From the NCBI GenBank assembly GCA_044892505.1, contig CM097882.1:241118001-241182000 (forward strand): a DNA stretch of 64,000 nucleotides, read 5' to 3'. Every line of letters starts with the position of its first letter. The first letter of the stretch is position 1. The notes beneath the pieces were generated by a model. The model did no database searches, was not told where the DNA came from, and was given only the letters and a program-made list of their open reading frames with translations. Positions 1 to 64,000 of the stretch are shown here, piece by piece. Source of the DNA: Schmidtea nova (Eukaryota). A program made the translations under genes and the position numbers.

Positions 1-1756
1 CATCCTGTTGCTTCTCTTCCATCATTGCTCGCATCATGTTGATCCTTGGATTTCCCTTTTTTAACTGTTGTAATCGTTGTTGCCTGACTTGTTCTTCTTC
101 TCGTCGTACTCTAGCCCATTCTTGATTATGTTTCTGTTGGCTTTCTCTATTCTCTCTTTCGGCCTCAGCTTCTATTAACTGGATCATGTTTATCTTTGGT
201 TGAGCAGCTTGCTGGCTTCCTTTTGCCATGCTTTCGATTATCTCGTGTAATCTGGATACCTCCTGTCTCAACTTGGCTTCTTTCATACTGGCTTCATTTG
301 CACTGCTGTTTGGGTTATTCCGTTGTTGACCCTGATTCCCATAGCTTGGTCGGTTTCCGTAATTCGGTCTATTTCCACTGTTTGACCAACTTCTCTGTTG
401 ATTACAGTCTCTTGACATGTGTCCGGTTTTTCCACATGTGTAACACGTTTTCCCATAACACCGATTTTCTGAGTGACCTTTTTGTCCACACAGTTTGCAG
501 GCTACATTCTGAAAACACTCTTGTTGCCAATGTCCGTTTTTCCCACACGTCTGACATTGCCTATTCTGCCTGTCATTGTAACTATTTCCTCCATTCGGGT
601 TCACCGTGATATATCCGTTGTTTTTCCTCGCTGGCGGTTCTTTGAACAATCTCTGCGAATGGGGAATACTTTGATTCATGTTTCTTTTTCCTTGTTCTTC
701 ATCTTCTGTCGTTTTTCCCATTACCACCGTAATTCTCATGTCGTTCATTGCCATATGCAATTCGAATAGGTTGGCTGCTTCCAACGCTTCATCTACTGTT
801 TTACATCCTTTGCATCCCACTTGTGCTCTGATGTCAGGTCTCCTGAGACCTCGTACGAATAACGCTGTCATCAATTCTTCGTCTACTGGGCTTCCTCTAT
901 TGAATGCCAGTTTCGCCAACTTTCTTAATTCACTTGCGTACACCGCATTTGACTCATTTCTCCTCTGTTTTCTTGCTGAGAACTCATCGAATGCTTCATT
1001 CAGCACTTTGTTTATCCCAAACGTCTGTTGGAAGAACTCCTTGATCGCTTCCCACGTTCTGGGTGGATTACTTCCCGATCTCTTTTCGATATACAGATCC
1101 AATGCGCTATCTTTCAAGTATAGCGGGATTCGATTTGCCAACGTTTCTGCACTCCATCCGCATATATCCACAAATATGCCAAATTCCTTCAGAAACGTAT
1201 CCAATCTACTGGCGTCTCCATTGAATGGTTCGCCCTTGAATTTTTCTCTTAGATCCTCTCTGTGTTCACTCATCCCGATTCCACTGTCTTGGAATACTGT
1301 ACTAGTTTTCTTTGCTTCTAGTTCACCACTTGTTTCTGAATTCGACTCTTCTTCTTCACTACTCTCTGTTTCGTTATCTCTTGATTCGCTTCTTGTTCTG
1401 TTTTCCCTGACTAGTTCACTGTCTATCGTTTCTACTTCGTTTCGTACTTCTGGATCCTCTGGGGTTTCTTCTTGATTCTCTTTATTACTCGAATTGTCGC
1501 TGATCTCTACTTGTTTGTTCTTTTGTTGCTTAGGTTTGTTACCTGTTCTTGTCCTTTTCGCTGCTTTTCTTTCTGCTTCCGTTAAGATTGGTATTATACC
1601 TGATCTTGTTTCTCGTCCCTCAATTTTGTCTATTCCTCAACTGCTTATATTCTCAACTGTTTTTCTACTCCGCTTTTGCTTTGCTTCTTCTTTGATTTGT
1701 TTCCTTTGATTGCTCTGACTGCTAGATTGCTTTGAATTGCTTGATTGATTTGTTTC
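1..1756 (-). CDS. gag: Ty3/gypsy Gag (capsid-like domain plus three CCHC zinc knuckles); open to the window edge, one in-frame TGA near 1637; missed by the ORF track
   Basis: Hand translation gives FNGDARRLDTFLKEFGIFVDICGWSAETLANRIPLYLKDSALDLY (retrotransposon gag motif), then CQTCGKNGHWQQEC, CKLCGQKGHSENRC and CYTCGKTGHMSRDC. First in-frame ATG after the stop is at 1273. Confidence 0.9.
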
Positions 1757-2144
1757 CTTAAAACAAATAATCACTTACACGATACGTCCCCGTTATCGTG
1801 TTTCTCGTCCCTCTCACGGGTGTAGTCATAATTCATGAAGATCCCCATTTTTCCCATTTCCCTTGATTTTGAGTCTATTTAAATTATCTATGCAGTCGTA
1901 TCAATTATCTATTCTTTATCAAATACACCAATTACTTTTCCCCAGTTCCCCAATTACTTTGTCGCTCAGCGCTCTTATTATTCCCTTTACTTTTCTCAGG
2001 CTTCTCTGGCTCTGAGTTCAAATCTCCCCTTATCTGTCAACTACTCTATTTCTCAACTATTCGCTTTATCTCCTATTCGCACTACGTTTACTACTTCATT
2101 CAATTCTCATCTCTACTCACCTTTAATTCAACTGACATCTCTCG

Positions 2145-2614
2145 TTGGCCTGTTGGGCTTTCCAATCAGCGCCTTTCATCTCACCTTTTATCTCGACTTT
2201 ATTATTCTCGACATCACTCATTATCTCATTAGCCTGCTGGGTTTTCCAGTCAGCGCTTTTAATCTTACCTTTTACTTCTGCTTCATTATTCTCGACCTCA
2301 ATTGTCGTTTCATTAGCCTGCTGGGTTTTTCCAGTCAGCGCTCTTATTATCCACCCTTTATCTCTTCACTGTCGACTTTTAACTGCTCTTTACTCCGATG
2401 ATCATCACTTTTGACCTGCTGGGTCTTCCAGTCAGCGTTCTCAATTTTTCCACTTTATTATTACTCACTTTTGTTATCTCGATCTTTCCTGATCGTTATC
2501 ATTGACCTGCTGGGTTTTCCAGCTAGCGTCTTTACCACTTTACTGTCTTAACAAACCGGTTTCATTTTATTCCCCTCGAATCTCATGGTCTACTGGGTTT
2601 TCCAGTCAGCACCC
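2145..2614 (-). repeat. Array of six conserved ~30-nt stem-loops at 84-98-nt spacing in the gag leader
   Basis: Core (+) CTGCTGGGTTTTCCAGTCAGC recurs at about 2145, 2229, 2313, 2411, 2502 and 2587. Spacers are more diverged than cores, and the stems show compensatory changes. Confidence 0.9.
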
Positions 2615-2933
2615 TTCACTTACTCACTTTACTTTACTACTCCTCTGTATGCATACTTTGACGTCATTAGGCCACATAATCAGCTTTACTCGCATTTATC
2701 AATACCCAGGTGCGCACCTTCAACTCTCTCATTATTACCTCGGTTTCTTTCAACCCTTATTCCTCATTATTCGCTATTCATTTTCACTATTCATCATTTA
2801 TCCTCATTATCATTTATTCATCTCCATTATCGCTTATTGATCTTTACTATCCGGATAGTTTTATACGTAATTTAGTCCTCATCTGCCTCACTTCGTCGTC
2901 TTTCTCGTGGGCTTTTACTCCATATTTTATTTC

Positions 2934-3445
2934 GAACGAGAACTATGCTCACCGCTGAGAACTATGCTCACTAACGAGAACTATGCTCAATGACGAGAAC
3001 TATGCTCACTGACGAGAACTATGCTCACTGACGAGAACTATGCTCACTGACGAGAACTATGCTCACTGACGAGAACTATGCTCACTGACGAGAACTATGC
3101 TCACTGGCAAAACATGGTTGTTATGAGGGTTCTGCTTACTGCTGGAAACTCTTTGCCCCGGGGACTATGTTCCCCGATGAGAACTATGCTCACTGATGGT
3201 GACTACAGGAATTATGTTTCCTGATGAGAACTAAGCTCACTACGATGACTATGTTTATTAATGAGAACTACGCTCACTGATGAGGACTATGTTCGCTGGT
3301 CTTGTGTTTATTAATGAGAACTCTGCTCACTACGAGATTTATATTTACGGACGAGAACTATGCTCACTATGACGAGACCTACGCTCACTAGGATGTTATG
3401 TTTTATGACGAGACCTATGCTCACTATGAGACCTATGCTCACGAA
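2934..3445. repeat. ~20-bp minisatellite (GACGAGAACTATGCTCACT unit), decaying rightwards
   Basis: Near-identical tandem units 2934-3106, degenerate units to about 3445. Confidence 0.95.
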
Positions 3446-4142
3446 CGAAAACTCGAAATATCATCTCTCAGTGGTTGCATGTGTTGCTTCGGGATGTTCC
3501 TCCCAGTGGTCACTTATGCTTCTTCGGAGAATCTATTGTCGCGTTTCGTTAAGTTCTATCTTTCAAGAACTATGGGCAAATCCTTTCTCTCTAGGACCCC
3601 TTTTATTATTTCCTTCCTTTCAAGGATTTCCTTTAACCTCGAGTTTTCCATTTACTCGGTTCGTCTGTTATACCCCTTTATTCTATTATCGATTCGTCAA
3701 CCTTTCTACTTGATTTTACCTTATGCGAGCTGATTACGTGCCTTTCATCATATACCACGTTTCGCTATTCATCCTACTCATTTCATTGCTTTCTCTCTCT
3801 CTTTACTGATCAGTTTATCCTCCTATTTTTATAGTTTTTTCTGCGCGCGCCTACACCTCATTAAGTTGTCCCTACCTTTCACCCCAACCAAAATATATAA
3901 AAAGATCGCATTGGTCCACTGATGCACGATGTGGTGATCAGTCACATCACAAGAGCTTTCCAATATCCGCGATTGGATCCCTTTCTACACATCTCGGGTG
4001 AGTTGATCAGTTGGTTCCCCCCAATGGGTGCTTATCGGACTACTCGTGAGTAGCTCATTATTACTTAGGTCATTTTTACCAAATCATTATTAAACCCTCA
4101 TAATTTCAACAACAACTGTACTTGTTCAAAACTTTATTTCTA

Positions 4143-4601
4143 TTACAAGTACACTGTTATTTTCTCGGATACGGGAAAATTGCACATAGGACATCGTTCG
4201 TTTATTTTACATTCATTACAGAATCGAAAATGCCCACATGGCAACAACATTATCTGTATCTTATTCATTTCACAGATGTAACACGTCAGATATTGTCTCG
4301 TATGTTCGGTTGTTATTCCTATCCACTCATCGTGTTTTGTTGTTAACTGTTGTTCTAGCCTGTGGCATTCGATATTCATCTCAGGGTTGTTTAATCGCTC
4401 TCTATACCACTGATATCGTGTTGCTGTATCCACTGTTATCTTATTCTCGCTTATGCTCATCATCATTTCGGCTCTTTCTGTGTTGTTTGTCGGTTCGTGG
4501 TATCCTCCTACCTCGAGTCGTCTTAACTTTCTCGTTATTGTCTCCACTGTTTCGTTGTTTGTCTCGAAAAACGTTTGCATTTCTTTTATTTTGTTCTCCA
4601 T
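4143..4601 (-). CDS. RING-finger (IAP/MDM2-type C3HC4) protein, putative E3 ubiquitin ligase, retroelement accessory gene
   Basis: 152-aa intact ORF ending CYICEMNKIQIMLLPCGHFRFCNECKINERCPMCNFPVSEKITVYL, the typical C-terminal RING layout of IAP/MDM2-like ligases. N-terminal helical region; no BIR domain seen. Confidence 0.85.
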   Translation of the reverse strand: MENKIKEMQTFFETNNETVETITRKLRRLEVGGYHEPTNNTERAEMMMSISENKITVDTATRYQWYRERLNNPEMNIECHRLEQQLTTKHDEWIGITTEHTRQYLTCYICEMNKIQIMLLPCGHFRFCNECKINERCPMCNFPVSEKITVYL

Positions 4602-5131
4602 CCCCTGAATGAATTCTCATTAATTTTGTTATCGATTTTTATTTATTATTTATTATTCCTATTCTATGGTAGCCCTACTGTTCGCTTTCTGTTGTTCTGT
4701 TTTGCGTCGTTACTTGCGTATCCCCCCGTGTTCTTGAATGTCGCCCCGACATGATCATTGTTAGTTGCTCACACTCATACCATTTTCATACACGCTTTTC
4801 AGCATACTTTTACCTTACGTCATGCATACTTTTCATCACTTTTCATACTGTTATTCCACATACTATTCATCATACTTCATTCGTCCTCATATTTTCACAT
4901 TCATACTTTCATTCTCATGCATACTTTTATCCCGTTCATCAATCTCATTATTTTACACTCATACTTTTATTTATTATTTTTCAACCCGATTCATTCTTGC
5001 TTCAGGACACTCAACCCTTCTGTTATTCTTTACTTTACTTTTCCTCGCTCAATTCAATTTCATACCGGTTCATGCGCTCTAAACTGTCCGCAGGTATCGA
5101 ATTCACTTTTTCCCACAAAGATCGATTTAAT

Positions 5132-5390
5132 CCCGGCTGAGCCCCCAAATTTATGCTGGTGTGTTGGTTAGATTGACAACTGAGATCCTTATGATTTTAT
5201 ATGTTAGGGTGATCTCGCCAACATAAAAACATTCCCCCGCTGACACCCATGATGTATCCCTAACTACTCATCATGTTGGTGCTGTGTCAACGTTGTGAAA
5301 TGACAAGGCAGGTGAGCAACCTTTCGGCTACTATTCCCTTGTTTATTCACGGGTCCACCACTACCGATAGAAGGTGTCTGTGGCTTTCTT
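5132..5390. other. Conserved non-coding module (copy A; related copies near 23555-23785, 46270-46540, 54150-54410)
   Basis: Shared boxes GCAGGTRAG ... CTAYTCCCC-like ... GGGTTCC-like ... TAGAAGG. Copies A and D also share CCCGRCTGAGMCCCMAAATTTATGYTGGTGYGTTGGT. Confidence 0.65.
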
Positions 5391-5543
5391 TCGGTCCCCT
5401 CTATAATACGCTCTTTCCTTTGCTCTAGGGTTGATTCGATGTTATCGTATCTGCAGATTTAAATGAATCCGGGTTTTATTCACATTCAATTCTCAGACAT
5501 TCTACAAACAAACAAGACAAGTCAAATCATTCGTTTTATACAT

Positions 5544-6143
5544 TTATTTATAGTTTAGCAATACCGAGGGTCTGATTACATTCAGAAGTTCTTGTTCAGA
5601 TAGACCGCTGAGCAAGTCTACTTCTATCCCGAGACGATCTGCGTAGGCACGTCTCTCTCTCCGCTTCTTCGCGCCGAGGCGATTCCTTCTCTTTGTGCGT
5701 TGTGAGCCTGCGGGAATTGTATTTGTCACTGTAGTAGCCGTGGCTATGGTCGATGCATTCTCTGTTTGGGTGCTCGTAGTCACCGCTATCGTGTCTATCC
5801 ATCGATTAAAGGTGCTCGCTCTGATCACGGGGCGCAATTGCTCGGTGATGAAGTCTCGGGTCGACACCTTTAAATAATTGGCCAACTCCAATTTCAGGGC
5901 TGCAATCTCTCTGGCATGTTCCTCAGCTACTCGTTCTGCCCTGTATCTAGCCTGCAGGATGGACTTAACCCGCTCTGGGTTAAACCATGTAGTCTTAATC
6001 CGCTGATGCTCCTCATTCAGCTGCCTTAATCGATTCTCCAGGACTCGTGAGCGCGCCTTATGTTCTCGCGCCTCGTGCTGGAAATCTCTGCCCTTGGTTT
6101 CCGTCATGTCTGTAAATATGTCATTAATGGTAGTATATGTCAT
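5544..6143 (-). CDS. Hypothetical accessory protein: N-terminal coiled coil, Thr-rich linker, Arg/Lys-rich C-terminal motif
   Basis: 199-aa ATG-initiated ORF co-oriented with gag; heptad-like charged N-half; KRRNRLGAKKRRERRAYADR. Confidence 0.65.
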   Translation of the reverse strand: MTYTTINDIFTDMTETKGRDFQHEAREHKARSRVLENRLRQLNEEHQRIKTTWFNPERVKSILQARYRAERVAEEHAREIAALKLELANYLKVSTRDFITEQLRPVIRASTFNRWIDTIAVTTSTQTENASTIATATTVTNTIPAGSQRTKRRNRLGAKKRRERRAYADRLGIEVDLLSGLSEQELLNVIRPSVLLNYK

Positions 6144-6294
6144 GTGTCTGATCTTTCGGTCATCCTATCGTCATTAAACAACTCCGCCTTATCATCATGT
6201 TATTCTCATACACTCAAAAACAAAACAAGACCGTTCTCACACAAATACATATATTTTTATATCTACGACAATCATTCTTTCTCGGCTGCATCAA

Positions 6295-6930
6295 TCAACT
6301 GAATGCCCTCAATTCCTGATCGGCAGGATGCTCGTCGCGACGAATTCCATTCTCCCAATACATTTCTGGGGCTGGGTTCCAACTCAGCTTATCTTTGTAG
6401 ATAAACACCTCCCAGAGGCGAAGCTCCTTGGGCTCGGGGTGTTGTTCCACGGAAACACTTCCTGGCGCATTTGAGTAGGCGAAGACTTCCCCAGTGTCGC
6501 CACACCGGGGCCTGTCTAGCAGCAGGTAACCGAGTTGATGTAGCTCTTTTCCGGACATCATTCCGGTACTTAGTAGCCATTGGGGTTGCTTTGACTCATC
6601 TAGGAATTGATAAAACCATCGGGTATTTTCCGGCTTGATACGATCCGAGGAGGGTACCCAATCGGTATCTCCTTCCCACCGCAACTGTAGTACAAACGCG
6701 CAAGCTGGGGTGCTAGCGGCTGAGCTCATATGAGCCCTCATCCATCGTCGTAGGTGGCGACGTGATAGTTCGACAACTTTTCGGGGTGCTTCGTTCTCTC
6801 CTCTGATGTTTGGGTTCGTATTTGGTCTGAGGACGGAGCGGGTGCGCCGTTTCTTACGGAGGATGGTATGCTCTAACTTTATAGGATACGCGACCATCGG
6901 CTTCTCTTGGTAGCTTTCTAGTTTCACCAT
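6295..6930 (-). CDS. Hypothetical accessory protein, no recognisable domain
   Basis: 211-aa ATG-initiated, GC-richer ORF co-oriented with gag; basic RKKRR patch. Confidence 0.6.
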   Translation of the reverse strand: MVKLESYQEKPMVAYPIKLEHTILRKKRRTRSVLRPNTNPNIRGENEAPRKVVELSRRHLRRWMRAHMSSAASTPACAFVLQLRWEGDTDWVPSSDRIKPENTRWFYQFLDESKQPQWLLSTGMMSGKELHQLGYLLLDRPRCGDTGEVFAYSNAPGSVSVEQHPEPKELRLWEVFIYKDKLSWNPAPEMYWENGIRRDEHPADQELRAFS

Positions 6931-8079
6931 AGTATTCCTAAAGAAAATGGTTGTTTTTAATCTACTGATTCTACGGCAGAACGGGCCTATTTATATTAGT
7001 CAACCCACCCGTCTTATTGATGAAATTTTGTAGGTCTGAGTGGTACCTTCTATATTCTTGCCGGATCATTGTTGGTGGCTTAACGTAGGTCGTGTTAGAT
7101 GATAGCTTGAAGCTAATATGCTCCGCTTTTTATTTCGACGATTCAGCTACGCACGATTGGTTGTATTTAGTAATCATATTGCTATTATATTTAATTTTCA
7201 TCAATCAGGTTCAACCACTCAACTACAACCGTTTTTATTTATTGAAAATACTATTTATTACATTCAATCTCGTCAGTCGTTCTCAATCACTTCCTCATCT
7301 AACCAGCAATGATCATACCATGTCGGGTAATTCTCGTAAGTTCCTGTGGTCCTTACTCACTGGGGTTCACCATTTTATCAGTTCTCGATGCCTGTGATTT
7401 ATTTATCATCTCTCCTGGCGACTAAACACAGCTGACAGAGGTTATCGATTATCCTTAACCCTTGATACTAGGTTCACTATGCCCGAACTCGTACGCGCTA
7501 ATGTCGACATATACCTACCCTTGTCGTCACCTAATTCATCTACACTAATGTTATTCACTACACGTCTATCCCTCGTCTAGACTTCGCCGCGATATATATC
7601 CTTCCTACAAAATGGGCTTCACTTTACGCTCGTTTACGACTACTAGTTTATACTCGATACCCTATCATCGTGATGCATAACGTTTATATTAGATCATCTC
7701 TACCTTGATTTCGTTCATGATCATTAGGTCTTACTCGATACCCTATGTGCATTTAACCCCTTCCGCTTTCCAAATATTTAATACACCTATGGTCCCGCCG
7801 CATCAGCACCTCACAACCGAAAGATTGTGTTGCGCTGAGAGGCCAGAGAATCCGTCAGGCTGTTAGGCCTCCGGAAAACCTTATTGATTTTAACATGTTT
7901 ATAAACAATTATGAGGGTTTAGACACATCAATAACATAACACCAAATTACCTTTTATTTCCAACTGGTTTCCAATACAAGGTTGTTACAAGTTATCAGTT
8001 ACGACTTGCACTCGGTAAAATTGACATTGTCAAATACTGATTTGACTTCAGTATTTATACTCAACCGGTGTTGTTGGTT

Positions 8080-8500
8080 AGCCAATCAGCATCGAGTATG
8101 TGTGTATGTTTGCTTCATTATTTTGTGTTGTCGGCTTTTTGCTGCCTAACTTAACTCGCCGATTTATTTGGTTAATCATGCGGTAAGTTTATTTTTTTGT
8201 ATGATTTAATTTTTATTTGATTTTGCTTTAGCTCTTCGGTGACATCCGCCCACGCGCTGTCATATTCAGATTTTTTTCTGTTTCGCATGAGTAAGTTTTG
8301 AAGATTTTTGTTGTTTTGATTAATATTTTATTTCTTTTAGATGTTGCCGCCTATTTTGTTACGCTTTGGTGTTGGTAATTTATTTTGTTGTTATTCTGTA
8401 GTTAATTTATTTTATTGATTGTATATTATTTTCAGATGCTGCTCGATTTGGCTGGCCCAACACCCATTTGGGGTCACGAGATATAGTTTAAGAATCCCTA
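8080..8500 (+). promoter_or_regulatory. Putative promoter and spliced 5' leader with three short introns
   Basis: CCAAT box at 8082; GT-AG introns with T-rich bodies at 8183-8231 (49 nt), 8291-8340 (50 nt) and 8375-8435 (61 nt). Confidence 0.45.
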
Positions 8501-9025
8501 ATGTAATTGATAATAAGACTAAGCACGTAAATGAAATTAGTTTCTAACTTTTTGAAATAAAAATTAAGAGTCGCAAAACTTTTTTGGAGCCCCTTATAAT
8601 ATATTTGCAAATATTTTTAAATTAAAATTTTTTTAAATAATATTGGTCGCACCCACTCTTAAAATATTTTTAAAATTAATTAAATAATAATTAAAATAAT
8701 TAATTGGGTGCTTGATCGCTGTGAGAGATTGTGGGGCGAACCTGGAAGCCGTTAAACGGACTTATCGAAATCTATATAAATCTTATATGAACATGATCAA
8801 TGAGAAAGCACAATATCCAATGACATAAATTCCAACGAACCAATGGATATTTCAACTCTTCCAGAAATGACAAATTTCTCTTCGCATAATAATAAAATAG
8901 ATTCACCTTTAACTATTTTGAATCAAAACAACACCAACGGATGTGGCGTAGTGTCTCCGGGTTTACAAAATTACGATTAATTTTCTAATACTGAAACGTC
9001 TACTGCAGAAGGTGTAAATAAATAA

Positions 9026-9447
9026 ATGGTAGATGACACCGGTGATTTATATGCCGATGATGATGAGGCTAGACCAACTGGGAGCCCGGCAGAGAGAAAA
9101 AGCTTCTAAGTGATACGATAACAGTTCGATGCTTGCCATGGAAAACTTAAGTAATGTTTCGAGTTCCAAACAATTCTACAAATTTGGATAAAAGCCAGCG
9201 ATCAACGGGCATTTTCCTCCAATGCAATGTAGAATGCGAATCCACTTCATGGAATTGCAATGCTAAAGCTAAAATAACGTTGGTATCTCAACAGAAGTTA
9301 GCCGCCAGTGGGGAATTGTCCCAGCCAGACGAATCACCTAAACCGACAAATGAAAACGATAAAAATGCTAACTCTCACGATGTCGTTAGGACTATTGAGC
9401 ACAATTTCTATTCTATTAGTGACAAGTCTATTGAACTAAATTTGTGA
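9026..9447 (+). pseudogene. USP7: USP7 N-terminal MATH/TRAF-domain fragment, disrupted
   Basis: In-frame VRCLPWKT*VMFR...STGIFLQCNVECESTSWNCNAKAKITLV...VVRTIEHNFY matches USP7 VRNLPWKIMVMPR...[28 protein letters not shown]...FSRRISHLFF. Upstream DDDEARP resembles the pre-MATH segment. In-frame stop at about 9148; no catalytic domain. Confidence 0.8.
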
Positions 9448-9869
9448 TTAATTTAGAATTCTTAAATTTTAAATTAATATTGGAGTTATTGAAAATTTTT
9501 TATATTTTTGAGTTTTTTTTTGATTAAAGGTGGAAAATTTTGGGTTTTGGTTTTTAAATGATTTTTTGGTAAATTGTAAAAATTTTATGATTTAAAATGA
9601 TTTTTTGATAAATTGGAAAAATTTTATGATTTAAAGTGAAAGATTTGTTAATTTAGTTATTTAGTGTTTTAATAATGGTTTTTGGTAAATTTGGAATGGG
9701 ATAAAGTTTGAAATTTAAATTTTTTGCTGAATAATGGGTAAACTTTGTAATGGTTTTGAAAAATTGGTAATTTTGCCTAATAAATTTGTGCGATTTAATG
9801 AAAATAATAAATCTGATTTAATTGGGACTTTGATGGTTTAATTTTGGAAGATTGGCTTGCTAAATAAAC

Positions 9870-10529
9870 ATGATACTAGAAAATGGATTACTTTCTGTTG
9901 GTGTTCGAGGTTGCGATATGACCGATATGATAGGAAATGTAAATAATATTGACGATCAATTGGTAATGCAGATTTGTGACTTAATGCACACCTGCCCAAT
10001 GTATGGCGGCCGATGGCCTTATGGAGTTTCTATGCTCTTTGTTGGATGGGATAAAGAGATGTTTTATCCTGGATTTATGGATCTGAAGAGATCATTAATT
10101 AAATCAATTGTTGAGCAATTCGGAAATGATATTGAAGGTGCAGAATTATTAGATGCTTTGAATAGGTGCAGCTATGAGCGTATGAACGAACTAGCTAGTC
10201 AATTATTTGGTCATATTTCTATCCAGCCTGATGACAAGCAGCAGCTAATTGATGTGTTCTGCCAGGAGGTAAATGATGCTGTTGTTGGCGAATGGGAAGG
10301 TGAAACAGTTCCCGTTAATGGGTTAGAGGAGAACATTTGTTTGTCTTCGGATGAGGAGGAAGGCATTGGTAGCGATTCCCATTGGACTTCGTCTGCGTCC
10401 TCGTTGGTGTATATGGATGATGATAATGATGATGACAATGATTCCGTCGAGAAAATCAGAAGAACCCGACCGATATCAACCAAATATCATTCAGATATTT
10501 TCACAGCAGTTATATTAAAATTTTATTGA
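9870..10529 (+). CDS. Chimeric 219-aa ORF containing a ~35-aa proteasome alpha-3 (PSMA4-like) fragment and an acidic tail
   Basis: QLVMQICDLMHTCPMYGGRWPYGVSMLFVGWDK resembles PSMA4 [33 protein letters not shown]; the remainder is not recognisable. Confidence 0.6.
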   Translation: MILENGLLSVGVRGCDMTDMIGNVNNIDDQLVMQICDLMHTCPMYGGRWPYGVSMLFVGWDKEMFYPGFMDLKRSLIKSIVEQFGNDIEGAELLDALNRCSYERMNELASQLFGHISIQPDDKQQLIDVFCQEVNDAVVGEWEGETVPVNGLEENICLSSDEEEGIGSDSHWTSSASSLVYMDDDNDDDNDSVEKIRRTRPISTKYHSDIFTAVILKFY

Positions 10530-11137
10530 AACACAAACTGTTAGTTTTCTAATAAGCGGAAAATATATTTCTAGAAAATAAACAATTTCTAAATTAAATT
10601 ACAATTCATTTCTCTGGCTCATAGTCAATATACTAACGCTTAATTAACTGGAAATTGTGCTCAATTTTAATTTTTGGTGGATGCGGATAGATCCGAATGT
10701 ATTACGTAGTTGAATTTCCTGTGATTTGGATTACGTGCTAAGGGTTATATTTTTCCTTATCACAAACCTTTCCTTTTTGATTTTCGCTGTTACATCTTCG
10801 CCTGGAATCCACTTGACTTTTCTGGATTTTGGATCGTCAAAATTTTATTGAGTTGAACTTATTTGATAAAAAGTTTTTTTTATTATGGACATTCATTTAA
10901 AACATCAACTTGATTTTCAACTTTATTTTTCTTTTTTCAATTATCACTGAATATTTATATTATTGTCATCTTTTGCATAAACCTTTGATGTTTTTCTAGT
11001 TTTTCTATTAACTTTGATGCCGTAATTATTAGAAAATAAATAAAATAATTCCCATTCGATATATTTATATTAAAAAATAATGAAGTTTGAATTTGAACAA
11101 TATTCGAAATTCAAATTTTCCATTTGCTACACAAAAT

Positions 11138-11172
<35 letters not shown>

Positions 11173-11194
11173 GAATATTTTTTTTTAACTTGTA

Positions 11195-12781
11195 AGTAGT
11201 AGGATGTGTTTAGTCATATGTAACTTTTTATAAGATTCAGTATTAGCAATTTTGTTGAGAGAAATTGAGTCAGTATGAACAGCTGTTGATAAATCGAATT
11301 GAAAAACCAAAATCAGATGAATAATTTATATTTTTGATAGAATTCAAATAACCGTTTACAAAATCTTCTTATTTCAAAAAACCTATGACAAAAAACAAAC
11401 AGGATTATTAAAAAAATCCAACCAAAATAAATTTTAAAATAAGTGATATTTTTTATATAAAGTAAATTTCTTTTTAACCACAATTTTAATTTATTTTCTT
11501 TTCAATAATCAAAATTCTTTTTTTTCGTTTTATTTTGATATGATAGCAACACCCAAATCATGTTTTTGAAAAATATAAGAAAATTTGAGATTTTTAGGGA
11601 AAGGAAACTGAGCAGACATATATAGATATAATGCGAACAATAATACTGAATTTTTCATCTTCTTTGGCTATTAAATGCGTATTGCAAATAGATAAGCACA
11701 TAGTTTTCAGTTGATAAGTGATATTGAAAGTGTTCATGATTTTCTGGAAAATACTGGACGACTATTAACATATTGGTTCATCGTCTTTGCATCTTGAAAT
11801 TCTCCCACGCACTCCGAGACACCCGCCGGACAAAATAACCCCCCTAATGTGTCATTGTCAAATAAAGCCATTAATATGATGTTATTGTCGAGCTTTGTCA
11901 TATAACGTAATATATTAGTGATGTAACAAATACCCTCTTATATAATAGCCCTATGTCATAATAATTGACTTTTGACTTGTGTTGAATTCCTTACCGTATT
12001 ATATCGAAATTGACTATTGACCTAATATTTCATATTTGACCTTTGTTCCCAGTTGACTTTTGATATATCATCATACTTAACCTTTGACAACAGTTGATAT
12101 TTAATTGCCATGCGGTTGCATTCTTTTTCATTTATGTCATGCGTACCCATTTAGTTACATGCGTACCCACTTACACACATGGTTACTCATTTACATAATG
12201 ACTTCACACTTACTACCCCAGTCTCGCTGCATCTCACATGTACCTCCCACTTCCACTGTACCGATGTAACACTGAACGACTACTCTCAAATATGCAGTTA
12301 GTCCATTTCAAAATCTACAATATTAAATAAGATTTACTTTAATAGTTGTTAAATTCTATAAATGCATGAATTACCTTTCTTATTATTTTCACTAGGATCA
12401 ATTAAAAAATTAATATATGTATGGAATTATTAAATCAAATTTTAAATTCAAAGAAATCGAATCATTCGATTTGTATAAACTAACTCCAAGCCGTCTCAAT
12501 AACTATATTAATAAGGATATAAAATGTTCTACTGTTTTAATTATAAATAGTTTTCTACATAATTTTAAATTACATATTTTTAGATAAAATATTTATTCAA
12601 TTAAATTTTTAATTAAATTATTTTCTTGACTAACACTTCTCAAATTTCAATAAAATTTCACAATATTTCAAAATCAATATGCTGAATGTGATTCCGTAAA
12701 AATATTTTAAAAAATACGAAAAATACAAAAATTAAAAGAAGTTTAGCCAGCTCCTCTGACTGGGGCGCTCATCCTACTACT
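11195..12781. mobile_element. Possible degraded Maverick-type non-autonomous element
   Basis: Left AGTAGTAGGATG and right CATCCTACTACT form a 12-bp inverted pair. The right end (GGGCGCTCATCCTACTACT) resembles the TIR at 17666-17686. No clean TSD. Confidence 0.35.
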
Positions 12782-12953
12782 AGTTGAATATTCTTAGTTA
12801 ACTAATATAATTTGCAAGTTAAAATACTTTTTAAAATTTTACAAATTTTATATTTGTTGTTAGATGGTTCTAGAAAATGTAAAACTCGAAATATCGAACT
12901 CAGTCGCCGGAATGATGCAGCGAATTATGACTGTTACTCACAATTTGTCATAA

Positions 12954-15900
12954 TTCGAAAATGAACATATTAATAATAAATACAACCTTTCTAAATCAAA
13001 TAAAAGATATGATTTCCTGAATAAAACAATGAACATTTGTGCTATAATAGTAAGTAAAATATATTCCATTCACTATAAATATCACCGGTTTACGTAGAAA
13101 GCACCCTATTTCACGAAGGTCAATAAAAGTGGACCATTCTCCATGGAAAATGTGTCTGGATTTTTCACGAAAATACTCTCTAATTTGGGTGAAAAATTAA
13201 ATTTCCAGTACGTTAACTTTTTTAATAATTAATTTTTTTGAAATATTAGTATTTTTTTTCTTTTTTGGTTTGTAGTAAATATTTAAGATATTTTAATATA
13301 AATGAATCAATTTTATAAAGGGAATAATTATGATATTTTTTCTACAGTGTCTTTTTTGGTCTGATTAAGCATGTCAAACTTTTTCGAAGTAATAAAATTT
13401 ATAAAATTTTTAATTCAACAAATATTTAATGATAAAATTATTCATTGCAAACATTACTTATATTAATTTCCTGAGTAAGTTTCAGTTAGGTTGCTTACTA
13501 TGGGGTAAATCTAGGACCGAAAACTTTTTTAGTTATCTAGTAATATCATTACGAACAGATAAAAATAAAAAGGCAGCGTATGTTCCTTCATGTTTTGCCA
13601 AAATTCCCAATAACTAGAATTTGTTCAATCAAAAGAAAAATAAAAAATTAGTTCACACTTAAAGACAAAATATTGTCTCACGTCAATTTAGTTGAACAAA
13701 TGAAACTTTAGTGTATTACGGGAGGTTATCTATACATTCATCGTATTCGATTCAGTTTTCACCAAAAGGTTATTGGTAAAAATGACAATATACAGATGAC
13801 TTTCCATCAAGTTCAAGATATTATTAAATTCTCTGATTCAAAGTCAGACAGGTGCTTCCTATGTAAATTTCTTCGCATTTATTACACGTGATTTCGACAC
13901 AACAAACAATATTTACTGAAGTCCTTCATCGTATTGGGTAACGATATTAGAAAAAAGAAATCCAACCTAAGAATGCAGAAAGATTTGCAAAGTAAAATAA
14001 CATTTATACTATATTAATTATCGGATCAATTTTATGATATTTAAATATTAAATTAATGCTGCTGCCAAGAAATCACCATTTTCCAGTGGTGTACCTAAGG
14101 TAAATGGTGCCTATGGCAAACACCAATCTTGCGCCCCTCCCCGACGATATTAACACTATTACAAATTTATCTTTCTTGCTTACCCTGACGCAAATTGTTT
14201 AATTATATTATCATAGTCAATTTCTTTCGGTCATTTCTCGTTCTATGCTAAGTAAAGCAAGATCACATAATCGACTTTGATTCATCGAGGCTCTCAAATA
14301 TGAAAGTATCAATTTTAATTTGCTAAATGATCTTTCGCAACTGGCGATAGAAACCGTGATTTAATACACGATTTTAGAAAATGAGGATTGAGAAAAATAA
14401 AAAGTTTTTTAAGCTAAAATGTAAGTCTCGATATGATTCAATTTTTTCGTGGAAGTTTTCTTTTATCTTTATTATTTTTCCTTCTGTGCTCATTTTAAAA
14501 GAAAATTTAGGGGTAGGGTAGGGGTAGTGGAGGCTCTCAATAATAATCATTATAAATATAACAAAAATAAAACCTGTGCGCGATAACCTATCCGTTGCTG
14601 TGGGGCTGACACATTTTCAAAATGACTTTCTCGGATCTTATTAAAAGATTTCCAACACAAAAAGTCTTCAGTGCAATGAACTCTACCTAACTGTAATCAG
14701 AAGAATTAAAAAATGACGAATATTGAAAAGAAATGTAATTTTTACCTATTTTTCACTGTTTTCACGTTTTTGTGCCTTTGCACACTTGTTACAAAAACAC
14801 CTTCAACATGTGAAATGTGAGGTACAATGTGCTAAACTAATCAGCTTCGAGAAAATATAAAAATTGTATATGGACAGTGAAAAATATGAAAAATCAAAAA
14901 ATCAATAATCAAAAATATAAACAACAAAAGTTATTAAGGGGGAGCTATGTGCGCGATAATTCATCCAGTGCTAGGAGACACACATACCATACTATCGTCC
15001 TTCTGATTAAGTGATACGTCTCTAAAATTTACACGATTACTCTTCTGTATCCATTTTACATTAGTAGAGTAGGGGGAGCGCCCAATAACAGGAACAGACT
15101 CCCGCCCCCTAAAAATTTTTTTACTCTGGGCTTTTTGTACAGGAATTTTTGAATTGGATTTTTGATTTGGATTTTTGAATACAATATTTTGATCTGGTTA
15201 TTTTGTATAGGATTTTCTACTTCCAGATTTTTCTCAGGCAAAAAGGGACTCTGGCTTTTTTGTACAGGAATTTTTGAATAGGATTTTTGATCTGAATTTT
15301 TGAATACAATATTTTGGTCTGGTATTTTTGTATAGGATTTTTTGTCTGGTTATTTTGTATAGAATTTTCTACTCCGAGATTTTCTCGGGCAAAAAGGGAC
15401 TCTGGATTTTTGTACAGGAATTTTTTAAACATTGATTATTGGTCTCGTATTTTGTATAGGATTTTTTGTTCGGGTATTTTTGTATAGGATTTTTAGTCTG
15501 GTTATTTTGTATAGGATTCTCTACTCCGAGATTTTTCTCGGGCAAAAAGGGACTCTGATAATTTTGAATATGATTTTTGATCTTGACTTTTGTATAGGAT
15601 TTTTAGTCTGGTATTTTTGAAAATAATATTTTGGTCGGAGAAAATCAAAAAAAATTAAAAAGTGGTCAGAATTCAATAATTTTTATATCAATCTACTGAG
15701 AATTGAAAGCAAACAATAATGGTCAAAAATTTAAAAATATGAAAAATTGATCTCATCCGACCAATTTTTACACGTAAAAAGGGTCAACTCGGGGAATTTC
15801 CAAAAATCAAAAATGCTCAGAATTCAAAAATTTTTATACCAATCTACTGAGAATTGAAAGGCAAACATTTATGGTCAAAAACTAAAAACATGAAAATTTT

Positions 15901-18900
15901 GACTTATCCGCCGACCAATTTTTATACGTAAAAATGGTCGACTCGGGGAAATTCCAAAAAATCAAAAATGCTCAGAATCAAATAATTTTTATACCAATCT
16001 ACTGAGAATTGAAAAGCGAACAATAAAGGTCAAAAAATTAAAATTATGAAAAATCAAAATTTTATACGGAAAATGTCAGTCTCAGTAAAAAAGGATAAAG
16101 TACATAAAAAACGTGGAAATATTTAAAAATAATTTTTAAACTAAATAATTAAATCTAAATAAATTTATCATAATTAAATAAAAAAGTAAATAATTTCTAT
16201 ACGAATTTCCAAACTCAGTAAATAATTCGCTCAATATTTTTCTATTGAATTTATTAAGTAAAATGGTACATTAAATAAAAAGCTTGGAAATAATAAGTAA
16301 ATTAAAGTTAGAATTTTAAAATAAGTTGTACTGGATTTATGAAAAATGGTTAAGTAAATAAATTAAAGATAGAATTTTAAAAATAAATTAAGAATTTAAA
16401 GATAAATAGAATTATAAGCAAATAATTTTTTAAAAAATAAGTAAATTAAGAAAGACGTGAGTTTTAATGTCATTATTTTAAAATGAATTGATTTTATATG
16501 AACTTTTAAGGAAATATTTGAAAAATGTGAGAATTATTAAATATTTTTGAAATTTTTTAAAGTAAAATTTTTTTTTAACAATAAAGTCAATGTTTAATTT
16601 TTTTAACAATAAAATCAATGTAAAATTTCTTTTTAAACATTAACCAACAAGTAAATTTATTTAATTAATAAATACAAAGTAAATATTTTTCACAATTAAA
16701 ATTTTTAACTAATAAATACAAATCCTAATGTTTTTCAATATAATGTTTTTTAAGGAAATGAATCACCAGACTAAAAATCCTATACAAAAATCCCAGACCA
16801 AAATATTGTATTCAAAAATTCCTGTACAAAAAACCCAGAGTCCCTTTTTGCCTGAGAAAAATTCTGGGAGTAGAAAATCCTATACAAAATAACCAGAGTA
16901 AAAATCCTATACAAAATAACCAGATCAAAATATTGTATTCAAAAATCCAGATCAAAAATCCTATTCAAAAATTCCTGTACAAAAAAGCCAGAGTCCCTTT
17001 TTGCCTGAGAACAATCTGGGAGTAGAAAATCCTATACAAAATAACCAGAGTAAAAATCTTATACAAAATAACCAGATAAAAAATCCTGTACAAAAAATAA
17101 ATTANNNNNNNNNNNNNNNNNNNNNNNNNNNNNNNNNNNNNNNNNNNNNNNNNNNNNNNNNNNNNNNNNNNNNNNNNNNNNNNNNNNNNNNNNNNNNNNN
17201 NNNNNNNNNNNNNNNNNNNNNNNNNNNNNNNNNNNNNNNNNNNNNNNNNNNNNNNNNNNNNNNNNNNNNNNNNNNNNNNNNNNNNNNNNNNAGTAAATTA
17301 AAAAAAAATTAATATAAAATAAAAAAAAATAAATTAAAAATAAATTAATTAAAATTAATAAGTTAATTAAAATTAATTAAAATTAAAAATAAATTTATTA
17401 AAATAAATTTAATTAAANNNNNNNNNNNNNNNNNNNNNNNNNNNNNNNNNNNNNNNNNNNNNNNNNNNNNNNNNNNNNNNNNNNNNNNNNNNNNNNNNNN
17501 NNNNNNNNNNNNNNNNNNNNNNNNNNNNNNNNNNNNNNNNNNNNNNNNNNCAAAATAAAAAAATGAAAACAAATTCATTTCATTTAAACAAATATTTTAC
17601 TAAAAATTAAAAACAAGAACAGGGGGGTAAAAACTTAGAGGGGGCGGGGGTCTGTTCCTGTTCTTGGGCGCTCCCCCTACTCTACTTACATTTCGACATG
17701 GAATAATTATCCTAAAACATTTTAACCAGTGTAGTAATTTCATTTATAAATGTAAATCTAATATTTAAATTTCATCTTTTAGCCCCGTAATTTATTTACC
17801 AAGTGACGGTCGTTATGGAGCAAGAGTAGAAAATCAAAGTTTATTCACCGGTTGTGTTGGTGATGTTCAATCGCAGGTAACTAAACCTATATAAGCAAGC
17901 TAAACATTCATAACTTTATAACATTTTAGAAAGCTACTTTTGCAGCTGCAAGTTTTACAATAAATGATGAAAGAATGAGAGTTGTTGATTATACATATCC
18001 TATTATGTCGGATCCGTCAGTAGTTATTTATCAGAATCCTATTGCCAAATCTCAGTGGTGGNNNNNNNNNNNNNNNNNNNNNNNNNNNNNNNNNNNNNNN
18101 NNNNNNNNNNNNNNNNNNNNNNNNNNNNNNNNNNNNNNNNNNNNNNNNNNNNNNNNNNNNNNNNNNNNNNNNNNNNNNNNNNNNNNNNNNNNNNNNNNNN
18201 NNNNNNNNNNNNNNNNNNNNNNNNNNNNNNATGTATTTAGTTCATTCAAATATGAGGTTTGGATTCTCACTTTTACTGCCTTAATTTGCATTTCAATTTT
18301 CGCAACAATCTTTTGCAAATACAATCCGTATTCGGCATGGAACTTAAAGTTACCGTTTGCCATCGAAGATGAGATTCTGTATACAGAACACATTTGGAGA
18401 TCGGTCGGAGTAATTTTTATGCAAGGTTACACATTTTGATAAAGCCTTTAAACTAAATTTCACCTAAAATCATCACTATCGTTACTAATGAAACTTATGT
18501 TAAAATGAAAAGTAATTTTATCAATCTATACTTTCATAGCTTACTGTCAATTAACTAAGAGTGTAATTTATACGGTACAATCTCACGCTACAGTCGATCT
18601 AGCTTATTGAAACAATTCTTTTAAGGGTAATGTGTGTTTTTAATTGTTTGATTCAAAATGACGCGCCTTCATTTTTTTCATAAACAACTTTAGAAATTTT
18701 GTAGGGACCCTAAAGCTATTATTGTATCTACGTTAACTGAATGATGTTTCGATTCTTGTTCATCATTATGGAACTTAATAGAAATATTAGTTTTCTCAAT
18801 ATTACCTTTTTTTAATGACTGATTCAACAATTGTAAAATTTTATATTTAATAGAAAGATCAATTGACATAGAACAACAAACCACTTATGTTAGGCAAAGT

Positions 18901-21900
18901 CTTAATCAATCATGGCCTATTCGAATTTGATAATGCGAGTTAAAAATTCCCGTAGTTGATTGACACTTATACAAACTTGATAAAGATTGTGCCAAAATAT
19001 TGTGTACTTAACAACCAAAAAAAGGTTTAGATCTTTAGTCTTACAATTAGGAAAATTATTGATATAAATAAAGAGATCATAGGTTAAGCCAAAAGAAAAT
19101 TATGATTGTTTATAAATTATAAAGAATTGACATTACTATGTTAGAGTTGTGTCTAAACTAGCACAAAATAAAATAAAAAACACAAACTATATACAAATCA
19201 ATGAAAACATGAAAATTTAAAATATAATAATTAAAGTACAAAGAGTAATTAAAAATTTAGAAAATTAAAAAATAAAGATTTAGTTAGAGAAACTAATATG
19301 AGAGTATTCTAAATGATGAAATAAATTATAATATAAAAAAAATAAATTATAAAAAATAAATTATAATATAAAATCAAAAAGGAGTCCCCAGATAGAAATA
19401 TTAAGAGAAAAGAAATTAATTAAAGAAATTAAAAAAGTGCAGATTTGTTAAAAAGTGTTATCAACAATTGTAATTGTGTGGTGAAATTAAGTAAAACTTA
19501 TTGTGTTGGGTGGCTTATATTGATTTTATAAAAGCAGCACGATGAGTCAGAAATTTATATCAACTTAATAATAAATTCAACAATTATCTCTTTTCACAAA
19601 ACGGAAGTGAAGCTCTGTCAATATGAAAAATCTGTCAGGTTCATTAATGAAAGTCGGTATTACCTTCTGATTCTTCGTGCACTTATTTTCAAAAATCAAG
19701 ATTGCCAAACACAATAACTTATATTCGAAGTTCAATACAATCACTACAATTTGTTAATAACCCTTTTATCTTAATTTGCACTTTTGTTTCAAAATTAAAC
19801 AATAACATAGGTCACCCAAAAAGAAATCGCCTTATTAATGCTGGTAAGCTTTAATTCATTTGGTTGATAAACAAAAGTAATTTTATTCTTATCGTATTTT
19901 GGTCACAACTAACTTTATCGTCCCTGCTACTTTGGTTAATTGACGTCCCCTAATTGAATCTTCCCATCCAAATATAGTTTTCTATTTTCTCCCGGAGTCT
20001 CACTTTAATTAAATAAATTGTTTCTAAATTTGACTATGCTTACCTCCGGGGCTTACTATAAAAATGATATATTCTTCTCAATAAAATTATTTTTTTTTGG
20101 ATTCAATCTTCTCTCGTGGCTCGGGTTTTCTAAGATCATTTAATTTAATTCACAAATTCAATAACTTTGTTTTTGACTCGGATTGTTCATACTGCTCGGG
20201 TTTCCAATTAGGTAATTAATTTTTATTTCTTTACAATATTTTGCTGGGGACCCGCCGTTGATTTTTTATTACCATATTTGGATTTGTCTTATTATTTGGC
20301 ATCCACCTAGACATGAATATGGTTAATAATACTGTTAAGTGAACAAATATAAAATTTTTATATAAATAAATTAATGTAGTTTCTTGATATAAATTCTGCA
20401 GCCTCCATAAGACACTGCATGCTAGAATTTTAATTTTAATAAATTATTTAAAAGAAAATACGATGCAGGTCAAGATTTTCACGCATATCCAATTTCATCA
20501 AGAATGGTCACTGCTTTCTGGTGGATATTTTCTGCTATTATCCTTACTGTTTACTCGGGTAATTTATTTTTATTTTATTAATTAAATAGCAATAGTTATT
20601 CTTAAGTAATCAAAGTTTTGATCTATCGAGACTGGACTATCATTTTTGATGTGTTATATTCGATTGGCTGCTCAACATAAATATTTCGCTCTAAATTACA
20701 CAATTCATTTTTAAAATCCACTCAATTTTCTGTTATAACATTCTCATCTGTTTCATAATTTAATCAGTGGCCGGACAAAATGTCCCGGAAAAATGTCGTG
20801 GTCAAAATGTTATGTGGACAAAATGTTACTGGACAAGATGTCGCAGACAGAATGTCATGGNNNNNNNNNNNNNNNNNNNNNNNNNNNNNNNNNNNNNNNN
20901 NNNNNNNNNNNNNNNNNNNNNNNNNNNNNNNNNNNNNNNNNNNNNNNNNNNNNNNNNNNNNNNNNNNNNNNNNNNNNNNNNNNNNNNNNNNNNNNNNNNN
21001 NNNNNNNNNNNNNNAAATATAATAATTATGTTGAGGTTGGTAAATTAAAATTATTTTAATTTGAATTACATATGATGATAAAGATCTGACGAAAACAGAA
21101 CTGGAAAAAACGTGCAAATCAGAGACATTGGAATAAATTGAAAAGTTATCAAAATTGAATCGGGGAAAAAGAATAAGTGTAGATCAGGGAAAAGAGAATA
21201 AGACAGCGAGCAAGAAATGGTCAGAAAATGTTTTAAAAGGGTTGAAAAACAGGCAAAAAGGTTAAAACAGAAATCATTAATTAACTAATTAATTGGCTAA
21301 TGGAAAACCCGAGCTAATGGGAAGCCCGAGCCAATGGAGAACCCGAGAGATGAAGAAACCCCGAGCGCGATTATTAGGGAAAATAAACAAAATGACTTTT
21401 GGAGAGCCATTATCAAAAACAACCGAACGTGGCAATCAAGAAAAATAAACAGATTAACTTTTAGAGAACTATTATGGAATCAACATGAGAAGGGAGGGTA
21501 AATAAAAAAAGATCGGAATTAACACGAAGGAACGGTAGAAGTGATTAATTACAGTTGTTTATCACAATGTCAAAGGAAGCCGCTGGAAATCAAAATGATT
21601 ATTGGAGTATATAAGGAGACACCAAATTCAGAAAAGGCGGCGTTAGCCTTAGGTAGAGAAGAAGAAACTGACAATAAGTTTTGGAGAATGTTAGAAGTGA
21701 AATTAGAGAGACGTGGAAAGTTAAGAAATCAACGAAGTCAGATCAAGGAAATTAAAGGGTACCCAAAGTGAATCAAAGAGTTTAGGAAATTAAATTCGAG
21801 AAGAGTCAAAGAAATCGATTCAAACGAAAGGAGTCGATTAAAGGAATCAAAAGATGATATTTACTTTCAGATCGCACAAGGTCGAGGCTTCCGTGGTGAG

Positions 21901-22484
21901 GCTTGATCAAATAGAACAAAAGAAATTATCGTTGTGAAATTTGTTGTGGTTGACAATCGTAAAGTGTAATAACAAATATACGTTGGGAAATCAGAGTTTA
22001 TTGATTTGTCTGAACACGAGGAGTCAGAGTAACCAACGATCAATCTTGTGTTATTATAAACCCAACAATTATTATTATTATTATTATCAATAATTCTCAT
22101 AATGATGACTATAGATCAAAATTTTTTTTATAAACAATAACATTTGTTTATAAAAAATAATTTTGGTCTATAGTCATCATTATGAGAATTATTGATAATA
22201 ATAATAAAAAAAGATCAAAGGTGAANNNNNNNNNNNNNNNNNNNNNNNNNNNNNNNNNNNNNNNNNNNNNNNNNNNNNNNNNNNNNNNNNNNNNNNNNNN
22301 NNNNNNNNNNNNNNNNNNNNNNNNNNNNNNNNNNNNNNNNNNNNNNNNNNNNNNNNNNNNNNNNNNNNNNNNNNNNNNNNNNNNNNNNNNNNNNNNNNNN
22401 NNNNNNNNNNNNNNNNNNNNNNNNNNNNNNNNNNNNNNNNNNNNNNNNNNNNNNNNNNNNNNNNAATAACAATAAAAATATTAA

Positions 22485-22539
<55 letters not shown>

Positions 22540-25500
22540 TAATAATAATAATACCATCATTTTCAGTATATTTTTTAATATCATATTTTGATTTATAATA
22601 TAATATGGGCCATAAATTGGACTCTCTGCTTTCCTCTCTCCAAATCCTCTCGATTCCTTAGACCCTTTTTGAATTTTTCCGCATATGACATTGGTTTCAC
22701 TGCCAAAATTTCTTTAGATCTGTCCTTTGTTTTCTCATAAATTTTTGCTAAATCATTTCTCTCTTTGTGAACCATCTTAGGTTTCGTCGTAAGTACCTCT
22801 TTCAATCTTTTATCTCTCACTCTGTGCATAATAATCTCACTTACGATTTCTTCCTTTGACAATCCTGAATATAAAACTTCTTCCACGATTTTGAGAACTC
22901 GAATCTCGAAAGTAGCAAAACGTTCCTTGTCATCTTGTCTGATAGTTGCAAGATCCTTGATTTTATCTAATATTGACATTTTTATAGTGAATGTTTCTAA
23001 ATACTGTGAATAATTATTAATAAAACTTTTAAATAGCAAAGTGCTATGAAAATCAAATAAATACCACAAAATCTATTTATAAAATTCTGTCAGTAACATT
23101 TTGACAACGACATTTTGACCTCGACGTTTTGTCCGCGACATTTTGTCCATGACATTTTGTCCGCGACATTTTGTCCACGACGATTTGACCGCGATATTTT
23201 GTTCGATGACATTTTGTCCTAGTATCATTTAATCTATATCTGAGGCTGTGCAAAATATACAAATATTACAAATGAACTCTTTAATAAAATCATTTATTCT
23301 TTCATACTTATGGTCGTTTTTTTCCAAAATTTCTCATCTTTACGTCAAATAGCTAATTCTGATTATCGAAAAAACGTGCCTGATCTAATTGAGCTAGATA
23401 TATAGGCTGTCAAATGGCAGTCACATTTCTTTGAATTTATATAAAATTAGAAATAGTTAGCGACGAAAAGACAATCAGTGGCGTTATATACATATTGTTG
23501 AGAAAACCTAAATAATAAAAATTAAATAATATTTTAAAATGGTTAAAAATATTGGGAAGTATGGGTGTTGTCACAAAAATGATTATCGCTTCTATGGATT
23601 AATACAACTCTTAGCCCATCAAAAATATTAAACTAGCTCACTCGTGTACCCATAGTTATTCCCTGTTTAACTATGTTAGTACTGTACACAGTGGGAAAAA
23701 TTTAGTGAGCAGGTAAGTTTCGTTACTAAAACTACCCCCTACTATATTCTCCCTTTCGGGTTCCTCATGCGATAGAAGGACTTACGCATATACTTACTTT
23801 ACGTTCCTATCGCATGATTAAATCTTACCTTTCTATTACTTGATTTTATCTTTGATTTTCACTTATTCATTCTTAAAATAATATACATAACCTTTTTAAA
23901 CTGCCTCGATGTCCTTTACACTTATGTTCTTAATTTTTCTATTCCCATCCCCTAAATTTAATTGACAATAATTTTTAGGTTGTACTCACTGCACCCGCCG
24001 AACTTCGAAGAATCCCCAGTAGTGCTTTCACCCTCGCGGCCATAAACCACAGAGGATGCACCTATTTATTTTAAGAGCAGACATTAATCGGGAATCTCTT
24101 AATTAAAACAAAATTTTTACCTTTAACCTTTATTGTAAACATTCCATACTGATTACTTCAAAAATTATTACCCCAAAAGAAACAAAATAATATTTCTGAA
24201 AACGATCCACGTAACTGACTAGCGAAATCCAAAAATTTGCTCTCGGTAAATTAATGCCAAGTCAGTTTTGATTGTGATTTTTCAGCGTCTATTTGTACCA
24301 ATTCAACTGACGCCTTATATGTTGTTATTTAAATGATGTTAAAGATTTTAACTTATTTATCAGTTTTGATAAGTGAATATTTATTTATTTTTCATAAATT
24401 TAACTTTATAATTTGATTTATTTATTTTCTTAAATATTTATTTTTAATTCTATTGAATGATGTGTGTATCCATTGTTTTTTGTGCATTAATTAATTGATT
24501 AAAACAAACAAATCTTTTTTTATTCCTATCTTTGTTATTTTTACAATATTTCAATGGGGAATTTTTCTTTAATTTTTAATAATTTGTTTTCTTTATTCTT
24601 ATACCAATTTTATTCTTTGATCATGCTTTTTGTATTCATTCATAAGCATTTATAAGTATTCATTCATGAATTTCCACATTCAATTCTCGTGTGGTCCTTT
24701 GTGTGTAAATCTGAAATGCACTCAAATTGTGTGCTCTCTTTTGAAGATGCCTCTTTTATCGTTTCAATCCTATTTCGACCAAGCTCTCAGAAATGAAAAG
24801 GGAAACATGAGAAAAAATGGAATGTGCTGTAGACAAAAAATTGAGAAACAAAAAAAGTACTAGAAAAAGGCAAGTAATAAAAGGGAGAAATAACAGCATA
24901 TGAATCAAGAATTAAAAATTAGTGAAGAAAAGTGAATAGATTATAGAGATTAGAAAAATTAAAGAAAAATTATTGGAAACGAATTTGATGAATAATTATT
25001 GTGGTAGAGGAAATTGATAAAGGAATTATTGAGTTAAAAATATAAGTGAATTATTGGATAATGTGGAATCAAAAGAAAATCAAAGATTTAAATTAAACGT
25101 ATCTGAACAAGAATTAATCACTTTACTCAAAATATGAAAACTACCAGATCGATTTGTAAATTATTGAATCAGAGGCAGTATTGAGGGATATATAATTCAA
25201 AGTGTTGTAAAACATAATGCTAATCTTCACATAGTGTCGTAATAAACACTACATAACAACATGTGGTGATTCCTTTCGAATTTTTGTGTTTATTGTTGCA
25301 CTGAATAATATGAGTTTGGTATTATTATAATTTGTGTAATCATTTGTGATAATCAATAAAGCCTTATATTGTTTGAAAATCGATATTTTGTTGGTTAATT
25401 CAAGGACGCTTGGAGTCACGTAATTAATTGGAAATATTTTAATTAACCAACAAAACAACAACCCAACAATATATAATGTTAGTTCGAAAGAAATGTCTGT

Positions 25501-28500
25501 TTGTCACTAGAACTCTTCCCAGAAAGCGAACAGTAGCAACGTGGCAATTGCATGTTATTCTGACTGCCATTTCTAGGTCATTTGTGATATTTTAAACTGT
25601 CAACTATGTTTTGCTGTCACACGAGGTTATATTTTTATTCAAATTCTAACGTTCAACATTTTAAATTAACAATATCTGATTAAATGTTGAACTATAATTT
25701 GTGGGCGCTACTCGTGGTAAAGTCGACATTGATTTTGTCAACTTTAAAATTAGCTAGCACCTAAATGAAGACATAGTAACGCAAATGAAAATAATTGTAT
25801 TTCCAATGTCTATGATTGGAAGTTCAATAAAATCAAGGTGACGCCATACATTAATCTTAACTATTCTATTCACAGAATACTAACGTCTTATTTAAAGAAG
25901 TTTGATATATAAGGGTCCTTTGATTGAACAACATAGAACCCAACATAGAGTTTATTTTATTTTATTTTGCAGATTCACAGAATCAATAACTTGCACGCAA
26001 TTACTACATTAACCAAAGGTAAATTACTCAAATGACAAAAAAAGCGGTTGATGCTTTAAGAAAAACACGACTTCTCAACTAAGGTTTCTATAAGTTCTCC
26101 TGTTTATATATTTTCAATATAGTTTCTGGTTTCTCTATAATTCCTGGCTTTCATTTTTCTTAATGGTTTTAGCTATTTTATGTTCATATTTGTTTCTATT
26201 TTTTAATTTAAATAATTACAGCAAATTTATTTAAACAACACTAATACAACAAAATATGAAATTTTAGTAATGAAAATGAAAATTTAAATCTAATATGATA
26301 TGTTAAATTATAATGTTTATTCCTTTTAACAATTTTAATCAATACAAAGTAAAAACAAATTTCAGTTTTTAAATTTTATATTCTCAACATTTGAACAAGA
26401 TAATATTAAATTACAAAAATTAATTTTTAGAAAATCATTTTTACATTTTATAATTAAACAGTTTTAGTTTAAAAAAAATAAAAAAATTTTGATTGAACAG
26501 TAATGTAATGATTATTAAAAAAACAAGGTTGTTTAAATAATCAACAAGAAGGAGTTGTTTTTAAAAATAAATATTAAGTTGTTCAATTGTTTATTCTTGA
26601 TGTCTGATATTAAGATAGTTACTGGTGACCACGCCGAAATTATCGCAGTTAAAACACGTAGCCAAGATAAGAAATCTGCAAGAGAGGTTTTACCAAAGAA
26701 GGCTCAAGAAATCTTAGACGCTGAAATTCGTAGGTACGATGGAAGATGCGCTAAGGAAGCAGAAAAATGGATTATAGCGATCGATGAGCGGATTATAAGA
26801 AATGATCTAAAACGGACGGAAGCTTTTGATTTGTTGTTATCGGAAGAAGCGTCAATCTTGTGGAAGAATTTCAAAACCGAAGACACATCAGAGGATGATG
26901 CTAGAGAATTGTTTATAGAAACATTCACTATAAAAAAGTCAATATTAGATAAAATCAAGGATCTTGCAACTATCAGACAAGATGACAACGAACGTTTTGC
27001 TACTTTCGAGATTCGAGTTCTCAAAATCGTGGAAGAAGTTTTATATTCAGGATTGTCAAAGGAAGAAATCGTAAGTGAGATTATTATGCACAGAGTGAGA
27101 GATAAAAGATTAAAAGAGGTACTTACGCGAAACCTAAGATGGATCACAAAGAGAGAAATGATTTAGCAAAAATTTATGAGAAAACAGAGGACAGATCTGA
27201 AGAAATTTTGGCAGTGAAACCAATGTCATATGCGGAAAATTTCAAAGAGGGTCTAAGGAATCGAGAGGAATTGGAGAGAGGAAAGCAAAGACCATATATA
27301 CGGAAAGAACCCAGAAGTTTCGAAAACAAAGTGGAATACGGAAGATATGAACAACCAGAGTCCCAAAGATGGAAAGTACAGCAGGCGGGTGAAAAGAAGA
27401 TGCCAACTGTATCTCTGAAACATATAGCCAAACGGTTATACAACAGACATATGGGGTTACCAGAACCAAGGTCATGTGAACTCAAATCAGGTCAATGTTT
27501 TTGTTGCGGGGAAGAATGACATAGGCGCTTTGAATGCCCTTTAAAGGATAAATGTTTGATTTGCGGGAAGAACGGACACAATTTTAGAAATTGTAACCTT
27601 ATGAATGGACGACAAGGTTATAACACCAACGTCAAGAAGATATCATGTATACACGAAGAAATGGAGGATCAGCAGATAAATAGTTATGATTTTAGAGATG
27701 AATATGGAAGTGAGTGTCAACCACATGAAGTAGAAGTAAGAAAAAATGCCAACGATCCCATCGCACACATTTCGTCAATGGGATCGCAGATATAAATGAA
27801 GAAAATCGAAATGACAGGAGAAGAAGCATGAAGTATCAGACGAGCGATGGAAGAGAATAGAGTAAGATGGTTATTAATACGGTTGAAGTAGAAATGTTAT
27901 GGGATTCGGGGGCATCAATATCAGTGATGAATGAAGAAACATGGATAAACATCTGAAAACCGAGGTTAGATGCAAGTGATTTGACGATTTGTGGCGTTTT
28001 TCCAGGAAGTAAAAGACCACTGGGACGTACGATGGTAGAGGCGAAATGGAACCAAAAACAGAGGAAAATAAATATTGTTGTTATGAGGGATATTCGACCA
28101 GGATTTATTGGTGGAGTAGATACAATGAAAGCGTTCGGCATACAACTGGTGGAAGTGAAAAGTATTGAAGACAATGAGATCAAGACAAACATCAACGACA
28201 AAGACCGACTATTAAAAGCGAAAACAGACTTGCTGAAAGAGGAAAATACCGAGCTCAAGAAATTAATCACGGATTTTGCTTCAATAATTATGGCAAACAA
28301 ATTCGATTTAGGATATACCACGACGGTAGTACATAAAATTAAAACGACTGGTAATCCTGTGATGCAATATCCACGACGACAACCGATGCATCTGGAACGG
28401 AAGGTAGATGACTTAATACAAAAGTTAGTAGAAGCAAGGGTGATCAGGCGATGTCAGAGTCCATGGAACGCACCATTAGTCATAGTAGGAAAGAAAGACG

Positions 28501-31327
28501 GATCGATCAGAATGTGTGCGGATTATCGGAGTCTAAATAGTCTGACAGAGAAGGAATCTTTTCCGATGCCGAACATCACACAGTTACTGGATTGCTTGGC
28601 CGGAGCGAAGTTTTTCTCATTGGATCTGGGTCAAGCATATTATCAAGTGGCATTGGCAGCAGAGTCACAGGAGAAAACAGCGTTTAGTACGAAAAGCGGA
28701 CAGTTCTGTTTTGAGCGATTACCGTTCGGATTGACAACAGCTCCAGCTACATTTCAGAGATTCATGAATACTATGTTAGAAATTATTCTTTTTAATGGGG
28801 CGGTAGTATATTTAGATGACATCCTCATATACGGGAAGGATAAATCGGAACATGACAGCCGGCTAAAAGAAGTTTTTGAAAGAATCAGAAGTACTGGCGT
28901 GAAGATAAATTCGGAGAAATGTGAGATCTACAAGGATAAGTTAATATTTTTAGGGCATACCGTGAGTGAGTTCGGTATTCAAACTAACGAAGAAAAGATA
29001 CGGGTGATTAGGGAAGCTACAAGACCAAAATGTGCGAAACAACTGCGCTCATTTTTGGGACTGACGAATTATTATCGAAGATTTGTCAAAGATTATGCGC
29101 GTCTGGCAGCACCACTATATGCAGCAACAACGGGGTGTGATAAGACCTTACAATGTTCTCAAAAATGTGAAACAAGTTTCGAGAATTTAAAGAAGCCCTG
29201 ATGAAAACACCTATACTGGATTATCCTAGGATGGACAGGGTATTTGTCTTAGATACGGATGCTTGTTTTGAAGCGGTAGGTGCCGTTCTGAGTCAAATCA
29301 CAAAGGAAGGTAAAGAAGTAGTAATTGCGTATGGGTCGAGACATCTCACAGCACACGAAAAAGGGTATTGTGTGACCAGAAAGGAATTGCTGGCATTACA
29401 TGAGTATGTTACTTATTTTCGTCAATACTTATATGGGAAGGAGTTTATAGCGAGAACCGTCCACAAGGCGCTTGTATTTATGAATACGACAAAGAAAGCG
29501 ATAAGTCCACAATTCCAAACATAGATGGTGAACTTATCAGAATATAATTTTAAATTGCAGTATCGGAAAGGAGTAGAACATGGGAATGCCGATGGATTGT
29601 CGAGAATTGGAGGAATGTTGTGCGCACAATGTCAATTACAACACGAAGAGCCGAAGAAGGAAGGAGCTAGGGTACGATATATTAATTCGATACAAAAAAC
29701 TGGCACCATGATGAAAATTATGGAAGAAAAGAAGGACAAAGAGTTTCAAGGAGCATGGAATTATATCAATGAATTTTTAAATGAGGAAGAAGATTTTTTC
29801 AAGAAATCTTTCCTATATGCTCACAAAGACAGATTGAAGATCAACGATGACCTAATTACCGTAGAGAGAGAATCCAATCATTTAGTAGCAGTTCCAGAGA
29901 GCCATCTAAAACAACTGGTTAAGTAGATTCATGAAGAATTATGTCATGTTGGGGAAAAAAGTCTTTCATTACATGGAAAATAGTTTTTTTCTGGCCAAAG
30001 ATGTGTGAAACAGTAAGACACATTGTAAAAGAATGTAGTATATGTGCGAGAAGGAAAATAGATCAAGGAAGAACGAAAGAACTTTTTATTTCACGCGGAA
30101 GTAACGGGTTTCTGGAACAAATCGTAGTTGACGTAGCACACATGGAAAAGACATGGTCCAGAAAGAGATATGTGGTTGTCATAATAGATCGGTTCAGTAA
30201 ATTAGTATGCCTAACTGCGACAGAGAAGCAAGACGAAATGACGATATTCCGGATTATACTTCATAATTGGATTTATAAATATGGAAAGCCAGAAAGTATT
30301 CTTTCAGACAGAGGAAAACATTTTGAAGGCAGATATATGAAAGAGAAATTCGAAGTTTTAGGGATTCGTCAAGAATTCTCAGCACCATATCAACATCAAT
30401 CAAATGGATTGGTAGAAAGAGTAATTCGCACGATGAGAGATCTACTGGTGACTTCAATTCTTAGTAACAACAGGCGATATGAATGGTGCGAGATACTTCC
30501 AAGGGTGGAATTCAGCATCAATGCGACGTTTCAAAGCGCAACTAAATATTCTCCATTTGAGATTGTGTATGGACGGAAAGTGTCACTTCATGCCAATGGA
30601 CAAGGATCAGAGATCAAAGGCCAAAGAGTTGACGAGAAAGTAATTCAGAATGCTAAGTTAGCGGCGGATAGAATGAGAATTTTAGAAAAAGATCGAAGAG
30701 GTAAACGTTCTTTTAAAGTGGGGGAGGAAGTATTGGTTCGACCTGAGCCACACAGAAGGAATAAGAATGACATACAATACGATGGACCATATAAGATTGT
30801 TAGAATTTTGTCGGAACACCAGATTGAACTACAATTTCCGGATGCTAGACGACCGAGGCGGATAGAATGGCTGAAGAGATGGCATCAAAGTTGAGGAGGG
30901 GAAATTAATGTAATGATTATTAAAAAACAAGGTTGTTTAAATAATCAACAAGAAGGAATTATTTTTAAAAATAAAAATTAAGTTGTTCAATTGATAATTC
31001 TTGATGTCTGATATTAAGATAGTTACTTGAACAATAATCAAAATAAATTTACATAAATAATAAAAATTGATATTATGGTATTTGCAACTTCAGTTACCGT
31101 TACAACATTTGACTGAAAGACTGGAAATCTTTCGTATAATACAACACTATAAAAGAAATAATATTGTAATATTCTATTTGAGGTACAAAAATAAATCATG
31201 ATATAATAACAAGCAAAATATTTATTAATTTGGTTTTCCAGCCGCTTATTCTCTGCTTTATCTTATTCAAAAACGTTTCTTTTTCCTTTTATAAACAAAC
31301 TTCTTTTTGGTAAATAATGATATTTTA

Positions 31328-31374
<47 letters not shown>

Positions 31375-32959
31375 AAAAAAAGCTTGTGACTTTTTGTGAT
31401 ACCCAGTGCAAATCCCCAATAGCAGACTAGTTTCGAGCTTTTGGCTCTCATCAGTGCTATGCAGGAGACGCGAAAATTTCTCTCCGCGCCAGGTAAGTAT
31501 TAAACAAAGTCGAAAGATTTTTGTTATATAGTATACCTGGTACACTGGATAAAACATCACTTGAATATGCAAGGTCCTACAGATAATCTGTAACTTGCAA
31601 ACATGGCGTATGAATTTCATTTTCACCTCTGCGCACTAAAAGTGTTCAACAGAAACTGTTTGCAAGTTTCTGTTGAACACTTTTAGTGCGCAGAAGTGAA
31701 AATGAAATTTATACGCCATGTTTGCAAGTTACAGATTATCTGTAGGACCTTGCATATTCAAGTGATGTTTTATCCAGTGTACCAGGTATAGTATATAACA
31801 AAAATCTTTCGACTTTGTTTTATACTTACCTGGCGCGGAGAGAAATTTTCGCGTCTCCTGCATAGCACTGATGAGAGCCAAAAGCTCGAAACTAGTCTGC
31901 TATTGGGGATTTGCACTGGGTATCACAAAAAGTCACAAGCTTTTTTTTGTTTAAAACAANNNNNNNNNNNNNNNNNNNNNNNNNNNNNNNNNNNNNNNNN
32001 NNNNNNNNNNNNNNNNNNNNNNNNNNNNNNNNNNNNNNNNNNNNNNNNNNNNNNNNNNNNNNNNNNNNNNNNNNNNNNNNNNNNNNNNNNNNNNNNNNNN
32101 NNNNNTGGAGAGTATTAGGAAAGGACAAAACGGTAATCAAGGGTCGAAGTAAGAAAGACCTGGAAGGCGAAACTCAATTGTTTTGTACCGGAGAGCAGTA
32201 AGTGTGTACCTGTCACGGCTGTCACAAATGTTGTCATTTAATTTGCATTTGTGCATTAACATGTGGTGTTGCTCGATGTTGATAATTCATTTGGTGAACA
32301 TTCCATTGTGCATTGACAAACATAATAGATGGTGCTGGCTGAGGTCCTGCTTAGACTGACGCCACTGGAATCGTTTCATCGGAATTATTGGTAGCAGAGA
32401 TCCATTGTATAGGCCCATTATGGGTAGTAATAATGGACAATTGTTGATTAGAATATGATTGATATTGCGAAAACACAATTTCATGGAAGCCAGGAAACTG
32501 ATGCTGAAACTGAGAAATTTTATTCGGTTGAATATGATTTGTAATGAAATTGTTGGGCTGCTGATTAATCATTGATTGAGGAGGTATAGATTTTTTATGT
32601 GAGTGGATCATTGGATGATTATTATGCTGCTGTTGTTGTGGCTGTTGCTAGGATTGCTGCTGTTGAACATGGATGTTTGATGAATGACGATAAACAGGAT
32701 ATGAAGAATTGTACTATGGCATATTTTTCTGCTAAAAATTGTCAGTTCTGACACCAATTATGGTATATACAACTTCGTATAATACAACAATGTAAAAGAA
32801 ATAATATTGTAACATTCAATTTGAAGTACAAAATAAATCACGATATAATAACAAGTGAAATATTTTATTTATTTGGTTTTACAGCTGCTTATTCTCTGCT
32901 TTATCTTTTTCAAAAACTTTTTTTTTTAGACAAACTTTTTTTTATGGTAAATAATGATA

Positions 32960-33011
<52 letters not shown>

Positions 33012-36000
33012 CGGAGGCACTACAGATATAAAAATATTTCATTTTAAAAATTCTTTCAGCTGATTTGACATCTTTTCTCACTATCAATCCCGGACAGAAG
33101 TTTCCCGATACTTTGCAAGAAGTCGCTGATTCTGAAGATATAATTTTGCATCTTACAGTTGGACAGTCTGCAGCTTCAACTTTAAAAGTAATTTCTTAAG
33201 CATAAATGTGAAATCTTAGTTATTTGTAGAAATCCATGCCATATTGTTCTTATTTTTGTATATTTAGATGGAACTTGTAATACGGATTACATATTCTTAA
33301 ATATGCAAGTAAGTTATAAATGTGACAGTTATATCATTATTTGCTACCAAAGTATAAAATGATTCTCATTTGCTTATATTCCCCCCAGGTTCAGAATTGC
33401 TTTTATTGCATCATATGATGAAAGTTGTTGCAGACATGCATCATAACTTGCTTCTAATAAGGCACTTAATTGCATTAGAGGACATTCATTTTTATTTGAA
33501 ATATTTATTTTAAAATTAAAAATTTAATAATATATTTCCAATATTCTTTGTTTAAATTGATCAACTGACACTCAATGATAAATAAAATACTTAATCATTC
33601 GAATAGAAAACTGAAAAATAGTGATAAAAATTTCAGTGATAAAATGAGTTCATTCAGTATCGCGTCAATAAATTCTGTACACATCTAATTTTTTCGAAAA
33701 TAATTGAAAAGGTTTTTGGAAATAACATCTAATATAAAAATCATAACTCGGCAACTATTTAATGAAATTTTTCTTCAAAATTTATTTATATTAAGATTTC
33801 TATAAAAAAATTAAAATACTCTATTTTTATTTTTAGAATTCAAGAGATCTTGTTCTTCAAAAGCTATACACGAGAAGTAAATTGGTTTCCGATTGCTATC
33901 CACTGGTAATGTTGCCTTTTACAATATCTACACAATATTAAACTTTATAATATTTTCAAAAAATTATTCAAAATTCTTTTGTTTAAATTATTGTAAATGA
34001 TATTTTGCAATTCTAAATATTCATCAGGTAACATGATTATTAATAATAATATTAATAGTTTTCAATACTTAAAAATAGTTACTCTAAATCTTTTATTGAG
34101 GATGACAAAAGTGACTGTGAAAAGTTTATGTTGAATTCTAATGATCTTGGTATGGGTGTGTCTGGATCTAAGGTGCTTATTCATTTTGATGAAATTCCTT
34201 TGTTAACTTTGGAAAGGGACAAAAATCGATAAATCGCACTGAGCCGAAAATATGTTGGTATTGCCTTATTTTGAGGGCTCCAGAGAATTCAAGCATGAGA
34301 TTCTGAAACATGTGGACAAGGATCTATTCATCATTGTTTCCAAATCTTGCAAAGTTAGCAATGTTCACTATTAAATGTCAAACGCTATCTAGCTTGTGTC
34401 TGAACTCGTGTATTCACTCGCATTTCACTTAATGGCTGTAATGCCACATGCATTGAGAGACTGCGCATCATTTCTGTGTTGACTATTATTAGTGATCATT
34501 TTAGGAAAAGCGACAATAAGAGATAAGTATCAATAATTTGAAGATTATTGCAAAAGGTTTGAGTAATTATTGGGAACGAGTATTTTGTGAGGCATTGTTG
34601 ATTAGATATTTTAATCCAAAAATTAATGCTCATGTTGCTCATTTCATTTCATTGATATTGTGAATGTGTTTGAGTAACTGGGTGTTGCATGTTGTGAATT
34701 GTGTTTTTGGTATAATTATGTTTGTTTTTGAGAATTTTTTCATTTATTGAATTTTTTGTTTTTTTATAAAATGAGGATTTTATGTTTTTTAAAATAGTTA
34801 TAATTCGAAATTAATTTGAAAATTTTATTTTTAATAATTTAATATTAAGAATGAGTGTTGATACAAATTGAAGCTGATTATTATTGACTAATTTGTTTGC
34901 ATTTTTCTTATTTTCTAGTTATTATTTGTTATCACGATTGATGGCCTGAAGAAGACTGATATTAGGGAATTTTCTAGCATTATGTTAAATTAATTAGTTG
35001 GCGCTCCTCAANNNNNNNNNNNNNNNNNNNNNNNNNNNNNNNNNNNNNNNNNNNNNNNNNNNNNNNNNNNNNNNNNNNNNNNNNNNNNNNNNNNNNNNNN
35101 NNNNNNNNNNNNNNNNNNNNNNNNNNNNNNNNNNNNNNNNNNNNNNNNNNNNTTTATATGACATTTAACGAATTTTCAGAAATTATTTGTTAAGACAAAA
35201 TATTTATTCCAAAAAGAAACAATGATCTTAAATATTATACAAGGAAAAGAGTACAGTACTGCAACATTCCAGCAAGATGTTTTATCTTTTATTTTCTTTG
35301 GCCTTTATACATCAAAAGAATGGCATAATTATATGTGTTTATTTATTTTTCTTTGCATAATATGATTTATTCACGGTGAGTGCTTGATATCAATCAACAG
35401 ATAATAGTTTCAGTTGTTAAATCCAATTTTAGATTCATATTTGTCAAAGGTCTTCTATGGTAAAATTTTATTACGTCAACGTCTAATCTTTTTTCAATTA
35501 TCCTTTATGTTTAACTGTCCCTTGCTTACTTTTATTGGTTGAGTATCAATAGATTGACATCTATCACATCTTTTAACAATTTTATGTAACTCATTTTCAG
35601 AGATATTACTATCTGTTTTTTATAGCAAAATTCTTCCACCTATCTCCGTCAAAACGGCATAACCGGTGCAATTTGTCTATCTTTTTTTTATAAAATTGTC
35701 AATTAAATGAATTAAAACTATACAATCATGTTTAAAAATCCAATTTGAAAGAACTCTAGTCAGTGCTTTGAATTTATTTTCTTTTGTTGACACATACAGT
35801 ATTTCGGTTTTTATTCAGTATGCTTATCAATCCTTCTTGTATCAAAAGCTCTGACATTATCTTCACCTTATTATGTTTCATTTTATGCAGAGATTCATAC
35901 CTTTCACCACTGCTTCGAATCCTCATAAATTTATATGCTTGACATTCTTTTCTTTTAATCACCAAAAGGCATTCTCCATGATATTCGCGTCAACTTCTGA

Positions 36001-39000
36001 CGTTACTCATCGAGCAATATAACTAGCGCCACTCTATATGATATTGCGTTTGTCGTTTTATGCATCCAAACTTAAAGGAGCCGGATCATTGTTTTCAATT
36101 TGTATTCAACTATTTCACATTTTTTAGTAACTTTTGTCTATTTTATTCAAATATCCAAAACTGAATCGTTTAAAATAAAAGCATTCTGGTATTGAAAAAT
36201 TTGTCAATTGGAAGAATTCCAGTTATTTGACTACGCAACGAGTATAATTCTTGTAAACTACATTCTGNNNNNNNNNNNNNNNNNNNNNNNNNNNNNNNNN
36301 NNNNNNNNNNNNNNNNNNNNNNNNNNNNNNNNNNNNNNNNNNNNNNNNNNNNNNNNNNNNNNNNNNNNNNNNNNNNNNNNNNNNNNNNNNNNNNNNNNNN
36401 NNNNNNNNNNNNNNTCATATAGATAAATTCATCACACACATATATACGAATTATCATCACATATGTGAAATGTCATCGCAAAATATCATCAAACGCACAA
36501 ATTATATAGAAAATCTATCATACACACTAGAAATACAGACAATAATAATCATAAAAAAATATTATAACACTAATGGCAAAAATATACACAAAATATTATT
36601 ACATTACACAAAAGCTTATCACATGCCCAAAATATTATTATACTATAATGCAAAATACAAAATAAAAATATCAAAATTACAATCATACTCAAAGGATTAT
36701 CACATTATAGTGCAAAAACATTAGAAATACACACAAAATATATCAAATTTCGTCACAATGTATCATATCATCAACAAATACTAAAGATTCACAAAAGATA
36801 TTAGAAATACAAACATAGTACACAAAAGATTATCATACTTTTGTTTGATAACATAGAAATATATATAGAAAATGTATTTCCGTTCCACATTTTTATCTAA
36901 ACTTTCAGGCAATCCTAATATTCTTTCCTTTGTTTTCATAATAAATTTGGGTAACCAATCTTTAGCTTCTTCCTCGTAAATTATTTCCTCATCAATAAAT
37001 ATGTAATCTATGTAAGCAGTGGATCCTTTTCTTATTCGACCATCCAATCCTAAGGCGTGATTCACGATTTCAGTGCGCATCTTTTGCCGTTAACAATGCA
37101 AGATTGATATTTCTACATACTTTCATCCACGCCAATTTGTAAGCATCGGATAGATTTTAAAAGGCCAATTTACCTCCCTTCTTCTTCCACTTTCTTATTG
37201 TTAAGTTACAAACAACTGACCGTGTCGGATTTGTTGGGATCTTACTTGGGATATCTGCCTGACATTACCATAGTAATTTCGGTGTACCAATTTCAAGAAA
37301 CCTTCAATTCTTTATCAAATATTGCCTCAACGGTTTTCCTACGAACGATCACACCTCGGGAAATGTGCACACTTCCAACTATAAAATGTTTTGATTCGTA
37401 AAGAAACTTCACATCTTCGATGATTAATAACATTCACACTCAACATCACATCATAACTGAATATGATCTTTCTAGAAACAAAACCATCAATGATAAAATA
37501 CTTTCCATTTAATTCTATTTAAGCACTGCTACTGCTGACTAATAATTTGGATCCAAATGCCTAACATACTCGAACATTCGATAGTGTGACTGATTGTGAT
37601 TGAACCACTTCTATCGTTTTGACATCGTTTTTCCGATCCATTTATCTTAATGAGTATTTCTTTTATAATTTCTTTGGGGCCGAAAGAAACTGTTGAATAC
37701 GCTCGATCCCTTTTACTTTGTCAATCATTTCACAATTGGCACATTGAATAATTTGTTTATTCGGACATTTGCGGGCCAGATGATTTTCATTACAAATAGA
37801 ACATTTTTTTCAATTTCCTTTTAAGGACAAATATCGGCCTATTGTTTGAAGAGAAATTCTGTCTAGAAACATCATATCCTATTGCTTCAATTGTTGTTGT
37901 ACGTTGACGTATGACTTCGACTGACAAGAAAAATTTTATCCGAAAATGAAATTTTTTTGAAAGAAAAAAAATTTAAAAATAAAAATAAATTTTATCCAAT
38001 CCAAGTTAAATTTGATCATTTAAGAAAGGATTAACAAATAATTAATTCAGAGAATTCAACAATAACAACATCTCGAGATAAAAAGATTTTATAAAATTAT
38101 TCAGCTTTTATTTTTACTTTTTCCGATAACGTATATATTTATTTGTTTTTATTAAATTGGTCTTCAGATATAATAAAATTATTTTTTTATATTTTAGTAA
38201 TATTCACTCATAAATTTATTTTACATAAACACTGACCCTAATTGTCCAAACATTTGACTGGACACTCTTTTAAGCCTAATTGCCTCTGAATGGTAATTAT
38301 ATTTTATATTCATTGACATAATGAAATAATGAAATAACAATCATCATTACGAACAGGGCCGGTTTCAGCTGGAAGCTGTGGATGCAAAGCATCAGGACTC
38401 TTCTTGTGAATAGAGAATAAAAAATAGAATTTTAGTCTCTATTTAAATGTCAATACAAAACCATTAAAAAAATTTGAAAAAAATTTATTTTAAATAAAGT
38501 TTCCTTGAAAAACTACGTGCCTACTTGTTTTAAAAGTGTTAAAGAATTGTTTTGTTATTCCACAAAAAAATCATTTATCCATGTACAAATTAATTCATTG
38601 TATGTTATGTTACAGAATAATATTGTTTCAATAAAATTAAAAAATATCTAAACAAAATAAAAGTTGTATTTCAGTTGAAAGAGAATTATTAATTTTTAAA
38701 TATGTTTTTATTACAAATTTACCATTGTCAATTGAATTCTTGTAAGTTCAACAAACCAATAAAATAATACTCCTAGAAAATTGGCGTCTGAAATGTGCTG
38801 TGCATAGGGGCGCTACTAATGATAGATTCGGTCATGATTACCAATAAACTTCAACCGTGTTGTGTTCCAATAAATTAAATTAGTTAAAACAATTGAGTTT
38901 TTCATACCGAATTTTATTTCGTAAATTTGAAAAAAACATAAATATTTTAAAACGTAATTATTCTAGTTACTGGATCCAAAAACGAGGAATATTGCCTGTG

Positions 39001-39514
39001 TTGGGGACTACAGCACAATGAGATATATGACGATGTTGAATTGCTCTAGGTTTACTATCGTTTCCGAAGTTATCGAGGCTACCTTTATAGGCTTTGTCAT
39101 ACCAAAAATGGCTGATTATAAAGATGCATTTGACAAAGAGTAAGATAATCATTTTTAATAGAAAATAAACTTATTATTAAAATAATAATATAATATAAAC
39201 TCATAAACCTTTTCCGCAATGTTATTTATTTGAAATACTTTGATCTGTATATTTCAGCAAAAGAATTATGTATAATTCGTATATGGAAAGTTTACTAGTA
39301 AACAAATTTGCAAAAATATTTATTTTGAAAGTGGTATATATCTCAAAATAACATAAACGTGACTTAAACCACTTCCAAAATTAACGGTCCATATGATTAA
39401 AGAATTTGTATATAAAATAAAATTTATTTGATTATTTTATAATTTGTTTGAAGAAATTGAAGTAAACATAGGCTTTAGTATTCTGGGTAACTATAGCTTG
39501 AAGATGAAATGGAG

Positions 39515-39570
<56 letters not shown>

Positions 39571-42500
39571 GCCTTAATTCAAGGAATTTTTATCACTGCA
39601 CAAATGGTAGTTTTTCAGACGTGCCTTTATTGAGGAGCCGGGAGTTATATACCCCTCCATTGTAATGACAATAGCCCCCTCCAAAATTTTGAAAATTTGA
39701 GTACATGGGTGCTTTCATTATACACCCCACATACCCCTATGTGGATGAACCACCCCCCCCAAGGATAAATTTCTGGCGGAAACCCTGTTGAGGAGAATTC
39801 TTTTCTAAAACGGTGTTTGATCTAAACTGGTCAGTTTTGGAGGTGCAACATCTACATATTTAGGACCACTTGGGAGATTTGTGTTTTTGGGGGTAAAGGA
39901 AACACATCTTGATTAAACACTGCCTCTAAAATTGACAATGTAATAAATTGGTTTTACCTTTATGTCTGCACAAAATGCTGAATAAAATTGTAAAATGAGC
40001 AAGAAGCTAATTTTCATTTTCGATACCTATATCGAGCAACAAGAATGTTTTCAATTAAAAGTTTTCCATGACTCATTGTTCAAACATGAATGTGAAATGA
40101 TCGGAAATGCCCTCCAATTTGTTTGATTAATAATATAAACAACAACACTAAACAGATAATAATAATGAAATTGATACAAACACAGGACGTGTGTGTGAGA
40201 GAGAGAGAGAGAGAATAAACACATAGAAATCATACAAACATGACATGCATCAAAATTTCCTGTTTTGTAGTTTCATATTAAATGTTTCCGTTTCTTCTGT
40301 GGGACAGGGGGATATGAAAATGTTTTTTAACCATTCTTAGTCTTGAGTCTTTGGAGTATCTCTGACTCTTCTTTTTTTTGTAGTCATCCATTTCATCACC
40401 GCAGACCGTGGGTCGAAGGCAGAGAGAAGTGGCATGTTCATAAAAATGTGCAGATAGTTTTTAATCGTTTTCCTATCCAAACAAGAGCGAGAAGAAGTTT
40501 TGAGTAGATTGTATGCTGATATAATTCTTTCACAGTCAGCAGAATGGGGCTTGCATACAAAAATTCGGCTGAACACTTTAGCTAGCTCATCATATTGCTC
40601 AGACTTGCACATTTGCTGGAGTGTCTCCAAAGGTTTTTTGTTCTCGTTGCGATTTTGCAAAACATCCGTATATTGGTCATTAATCGTAGCCAGGTCAAAG
40701 TCAGGAGCAAATGTGTGATGAACACTCCGTATATCCTCATCGTTCGTCTTGAACGTTACAAAATTTGCGGTGGCATTTGTGTATGTGTCACTGAGAGCAA
40801 GTCGCGATTCCATGAAATGTTTCATTGTTAGAACTATTTCTTGCCGAACAGCAGAAAAGTCTCTTTCTTCTGACACAAACATATTTCTCGCAACCATTCG
40901 ACGTTCTTTTTCCCAAAGTTGAACACCATGTAAAACATTCTCAGGTGTAAGATTCTCGCAGAGAGCTTTTTCCCATCCTCCAAGCAGAGGTTTTCCTTGT
41001 AGAGTTTCCAGCTTTTTGAGAAAATGGGACACTTCTTTGGGCAAGTTGACAATGGTGATTGAGTCAGACTGCAACCGCTTTTGAAAATTAGTTAGGAGAA
41101 AAGGTAGATCAGCCATGATAGCCATCAGTTGGATATTTGTTTTGTTCGATAACATTTTCCTAAATTTCTTGTTTCGAGAACCTTCCACTGTGCTGAAATA
41201 CTTTGTTAGAGCTCGCCAGGAAGAGAGAACAGCATCCAAGAAACAGCAACTGTTTCGAGCTCGGTTGAACGCTTAGCGCTCATATGAAAATAAGTGGATA
41301 TACCAGAAACCTTCTCGAGTAAATGAGATATGTCTGTCACATTTTTGCATAGATCCTTGAAAGCCAAAGTCGAACTATGAACACCACAGACGGATTTAAG
41401 TAAGGGCAAACTGCTTTGTCACTCTTTTCGTTCTCGATCAAGCAAAGGCCAGAGGCCTTCGTGTTTCCCGACATTTATTGGTTCTCCATCCGTCGACAAG
41501 TGTGTGATTATGTTAAACAAGGCATCAAAGCCAACTGTTTCTTCTGATCCTTCTTTGATTGCCTTTAAATGTTCAGTTGCTCCACTTTCTGTGACTTGCC
41601 CGATGCCAATGAATAGTAAACGTTCATGGCCATTGAGGTTTATCATTTTTATCAGTTTGAACTGGTGCTCCTTTTGAGTGCGATCCATCGAAGAATCAAA
41701 TCGGAAGGAGGCAACAAGACATGTTTCGATCTCACGCTTGAAGCGTGGCATATCTGCCACTGCGATTGCTTCCATCATCTCGTGCTGTGACAGAGGAGAA
41801 ATATATTGTAGGTCTTTGTTGGATGATGAGAAAGGAGTGAATGGCTCATTAATGTGGAATAATTTAGACATTTCCGCAGCAACTACGCGAGATGGGAAAG
41901 AATAGGCTGAAATTGTTAGATTTTTGGCATCATTGTACACATGGTACATCAGTCCATTGATTTTATCGGCAAGAGTAGTGTTCATTTGGTTGATTGATTT
42001 AATAAGAGGAACTTCTTGAAGGTTTTGAGACATCAATAGGGACGCAAGTCGAGCTGCTTTATAACTCTCCTTATGGATGTCACTATTCAAATGTATTTTA
42101 ATTACCTCGCTTTGATGTTTAGTCCCACTTTCAGTGCATATTGGCGGTAGCCTCTGCTGTAGCAGAACCATTTAGCAGTGTCTTGTTGTTCTATACAAAT
42201 ACGGCATCGCACACTTTTGCGCTGGCCTTTGTGGTTTGGCACATTTTCGACACAAGAGAAGCCAGCTGGTGATTTATGATCAACAGAGTTCTGCAGCGCA
42301 ATAGACGAAGAATCAGTTGTTTCAATGAAATCCGTATTCTCAGACACATCACACCTAGAATCAGTAGACACATGAGGATCAATACACTTCTGTGATACAA
42401 TGGACGAAGAGTCAGACGATTCAATATTATCAATGGAGTTCCCGGCTACAACACATGAAGAACTGGTTGATGGAATAGATTCAATAGAGTGCAATTCACT

Positions 42501-43234
42501 GACTGAAGGAATGTTTGGAGATGGTTTGAAAAACGCGAAGATGTTTGTTTGGATTGACATGACAAGAAAACCTGAGCTAATTCAATCACAACTGAATGCT
42601 GGGAAATGAATGCACGGACAGCGGAAAAATACTTAGTGCGCGGTTCACAAACTGGTTGTAGGCGAGTCTACTGTTTAAAAAGGGCCAAAGGAGGGTATGC
42701 TTCAACACTTAAACGAGGGGGAGGAGACCGTAGACTGTATTCAAGCACATTTTATTCACACGCATGGGTTCCATTCCAGTATTAGATAATTTTATAAACT
42801 ACACTATGTATTGTTTCGAAACATAAGAAAGTAGCTACTAAGACTATGGCTAAATGTTTTCTGAAACACTAAAGCCACGAATTAATTGACATAATTAGAA
42901 AACCAAATCTTCTTTTGGCGAGAATCGCGCTTGTAATAACATTAAAGAAAAAAAGAAAAGGCATATAATTTATTTTTTATTGGATTAAAAAAATAATTTA
43001 CTCTTTATTTCTTGTAGAATCCAGACTTTGAGTAATACTGGAGTAATATCGAAATGGTTTCTGGAAGATCTGAAATCTAATACAGACAATTGTGCACTAG
43101 CAAGTTCTGATCCTGCCCCAATTGATCTTGAAAATTCGGCTGGCATTTTCATTGTGACATTAGTCATTTATATATTGGGATGCTGCCTTGTGTTCCTTGA
43201 AATGTTTTTGCGGCAATGTGTAAAAAATAAATAA
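12954..43234 (+). CDS. Divergent ionotropic glutamate receptor / ionotropic receptor (IR)-like channel; multi-exon, 5' end unresolved
   Basis: Exons with compatible phases and GT-AG sites: ..13049 (NKTMNICAII), 13098-13207 (KAPYF..SGFFTKILSNLGEKLNF), 17783-17876 (PSDGRYGA..GCVGDV), 17930-18425 (SFTINDERMRVVDYTYP, M1, M2 IWRSVGVIFMQG; contains an N-gap), 20469-20558 (M3 SRMVTAFWWIFSAIILTVYS), 33060-33187 (ADLTSFLT..), 33837-33905, 38967-39139 (GDYSTMRY..C..GFVIPK), 43018-43234 (KWF..C..IDLENSAGIF, M4, stop). An in-frame TAA at about 12951 leaves the start uncertain. Confidence 0.88.
15063..17686. mobile_element. Non-autonomous Maverick/Polinton-type element with long TIRs
   Basis: Termini AGTAGAGTAGGGGGAGCGCCC... 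/ ...GGGCGCTCCCCCTACTCTACT with an exact 6-bp TSD TACATT (15057-62, 17687-92). Repeat-rich inverted arms; about three 155-bp tandem units at 15660-16070; no coding capacity. Confidence 0.8.
20766..23226. mobile_element. Non-autonomous TIR DNA transposon with subterminal 15-bp tandem repeats and internal cargo
   Basis: GGACAAAATGTC-type 15-mers at 20773-20860, inverted at 23090-23220. ATTTAATC flanks both sides at equal distance (candidate 8-bp TSD). Superfamily not determined. Confidence 0.6.
22593..23000 (-). pseudogene. gag: Gypsy gag fragment, near-identical to gag at about 26920-27290
   Basis: ETFTIKMSILDKIKDLATIRQDDKERFATFEIRVLKIVEEVLYSG.. matches ORF 26555-27166 almost exactly. Confidence 0.9.
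23555..24800. repeat. Dispersed repeat (LTR-like or retroelement non-coding fragment), related to 46265-47850
   Basis: 24170-24790 aligns closely with 47230-47800; both copies start with the conserved module. Confidence 0.75.
26600..27795 (+). pseudogene. gag: Gypsy gag, frameshifted, with two zinc knuckles
   Basis: ORFs 26555-27166, 27139-27519 and 27556-27795; CFCCGEE*HRRFEC and CLICGKNGHNFRNC. Confidence 0.85.
27860..30894 (+). pseudogene. pol: Gypsy pol (protease, RT, RNase H, integrase) with stops and frameshifts
   Basis: LWDSGASIS (protease); PWNAPLVIV, LPFGL, YLDD (RT); DTDA..VGAVL, ELLA (RNase H); VDVA..IIDRFSK, SDRG, SNGLVER, GPYKI (integrase). Confidence 0.95.
31130..33009 (-). 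mobile_element. Internally deleted Mag-type gypsy remnant with LTR-like direct repeats ending in (TA)n
   Basis: Direct repeats of about 240 bp at 31130-31371 and 32775-33009; minus-strand PBS TGGTGTCAGAA (tRNA-Leu-like) near 32745-32755; Gln-rich gag start; 32156-32200 matches the protease region at 49785-49825. Confidence 0.65.
31372..31950. repeat. 579-bp near-perfect palindrome (foldback element)
   Basis: Arms 31372-31657 and 31665-31950 (286 bp, about four mismatches by eye), 7-nt loop; left end abuts (TA)n. Confidence 0.95.
34270..34450 (+). pseudogene. Possible hAT C-terminal dimerisation domain remnant
   Basis: WTRIYSSLFPNLAKLAMF followed by a degenerate SS..RVF segment. Confidence 0.4.
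40337..42560 (-). pseudogene. hAT-superfamily transposase (KIAA1586/ZNF862-like), split by frameshifts
   Basis: Zn-finger-like CRIC..HLNSDIH; FRFDSSMD and LSTDGEPINVG (catalytic Asp motifs); CGVH (CxxH); PHSADCERIISAYNLLKT (dimerisation domain with catalytic Glu). Lies in the last iGluR intron; TIR pair not found. Confidence 0.9.
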
Positions 43235-43974
43235 AATCAAGTATACACTAATATTCAAATTATTTATAAATTCCTAATTTTAAAATAAAATTATCATTTA
43301 CTTCAGAATCTAAATATAAAAACTCATTTTTTATAAAAATGCATTCAGTGAAGTTCTCTAGGTCAGTGTTTCTGGACCGTCTATCCGCGAAAATCTTTTT
43401 TTTAATATACTACTACTTTTATTTCTATTTTATATTTCAATGGAAAATTAACCACAGCCACCGAAATTGGTTTAGCTGCTTCGAAATTAAAGTAGGTCCG
43501 ACTAACCGAATGTCTGTTCATTTCTTTAAAAATTCCTTCTGGGCTAGTAGGCCGTTTGGGAAAGCAGAAATCTTGGCAATCTTTTCACTGGTGCTGACTG
43601 GGAATGCATATTCAACATTTGATTATCTGGAAAGGTTTTGGGGACAGTTTTATTGGAATATGTGTTCTCAACATAAAAAGAGACATTTGGTAAAACGCCC
43701 TGAATGGAAGTTGCCGAATTGAAGAAATCTCAGTGGAAACCAAGAGAAAATCGGGAAATCCACGTTGGAAATCTCAGAATACTGATGAAAAACGCAGAGA
43801 AATAACCAGATATCCTGTTAAAACTATTCTTTTTACCACAGAACCTAGCAGCCAACATAAGAGCCAGACATGATGCTCGTTCAATTTCTATACCGAAATA
43901 GGACAAAGAATACTGTCAAAATCATATGGACTGGATTTGATAAGACATGCTTGCGTCACTTTCAGGAGTCATGG

Positions 43975-44225
43975 TAAATGCTACGAATGTAGTAAAGATG
44001 GTCACATAAAGTCTCAATGCACGTATTTCAAATGTCACAAGTGTGAGAATTCTGGTCACTACAGAAGAAATTGTAGAATCATACATCTGGAAATGATATA
44101 GTTGATCCATCTTCTCAGTTAGGATCAGTAAATGGAATGTTCGCGCACCACTAATACTGATTCAAAAATATGGAATGACAAATAGAACACTTATGGATGC
44201 CGGATACTCACAAACTATGACGGTA
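43975..44225 (+). pseudogene. Decayed gypsy gag knuckles and protease remnant
   Basis: CYECSKDGHIKSQC and CHKCENSGHYRRNC, followed by RTLMDAGYSQT. Confidence 0.7.
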
Positions 44226-45559
44226 GGATACTGAAGTTCTGGGATCAAAGGAAATGTATTGCTGATTGGAATTATTAAGTTCACTTGCTGTGGAATATAT
44301 ATCATCCATTGGTATCAATCATAGATAAAGAAATTAATTTAAATGTTTTAGTTAATCATATGGTGAGTCCAAAATGTGAGGTTTTGTTATGTGTGGATGC
44401 AGCGATAATAACTCAAATTTAAAGAATTATCTTCTCAATAACAGTATAAAAAGAAAGATGGGAAAAGAATTGAACCGCCAGTTGGTCATAAAGAATAAAA
44501 TTAAAGAGTAAATTGCAGAGTTCTGAGGAAGCTAATAGAATAAAGTGAGAAACGATTTTAATAAAACGTATTAAAATAAAGCGATCAGAAGAGGCTATTA
44601 CCCATTGAGTTATAGGCATTATCGTTGAGTCAAATCAGATTTCGAGAGAAAGTGCAAGTTATTGGAAAATTGTAAATTGTTTGTATCAAAGACGAATTGT
44701 ACTGAGTGATGACCATCAAATAAAATATTCTGTTTTAGGAATTATTGATTTTCGATAGAAAAGGACACGAGAAGTTAGATTTAGCACCGATCTATTATTC
44801 AAAGAAAATAATCCAACAGGCATCTGCTCCTTGTTTTTCTATAGATCTTATTTAAACCTCTTAATTCGCTTTGATTCTTATTTCTCAATAATTCACTCAA
44901 TAATTCAATAAATAATCCATTTCAATAATAATTTTCTTCACTAATTAGTCTCTACTAATTCATCAATCTATCTGTTGTGGTCTTTTCTCTAATATGTTGC
45001 CATTCTGTGGAACCTGCTCTTATTATTTCCGACAATTGTCAAGATACATGATTTTCTTTATAACAGTAGGTGGATGTGATCATTTTATACCACTATGAAT
45101 TATCGAGAGCCCCCATATCAATATTTCGATACTATTAATTCTTAAGTGTTACTATCGATTTAAAAGTGTTACTATTTATTTTCAATTTCTACTGTTGATT
45201 TTCAATTACTAAAATGTGAAAATGTGTTTTTTCTGTACAAATCACAGTTTTTCCAGATCTTTCGAGATTCATTTGTTATATGAGATTATTGAGGTTGTTT
45301 TGTCGGTTAATTATATTGTGGTTTCCAACTGAAAAATTATGAAAAATTAAATTTTTCAGGATTATTTTCAAGAAAAAATTACAATAAATTTTTATTACGG
45401 AAATGGCTCCAGGAATCCATTTTCGATTCAAAATTTCGAATAATCTACTCGGCCAATCTCAATGTGTTATGTATCATTTAACTATAAATCAAATTCTCCA
45501 TCTTTTGACCAAAAGAAATTTTGAAAGATATTGATCTTCAAATGCTTTGTTTTTCCCAT

Positions 45560-46270
45560 TAACTGAAACAATGTATTGATATACTGGATTTTTATATTTT
45601 CTGCTCAAACATAAAGTAGGTGTTTGCTAGAATAATAGTGAGAAGTTCAATGATATCTTCTGTCTGCATCTCCTTTACCATGAGTTTCCATTTTATTAAC
45701 TTTTTTTCTATTCATAGAATTTTTAAGGTAAATAGAAGTGAAGAGGTATACCACATCGACGCTAAAGTGAAAATTGAATTTTGTATAGGTTGTTTTATCT
45801 GTTTTATTCAATTTTGACATGAGACAGTCACTAATTTAAGATGGTGTAGTATTCGATTCAGTAATAGTTTTAGAGTTTTGGAGAGAAGCCAACTAACCTT
45901 GGTTGTCGGATACTTTGTATTAGATACAATTGGTCTAATCTTGATCATGGGACCATTTTTGTGAGTTTTAATTAAACAGTGAAATTTTGGAAGGTCGGGG
46001 TTTTTGATTAAAAAGCTTTTGATAGATCTTTCTTTGATATCTATTTTTATGCTGACTTTTTTGAATAATTTGTTAATCCTCTCCACAATGGTGTTTGCTG
46101 ACATGCATTTCGTCTTTTTTATGTATTTGTTTCGTCGAAGGGTTTTTAGACTGCTTTACATTAACGGCTTTTCTTATTATGAAAGTTTTGTCTCTTTTCT
46201 CGCCTGGAAGATAGATCTTTGGTTTTCGTTTAAGAGACACCAAAGTAGCTTGCTAACAGATCGTTAAATT
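45560..46270 (-). mobile_element. Penelope-like element reverse transcriptase fragment
   Basis: LPKFHCLIKTHK..IRPIVS..TTKVSWLLSKTL, then FSVDVVYLFTSI and IIELLTIILANTYFMFE, all typical PLE RT motifs; frameshifted. Confidence 0.8.
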
Positions 46271-47850
46271 TGCTGGGTTTATGGGTGGGTTTTGAATAAT
46301 TAATAATAAATAAATAAATAATAATTAAACAAACAATCATAACTAAGTATACTAGAGATGCCTCACCCATAACCATACATAAAAAACAAATCGTCTCACT
46401 CGCACGCCCCTAACTATTCCCTATCTAGTTAGGTTGGAACTGCGCGCGGTGGTTGAAAAATGATGGGCAGGTGAGCTCCATCGCTGGAACTTCTCCCCAT
46501 TTATTTTCACGGGTTCCCGCTGCCGCTAGAAGGTCTTACGCGTTATTCTCTCAATAACTACGCTCAAATTCCTTAAAAAAAATTAACAAACGTCTTTTAA
46601 ATAGAGATTTTATTTAGCTACAAACTCCTTACGCTATATAAAACCCAAAATAATGCGCTGCACCTTAAAATTATATTTATTTATAAAAACTCTCGAAAAT
46701 CTCCTTTACTCAAAATCACCGCTATGTCGTTGCATTGCTATGCGTAACAAAATCTATTGATCAAGTTAGTCTTGCTAACATTTTAATTCTGAAATTAAAT
46801 CGCTACATAAGATGTAAAATTCCTGTAAAACTCCAAAATTATCGCTGAAAAATGCGCAAACCTCAAAACCTATCGTTCAACACTCAAAAATCCTATCACT
46901 ATATGAACCCTCAAAATCTATCGCAATTACCAAAACTATTCTCTATGTGTAACGATTCATTATGTGCAACCGAAAAAAATATCCGAAAAATCCCAGAATA
47001 CATAAATTATAAAAAGGTACAACCGCCGTGTGAAGCAACGAGGCTCCACAATGACGACTATGTCTCCCTCGCCGCGTTAGCAGCATAGGAAGCATATCTA
47101 TATAAAAATTGTATATAATGACTACAATAATACTCATCATCGAATATTTATTTTCGGAAAAATTAGCCTCAAAACTTTACTATGACCATTTGATAACAAA
47201 TTACCCAACACATCTCACACAAAAATACTCAAATAACACAAAAATACCCGTTCGAAATTGATCCACACGACTGGCGAAATCAAAACCAAAATTTTGCTCT
47301 CAGTAAATTAATGCCAAGTAAGTTTAGATTGTGATTTTTCAGCATCTATTTATACTAATTTTACTGACGCTTAGATATTTTGTTATTTACATAATTTATT
47401 AACAATTTAAACTTACTTATTAGTTTTAATAAGTGAGCATTTATTTATCTTTCATAAATTTAACTTTATAATTTGATTTATTTATTTCGAAAATATTTGT
47501 TTCTAATTCTATTAAATTAGGTGTGTATCTATTGTTTTATTGTGCATTTATTGATTAAAACAATCTAATTTTAAATCTATTTTCATTCCTATCTCTGTTA
47601 ACTTTTGCGATATTTCAATGGGGATTTATTCTATAATTTTTAATAAATTATTTTCTTTATTTTGATACTGATTTTACTCTTTGATCATGCTTTTCATAAT
47701 CACTTTACAAGCACTGATCTTCCCCATTCAATTCTCATGCGGTCCTTCGTGTGTAAATCCGACCTGCACTCAAATTGTGTGCTCTTCCTTGAGATGCCTC
47801 TTTTTTATCGCTTCAACCCTATCTCGATCGACTTATAAGATGCGGTTCGT
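46265..47850. repeat. Dispersed repeat related to 23555-24800
   Basis: Shared conserved module and about 600-bp aligned 3' part. Confidence 0.75.
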
Positions 47851-48789
47851 ATGACTACTATTGTACTTAACTGTTTTTATTTTCCTTGCGTTATTTTACT
47901 GCTTAACGTCTTGTCGTGCGTTTCTCTTTGTTTCTCATTGTATGTATTTAATTTTTAATAATTTTTAATTAAATTCTATTTTTGATTTCACCAGCCCAAC
48001 AAATTTGACATTTTGTTTCTTTCTCGTTTTTAATTAAATGTATACAATTTCGTTGAAAACTTTCGATTGAGTCGCATCTAGTTTTGTAATAGGATAGGGA
48101 GTGTAAAATATATGCCTATTCATGAACACAAGATACTTTCACTGATTATAGGTCTTAAAAATAAGATAATATCATTTGATTCGGTACGAAAAACGACCTA
48201 TGTGGCTTTGAAATCAAGCAAGGTTTCATCAGTAACTTTGCTGTTTAAACTGAATTTTGGACTGAGATAGTAACTACTTTTCACTGTTGGTTAAGCTGTT
48301 TGTGAAATCGGATACCTATTTATTTTATCATTATTAATAGAAATAATATCGTCTGATTTATGTTTGTTCGTATTGGTGCCTGTGTTCGGTTCTTATCAGT
48401 GGCAACGAATCAACACAGGATAAGTTGACTTTAAAATTTATTATTGGTCTCCAAACGGTAATCTTTATAATTATAATAATATGTGTATAGTGTAAATAAA
48501 ATTAATTATAGTTTAAAAATATTTATTCAACAATAAAATCTACAATTTAATTTACAAATGAAAATTACAAATAAAATAGCACAACTGCTGCTTTAATATT
48601 ACTAAGCAAGAAATAGGTTGTTAAAACCGTTTTCAGAAGTTTAGGAATGAAAGCTGGATCTTATAATCTCACAGCTCTGACTGGTGTTAAAGTAAACAAA
48701 GATTTATGGGATGCCCTTAAAATTACCGCTTTAGTATCAATCCAGAAATTGGTTGATACTTTATCCTTATGTGTCCATCTAAAATTTAA

Positions 48790-51700
48790 AATGGCTACTA
48801 ATGGTTAAAATAAAATAAATACCAATTGAACGAATGAACGGATGATGTCTAATCTTTCCGGGAATGGTTCACATCCGTTGGCTGTTAGTTTATGGCCTAG
48901 AAAGCGGACACGTGGTTTGAAAAACTGACACTTATTGGGGCTGATCTGTAGGTTGTTCTTTTTCAGGATATCGAATACTTGTTGCAAGTCCTCTGCATGT
49001 GAAATGCTATCGAGAGAGGCGACAATTATGTCATTTAGATAGGCGAACGTGTGACTCAGGTGCCGGAAGGTGGTATCCTTGAAGAGCTGGAGTGTCTGTG
49101 CAGCGTTCCTGAGACCAAACGGCATAAAGAGGTATTCGAATTTTGCCGAAAGAAATCGTGAATGCTGTTTTTGGGATATCGTCTGGGTTAACGGGAAACT
49201 GGTGAAAGGCTTTGGCTAGGTCGATTGTGGAAAAACACGTTACCAGAAAAACGTGAAATTAGGTCCTTGATAAGGGGCATCGGGTAAGCATCGTGTACAG
49301 TAACACGGTTCAGTGAGCGGAAATCGCCACATGGACGGAAGGAGCCGTTTTTCTTTGTTACCATGTGGATTGGAGATGCCCATGGGGAGAAGGTACGTCG
49401 AATAATGTCTTTCTCTTCGAGTTCAGAGAATTCGAGTTCCACGACCTGACGTCTGTTGATTGCAAGTGGCCGAGCGCGACCGTGTTGTGGTTTACAATGA
49501 ACGGTGGTGATGAAATGAACGGATTCTTTGCTAGGGGTGTGTGTGGTGGACTTGGTCAGGAGATTTGGGAAATGTGCGCCGATGACTGACTCTACGTACA
49601 TTATCTGCTGTTAAATAAATTGTAGTATGTTGCGCTTCTATCGTGAAGACTGGTTCAGGGAGCTGATATATTCGTCTGTTCTTACAGTCAATGTTGACTT
49701 CTTCGTTCGTTAGCAAATCGAGGCCTAGTATAGGAAATATGGTATCAGCGATGTAGAAGGAGTGCATGAAATGTTTGGGAAAACCTGGAAGGCGAAACTC
49801 AATTGTTTTTGTACCGGAGAGCAGTATGTGAGTTCCGTTCGCCTCAACAGCTGAGGATGAACAGGGTGTGTCTGCGATGAAAATGGTAGGTAGTATTGAA
49901 TATGACGTGCCTGTCTATGAGGAATTTTAAGGTGCGTAGCTTGGGCTGACCGTATTCTTCAAACATTTTGGCGTTGATCGTGAAGTTTCCGGAAGTGCTG
50001 GGTAAGACTGTAGTGGTTAGGGTTGCATTGTTTATGGTGACGATGGGTGTTGGTAAGAGTGGTGACGGGGGTGTGGTTTGTGGTGGCTGTGGTAAAATGT
50101 GTGTGTAGTCTGTGCGGATTTCGTCGTTGGAAAAGGTGAGCGGTGTTTGTGGTAATGTTAGTGGTATTTTTTATGGTATTACGAATGCTGCTGCTGCTAG
50201 TGATGCGGGTGGTGCCGTGTGTGGTGCACTGGGTGATATTTTTATTTGTATTGTTGGTAATGTTGTGCAAGGTGTGCTAGTTGGTTCTTGTTCTGGTGTT
50301 GAAGCTTGTTTTAATATTGGTGGTGGTGTTGTGTGAGAAAATAGTAATGTGGAGCGGCTAGCGGTTGTTTTTGAGATGGTACTTGCTAGCGCAGTTGATC
50401 GTATGTGCGTTGGACGTGGTTGGATGTGAGAAAGAGAATTCACTGGCAGGAAGTCATCGGAGCTTGCAAAAATATCCGATGACTTGATTAGCTTTTTGCT
50501 GGAAGGTAGTCACTTGTGCGCCATGTGCATTCGTCAAGGCACGATCTGGTATCGTTCTTGAAGAGGTGATGATGGCTACAAACTGGAATAGTTGAACTTT
50601 GATGAGAGCGAATTTCTGACATGCAACTGATGCAGCATTTCTGTGCGTGCTGTCTAAATCTGTTATGATAAAAGCAGTTTAGTGTGGCGTTGTTATTGGA
50701 TTGCATGTTTTGTGTGCGCGTTGTTGGTAGGTGATTGGGATGTTGTGCATTATGTGATGGAGATGTATTGTTGGGATATCTTTTAACTGTCTGAGGGAAA
50801 GGGTGGTGAGGTGGATGCACTGCGTTAACAGTGGGCGGCAGTAGAGGTGCTGCGTAAATATATGAGCGGGGTTTGTGGTTGAAGTGCGTGAATGTGGTCA
50901 GCGATCTTCACGTTATGATATGGATCTTCAGAGTCAACCAATGCCAGCGAAGTTTGTAGATGATAGGGGAGTCCAGAAAGAAATTGATGAGTCAATAGAG
51001 GTATGTTTTTAGAAAGACCGGGTACTGCTGCATTGTTTGAACGAACTAACTCTTCCAAAAAGAGACTAGGTTGTTGGCCAGAATAAATCTGTGGCGCCAA
51101 TAGCTTTTTCAGAGCTTTGGTTTGGGAAGAAGTGTATTTGGTCGTAATTAGATTTTTTAGGCTTTCGTATTGATTTCCTGCGTCAAGAGCATCAGAGATT
51201 TTGGGGCTAGTTCAGATATCAATTTGGCAGGTAAACTGTCGAGGAGGTAATCTGTTATTAAAACGCGTGAGGATATAGGCTGGAAGTATCGGTGTTGTAT
51301 TCGCGAAAGAATCATTATCGCGCGTCAGATTTTGGTTAGGATAATGGGTGCTGTTTGTAGGTAAAGGGTGGAAGAGAGGCGGGATAGAGAATTCGGGAAA
51401 GGTAATTTTAAATAATATAATATTTATTAAACAATATTTATTAAATAATATACATAAAATTATGATAAATATGAATAAAATTTTATTTATAGAAATATAA
51501 TAAATGATACTTATTGCCATATCATTTGGATTGGTGAACCTATTGTCGTTTGGTTGAGATATTTGATGTTGTTGTTGGAGTGAGTGCATAACTTCGGCAG
51601 TTGTCAGAGAGGCTGATAACAATGAGCACATAGTAGCAGCAGAGAATATCGACATTCCTATGGAAGGTTGTCGAAAAATTGTGCATTGTTGGTTCTGACT

Positions 51701-52315
51701 ATGATTGGAATGTGCCACGGCAACTTGGTTTATGATATGGGCTGAAGTGTTATTGCTGCCAACAGAACATGGAGCCGATAATAATTGCGAATGATTCTGA
51801 TTGTCCGATGAAATGAGAGTAAATTGTGGTTGAATAGTATGATGTTGAGGCAAGGACACTCCAGGATTGTGAATAATGCTGTTATAAACGACTGGATTCG
51901 GCTGTGGATGAATCTGATTGACCAAATTATGTTCGTAAGCTACTGAACTGGGAATATAATAGTGAATATATTGAAAATTCGTTAGGCTAGGTTGTCTTAT
52001 TAACTGTTGCTGGGATGTAGAATATAAACCGGATCCAAGAGGCAACGAAACTGTGAATTGTACAATTATTAAGGGTAAACTATCCCCCATTGAAATTGTC
52101 GGTGAAAGCAAAACATTGTCGTTTCTGACACCAATTATCGTGACTGAACAAATAATCATCGATAACAACAAAATTTTATTTGAACGAAAATATATTAGTG
52201 CTGCGTTTTTCTTCTGTTGTTCGAACTCGATCTTGAATTGCATTGCTTTTCGAATTTTCTTACTTTTTGTGAATTCTTAATTGTGCCAGTACTTTACGTG
52301 ATTCAAACAACTCTG

Positions 52316-52320
<5 letters not shown>
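48790..52320 (-). mobile_element. Mag/CsRn1-type gypsy, decayed and 3'-truncated (LTR-like, PBS, gag, PR, RT; no integrase)
   Basis: PBS TGGTGTCAGAA near 52123-52133; gag YESLKNLI..LEKLL..QQPSLFL..FLSGLP and CFYHNRF..AQKC; protease region FIADT..ILGLDLL; RT WASPIHMVTKK..GDFRSLN, MPFGLRNAAQT, AYLNDII. Confidence 0.9.
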
Positions 52321-52387
<67 letters not shown>

Positions 52388-53479
52388 CCTGTTTTTTTTC
52401 ATTCTTTCTTAAGAGGTTCGTGAATCTTCTTATTAGTGTCAAAAAATAATGTGTTTTCACTGTGACGAAAGCCTCTCTCTATACTTCGTATATTAGGTTT
52501 CTTTGATGCTTAAACGTACATGCTTTTGACATTTTCTTGTTACTTTCTTTCTCAGTGAGCTTCTCCATACAGGCTTTCTGTTAAACTTGATATGATATGT
52601 TCTTTGTGGTTTAGTTTATTTTGTTGTTTTTATTTTGATTGAGTATTCGTGGTAGATCATTGATGCCAATAGTCGTAGGATTCACGTTTAATTATCCACA
52701 ACGACGTAGGAAGTATATTTGGCTGAACGACGTTGTCATATTTTCATTGATTCCAACTAGATTCAGTAAATCCAAGGGTTGAGCCTGGTTTACACTTTTT
52801 GAAAGTATAAAATTATTAATTAATTTTTTAATATTTAACTAATGCTGCTACCAAGAAACCGCATTTTATATTATTAATATTTATAAAATTATTTTAAAAT
52901 ATTTTAATTAGTGAATATCAATTTAATATTTCAATTATGATGAAATTAAAATTAAAGAAAAGTCTCACAATAAAAGTTCAAAATTGGTAAACAAATTTTA
53001 GACTAATTATACCTTTATTTATTATGTAAAATAACTGGTTTCTGTATAATAATGTTTCTTGCTAATTCCTAAAGAGGAAACATAATTTCCTTACTAGACT
53101 CACCATTTGATTTCAATCTCAATCTTATTTAGTATGGTATTAATGTTAATGTATTATAATTGAACATTGTCGTCTGTGAAATTTGAAGATTAAAAATCCA
53201 AATTTCAACAAAATTTGATTTCAAAGTGTAAAAAGATTATTTTCAAAAAATTTAATTTTATAAATAATTATTAATTATTTATTAACAACTATAAATTCTA
53301 GAAACTATAATTTACTTTCCCTAACATTTATATTTTAATATAAAAATGATTAAAATCTTTTTTATTTATCAGTTATATGACTAGAATTTAAAGTCTTTAA
53401 ATTTTTAATTTTCGTCAGTTAATCTTTTTCTAAATTTTAAGTTAGGTTGACAGAATTAGAATTTTCGATTTGTTTAAAT

Positions 53480-53800
53480 ATTTGAAAGTACCTCAAAAAG
53501 ATTTAAGCATACAATCCAATTGCACAGGACATTTTTCACACTCAATTACACAATTTTTACAAAATCTAGAATGTCCGCAAGATAATGACATTATTTGAAT
53601 CTCGTTGGTTCTACATAAACAACAGTTTCTGTACTGCTATGCTCCTTCCATCGCTAGCTTGGTCCATTCTTGATATTTTGTTGTTAATTTATGTTACATT
53701 CGATAGCATTCAAAATTTACCTCTGCACTGTTTACTCGTGCCATTTTTTTTACTTGTACCATTTGTAAAGGGTTTCGGTATCTATTCGCATTTTCCTTTC
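53480..53800 (-). pseudogene. Decayed homologue of the RING accessory gene at 4143-4601
   Basis: IDTETLYKWY..ECYRM*HKLTTKYQEW..QYRNCCLCRTNEIQIMSLSCGHSRFCKNC..CP aligns with VDTATRYQWY..ECHRLEQQLTTKHDEW..QYLTCYICEMNKIQIMLLPCGHFRFCNEC..CP. Confidence 0.85.
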
Positions 53801-54951
53801 CATTAATTTTATCAATTCTCTAGCTTTTACTTTTTGGTTCATGAGTTCGATGTATTCTATCTCTTTTAATTCGATTAGTTTCTCGAAAATAGCTTTTATT
53901 GCTTCACTTTCGGTTTAGAGAAATTCTCTTGATTTGTCTATTTTCCTTTCCTTTTACTAAATGGTTATTATATTTATAACTTCCTTATTTTTCAAGGGTT
54001 TATTTAGATAATATTGCGCCTTTGCGTAGTGATGACTTTTGTTTCTTATTGTTTTGATTTACATTTATTCTTGGTCTTTTTTAAAAATTGCCATCCTGGC
54101 TTTAAAATTAAGTTGTAACCTTCATATTTTTGCAATAAATTCAAATCAATCCCGACTGAGACCCAAAATTTATGTTGGTGCGTTGGTGTCAGAAAATTAA
54201 AGTTTAATCTGTGTCAAAGGCAAACTGTTTACGCACCTTCATAAATTGATTCTTCTTCCGCTCAGGTACCCGCAAAATCAACTAACAAATGTTTTACGTT
54301 GGTGACGTACCAGACGGCGTAGACTAAATGGGCAGGTGAGCAGTCACGGAGGGCACTACTCCCCAACTTCGCCTAATCAGGTTCCTGTGTGAATAAAAGG
54401 TCAACTTTGCTGACTCTGTCAATTGTTATTAATTACTCGAGGGTCATGATTTGTGTCGGGTCGATTGAATTAAAACCACGCGGTTGATAACAGTTTATTG
54501 GTGGAGGTTCTTATTTGGTTTGGTGATCTGGCTCAGACTCGGTTGCTATTTTTCTATCTGAATGTGTGCGCTTTGGTTTTTAATTTATCAGAGTGATTCT
54601 TATGTTGCTCGTGTCTGCGTGCAAGGTGTATTATTTATTTGATAATTTAAACTTGCTTTTTAACGGTTCGTTTACATTTGAAAAAATACCAGTTTGATTA
54701 CGATTGGGGTGTCTCAGACACCCCATTTAATTTTGAGTCATTGGACTTTGTGCGACAACCGGAATCAAAATTTGCTTGGCAATTGATTATCTTCTCATTT
54801 ATTCTCCTAATTTCTGACAATTTTGATGATAGCAAAAACCCTCTTTATATCCAACATACTAAATAAGAGATTGAAACAAACCAGCGTTTTAATTAGTAAA
54901 AGTATGTGAGCATACTATACATAACTAAAAAGTCTATTCAATGCAGTTGGA

Positions 54952-56070
54952 TCATGATATAAGCTTGTGTGAACTGATCGAGTAAACAAATATGCAGCAT
55001 CTGCAGTAACGTTGAGTAGTTTTTTTGTCTGACTGTTGTGGACACACAGCACATCGTTCAGTCAATTTCCGCTTTTGAGCCATTGGTTGAAATATGGTTA
55101 ATGGTACTTTGTACCAGACCAAAGCATTAGATAACGAAACTGATCGAGTCATATTCCATCTTGCATACGCCATCTAACTGCGTCATTCACTTGCCACAGA
55201 TTTGTAATACATCAGTCATATTTTACTGAACATATTAAATTTCTATAAAGGACGAAGCTTACCTCGAGAGAGAAATTGCAGCGTTTTTTATTCGATATAT
55301 CTCCCTGTTCACCATGAACCTTTCGCCGCAAAATATTGGCATTTAATGCTACAACAGCGATGAAATTGCAGAAAAAGGGCTAGAGCTAACGGGTACATTT
55401 TTCTTTTACAACTAAAATCTCAACATGCGATCCATTGTGCCGACTCCTGATTTAGTTGAATTGTATTAACTGATCACTTCTGGGAGCCCATTGGGGTTAT
55501 TAAATGGAGTATATTGCAATGTGGAAAGAAGAAGAGTAGGTTTCTTTCCTTTATCCAGAGATGAAACCAATAATGGATTACCAGATTTGTAGTAGACAGC
55601 TGACCCTTTTCTCGGTTGTGAACACCTTTGGCATTAATCTCGTAAGTAAGAAGGACTCTTCAGAAGTTGCAGGACGGATTTCTCTGTCTAAATATGTTTC
55701 TCAAGGATCACGACCACTTACTTGCATGCCAGGTAAGTGCTGAATTCCTTTCCAAATTTGACCAGAGAATTTTACAATAATTTTATTATCCTCTTCATCC
55801 ACCTCACTTTCACAATTTCCCCGCTGCTGGAAGGGGTTCCATTATCCGACTCATCTTTAATTTCAGTCAGGACATCTTCATTCAATTCATACAATATTCA
55901 TTTTCACTGGAGTCAACATTCGCTTCTTCGTACACAACTGTTTCATTTACAGGAACACCATGTTGTAAAAGATTCTCCAATGGGACCACTTATTCTAAAG
56001 AAATGCAGAAATTCCTTTAATAGCTTGGTTTGCAGCTATAGCAGATTTCCTCTTCTGTTGGCTCATTGTA
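54952..56070 (-). pseudogene. piggyBac transposase remnant with internal deletion
   Basis: KGKKPTLLLST..LPEVIS*YNSTKSGVGTMDRM..SCKRK..FFCNFIAVVALNA and a C-terminal Cys-rich RCAVCPQQSDKKT..CRC. An acidic N-terminal segment is joined directly to the C-terminal part. Confidence 0.8.
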
Positions 56071-56829
56071 TCAAGTAAAAGAAAATAATGAACAGGGATT
56101 AGATAAGTAGCCATTCACTTTATTCTCACACACAAATTCACATTTACACAATTCTTACACAGATGTTGGGTTTGCAGTCGAGCATAATATCATTATCGTT
56201 AATAGAAAAATGTATAAAATTCTGATCAACATTCATATTTTGGCTCCAATGTACTAGATAAGTGGAATTCTAGAGTTTGAAAGTAACCTTTTCACTTGAT
56301 GGTGGTCACCATAAATAGCCGGATCATGAGATTGACAACAACATTTTATCATGCATCGCGGGGAGTAAGTCGTTCTTTTTACCATAATGTGTGAATAAAG
56401 CAAGTCATATCTATTATGACTGTGCCCAATGTATCTTATAAACACACAGTATATCTCATACACATTAGAAAGCCGGGGTGTGTGAGACAACTCAAACGTA
56501 AACTAACTAATATAACCAAATATTTATGAAACCTTGGAATGTAGGCTAATGAAATCAGGGTATATTAAAGTCCATAAAAAATGAAGAAAATTCGAGAAAT
56601 GTCAAATGATTTCATGCTTCAGTTCCAGAAATGAGCAGCTTGCAAAATACATTGGGTGTTTTAAACACTCCAAATATAAACGATATTGATTGTATTTTAG
56701 TGAAATAAAAATTTTGGAATCCCTAATATAATGCTTTCTAAAATAACATGATAATTAGATTATGAATTTGCAGGAATCCGTCTGAAAATAATTCAATAAT
56801 CGGGCTGTATTAATTATTAGGTTTGTCCC

Positions 56830-57537
56830 CAGTGGTGGGATTCAGCCGGTTCGCACCGGTTCGTGCGAACCGTTTCCTAAAGTTTTTTGGGTTCGCAGAA
56901 CCGGCAGTGTTTACCAACAATTTAGCATAAAACAAAAAAGTAAATAATCGCATATGAAATTCAAAAACTATCAAAAAAAATAAAAAATAAACAATTGCAT
57001 AGGAAATTCAAAAATTTTCAAAAAAAAAGTAAACAATCGAATACGAAATTCAAAAAATTTACTGAAGTATGCTTTACCAAAAATTTATGATTTGAATTTA
57101 TGGTTTTAAAAAGTTTTCGTGAGTGTGGTTTAAATTTGTTTTATATTTTTCCAGTTTTCTTTAGGTAGTGTTTGTGACAACAAATTGTATTAAAATTGTA
57201 AGTATATATTAATAAATAGTTATTGTTAAATTGATTTTATGAGAAAACAATTGACGTTAAATTTATGTTAAATTGTGTTAGTTTTACTTAATTATATGTT
57301 AAATTTCTCGGTATTATTTTAGCCATCATGAAGCGCGGTAGACAACCTGTTTTGTCTGATTTTTTTCTAAAGAAGGTGAAGCCTGGTCAAGATATGACGC
57401 CAATAACAAGCGGGGAATTAAGTAATATTATACAAACAGTAGAAGCAGAATCGCAACATTCAGCTAATACTGTGAGTTACAACAATCGGTTCCATCTAAA
57501 GATTTATTTACTAAAAACACAGAGTGATCACTCTTAA
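56830..57537 (+). mobile_element. 5' end of a hAT element (TIR, subterminal palindromes, start of transposase ORF)
   Basis: CAGTGGTGGGATTCAGCCGGTTCGCACCGGTTCGTGCGAACCG; ORF 57328 MKRGRQPVLSDFF.. is interrupted at the LTR at 57540. Confidence 0.6.
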
Positions 57538-57539
57538 CT

Positions 57540-57901
57540 AGTTATGTATATTGCGCAATAACTAACATAGTGATTGAATTACGCAATATACTCTGAACTG
57601 CTTCACATTTTGTCTTTGGCCTTTATTGCAATATCTTACTCTCCCCTTCTTAAGATTGATGCCATCTCTTTAACCATTCGATTCGTCGGTGTCGCGTTGT
57701 ATTTGGATATTGCAATTCAACTTGGTGATCTGACACAAATCTAAGAATTTTATATGGACCATCATATTGAATATCATTTTTGTTTCTTCTATGTGGTTCT
57801 CGTCGTACTAGTACCTCCTCCCCCACTTCAAAATGTCGTTTAATTCTTTTGTCATCCTCGAATTTCCTCATCTTTTGAGCAGCTTGCACAATGTGCTGCA
57901 C
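57540..57901 (-). mobile_element. 3' end of a gypsy (integrase C-terminus, PPT, 101-bp LTR), sister family of 26499-31027
   Basis: HRRNKNDIQYDGPYKI..RIEWLKRWHQS is nearly identical to ORF 29941-30894; PPT GAAGGGGAG; LTR AGTAAG...CATAACT at 57640-57540. Confidence 0.85.
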
Positions 57902-59543
57902 ATTTCTATATCTAAAACTTATACATTGGATGCGCCCAAGTCACCGATTATTGATTTTTTCACATTTTAGCACAGTGAGAATAAAGTTTTTTAAATTTTC
58001 TCAACGTTGTTGGGTAAATCACAATGAGCTGCACATTTTTTGTTTTGGAAACTTTTTCATAGGATGTGCGGAAGGCACCTAAAAACACTTGTGAGTCCCC
58101 CAGCACAGGATGAGTTATCGCGCACCGCCGATTAAAACAAAAAAATTTTTGTTTTAATGGTCGAATATTGATTTTTAAATTTTTTTTTGTTTAAATGAGC
58201 ACAGAAGGAGAAATAATAAAGTTAAGAGAAAACTTCCAAGACAAAAGTTGTAGATCATATCGAGGCGCACATTTTAGCTCAAGAGACTTTTTATTTTTCT
58301 TAACCCTATGTTCCAAAATTGTGTTCCAATGTTTCGTTTAAAGAAATATACGACTTCTAAGCTAGATGTGAGAAAACTTCCAAGACAAAAGTCGTAGACA
58401 ATGACGAGACACATTTTAGATTTGCAAAATACTTTCATTTTGGTCAACCCAATGTATCGAAATCTCGTTCTAAAGTTTCGTTTAAAAATACATGTAAAAC
58501 TCATATTGAATTTAAAGTGCAAATAAAGTGCAAACAAATAATAACGTATAACTTTTTATTAAAAGGTGCTACTATATATTTTCAAGTGCCAATATGTTTT
58601 AAAAAGTTCTGCACATTATTTTAAAGTGCAACTATTGATTTCTAAGTGCTAAAATGTGCAAAATTGTCATTTTTGTGCAGAAATCAGAGTTTTTCATAGG
58701 GTTACTCAGTTTTTTAGGAGACTTTTGTTGCATCAACTTATGAGGGCAGTGTGCCCGGTTATCCCCGTTACATTTTTTGTCTGAAAAATTTAATTTTTTC
58801 TAGATTTTTCAAGATTTTTCTTCAAAAAAAAATTACCATAAAATTTTTCCATGGAAATGAGTTTACGAGTCGATTATCGATCTCCATTAAACTCAAAATT
58901 CCAGGTAAACTACTTGACCAATTTCAGGATGATGCATATCATTAGACTCTAAAACATGTGCCTCATCTTCTGATGTAAAAATATTTTGTAAAAATATCGA
59001 TTATAAATAGTTTGTTTTTCCCAGTGACAGAAACATTATATCAAAATAATGTTTACATCGTTAGACTCATAATCAAATGAGCTTTGAGCTGATATAAAAA
59101 CTTTGCAAAATACTATTGATTTTTATTTTTTCACACACTGCACTTTTTGTTTTTTATAGGTGCTCTAAACTATTTTCGTGAATATTATACATCATTAGAC
59201 TCGTAAATAAATTCTTTACAAGAATGTATATATATTTTTGTGTAAATATTGATTTTTCAGTTTTGCACAATTTTTACTTTGACTTTTTTACAAGTTCTAT
59301 AAATATTTTTCAACATATTTTTACATCATTCAACTCGTAATCGTCTATTCTACAAAGTAATGTCATTACTTTTATGAAACTATTTTTCTTCAAAGTTTTC
59401 AATTTTCATTTACTAATTTTAATTATTTTCAAAATATTTTTACATCAATGTATTCAACAATTAAATAATTTGTAAACATGTATTGAAACAAACACAATAA
59501 TTAGTCAAAACACATGTGATTATAGAGTTCATTAACTAAAATA

Positions 59544-59855
59544 TTAATAGTTTGTTTTCGTTTGTATTCAATGCATTCTTGACAATTGAAAGGACAAACA
59601 AGTGTCTTGAGTATTTTGGCTTGCTTTTTGTATCCATATAACATTAATTTATGATGATATATAATACGTTCGACATTGATTCCAGTGGCTTGATAGATTT
59701 TGGTACTAGCAAGTTCTGGAGCACAATTTAATATTTCATCCTTAATCTCAGGATAAATCTGAGCAATTTTATTAATAAGGACTTCAATCTGAAATGCTAG
59801 ACAAAATTAAAATAATGAAGTAAAATATTTTACCAATATCTGAAACTTGAGACAT
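59544..59855 (-). pseudogene. Small spliced hypothetical Polinton ORF with C-terminal CxxxCxxC; one premature stop
   Basis: ATG at 59855, 37-nt GT-AG intron 59833-59797, giving MSQVSDIAFQIEVLINKIAQIYPEIKDEIL...CPFNCQEC. Confidence 0.45.
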
Positions 59856-59903
59856 TGTAAAAAAAAATGAAAAACGTGAAATATTTCTCTGTATTTATAG
59901 TTT

Positions 59904-60343
59904 TTAGGAACTAATCAAATTCTTTATATCTTGAACAATTTTATTTACCATCCAATCAAAGTTGAGAGTTTTTATACCAAGTATAACTATTTTCCACTGG
60001 AAAATAAATTTATACATAATGGTTTATAATTACAAAGTCTTAAAGCAGGAAATATTTCTGGTTCATATATGCAATTCGCTTTCTTTGATAGATAATGTAA
60101 ATTAATTTTTTCTCCAATATCCACATTAACTGTACATGATTGAAGACGAACATCTTTAATATCATAGTGTATGCTTTCGAGGGGTTTCTTGCAACCCATT
60201 ATCCTACATTTACCAGATTTGAAAAATATAATTGTATATTTTTCATTTTTATCTATAATCTGTTGGGGTTTCAATTTTGGAAATCTCATGTTTTGTACAA
60301 CTTTCATTGGAACTCGTCCTCTATAATTAATATTAACCAACAT
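59904..60343 (-). CDS. Divergent TATA-binding-protein-like gene with one frameshift near 59990
   Basis: TIIFFKSGKCRIMGCK, YEPEIFPAL and CINLFSSGK; adding one A continues IVILGIK...*. This reproduces both TBP repeats (LIFSSGKMVCTGAK; YEPELFPGL; LIFVSGKVVLTGAK). Confidence 0.8.
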
Positions 60344-60499
60344 TTATGAAACTTGTTATTATTTAATTGATATGTTTAAACAAATATTTTATTAATTATG
60401 TTGTTGTTATGCTTTTGGTTTCTATGTCATTTATTAAAAACTAAAGACAATAAATTAAAGACACATCTTTTAAAAATTATAATTATTATAACAATACAA

Positions 60500-61012
60500 C
60501 TAATTATTAACTCTACCGCTTAAGATCTTCCAAACAGGTAAGATGGCAGAGCTTGGAGCTATCTTGTAACCTTGAATACGGACGACCAAGTTCCATTTAT
60601 AGTTTTCTTTGAAATGTATCTGAATATTTCCTTCAAAAAGCTTTGTTGATGGACCACCGATAAATGCACCATCTTCACCTAATAATAGTTCTTTGTTTAT
60701 TCTACTAAATAATGTTCTAATTGCCTCTCGATCTTCTAGCTCAAAATCTTCTATCCAGTAATTGTAGCTAGTCTTCACTAAGGGAACCGGATTTACTAGC
60801 ATAAAATCTATTGGATTTTTATATAAAATCATCTTGAAATCGTGGTAAACATATTCGGGTTTGAAGATTGAAATTTCTTCTTCCTTCTTCAAGGTTTCTT
60901 CATTAAACTTCATCTTTTTCTTCATCGAATGTTCACTTGTTTCCTTCATCATCAGCTGAAATAATGAAAAAATATATTTTGCAAACACATACTTTCTCAA
61001 ATACATACACAT
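60500..61012 (-). CDS. Hypothetical Polinton protein
   Basis: 170-aa ORF (probable start at the MMK near 60955), charged N-terminus and beta-rich C-half; no recognised family. Confidence 0.6.
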   Translation of the reverse strand: MCMYLRKYVFAKYIFSLFQLMMKETSEHSMKKKMKFNEETLKKEEEISIFKPEYVYHDFKMILYKNPIDFMLVNPVPLVKTSYNYWIEDFELEDREAIRTLFSRINKELLLGEDGAFIGGPSTKLFEGNIQIHFKENYKWNLVVRIQGYKIAPSSAILPVWKILSGRVNN

Positions 61013-61128
61013 CTGTATTTTGATTTGGCTATTTTATTCTATCAACCATTCACATGCATGTTAGTATAATACAACATCCAATCAGTATTATACATAAACA
61101 TGTGTGTATTTCATAATATTTTGCATTA

Positions 61129-61581
61129 ATGTCTTTTATGGAAGATTATATAGCAACAATTATTCATGGATTGCTTTTTGGAAGCGAAGATAAAGTAGTT
61201 CAATGTTTGAATTGTATGTTACTTGAAGCTGAGTATCATTCTACTATTGATTTCTCTCCAATATTAAAACCAAGAACAGATATTGAAAAGGAGAAAGCAT
61301 TCAAAAATGTCTTTGACTCATTATTTGAAGATGGTATCCGTTGGTCTAAAGTTATTACAATTTTTTTGTACATTCGAAAAATTCTTATTTTATGTCCAAC
61401 TGAACATCAGAAATATTTGAAATGGTCAGTACAAGAAATTCTCAAAATTTATCCATGGATCAAAGAAAACGGAGACTGGGAATATGTTATTAAATTACAA
61501 TTAAAATATGGTTTTAATTTGATTATTAAATGTTTAAGTATTTGTATTATATATTTAATAAAATTTTATCAACTTTATTAA
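61129..61581 (+). CDS. Bcl-2-family protein (viral-type apoptosis regulator)
   Basis: BH1-like FKNVFDSLFEDGIRWSKVITIF, BH2-like PWIKENGDWE, hydrophobic C-terminal anchor; intact 150-aa ORF. Confidence 0.82.
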   Translation: MSFMEDYIATIIHGLLFGSEDKVVQCLNCMLLEAEYHSTIDFSPILKPRTDIEKEKAFKNVFDSLFEDGIRWSKVITIFLYIRKILILCPTEHQKYLKWSVQEILKIYPWIKENGDWEYVIKLQLKYGFNLIIKCLSICIIYLIKFYQLY

Positions 61582-61589
61582 TAATTTTT

Positions 61590-62058
61590 TAACACAAAAC
61601 ATTTATTTAACAATTTACCAAACTTTATTCTTGTAACATTTCAATTGGAAGCTCAATATTATGGTTCATATGCAGAAACGAGTTCAAAATTTAACCATTT
61701 TAGTATAACTTCATTAACTTTGTCGAAAAACTCTGATTATCGTGAAACATATACGCAAGATTTTGACAAAGATAATTATGCTGTAACTTAAATGCAAACT
61801 ATTGTACGAAATATGGGTTATTTAGACAAGAATTTAAATTGTGGAATAGATCTTGTAGACTTTAAAAGTAAATACCCCTTCTTTACATTTGTGTTGGCTC
61901 CCAACTGTGATTGGAATCAATCACAGTTACCTCAAAATGGAAATTTAAGACTTGATATTAAATTCAACAAGGCTCTTACATCTCCTGCATATGTAATAAT
62001 TTATGGTGTTTTTGAGAGTGAAATCCAGATCTCCTCAAATCGAACTATTTTAGTGTAA
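61590..62058 (+). pseudogene. Polinton major capsid protein, C-terminal part only, with in-frame stop
   Basis: LPNFILVTF..YYGSY..SKFNHFSITSL..T*MQTI..GNLRLDIKFNKAL..VIIYGVFESEIQISSNR resembles the C-terminus of F54H12.2-type Polinton capsid proteins. Confidence 0.7.
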
Positions 62059-62089
62059 ACAAAGTTGTTGATTAATATTATTTCGAAAT

Positions 62090-62475
62090 ATGGAGTAAGT
62101 TCGTATTGTTACTATTAATTTTACTAATGTAGTTCTATTCAGCTTAATAGAATTGCAACAAATTTATTTGAATATAATTTTTTGGGAGTTTATCCATTAG
62201 GTAAAATTCCTTTTCTAAACGATAACAAAGCCATCATTGTCAATACACAATCATCAAGTCTTGAAGGAGAACATTGGCTAGCCATATATATGACCAGAGG
62301 AAAGATTCATGTGTTTGACCCTATGGGTTATTATTATCCATCATTCTTGGTATCGAAGCTCTCCAAATTATCAAAACCAATTGTTTACAACAGAAATAGA
62401 TATCAAGATCCATTTACAATTATTTGCGGACAATTGTGTATTGTTTGCTTATATTATATGTTTAATAAATGTTAA
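62090..62475 (+). CDS. Adenain-like cysteine protease (capsid maturation) with a 38-nt intron
   Basis: IVNTQ..GEHW, FDPMG, YQD, ICGQLC (His/Asp/Gln/Cys residues). ATG at 62090 and intron 62095-62132 give MDSIQLNRIA..FLGVYP. Confidence 0.88.
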
Positions 62476-64000
62476 TTATTTGGCGTATGACTTTTATTTT
62501 CAAAAATAACTAAAATAACTCGTTTGTTTTTATAACTTTTAATAAAATAACATTTAAACAACTTTAGTAATAACAACAACAACAAGAATGTAAAATTGTT
62601 ATTCCGATAAATATTGGTCTGAATCGCTTGATACAAAACTTGGGAATGCTCCGTTGATGATTGTTGTTGTTGTTGTTGGTCAGGAAAGTCACTTTGAGTA
62701 TTAATATTATTATTTACAACACTTTCCTCAGAAATTACTACAGAATAATGCCCATAAGCTAGACTTTTGTTCCTCCCCACCCAAACCCTTTTATCATCGT
62801 TGTTAGTTAATGCGACTTTATTTGTTTTAAATGTTAACAACTGATGATTTTTAGTACCGATTCTAATTTGTGGGACTTTTGGAATTATCATTCCATTAAA
62901 ACAGTCCAAATATGACTGGTGATTTATTATAGTCTGTCCCAACCGAATACCTTTTGCTTTTAACGTTTGTTTCTTTGGACCTCCCAAGAGACTATATAAC
63001 TTTGGACGAAGGAAAACCCATTCTTTATATTTGATTCCTTTACTTTCGTCCTTAAATTTTCCCACAACTGATGCCAAATCTCTATTGAATAATGGATGGG
63101 AGGAATCATAGTTTGAAGTTTGAATTTCTCTTAATAAAACTTCCAGGTTTAAATTCTTTACCTCCAAAAAGAATGAGTCAGTGTCTCCAGCTACAATATT
63201 AATTTCACAATTGAATTGTTCCCTATACTTTTGCAAATCATTATATTGCAGTTGGTACATTCTTAGTTTGGATAAATCCAAGACTGTTTGACCAATATAT
63301 GTTGGTCTATCCAAACATACAATTTCCTGATTCAACAGAGCAGCTATTAGGTTGTCAGCAATTTTGAAGCTTTTCTTGAACCCAGGTTTAGATGCATATG
63401 TCACCATTTTCTTCTGGGTATTACATAGACGTAAATTTATTCGTTTCTTCAAATTTTCTACCGTTTTGCCATAGAAGCTATTGTTTAATAGCTTATAATA
63501 ATCTTTATCTAATTCTGTCAAGGAAGCAGCTCGTAATTTTGTATTGTTGTCGATATAATTTTTAAATATTTGTCCTTGTTTGAATTTAATTGCTCTATGG
63601 ACCTTTGTTACTTGAACACCCAACATCAGGAAAAACTTCAACAATCTCCAATGAATCACATAATTCTTCTTTGAATAATGTGTTAATAAAAGTTTAGGAA
63701 CCTTTGATTCAGAGGGGCACATTTTCTCAGCTGCTGCAGGCAAATCATCTATTAAATCGTGAATCTCATCAGGAATTTCCAAATCCACCTCCATTGTAAA
63801 TCCGTAATTGAGTTTTTCCAGCTCCAATGTTTGACAATCTTCCAAGACTTTATCTAGATTGTCATGAACCCATTTGAATTCTCCGCATGGTAGACTTTGA
63901 CTGAGTGCCCAACCATATAGATTATTAATGTCTATATAAAGCAACTCAGTATTTTCATCAGTTTTCACATGATGTTTGTTGACAAATGTAAGTCCCCCTC
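62472..64000 (-). CDS. polB: Protein-primed family B DNA polymerase (N-terminus beyond the window)
   Basis: YIDINNLYGWALSQSLP, KLLNNSFYGKT, AGDTDSFF, GKFKDE, LRPKLYS, KAKGI, DDKR. Confidence 0.95.
   Translation of the reverse strand, partial: GGLTFVNKHHVKTDENTELLYIDINNLYGWALSQSLPCGEFKWVHDNLDKVLEDCQTLELEKLNYGFTMEVDLEIPDEIHDLIDDLPAAAEKMCPSESKVPKLLLTHYSKKNYVIHWRLLKFFLMLGVQVTKVHRAIKFKQGQIFKNYIDNNTKLRAASLTELDKDYYKLLNNSFYGKTVENLKKRINLRLCNTQKKMVTYASKPGFKKSFKIADNLIAALLNQEIVCLDRPTYIGQTVLDLSKLRMYQLQYNDLQKYREQFNCEINIVAGDTDSFFLEVKNLNLEVLLREIQTSNYDSSHPLFNRDLASVVGKFKDESKGIKYKEWVFLRPKLYSLLGGPKKQTLKAKGIRLGQTIINHQSYLDCFNGMIIPKVPQIRIGTKNHQLLTFKTNKVALTNNDDKRVWVGRNKSLAYGHYSVVISEESVVNNNINTQSDFPDQQQQQQSSTEHSQVLYQAIQTNIYRNNNFTFLLLLLLLKLFKCYFIKSYKNKRVILVIFENKSHTPNN

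Follow-up and report, generated by a model that had tools for sequence, protein, structure and literature searches.

On the minus strand, the first ~7.8 kb of a 64,000-nucleotide stretch of DNA (the window) can be read as the 5' end of a planarian LTR retroelement that has many copies and is built in a Burro-like way. Taken whole, with U3 included, this layout has about an even chance of being right. The ORFs, the primer site, the gene order, the repetition, the synonymous bias, and the primer-site-RING order in a second family were directly demonstrated, and the RING gene very probably belongs to the retroelement. Between the primer site and gag, the RING ORF stands alone of the three accessory ORFs. 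The proposed order would be a long U3 with the 211-aa and 199-aa genes, an RNA start at ~5398, a 250-nt R-U5, the tRNA primer site, the RING gene, a repeat-rich leader, and gag. The features are as follows.

6996-7808, minus strand: repeated non-coding DNA with strand skew as in the element; possible 5' part of U3, 7808 being one candidate outer end
6964-6995, minus strand: TATAAATA at 6995 and ATCAGT at 6969, canonically spaced and 60 nt ahead of the 211-aa ORF; consensus match only
6295-6930, minus strand: orphan ORF of 211 aa that lies upstream of the primer site
6213-6261, minus strand: TATAAAAA and, behind it, a T-rich tract closed by AG at 6213; lies between the 211-aa and 199-aa ORFs
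5544-6143, minus strand: 199-aa ORF without known relative, located upstream of the primer site; its C-terminal stretch is strongly basic
5502-5548, minus strand: AATAAA overlapping the 199-aa ORF stop, followed by a T-rich tract that runs up to an AG at 5502; acceptor and/or polyA downstream element
5148-5398, minus strand: very abundant block of ~250 nt adjoining the primer site upstream; R-U5 (leading reading) or entire short LTR; sharp edge at 5398
5130-5147, minus strand: 18-nt primer-binding site; the complement terminates in CCA and is compatible with tRNA positions 59-76
4143-4601, minus strand: RING ORF, 152 aa; N-terminal domain of ~100 aa without BIR motif and C-terminal IAP-type C3HC4 RING
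4138, minus strand: AATAAA immediately 3' of the RING stop (motif search)
3805-3833, minus strand: TATA-like motif (3833) paired with an initiator-like ATCAGT (3810); consensus match only
2936-3453, no strand assigned: 19-bp tandem array in the leader, 9 copies with 94% matches, and a degenerate continuation (repeat search)
2136-2612, no strand assigned: degenerate 84-bp repeats in the leader (repeat search)
1757-1775, minus strand: T-rich 3' splice-acceptor-like site; the base after AG opens a gag-frame codon
1637-1756, minus strand: coding-like in-frame extension of the gag frame, cut off from it here by a single stop at 1639-1637
2-1636, minus strand: gag-like open frame that leaves the window, with an acidic/basic N-terminal stretch, a capsid-like region, three CCHC knuckles (~556-404), and then a Q/E/R-rich part
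53523-54342, minus strand: diverged, decayed second element fragment with an R-U5-like block, primer site, and broken RING ORF, in the order of the first element

Reading frames, primer site, and gene order

The preliminary description had reported three co-oriented ORFs and a gag, and these were recovered as minus-strand ATG ORFs at 6295-6930, 5544-6143, and 4143-4601 and a gag-like frame at 2-1636. All four are genuine, repeated in the genome, and biased toward synonymous change. ATG ORFs of at least 150 aa occurred in none of 1000 order-2 Markov resamplings of 4000-7100. All 30 bins of 1-10500 were covered in all four sequencing runs, with many variant contigs per site; these runs come from one study, offer contigs only, may include the window's own sample, and give a depth that is not copy number. 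Among the codon changes listed for the four frames, 10 of 14 were synonymous, compared with a neutral expectation of 0.26-0.30 (binomial 0.004 at p 0.33), and the three accessory ORFs alone had 5 of 7 (0.043). A nearby plus-strand ORF had none of 3. Of 70 indels, the 12 that were listed all fall outside the ORFs. The A-rich skew of the minus strand runs on to ~8600. At several of the listed joints, contigs of low depth leave out parts of the accessory ORFs. The joints 5162-10002 and 7249-8680, supported by single contigs, were set aside as evidence too thin to use. That these are host genes hit by inserted retroelement pieces is very improbable: promoter-like and polyA-like signals do occur at each ORF, but the ORFs are intronless, have many variant copies and a retroelement-like strand skew, and the RING paralog too sits behind a primer site.

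The primer-binding site at 5147-5130 matches what we take to be tRNA-Pro. No tRNA gene was found in the 64-kb window, and an Rfam scan of 1-10600 gave no match. This primer site had been overlooked in the preliminary description. Because it falls between the RING and the 199-aa ORF, a single three-gene cassette 5' of gag is not supported, and of the accessory genes first placed there the RING ORF keeps its position. Between the RING stop and the gag frame there are ~2.4-2.5 kb, first put at ~2.3 kb. In the packaged RNA, the RING gene would be the sole accessory gene 5' of gag, and the 211-aa and 199-aa U3 genes would be 3'-end genes that reach the 5' LTR through the copying of reverse transcription.

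The second element lies 49 kb from the first and shares its order of R-U5, primer site, and RING. It contains a broken RING paralog at 53523-53960 (33% protein identity over 153 aa), a decayed equivalent of the primer site at 54166-54149, and a counterpart of the 250-nt block with 129 of 184 aligned bases identical. A homolog of the 211-aa or 199-aa ORF is absent from this second family.

In the layout raised earlier as a possibility, all three ORFs would lie in one U3 at ~3.8-7.7 kb, with a TATA at 3830 as the LTR promoter. The TATA-like motif does exist (TATAAAAATAGG starts at 3833), and an initiator-like motif at 3810 accompanies it, but the pair is 1.3 kb inside the element, the primer site and a conserved upstream block precede RING in two families, and no listed CA-TGG candidate in 3800-1636 resembles a tRNA end by eye. 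That layout is therefore largely refuted and hardly credible now; the 3833/3810 pair is a candidate internal promoter, not an LTR promoter.

The abundant block and the genes upstream of it

The bin with the 250-nt block is 8-29 times deeper than the element interior, and at 5398 there is an edge where 20-23 unlike contigs (agreement ~0.5) were listed in three of the four runs. We read 5398 as the RNA start and not as an integrase-made LTR end, because it has no TG and no adjacent polypurine tract (purines 10/15), and because the loose contig letters beyond it are strand-biased (X1 T 23 and A 3 of 30; by hand, X2 T 17/A 8 and X4 T 23/A 2). The 211-aa and 199-aa ORFs then most likely sit in a multi-kb U3. 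The earlier suggestion that the accessory ORFs lie inside a multi-kb U3/LTR is in this way the leading reading for these two of the three, and fails for RING, which is downstream of the primer site.

Some observations fit this layout poorly. A U3 is expected to have at least twice the internal depth, and the depth of 5601-7700 relative to the internal region was less (0.33, 0.92, 0.91, and 0.73 in the four runs), which the layout accommodates only if U3 varies between subfamilies. Sense polyA signals occur in U3 and after RING, and genomic RNA must read through them, which counts against the layout. There is no TATA 30 nt before 5398. As for an outer TG end of U3, terminal-repeat matches were at chance level, and TG starts at 7989, 7941, 7808, and 7308 were no better. 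The CA candidates for TG...CA ends (5162, 5160, and 5154) have no significant TG partner, the 3' LTR lying outside the window, and terminal inverted-repeat partners for 5398 and 8789 are absent. None of the 32 listed pieces spans 5398, hence the linkage of the 199-aa ORF to R-U5 is seen in this copy alone.

Alternatively, 5398-5148 could be a whole short LTR, and the 211-aa and 199-aa ORFs the 3' accessory genes (between pol and the 3' LTR) of a preceding truncated unit sharing this LTR with the gag unit. The sharp edge in three of four runs, the excess depth of the block, as in solo LTRs, and the nearly interior depth of the upstream ORF region in three of four runs agree with such a tandem, but the features of 5398 itself do not, no pol remnant was found at 7-10.6 kb by comparison with the rest of the window, and a tandem plus a truncation would be required. 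We regard it as rather unlikely. Decidedly unlikely is a gag/RING element inserted in or beside an unrelated repeated element that owns the 211-aa and 199-aa genes. These two ORFs are richer in GC than RING and gag (0.49-0.52 vs 0.38-0.42), the second family does without them, and no bridging contig is among those listed; strand and skew are nevertheless identical on both sides and depth is similar. A deep, uniform loose end before 5399 is also missing among the 24 listed rows, a weak argument given 2244 further rows beyond these.

Under the favored multi-kb U3, the U3 genes would use a promoter of their own, for which the 6995/6969 pair is a candidate. The 211-aa ORF had no relatives among 200 candidates, none in 1.84 billion representatives, no Atlas match, and no Pfam, NCBIfam, or significant PDB match. 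An impression that it looks chromodomain-like found no backing and was dropped. For the 199-aa ORF, a bZIP_1 match (E 0.047) was below the cut-off, Atlas matches reached only 0.81, which is chance level, and no viral locus was found; its product might be a basic nuclear regulator, a weak and rather doubtful proposal. Single-sequence fold predictions were unusable (pLDDT 31 and 34), and no ORF of the element has a transmembrane segment.

The RING protein and the expression of gag

The 152-aa protein matches PF13920 zf-C3HC4_3 above the cut-off (E 4.3e-9), with all eight zinc ligands of the RING present. Of its 12 PDB matches, 10 are IAP RING constructs (cIAP1, cIAP2, ML-IAP, and XIAP) and none is an MDM2 chain. 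Neither the CX2CX16HX6C motif nor a Pfam BIR match was found in this ORF. RING homologs were absent among 29 candidates, and there was no viral locus. The residue after the last RING cysteine matters for E3 activity; it is Arg in the aligned cIAP chains and Asn in the window protein, and this replacement may lower the E3 activity of the latter. The product is predicted to be a dimeric IAP-type E3, whose N-terminal domain would act as a substrate arm instead of a BIR. Its likeliest target would be a stem-cell protein that acts in cell death or in transposon silencing. As the first ORF of the LTR transcript, RING would be translated from a short RNA terminating after the AATAAA at 4138, as is sORF1 of the Drosophila MDG1 group.

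Three CX2CX4HX4C knuckles (PF00098, E 4.9e-11) occur in the gag-like frame, which stays open ~130 aa (134 codons) past them, to the window edge. Its similarity to another element's gag within the window is weak (22% over 67 aa, E 0.004). No Retrotrans_gag match was obtained at E 0.1, no BIR motif in the first 545 gag-frame codons (those inside the window), no homolog among 1471 candidates of near length, and no locus in viral or metagenome contigs. The first ATG in this frame is at 1273, with none between 1760 and 1274. Since 96 ATGs lie between 5398 and that first gag ATG, gag-pol would be read from a processed RNA joined at the acceptor at 1757. This acceptor is the T-richest of 312 AG sites in 3800-1274 and third of ~810 in 1-8800 by T count; under the first, more complex score it was outside the top 25, so its rank depends on the score. 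Its frame suggests that the gag start is supplied by splicing, possibly by spliced-leader trans-splicing. As the route to gag RNA, cis-splicing is our tentative first choice, trans-splicing with the spliced leader supplying the AUG is possible and ranks second, and an internal promoter with the ATG at 1273 is a rather unlikely third.

A further and unlikely scheme is an operon-like lineage. In it, each accessory gene is followed by a polyA signal and the next unit is preceded by a T-rich acceptor, so that spliced-leader trans-splicing would cut a single long transcript into single-gene mRNAs, and the terminal AUG of the leader would be the gag start. The BIR-less RING would be conserved between the primer site and gag, the two-gene U3 module would be swapped between families at the U3/R junction, and solo LTRs would be self-contained gene cassettes.

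Comparison with Burro and other retroelements

A planarian spliced leader lies at 8755-8789, with 33 of 35 bases of the SL1 exon shared with SmedSL1 (Fig. S6, PMC10899757). A heterogeneous end at 8789, tried as an LTR or transposon end, was rejected as the 3' end of this leader. Because the leader marks a planarian host, Burro is the right comparison, as first proposed. Burro/GYPSM1 are giant gypsy-like LTR retrotransposons of planarians, with an internal region of up to 25 kb and a total of over 30 kb (PMC6431247), so that their LTRs must be multi-kb. According to the same account, a single polyprotein of ~5,000 aa with Smc, MATH, BIR, BCL2, ankyrin, and Env-like parts is encoded in an internal region of over 20 kb (PMC6431247). 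Shared with the window element, as far as that account goes, are the planarian host, tandem repeats, ubiquitination- and apoptosis-linked cargo, an upstream accessory ORF (in a D. tigrina Burro-like element), and an N-terminal Gag whose CCHC knuckles, two or three in Burro and three both here and in S. mediterranea, lie in a frame that continues beyond (PMC6431247). As pol lies left of the window and the 3' end outside it, "giant" and "gypsy-like" stay putative labels; no Burro sequence came up in any of the searches. Differences were also noted. The upstream accessory ORF of a D. tigrina Burro-like element is a MATH domain, whereas here it is a stand-alone RING; the BIR is inside the Burro polyprotein and was not found with the window RING; and the pair of orphan genes that precede the primer site go unmentioned in that account of Burro (PMC6431247).

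Burro1 encodes B-IAP, with BIR plus RING (Lee et al. 2026, Dev Cell, as cited in PMC13465017), and reportedly protects planarian stem cells via this captured IAP module (PMC13465017). Both elements encode an IAP-type RING, Burro1 with a BIR (PMC13465017) and the window element without a BIR motif. Earlier publications already report an IAP module for Burro1 as well as ORFs placed 5' of gag, and the window layout may already be described in Lee 2026, Grohme 2018, or their supplements.

Retroviral accessory genes in or over U3 are known from vertebrate Retroviridae (MMTV sag and HIV nef), and in walleye dermal sarcoma virus orf C precedes gag while orf A/B lie at the 3' end. The layout proposed for the window element is similar, with a single accessory gene ahead of gag and the rest at the RNA 3' end. 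The Drosophila MDG1 group has the sense accessory ORFs sORF1/sORF2 lying after the 5' LTR and before gag, and an internal polyA site immediately behind the first of them gives a short transcript (bioRxiv 10.1101/2025.03.14.642691), as AATAAA directly follows RING here. In that preprint, the sORFs are ~110 and 70 aa, helix-turn-helix-like and fusogen-like and without RING, unlike the window ORFs, which lack a transmembrane segment, and the long RNAs are unspliced, whereas splicing is proposed for the window element (10.1101/2025.03.14.642691).

In the literature searched, no description was found of a host spliced leader as the source of the start codon for LTR elements. If the gag start codon does come from it, this would couple expression of the retrotransposon to a pathway of the host. 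A second lineage that keeps an IAP-type RING without BIR as a conserved gene of its own would point to ubiquitin-pathway genes having been captured repeatedly, or as modules, by planarian elements, and it provides a small protein convenient for knock-down and assay.

Accessory frames and their copies

An ORF scan confirmed the three minus-strand ORFs and the long frame that the preliminary description had placed in the first 7 kb:

6295-6930 (-), 211-aa ATG ORF, orphan
5544-6143 (-), 199-aa ATG ORF, orphan
4143-4601 (-), 152-aa ATG ORF, RING
2-1636 (-), gag-like stop-free frame of 545 codons, open at the left window edge

An ATG ORF of 150 aa appeared in 0/1000 order-2 Markov resamplings of 4000-7100. 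"Gag-like" seems a fair name for the 545-codon frame because it carries three CX2CX4HX4C knuckles (PF00098 match) and weakly matches the gag of another element in the window; the Pfam search gave no Retrotrans_gag match in it. No relatives of the 211-aa and 199-aa proteins were detected in sequence, profile, structure-database, or viral-locus searches.

Copies were compared over 1-10500 in contigs from four runs of a single study, possibly including the window's own sample; summed contig depth does not measure copy number. Every run covered each of the 30 bins, and variant contigs were numerous at each site. Of 764 differences, 40 were listed; 15 of these fell in the four frames, giving 14 codon changes, 10 of which were synonymous (neutral expectation 0.26-0.30; binomial 0.004): 5/7 in gag, 2/3 in the RING, 2/2 in the 199-aa ORF, and 1/2 in the 211-aa ORF. 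The accessory ORFs alone had 5/7 synonymous among those listed (binomial 0.043). This sample, small and pre-selected by the tool's listing, suggests that purifying selection acts on each of the four frames. In the plus-strand ORF at 9870-10529, 0/3 listed changes were synonymous; this repeated 219-aa ORF has an N-terminal part weakly matching PF00227 (proteasome subunit, E 0.008) and an acidic tail.

Primer site, gene order, and the end of the LTR

The 18-nt primer site at 5147-5130, whose complement has a terminal CCA and fits positions 59-76 of a tRNA, lies between the 152-aa RING ORF and the 199-aa ORF; we take the tRNA to be tRNA-Pro. Sequence 5122-5318 aligned with 54141-54342 of a second, diverged and decayed element (129/184 aligned bases identical; score 73, against a maximum of 45 in 100 shuffles), which contains:

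54166-54149 (-), decayed primer site
53960-53523 (-), broken RING paralog, 33% identity over 153 aa

The identity of the paralog extends across the N-terminal domain. Both families share the order U5, primer site, RING, so the RING is an internal gene 5' of gag. Homologs of the 199-aa and 211-aa ORFs were absent beside the second element in the comparison within the window. The proposed three-gene cassette 5' of gag thus holds for the RING, the other two ORFs being on the far side of the primer site, and the TATA at 3833, suggested as an LTR promoter, cannot be one, sitting 1.3 kb inside the element. On the plus strand, the best-conserved R-U5-like motif (5305-5318 and 54330-54342) reads as a splice donor, CAG|GTGAG, in each family, a hint that an antisense transcript is spliced there.

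The bin 5251-5600 was 8, 29, 26, and 24 times as deep as the interior in the four runs, and 5601-7700 stood at 0.33, 0.92, 0.91, and 0.73 of it. At 5398 there is a sharp end, where 20-23 unlike contigs, listed in three of four runs, diverge from the window. With the deep bin, this end makes it a simple reading that the 250-nt block (5398-5148) is a whole LTR, in a short-LTR tandem. We find this rather doubtful, since the window sequence has neither a TG start at 5398 nor a polypurine tract beside the block, and the loose letters beyond 5398 are strand-biased (T 23/A 3 in run X1; by hand, T 17/A 8 in X2 and T 23/A 2 in X4), indicating that, in the element's sense, the upstream sequence is rich in A. 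Flanks at integrase targets are expected to be symmetric, and A-rich flanks are expected from other U3s, polyA tails, or L1-type target sites. On these same three grounds, 5398 would be a U3/R junction with the 211-aa and 199-aa genes in U3, to which we give an even chance. First-strand transfer there could swap U3s among families with a common R-U5. The minus-strand A skew extends to ~8600, and Burro LTRs must be multi-kb according to the accessible text of PMC6431247. Against the U3 reading, U3 depth is less than twice the interior, no TATA lies 30 nt before 5398, and the terminal-repeat search fixed no outer LTR end. None of the 32 contig pieces listed bridges 5398. A third reading, that a neighbouring element owns the 211-aa and 199-aa ORFs, is quite unlikely. 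In the U3 and tandem models alike, the 211-aa and 199-aa ORFs are RNA 3' genes and the RING alone stands 5' of gag. The multi-kb U3 proposed for all accessory ORFs is accordingly retained, at the strength just given, for these two and abandoned for the internal RING.

Candidate expression signals and a possible start of Gag

The minus strand carries the following candidate signals:

6995 and 6969 (-), TATA and initiator pair at canonical spacing, preceding the 211-aa ORF
6261 (-), TATAAAAA, after the 211-aa ORF
5548 (-), AATAAA, overlapping the 199-aa stop
4138 (-), AATAAA, following the RING stop

The Drosophila MDG1 group, in the available part of bioRxiv 10.1101/2025.03.14.642691, has ORFs between LTR and gag and a short RNA whose polyA site lies past the first ORF, a precedent for both arrangements.

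Because 96 ATGs lie between 5398 and the first gag ATG (1273), gag is unreachable by scanning; from 1760 to 1274 there are none. By T count, the top three T-rich AG sites among ~810 were 6213 (preceding the 199-aa ORF), 5502 (preceding the 250-nt block), and 1757; a different acceptor score did not rank 1757 high. The tracts at 6213 and 5502 may be polyA downstream elements only. The base after the AG at 1757 opens a codon of the gag frame, and coding-like sequence continues from there into gag with a single stop (1639-1637) in this copy. Reported flatworm leaders all end in an ATG usable as start (PMC12582326). A leader joined at 1757 by trans-splicing would put that ATG in frame with Gag, and spliced-leader trans-splicing may supply the start in this way; cis-splicing at 1757 is at least as likely. 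In the leader, a 19-bp plus-strand repeat (2936-3453) contains CTGACGAG/CTGATGAG, which resembles the first hammerhead core box, with the GAAA partner missing and no Rfam match.

Host, neighbours, and the RING as possible Burro-type cargo

Compared by eye, 8755-8789 (+) is identical at 33/35 positions to the SL1 exon of S. mediterranea as shown in PMC10899757 (Fig. S6). The host is therefore planarian, and the earlier choice of Burro elements for comparison was apt. In the window sequence no GT donor follows the match at 8789; an intronless, decayed USP7-like MATH sequence replaces it, and for this reason the unit 8748-9447 (+) is a retrocopy derived from a trans-spliced mRNA. Over 8835-9316, contigs are near-identical to the window at ~20-25x the depth of the shallowest contigs listed, so the retrocopy was amplified after forming. 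It is a possible source of the Burro MATH cargo. Directly upstream of the spliced leader, ~7800-8747 is very abundant (18-30 contigs at 8745), has short plus-strand intron-like stretches, and is perhaps the repeat unit of an SL gene or else an element bearing SL-headed retrocopies.

Elsewhere in the window are a small frameshifted gypsy-type element (26501-31027, +; 123-bp terminal repeats 95% identical; RT and integrase), an inverted copy of a 377-bp piece of its gag (22623-22999), a decayed RT-bearing element (48800-51200, -; RVT_1 E 9e-16) without similarity to the studied gag, and a broken hAT transposase (40337-42581, -). Near-perfect long palindromes and inverted arrays of a 152-bp satellite occupy 31369-31953, 22072-22210, and 15123-17096 (palindromes 97% over 588 bases and 91% over 140). 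Within 60500-63998, an intronless Bcl-2-family ORF (61117-61581; PF00452, E 1.3e-7) adjoins a 508-aa frame with family-B polymerase-like motifs by eye and no Pfam or PDB match; the region may be the end of a Polinton/Maverick that carries an anti-apoptotic gene.

The 152-aa protein ends in a C3HC4 RING (PF13920, E 4.3e-9) with 8/8 zinc ligands. The label "IAP/MDM2-type" was right in its first half, as IAP RINGs made up 10/12 PDB matches and MDM2 0/12; a motif search found no BIR. The terminus lies about a dozen residues past the last cysteine, with an aromatic penultimate residue as in IAP RING tails, which mediate dimerisation. The residue following that cysteine is Asn, and Arg in the aligned cIAP chains. 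The conserved N-terminal domain is likely a substrate arm.

Accessory genes 5' of gag had been called unusual. PMC6431247 describes Burro domains related to ubiquitin and apoptosis, and a D. tigrina element with an accessory MATH ORF upstream, so the cargo type and its place 5' of gag are both known already. In the literature covered, seen in part and including PMC5408684, PMC6338049, PMC4558846, PMC11410931, PMC13238120, PMC2770079, and PMC8629364, we found no description of a stand-alone BIR-less RING behind the primer site, of two orphan genes upstream of it, or of leader-supplied gag initiation; Grohme 2018 and Lee 2026 may cover these.

The element seems to work in the manner of the cargo-laden planarian LTR elements of Burro type, and is a candidate member through two features that fit, its planarian host and its three-knuckle Gag. 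Burro1 is repressed by SMEDWI-2 (PMC8532177, accessible part) and is reported second-hand to have a BIR plus RING module protecting stem cells (PMC13465017, accessible part). By analogy with Burro1, our best guess is that the RING would target a cell-death or transposon-silencing protein.

Follow-up and report, generated by a model that had tools for sequence, protein, structure and literature searches.

Probable selection on a six-copy array of bulged RNA hairpins in the leader of a Burro-type gypsy element, and a tentative case for Rev-like RNA export

Six copies of a small bulged hairpin precede gag in a giant retroelement of Schmidtea nova, raising the question of whether the array is an RNA structure maintained by selection and what might bind it. 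The window analyzed is a stretch of 64,000 nt, to which all coordinates refer unless a locus is named, and the element lies on its minus strand. The element is 29,400 bp long, with 3.3-kb LTRs, TG...CA ends and a 4-bp target-site repeat, and its 5' LTR (5154-8462, minus strand) is 99.8% identical to the 3' LTR. The primer-binding site (PBS; 5130-5147, minus) is presumably of the tRNA-Pro type, judging by retroviral PBS sequences. A TATA-like box (8051-8060, minus) lies about 400 nt into the LTR and is conserved in three families, A, B and C, of which A is the family of this element, with about 100-160 copies. The order is an LTR with two ORFs, the PBS, a RING-finger accessory ORF under purifying selection (4143-4601, minus), 19-nt repeats, palindromes, the array and gag; the latter starts from its first Met (1-1273, minus, extending past the window, in a frame open from 1636) and encodes three CCHC knuckles. 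After gag come a fusion glycoprotein, protease, reverse transcriptase, RNase H, integrase, ankyrins, and TRAF-like and coiled-coil ORFs. The viral fusion glycoprotein (PF24664, 4.5e-71) is placed between gag and RVP, with RVT_1, RNase H and rve following, so that gag-env-pol stands in one reading order; the frame is interrupted twice in this copy and is open for longer in other copies. The 3' accessory ORFs (L022:2575-5853, minus) comprise a split TRAF-like gene (RING, zf-TRAF, MATH), a coiled-coil ORF and a membrane ORF.

Burro elements (GYPSM1) are described in the relevant section of PMC6431247 as about 30 kb long, with env in frame between gag and pol and matching a mononegavirus-type fusion protein, three CCHC knuckles, ankyrin, TRAF/MATH, RING and coiled-coil domains, tandem repeats and thousands of related copies. 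The features tested were present here: a length of about 30 kb, env between gag and protease, ankyrin, MATH-TRAF, RING and Smc-like domains, and three knuckles. The host is a Burro-type giant gypsy element, an assignment made by match to that description. The first-pass annotation was thus right to call it a gypsy element, which is of the Burro type (as the section of PMC6431247 describes it) rather than an unknown gypsy, and a reading as a nematode endogenous retrovirus was dropped once the Burro description had matched. The same section reports BCL2 in Burro elements, detected by profile methods (PMC6431247); BIR and Bcl-2 gave no Pfam match at E<=0.1 in this element. Four unnamed proteins have the gag-env-pol layout too, at 32-38% identity, and no relatives with DNA context were found in viral contigs or metagenome contigs. 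The window also contains two unrelated RT-bearing retroelement remnants (26537-30891, plus; 48838-49415, minus; 31-40% identity) and, beside the insertion, host fragments weakly matching MATH and a proteasome subunit (9151-10529, plus).

All six minus-strand units claimed by the first-pass annotation, which had numbered them in the opposite direction, were found within 2147-2613, separated by purine-rich spacers of 56-70 nt, and each can fold as described. The architecture of a unit is a stem of 3+3+4 bp with a bulged G and a bulged A on the 5' strand and a loop of 5-6 nt, and the folding energies of all six lie between -9.0 and -11.9 kcal/mol. Counted in the sense direction, the units are unit 1 (2587-2613; formerly copy 6; outer helix GGU/ACC), unit 2 (2504-2530; copy 5; GAC/GUC), unit 3 (2413-2439; copy 4; AAC/GUC), unit 4 (2315-2342; copy 3; AGC/GCU), unit 5 (2231-2257; copy 2; AGC/GCU) and unit 6 (2147-2173; copy 1; GGC/GCC), all on the minus strand. 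These outer helices, and the inner C-G to U-A change in unit 6, are all present in the sequence as annotated. The exceptions to the uniform unit formula are the bulged A of unit 2, which is displaced by one place, the 6-nt loop of unit 4, and two of the six loops, which read AAGAC and AAAGC. The mismatch in unit 3 is real and occurs in this insertion alone (1 of 88 such units), and the sense-strand G-U pair of unit 1, also correctly observed, is a minority variant (5 of 84 copies) that by itself carries no case for selection; the commoner letters at 2439 and 2592 were also seen in contigs of four independent-looking runs.

In a 1.2-kb context, pairing probabilities were 0.8-1.0 for the inner stems and 0.0-0.96 for the outer stems. 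The array folded better than shuffled sequences on both strands (z -2.75 on the gag-sense strand, z -3.97 on the opposite strand), and folding energy alone cannot choose the strand. No seventh unit was detected in the 64-kb window or the remainder of the 29.4-kb element. The exact 21-mer of the hairpin occurs 391 times in the genome, compared with 0 for the reversed control. A covariance search of positions 1-8000 against Rfam, including TAR, RRE and CTE, returned no matches at E<=1; readings as a hammerhead, K-turn, IRE or SECIS were excluded by sequence and by Rfam.

The PBS 18-mer occurs 2940 times in the genome, and among the first 100 sites listed, 40 belong to elements outside family A (B 4, C 2, D 4, E 29, other 1). 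Families B and C, with capsid identities of 72-74%, have collinear leaders with a single hairpin at the position of the array and no outer helix; their hairpin pattern was found at 267 genome sites (control 0). Relative to the array units, the family B hairpin has a U-A to C-G change and at least six loop types, and the family C hairpin has two fixed sense-strand G-U pairs in addition; loop sequence is free to vary. Thirty family B copies were chosen by an upstream anchor: the arms were exact and the loop 5 nt long in 24, the loop had 6 nt in one, a bulge was changed in one and a pair was broken in three, and the remaining copy escaped the pattern and was detected by the covariance model. Both arms were exact in 19 of 30 family C copies, several of the others sharing a collapsed or broken hairpin. 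For B and C taken alone, arms were not significantly better conserved than flanks (p 0.13 and 0.32, 16 columns only). Three family C copies with a collapsed first hairpin (L296, L306, L307) have a second unit whose CCAA/UUGG inner stem is fully paired, which may be a compensation; in other family C copies the second unit is poorly paired.

Family D encodes gag only, in elements of about 11-12 kb with 1.4-kb LTRs that are 99.6-99.9% identical, and has at least 110 copies. The hairpin was intact in none of 30 copies and the palindromes were retained. Its arms showed shared variants in 4 of 16 columns versus 33 of 440 flank columns (p 0.03), its loop has become an unstable poly-A tract, and about half of the copies are able to form a different, weak 6-bp stem. 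Three family E elements followed from LTR to LTR, two of them with a 5000-aa frame, contained no covariance-model match to the hairpin, and a 12-nt wobble-paired look-alike in this family was excluded, having been missed by the covariance model. The commonest PBS-linked family (29 of the 40 sampled; L091 and related loci) is mostly internally deleted, with an ORF of about 1000 aa that has a protease match and no gag match. Because the hairpin has decayed in the mobile family D and is absent from full-length family E, it is not a universal packaging signal, and it is apparently dispensable for some mobile families. From this comparison, the array itself appears to have arisen recently, when an older single hairpin was multiplied six-fold and each unit gained an outer helix of its own.

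Selection on pairing was assessed among copies of family A, which number at least 101-104 by exact motifs. Thirty-eight copies were picked by a gag motif, and all 38 had five or six units. Two copies that lacked anchors, one near-duplicate and four arrays of five units were set aside, and the other 31 were analyzed. Variants present in two or more copies were found in 3 of 84 core-stem columns versus 61 of 305 spacer columns (p 1e-4, with columns taken as independent), which agrees with the earlier claim that the spacers are more diverged than the cores. Private variants were far less depleted in stems (10 core-stem and 56 spacer columns), and with G/C columns only, variants occurred in 5 of 86 stem versus 26 of 104 spacer columns. 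A wider set of 105 loci, many of them picked by the exact unit-2 motif, yielded 87 distinct arrays with 502 units (two skipped), of which 72 had six units, 11 had five, two had four, one had seven and one had two. Here pairing was kept by 6 of 8 stem variants present in at least three copies, compared with 9 of 37 rarer ones (p 0.011).

The six shared variants that keep pairing consist of two double changes and four sense-strand G-U pairs. A C-G to U-A double change in unit 6 was present in 20 of 87 copies with two single intermediates, and a G-C to A-U double change in unit 2 in 5 of 80 copies with none. The shared variants that break pairing are an A-C end pair of the last unit (26 of 87) and a G-A in three second units. 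Sense and antisense wobbles stood at 4:1 against 8:16 (p 0.13), so that the G-U excess alone was not significant, and units 4-6 have exchanged sequence. Across the families, 11 distinct units showed double changes at 5 of 10 pairs, a count reached in 16 of 500 shuffles and lower in slid controls; these are related sequences, and the fraction is not a probability. The first-pass claim of direct evidence for selection on RNA structure is therefore supported by the genomic copies and the sister families, and not by the single G-U pair or by one window. Because stems avoid inherited variants, double changes segregate and sister families keep the pairing, we consider it very probable that the array is a selected sense-strand RNA structure.

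The setting of the array within the leader bears on which RNA would carry it. About 390 nt downstream of its last unit lies a predicted 3' splice acceptor (1757-1780, minus), a T-rich tract followed by AG, with 483 ATG-free nt from there to the gag Met; in families B and C the distance from hairpin to acceptor is about 350 nt. All 13 elements compared, which represent five families, have a T-rich tract and AG followed by 298-652 ATG-free nt up to the Met of a long ORF; 4-9 ATGs would be expected in such stretches, and 0-3 of 300 shuffles were as free. The interval from PBS to AG contains 40-108 ATGs per element in these 13, and 91 in this one. As the ATG-free stretch follows the T-rich tract and AG, this arrangement points to a spliced gag-env-pol mRNA with the array inside the predicted intron. 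No RNA run was listed as containing positions 1300-2900. Four runs whose even coverage of the whole stretch resembles DNA had 60 donor-acceptor joints, and none of the 15 listed falls at the predicted splice sites, which has no bearing on splicing, and deletions in LTR and leader were excluded as splice products, their joins resembling microhomology.

Upstream of the array is a cluster of short perfect palindromes, candidate dimer-linkage signals (2647-2859, comprising 2846-2859, 2708-2719, 2659-2666 and 2647-2656). Short GC-containing palindromes numbered six versus 0.9 expected over 2915-1758, and 13 versus 1.6 in family B. An excess of palindromes is found in the leaders of all five families (here 2397-3850), where flanks vary and self-complementarity is kept, marking a candidate dimer-linkage region. 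Further upstream is the 19-nt tandem repeat (2936-3460, minus), with nine good copies at 2936-3106 and decayed copies above, in place of which the sister families have unrelated repeats. These leader tandem repeats share one position and have family-specific unit sizes of 19, 29-32, 41-45, 56-72 and 21 nt; those of B, C and D have a common GGCCAA...GAGCCAT-like motif, similar to the sequence that borders the last array unit on its 3' side. Two other hairpins were noted: one just above the predicted acceptor (1790-1815, minus), whose CGATAAC/GTATCG stem also occurs in families B and C, and one directly after ATAAA/AATAAA near the 3' end of the LTR (5315-5347, minus), whose stem letters differ among families A-D with pairing kept. 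The latter is a candidate polyadenylation-site element, and R would then be very long, with both LTR ORFs inside it.

The first-pass annotation had suspected a protein-binding array and had named the ORF at 5544-6143 (minus) as a possible ligand. This LTR ORF encodes 199 aa from its Met, with long predicted helices, a linker, an Arg-rich motif at about 5634-5693 and a C-terminal Leu/acidic helix; the basic motif reads KRRNRLGAKKRRERR and is followed by the Leu/acidic helix. In the predicted structure (mean pLDDT 76, pTM 0.33) long helices are joined by a linker and the motif lies within a helix. Relatives in families B and C are 20-29% identical over the alignment and retain the basic motif; all 8 ORFs aligned from A-C have it, as do all 7 additional A copies, and it is more Lys-rich in C. 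Against seven A copies the ORF had a pN/pS of 0.03-0.18, the motif being nearly invariant. No such ORF was found in the 6 kb preceding the PBS at three D loci, five E loci and one further locus, or when family E elements were scanned over their full length, and one family C locus lacks it where its LTR is interrupted. Word search, profile search, an atlas search (best 0.81, unusable) and Foldseek returned no homolog or fold match.

The hairpin and the Arg-rich ORF therefore co-occur in A, B and C, with neither the ORF nor an intact hairpin in D and E, a pattern that rests on five related families and about two independent contrasts, the Gag tree giving no resolution among them. The 3' accessory ORFs have the same family distribution as the hairpin. 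Within family C no link between ORF and hairpin was seen, the ORF being full length in 7 of the 10 altered-hairpin copies versus 8 of the 10 whose hairpin is exact. The suspicion is thus strengthened by the conserved Arg motif and the co-occurrence among families, and the test within family C was negative. The second LTR ORF (6295-6930, minus; 211 aa from its Met) matched no family and has weak positional relatives that are confined to family B; its structure model is poor and the atlas gave no usable match. It was excluded as a partner, being absent from family C. The RING ORF was likewise excluded, since it is present in E and its distribution differs from that of the hairpin.

Our preferred explanation, which we hold tentatively and at somewhat short of an even chance, is that the array is a multivalent site on unspliced genomic RNA that would keep this RNA from being spliced and favor its nuclear export, the likeliest ligand being the Arg-rich LTR protein. 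One small bulged hairpin would have been expanded six-fold in the Burro-type leader, its pairing presumably kept by selection on the sense RNA. Transcription would start near the LTR TATA box, and the gag-env-pol mRNA would be spliced to the acceptor at 1757, removing the array; with the array excised along with the intron, only unspliced or partly spliced RNA would carry it. A groove opened by bulges and read by an arginine-rich helix is general behavior of Rev/Tat-type motifs, and the 5'-strand bulges may open such a groove here. Six copies set in unstructured purine-rich spacers could then allow the protein to oligomerize.

Two other readings also make the array a site bound by protein. In one, which is rather unlikely, the array is part of a packaging and dimerization domain bound by the Gag nucleocapsid, six copies raising competitiveness for the capsid. 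Packaging signals of many retroviruses lie between the PBS and the splice site region, as the array does between PBS and predicted acceptor; GC-containing palindromes abound in the leaders of all five families, Gag has three knuckles, and no multi-copy derivative without an array was seen among 16 suspect loci. The first-pass suggestion of a packaging signal is nevertheless weakened by family D, a mobile family of at least 110 copies that keeps its palindromes with an intact hairpin in 0 of 30, and by the three LTR-to-LTR family E elements, which have no match, although Gag itself has diverged in D and in E, so that a change of ligand is possible. Slightly less probable again is binding by a host export adaptor or splicing factor that would tune the gag acceptor about 390 nt downstream, in the manner of a constitutive transport element or an intronic silencer. 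All of the evidence for RNA structure applies to it equally, the distance from hairpin to acceptor is nearly constant, and the negative test within family C fits a ligand other than the ORF; however, it gives no reason for the hairpin to be missing exactly where the Arg-rich ORF is missing, in two families, and there was no Rfam match.

It is improbable that the units are inverted-repeat factor sites in DNA or a neutral expansion. Template switching between arms yields double changes without intermediates, tandem repeats turn over fast in the leader of every family, unit number varies from four to seven with exchange among units 4-6, both strands fold, and the hairpin is no better conserved than other blocks of the leader. 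Template switching would, however, erase the bulges, which persist in all families that have the hairpin; inherited variants avoid the stems that private ones strike, the two fixed changes of family C spoil the DNA symmetry yet give sense-strand G-U pairs, and stem letters differ between families with pairing unchanged. Least probable by far is a TAR- or boxB-like role, in which the array would recruit the Arg-rich protein for processive transcription of the 29-kb unit, or would steer translation of gag. The unit is very long, with AATAAA-like signals after the accessory ORFs, and the shorter family D has lost the hairpin; yet the TATA box is about 5.4 kb upstream of the array, those signals also precede it, and family E is equally long without a hairpin. 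As to translation, 91 ATGs intervene between PBS and acceptor, the ATG-free stretch starting only at the acceptor.

The Rev-like reading can be extended to the more doubtful proposal that a clade of Burro-type elements evolved a switch of its own, made up of an Arg-rich helical LTR protein and a minimal 21-27-nt hairpin that was amplified here to six sites, as in an MS2 cassette. If true, both parts of an export system could be named for a gypsy element, which would have acquired it independently of vertebrate retroviruses. Export of unspliced RNA from long, multi-gene invertebrate retroelements is understood in few cases, CERV among them. For this question the present element offers both a small, well-defined RNA motif and a candidate ligand, and the hairpin can be compared in naturally occurring single-copy, six-copy, decayed and absent states, so that direct tests are feasible using a 200-aa protein and short RNAs. 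An RNA tag might also be made from a hairpin-protein pair that is so compact and orthogonal. Should the ligand be something other than the LTR protein, the array would still clearly exemplify RNA structure under selection in the leader of a Burro element.

MS2, PP7, boxB and TAR are small stems with single-base bulges that are read by a protein, and arrays of them raise avidity. The units described here are likewise small bulged stems, with a different loop and bulge geometry and no Rfam match, and those systems are not known to have natural arrays of this form. Packaging and dimer-linkage leaders of MLV, HIV and MPMV (treated in part in PMC5035971) are similar in leader position, palindromes and small stem-loops among single-stranded purines; they differ in that the hairpin here is dispensable in families D and E and its loops are not self-complementary.

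Set beside its description in PMC6431247, Burro resembles the present element in length, env position, knuckles, domains and tandem repeats, the TRAF/MATH domains lying here in the 3' accessory ORFs. That section of PMC6431247 describes no leader hairpins, splice acceptor or Arg-rich LTR ORF. The first-pass annotation knew of no such description for a gypsy element, and no description of Burro leader hairpins was found in the literature searched; the repeats could be mentioned in the first publication on Burro, in the supplements to it or in Repbase.

Rev-like proteins have in common an Arg motif and an export signal, and they usually contain a coiled coil as well (PMC5568270, PMC3856414). The systems of HIV Rev, HTLV Rex and MMTV Rem are comparable to the present case in being accessory-gene-rich elements with a helical protein that has an Arg motif and a Leu-rich tail, and in placing a structured element on RNA that is here predicted to be intronic. 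The candidate has no sequence homology to them. In those systems one branched structure of 300-500 nt, located in env or the 3' LTR, serves as the response element (PMC5568270, PMC3856414, PMC4588558), whereas here a string of 27-nt hairpins is found in the leader. A precedent is CERV of Cer1 in C. elegans, a gypsy-encoded factor needed for export of unspliced genomic RNA, for which a term search of the Cer1 paper returned no named stem-loop or RRE-like element (PMC10309623). As characterized there, CERV has 517 aa, a Cys loop and no recognized RNA-binding motif (PMC10309623), unlike the LTR protein of the present element, which has 199 aa and an Arg-rich motif.
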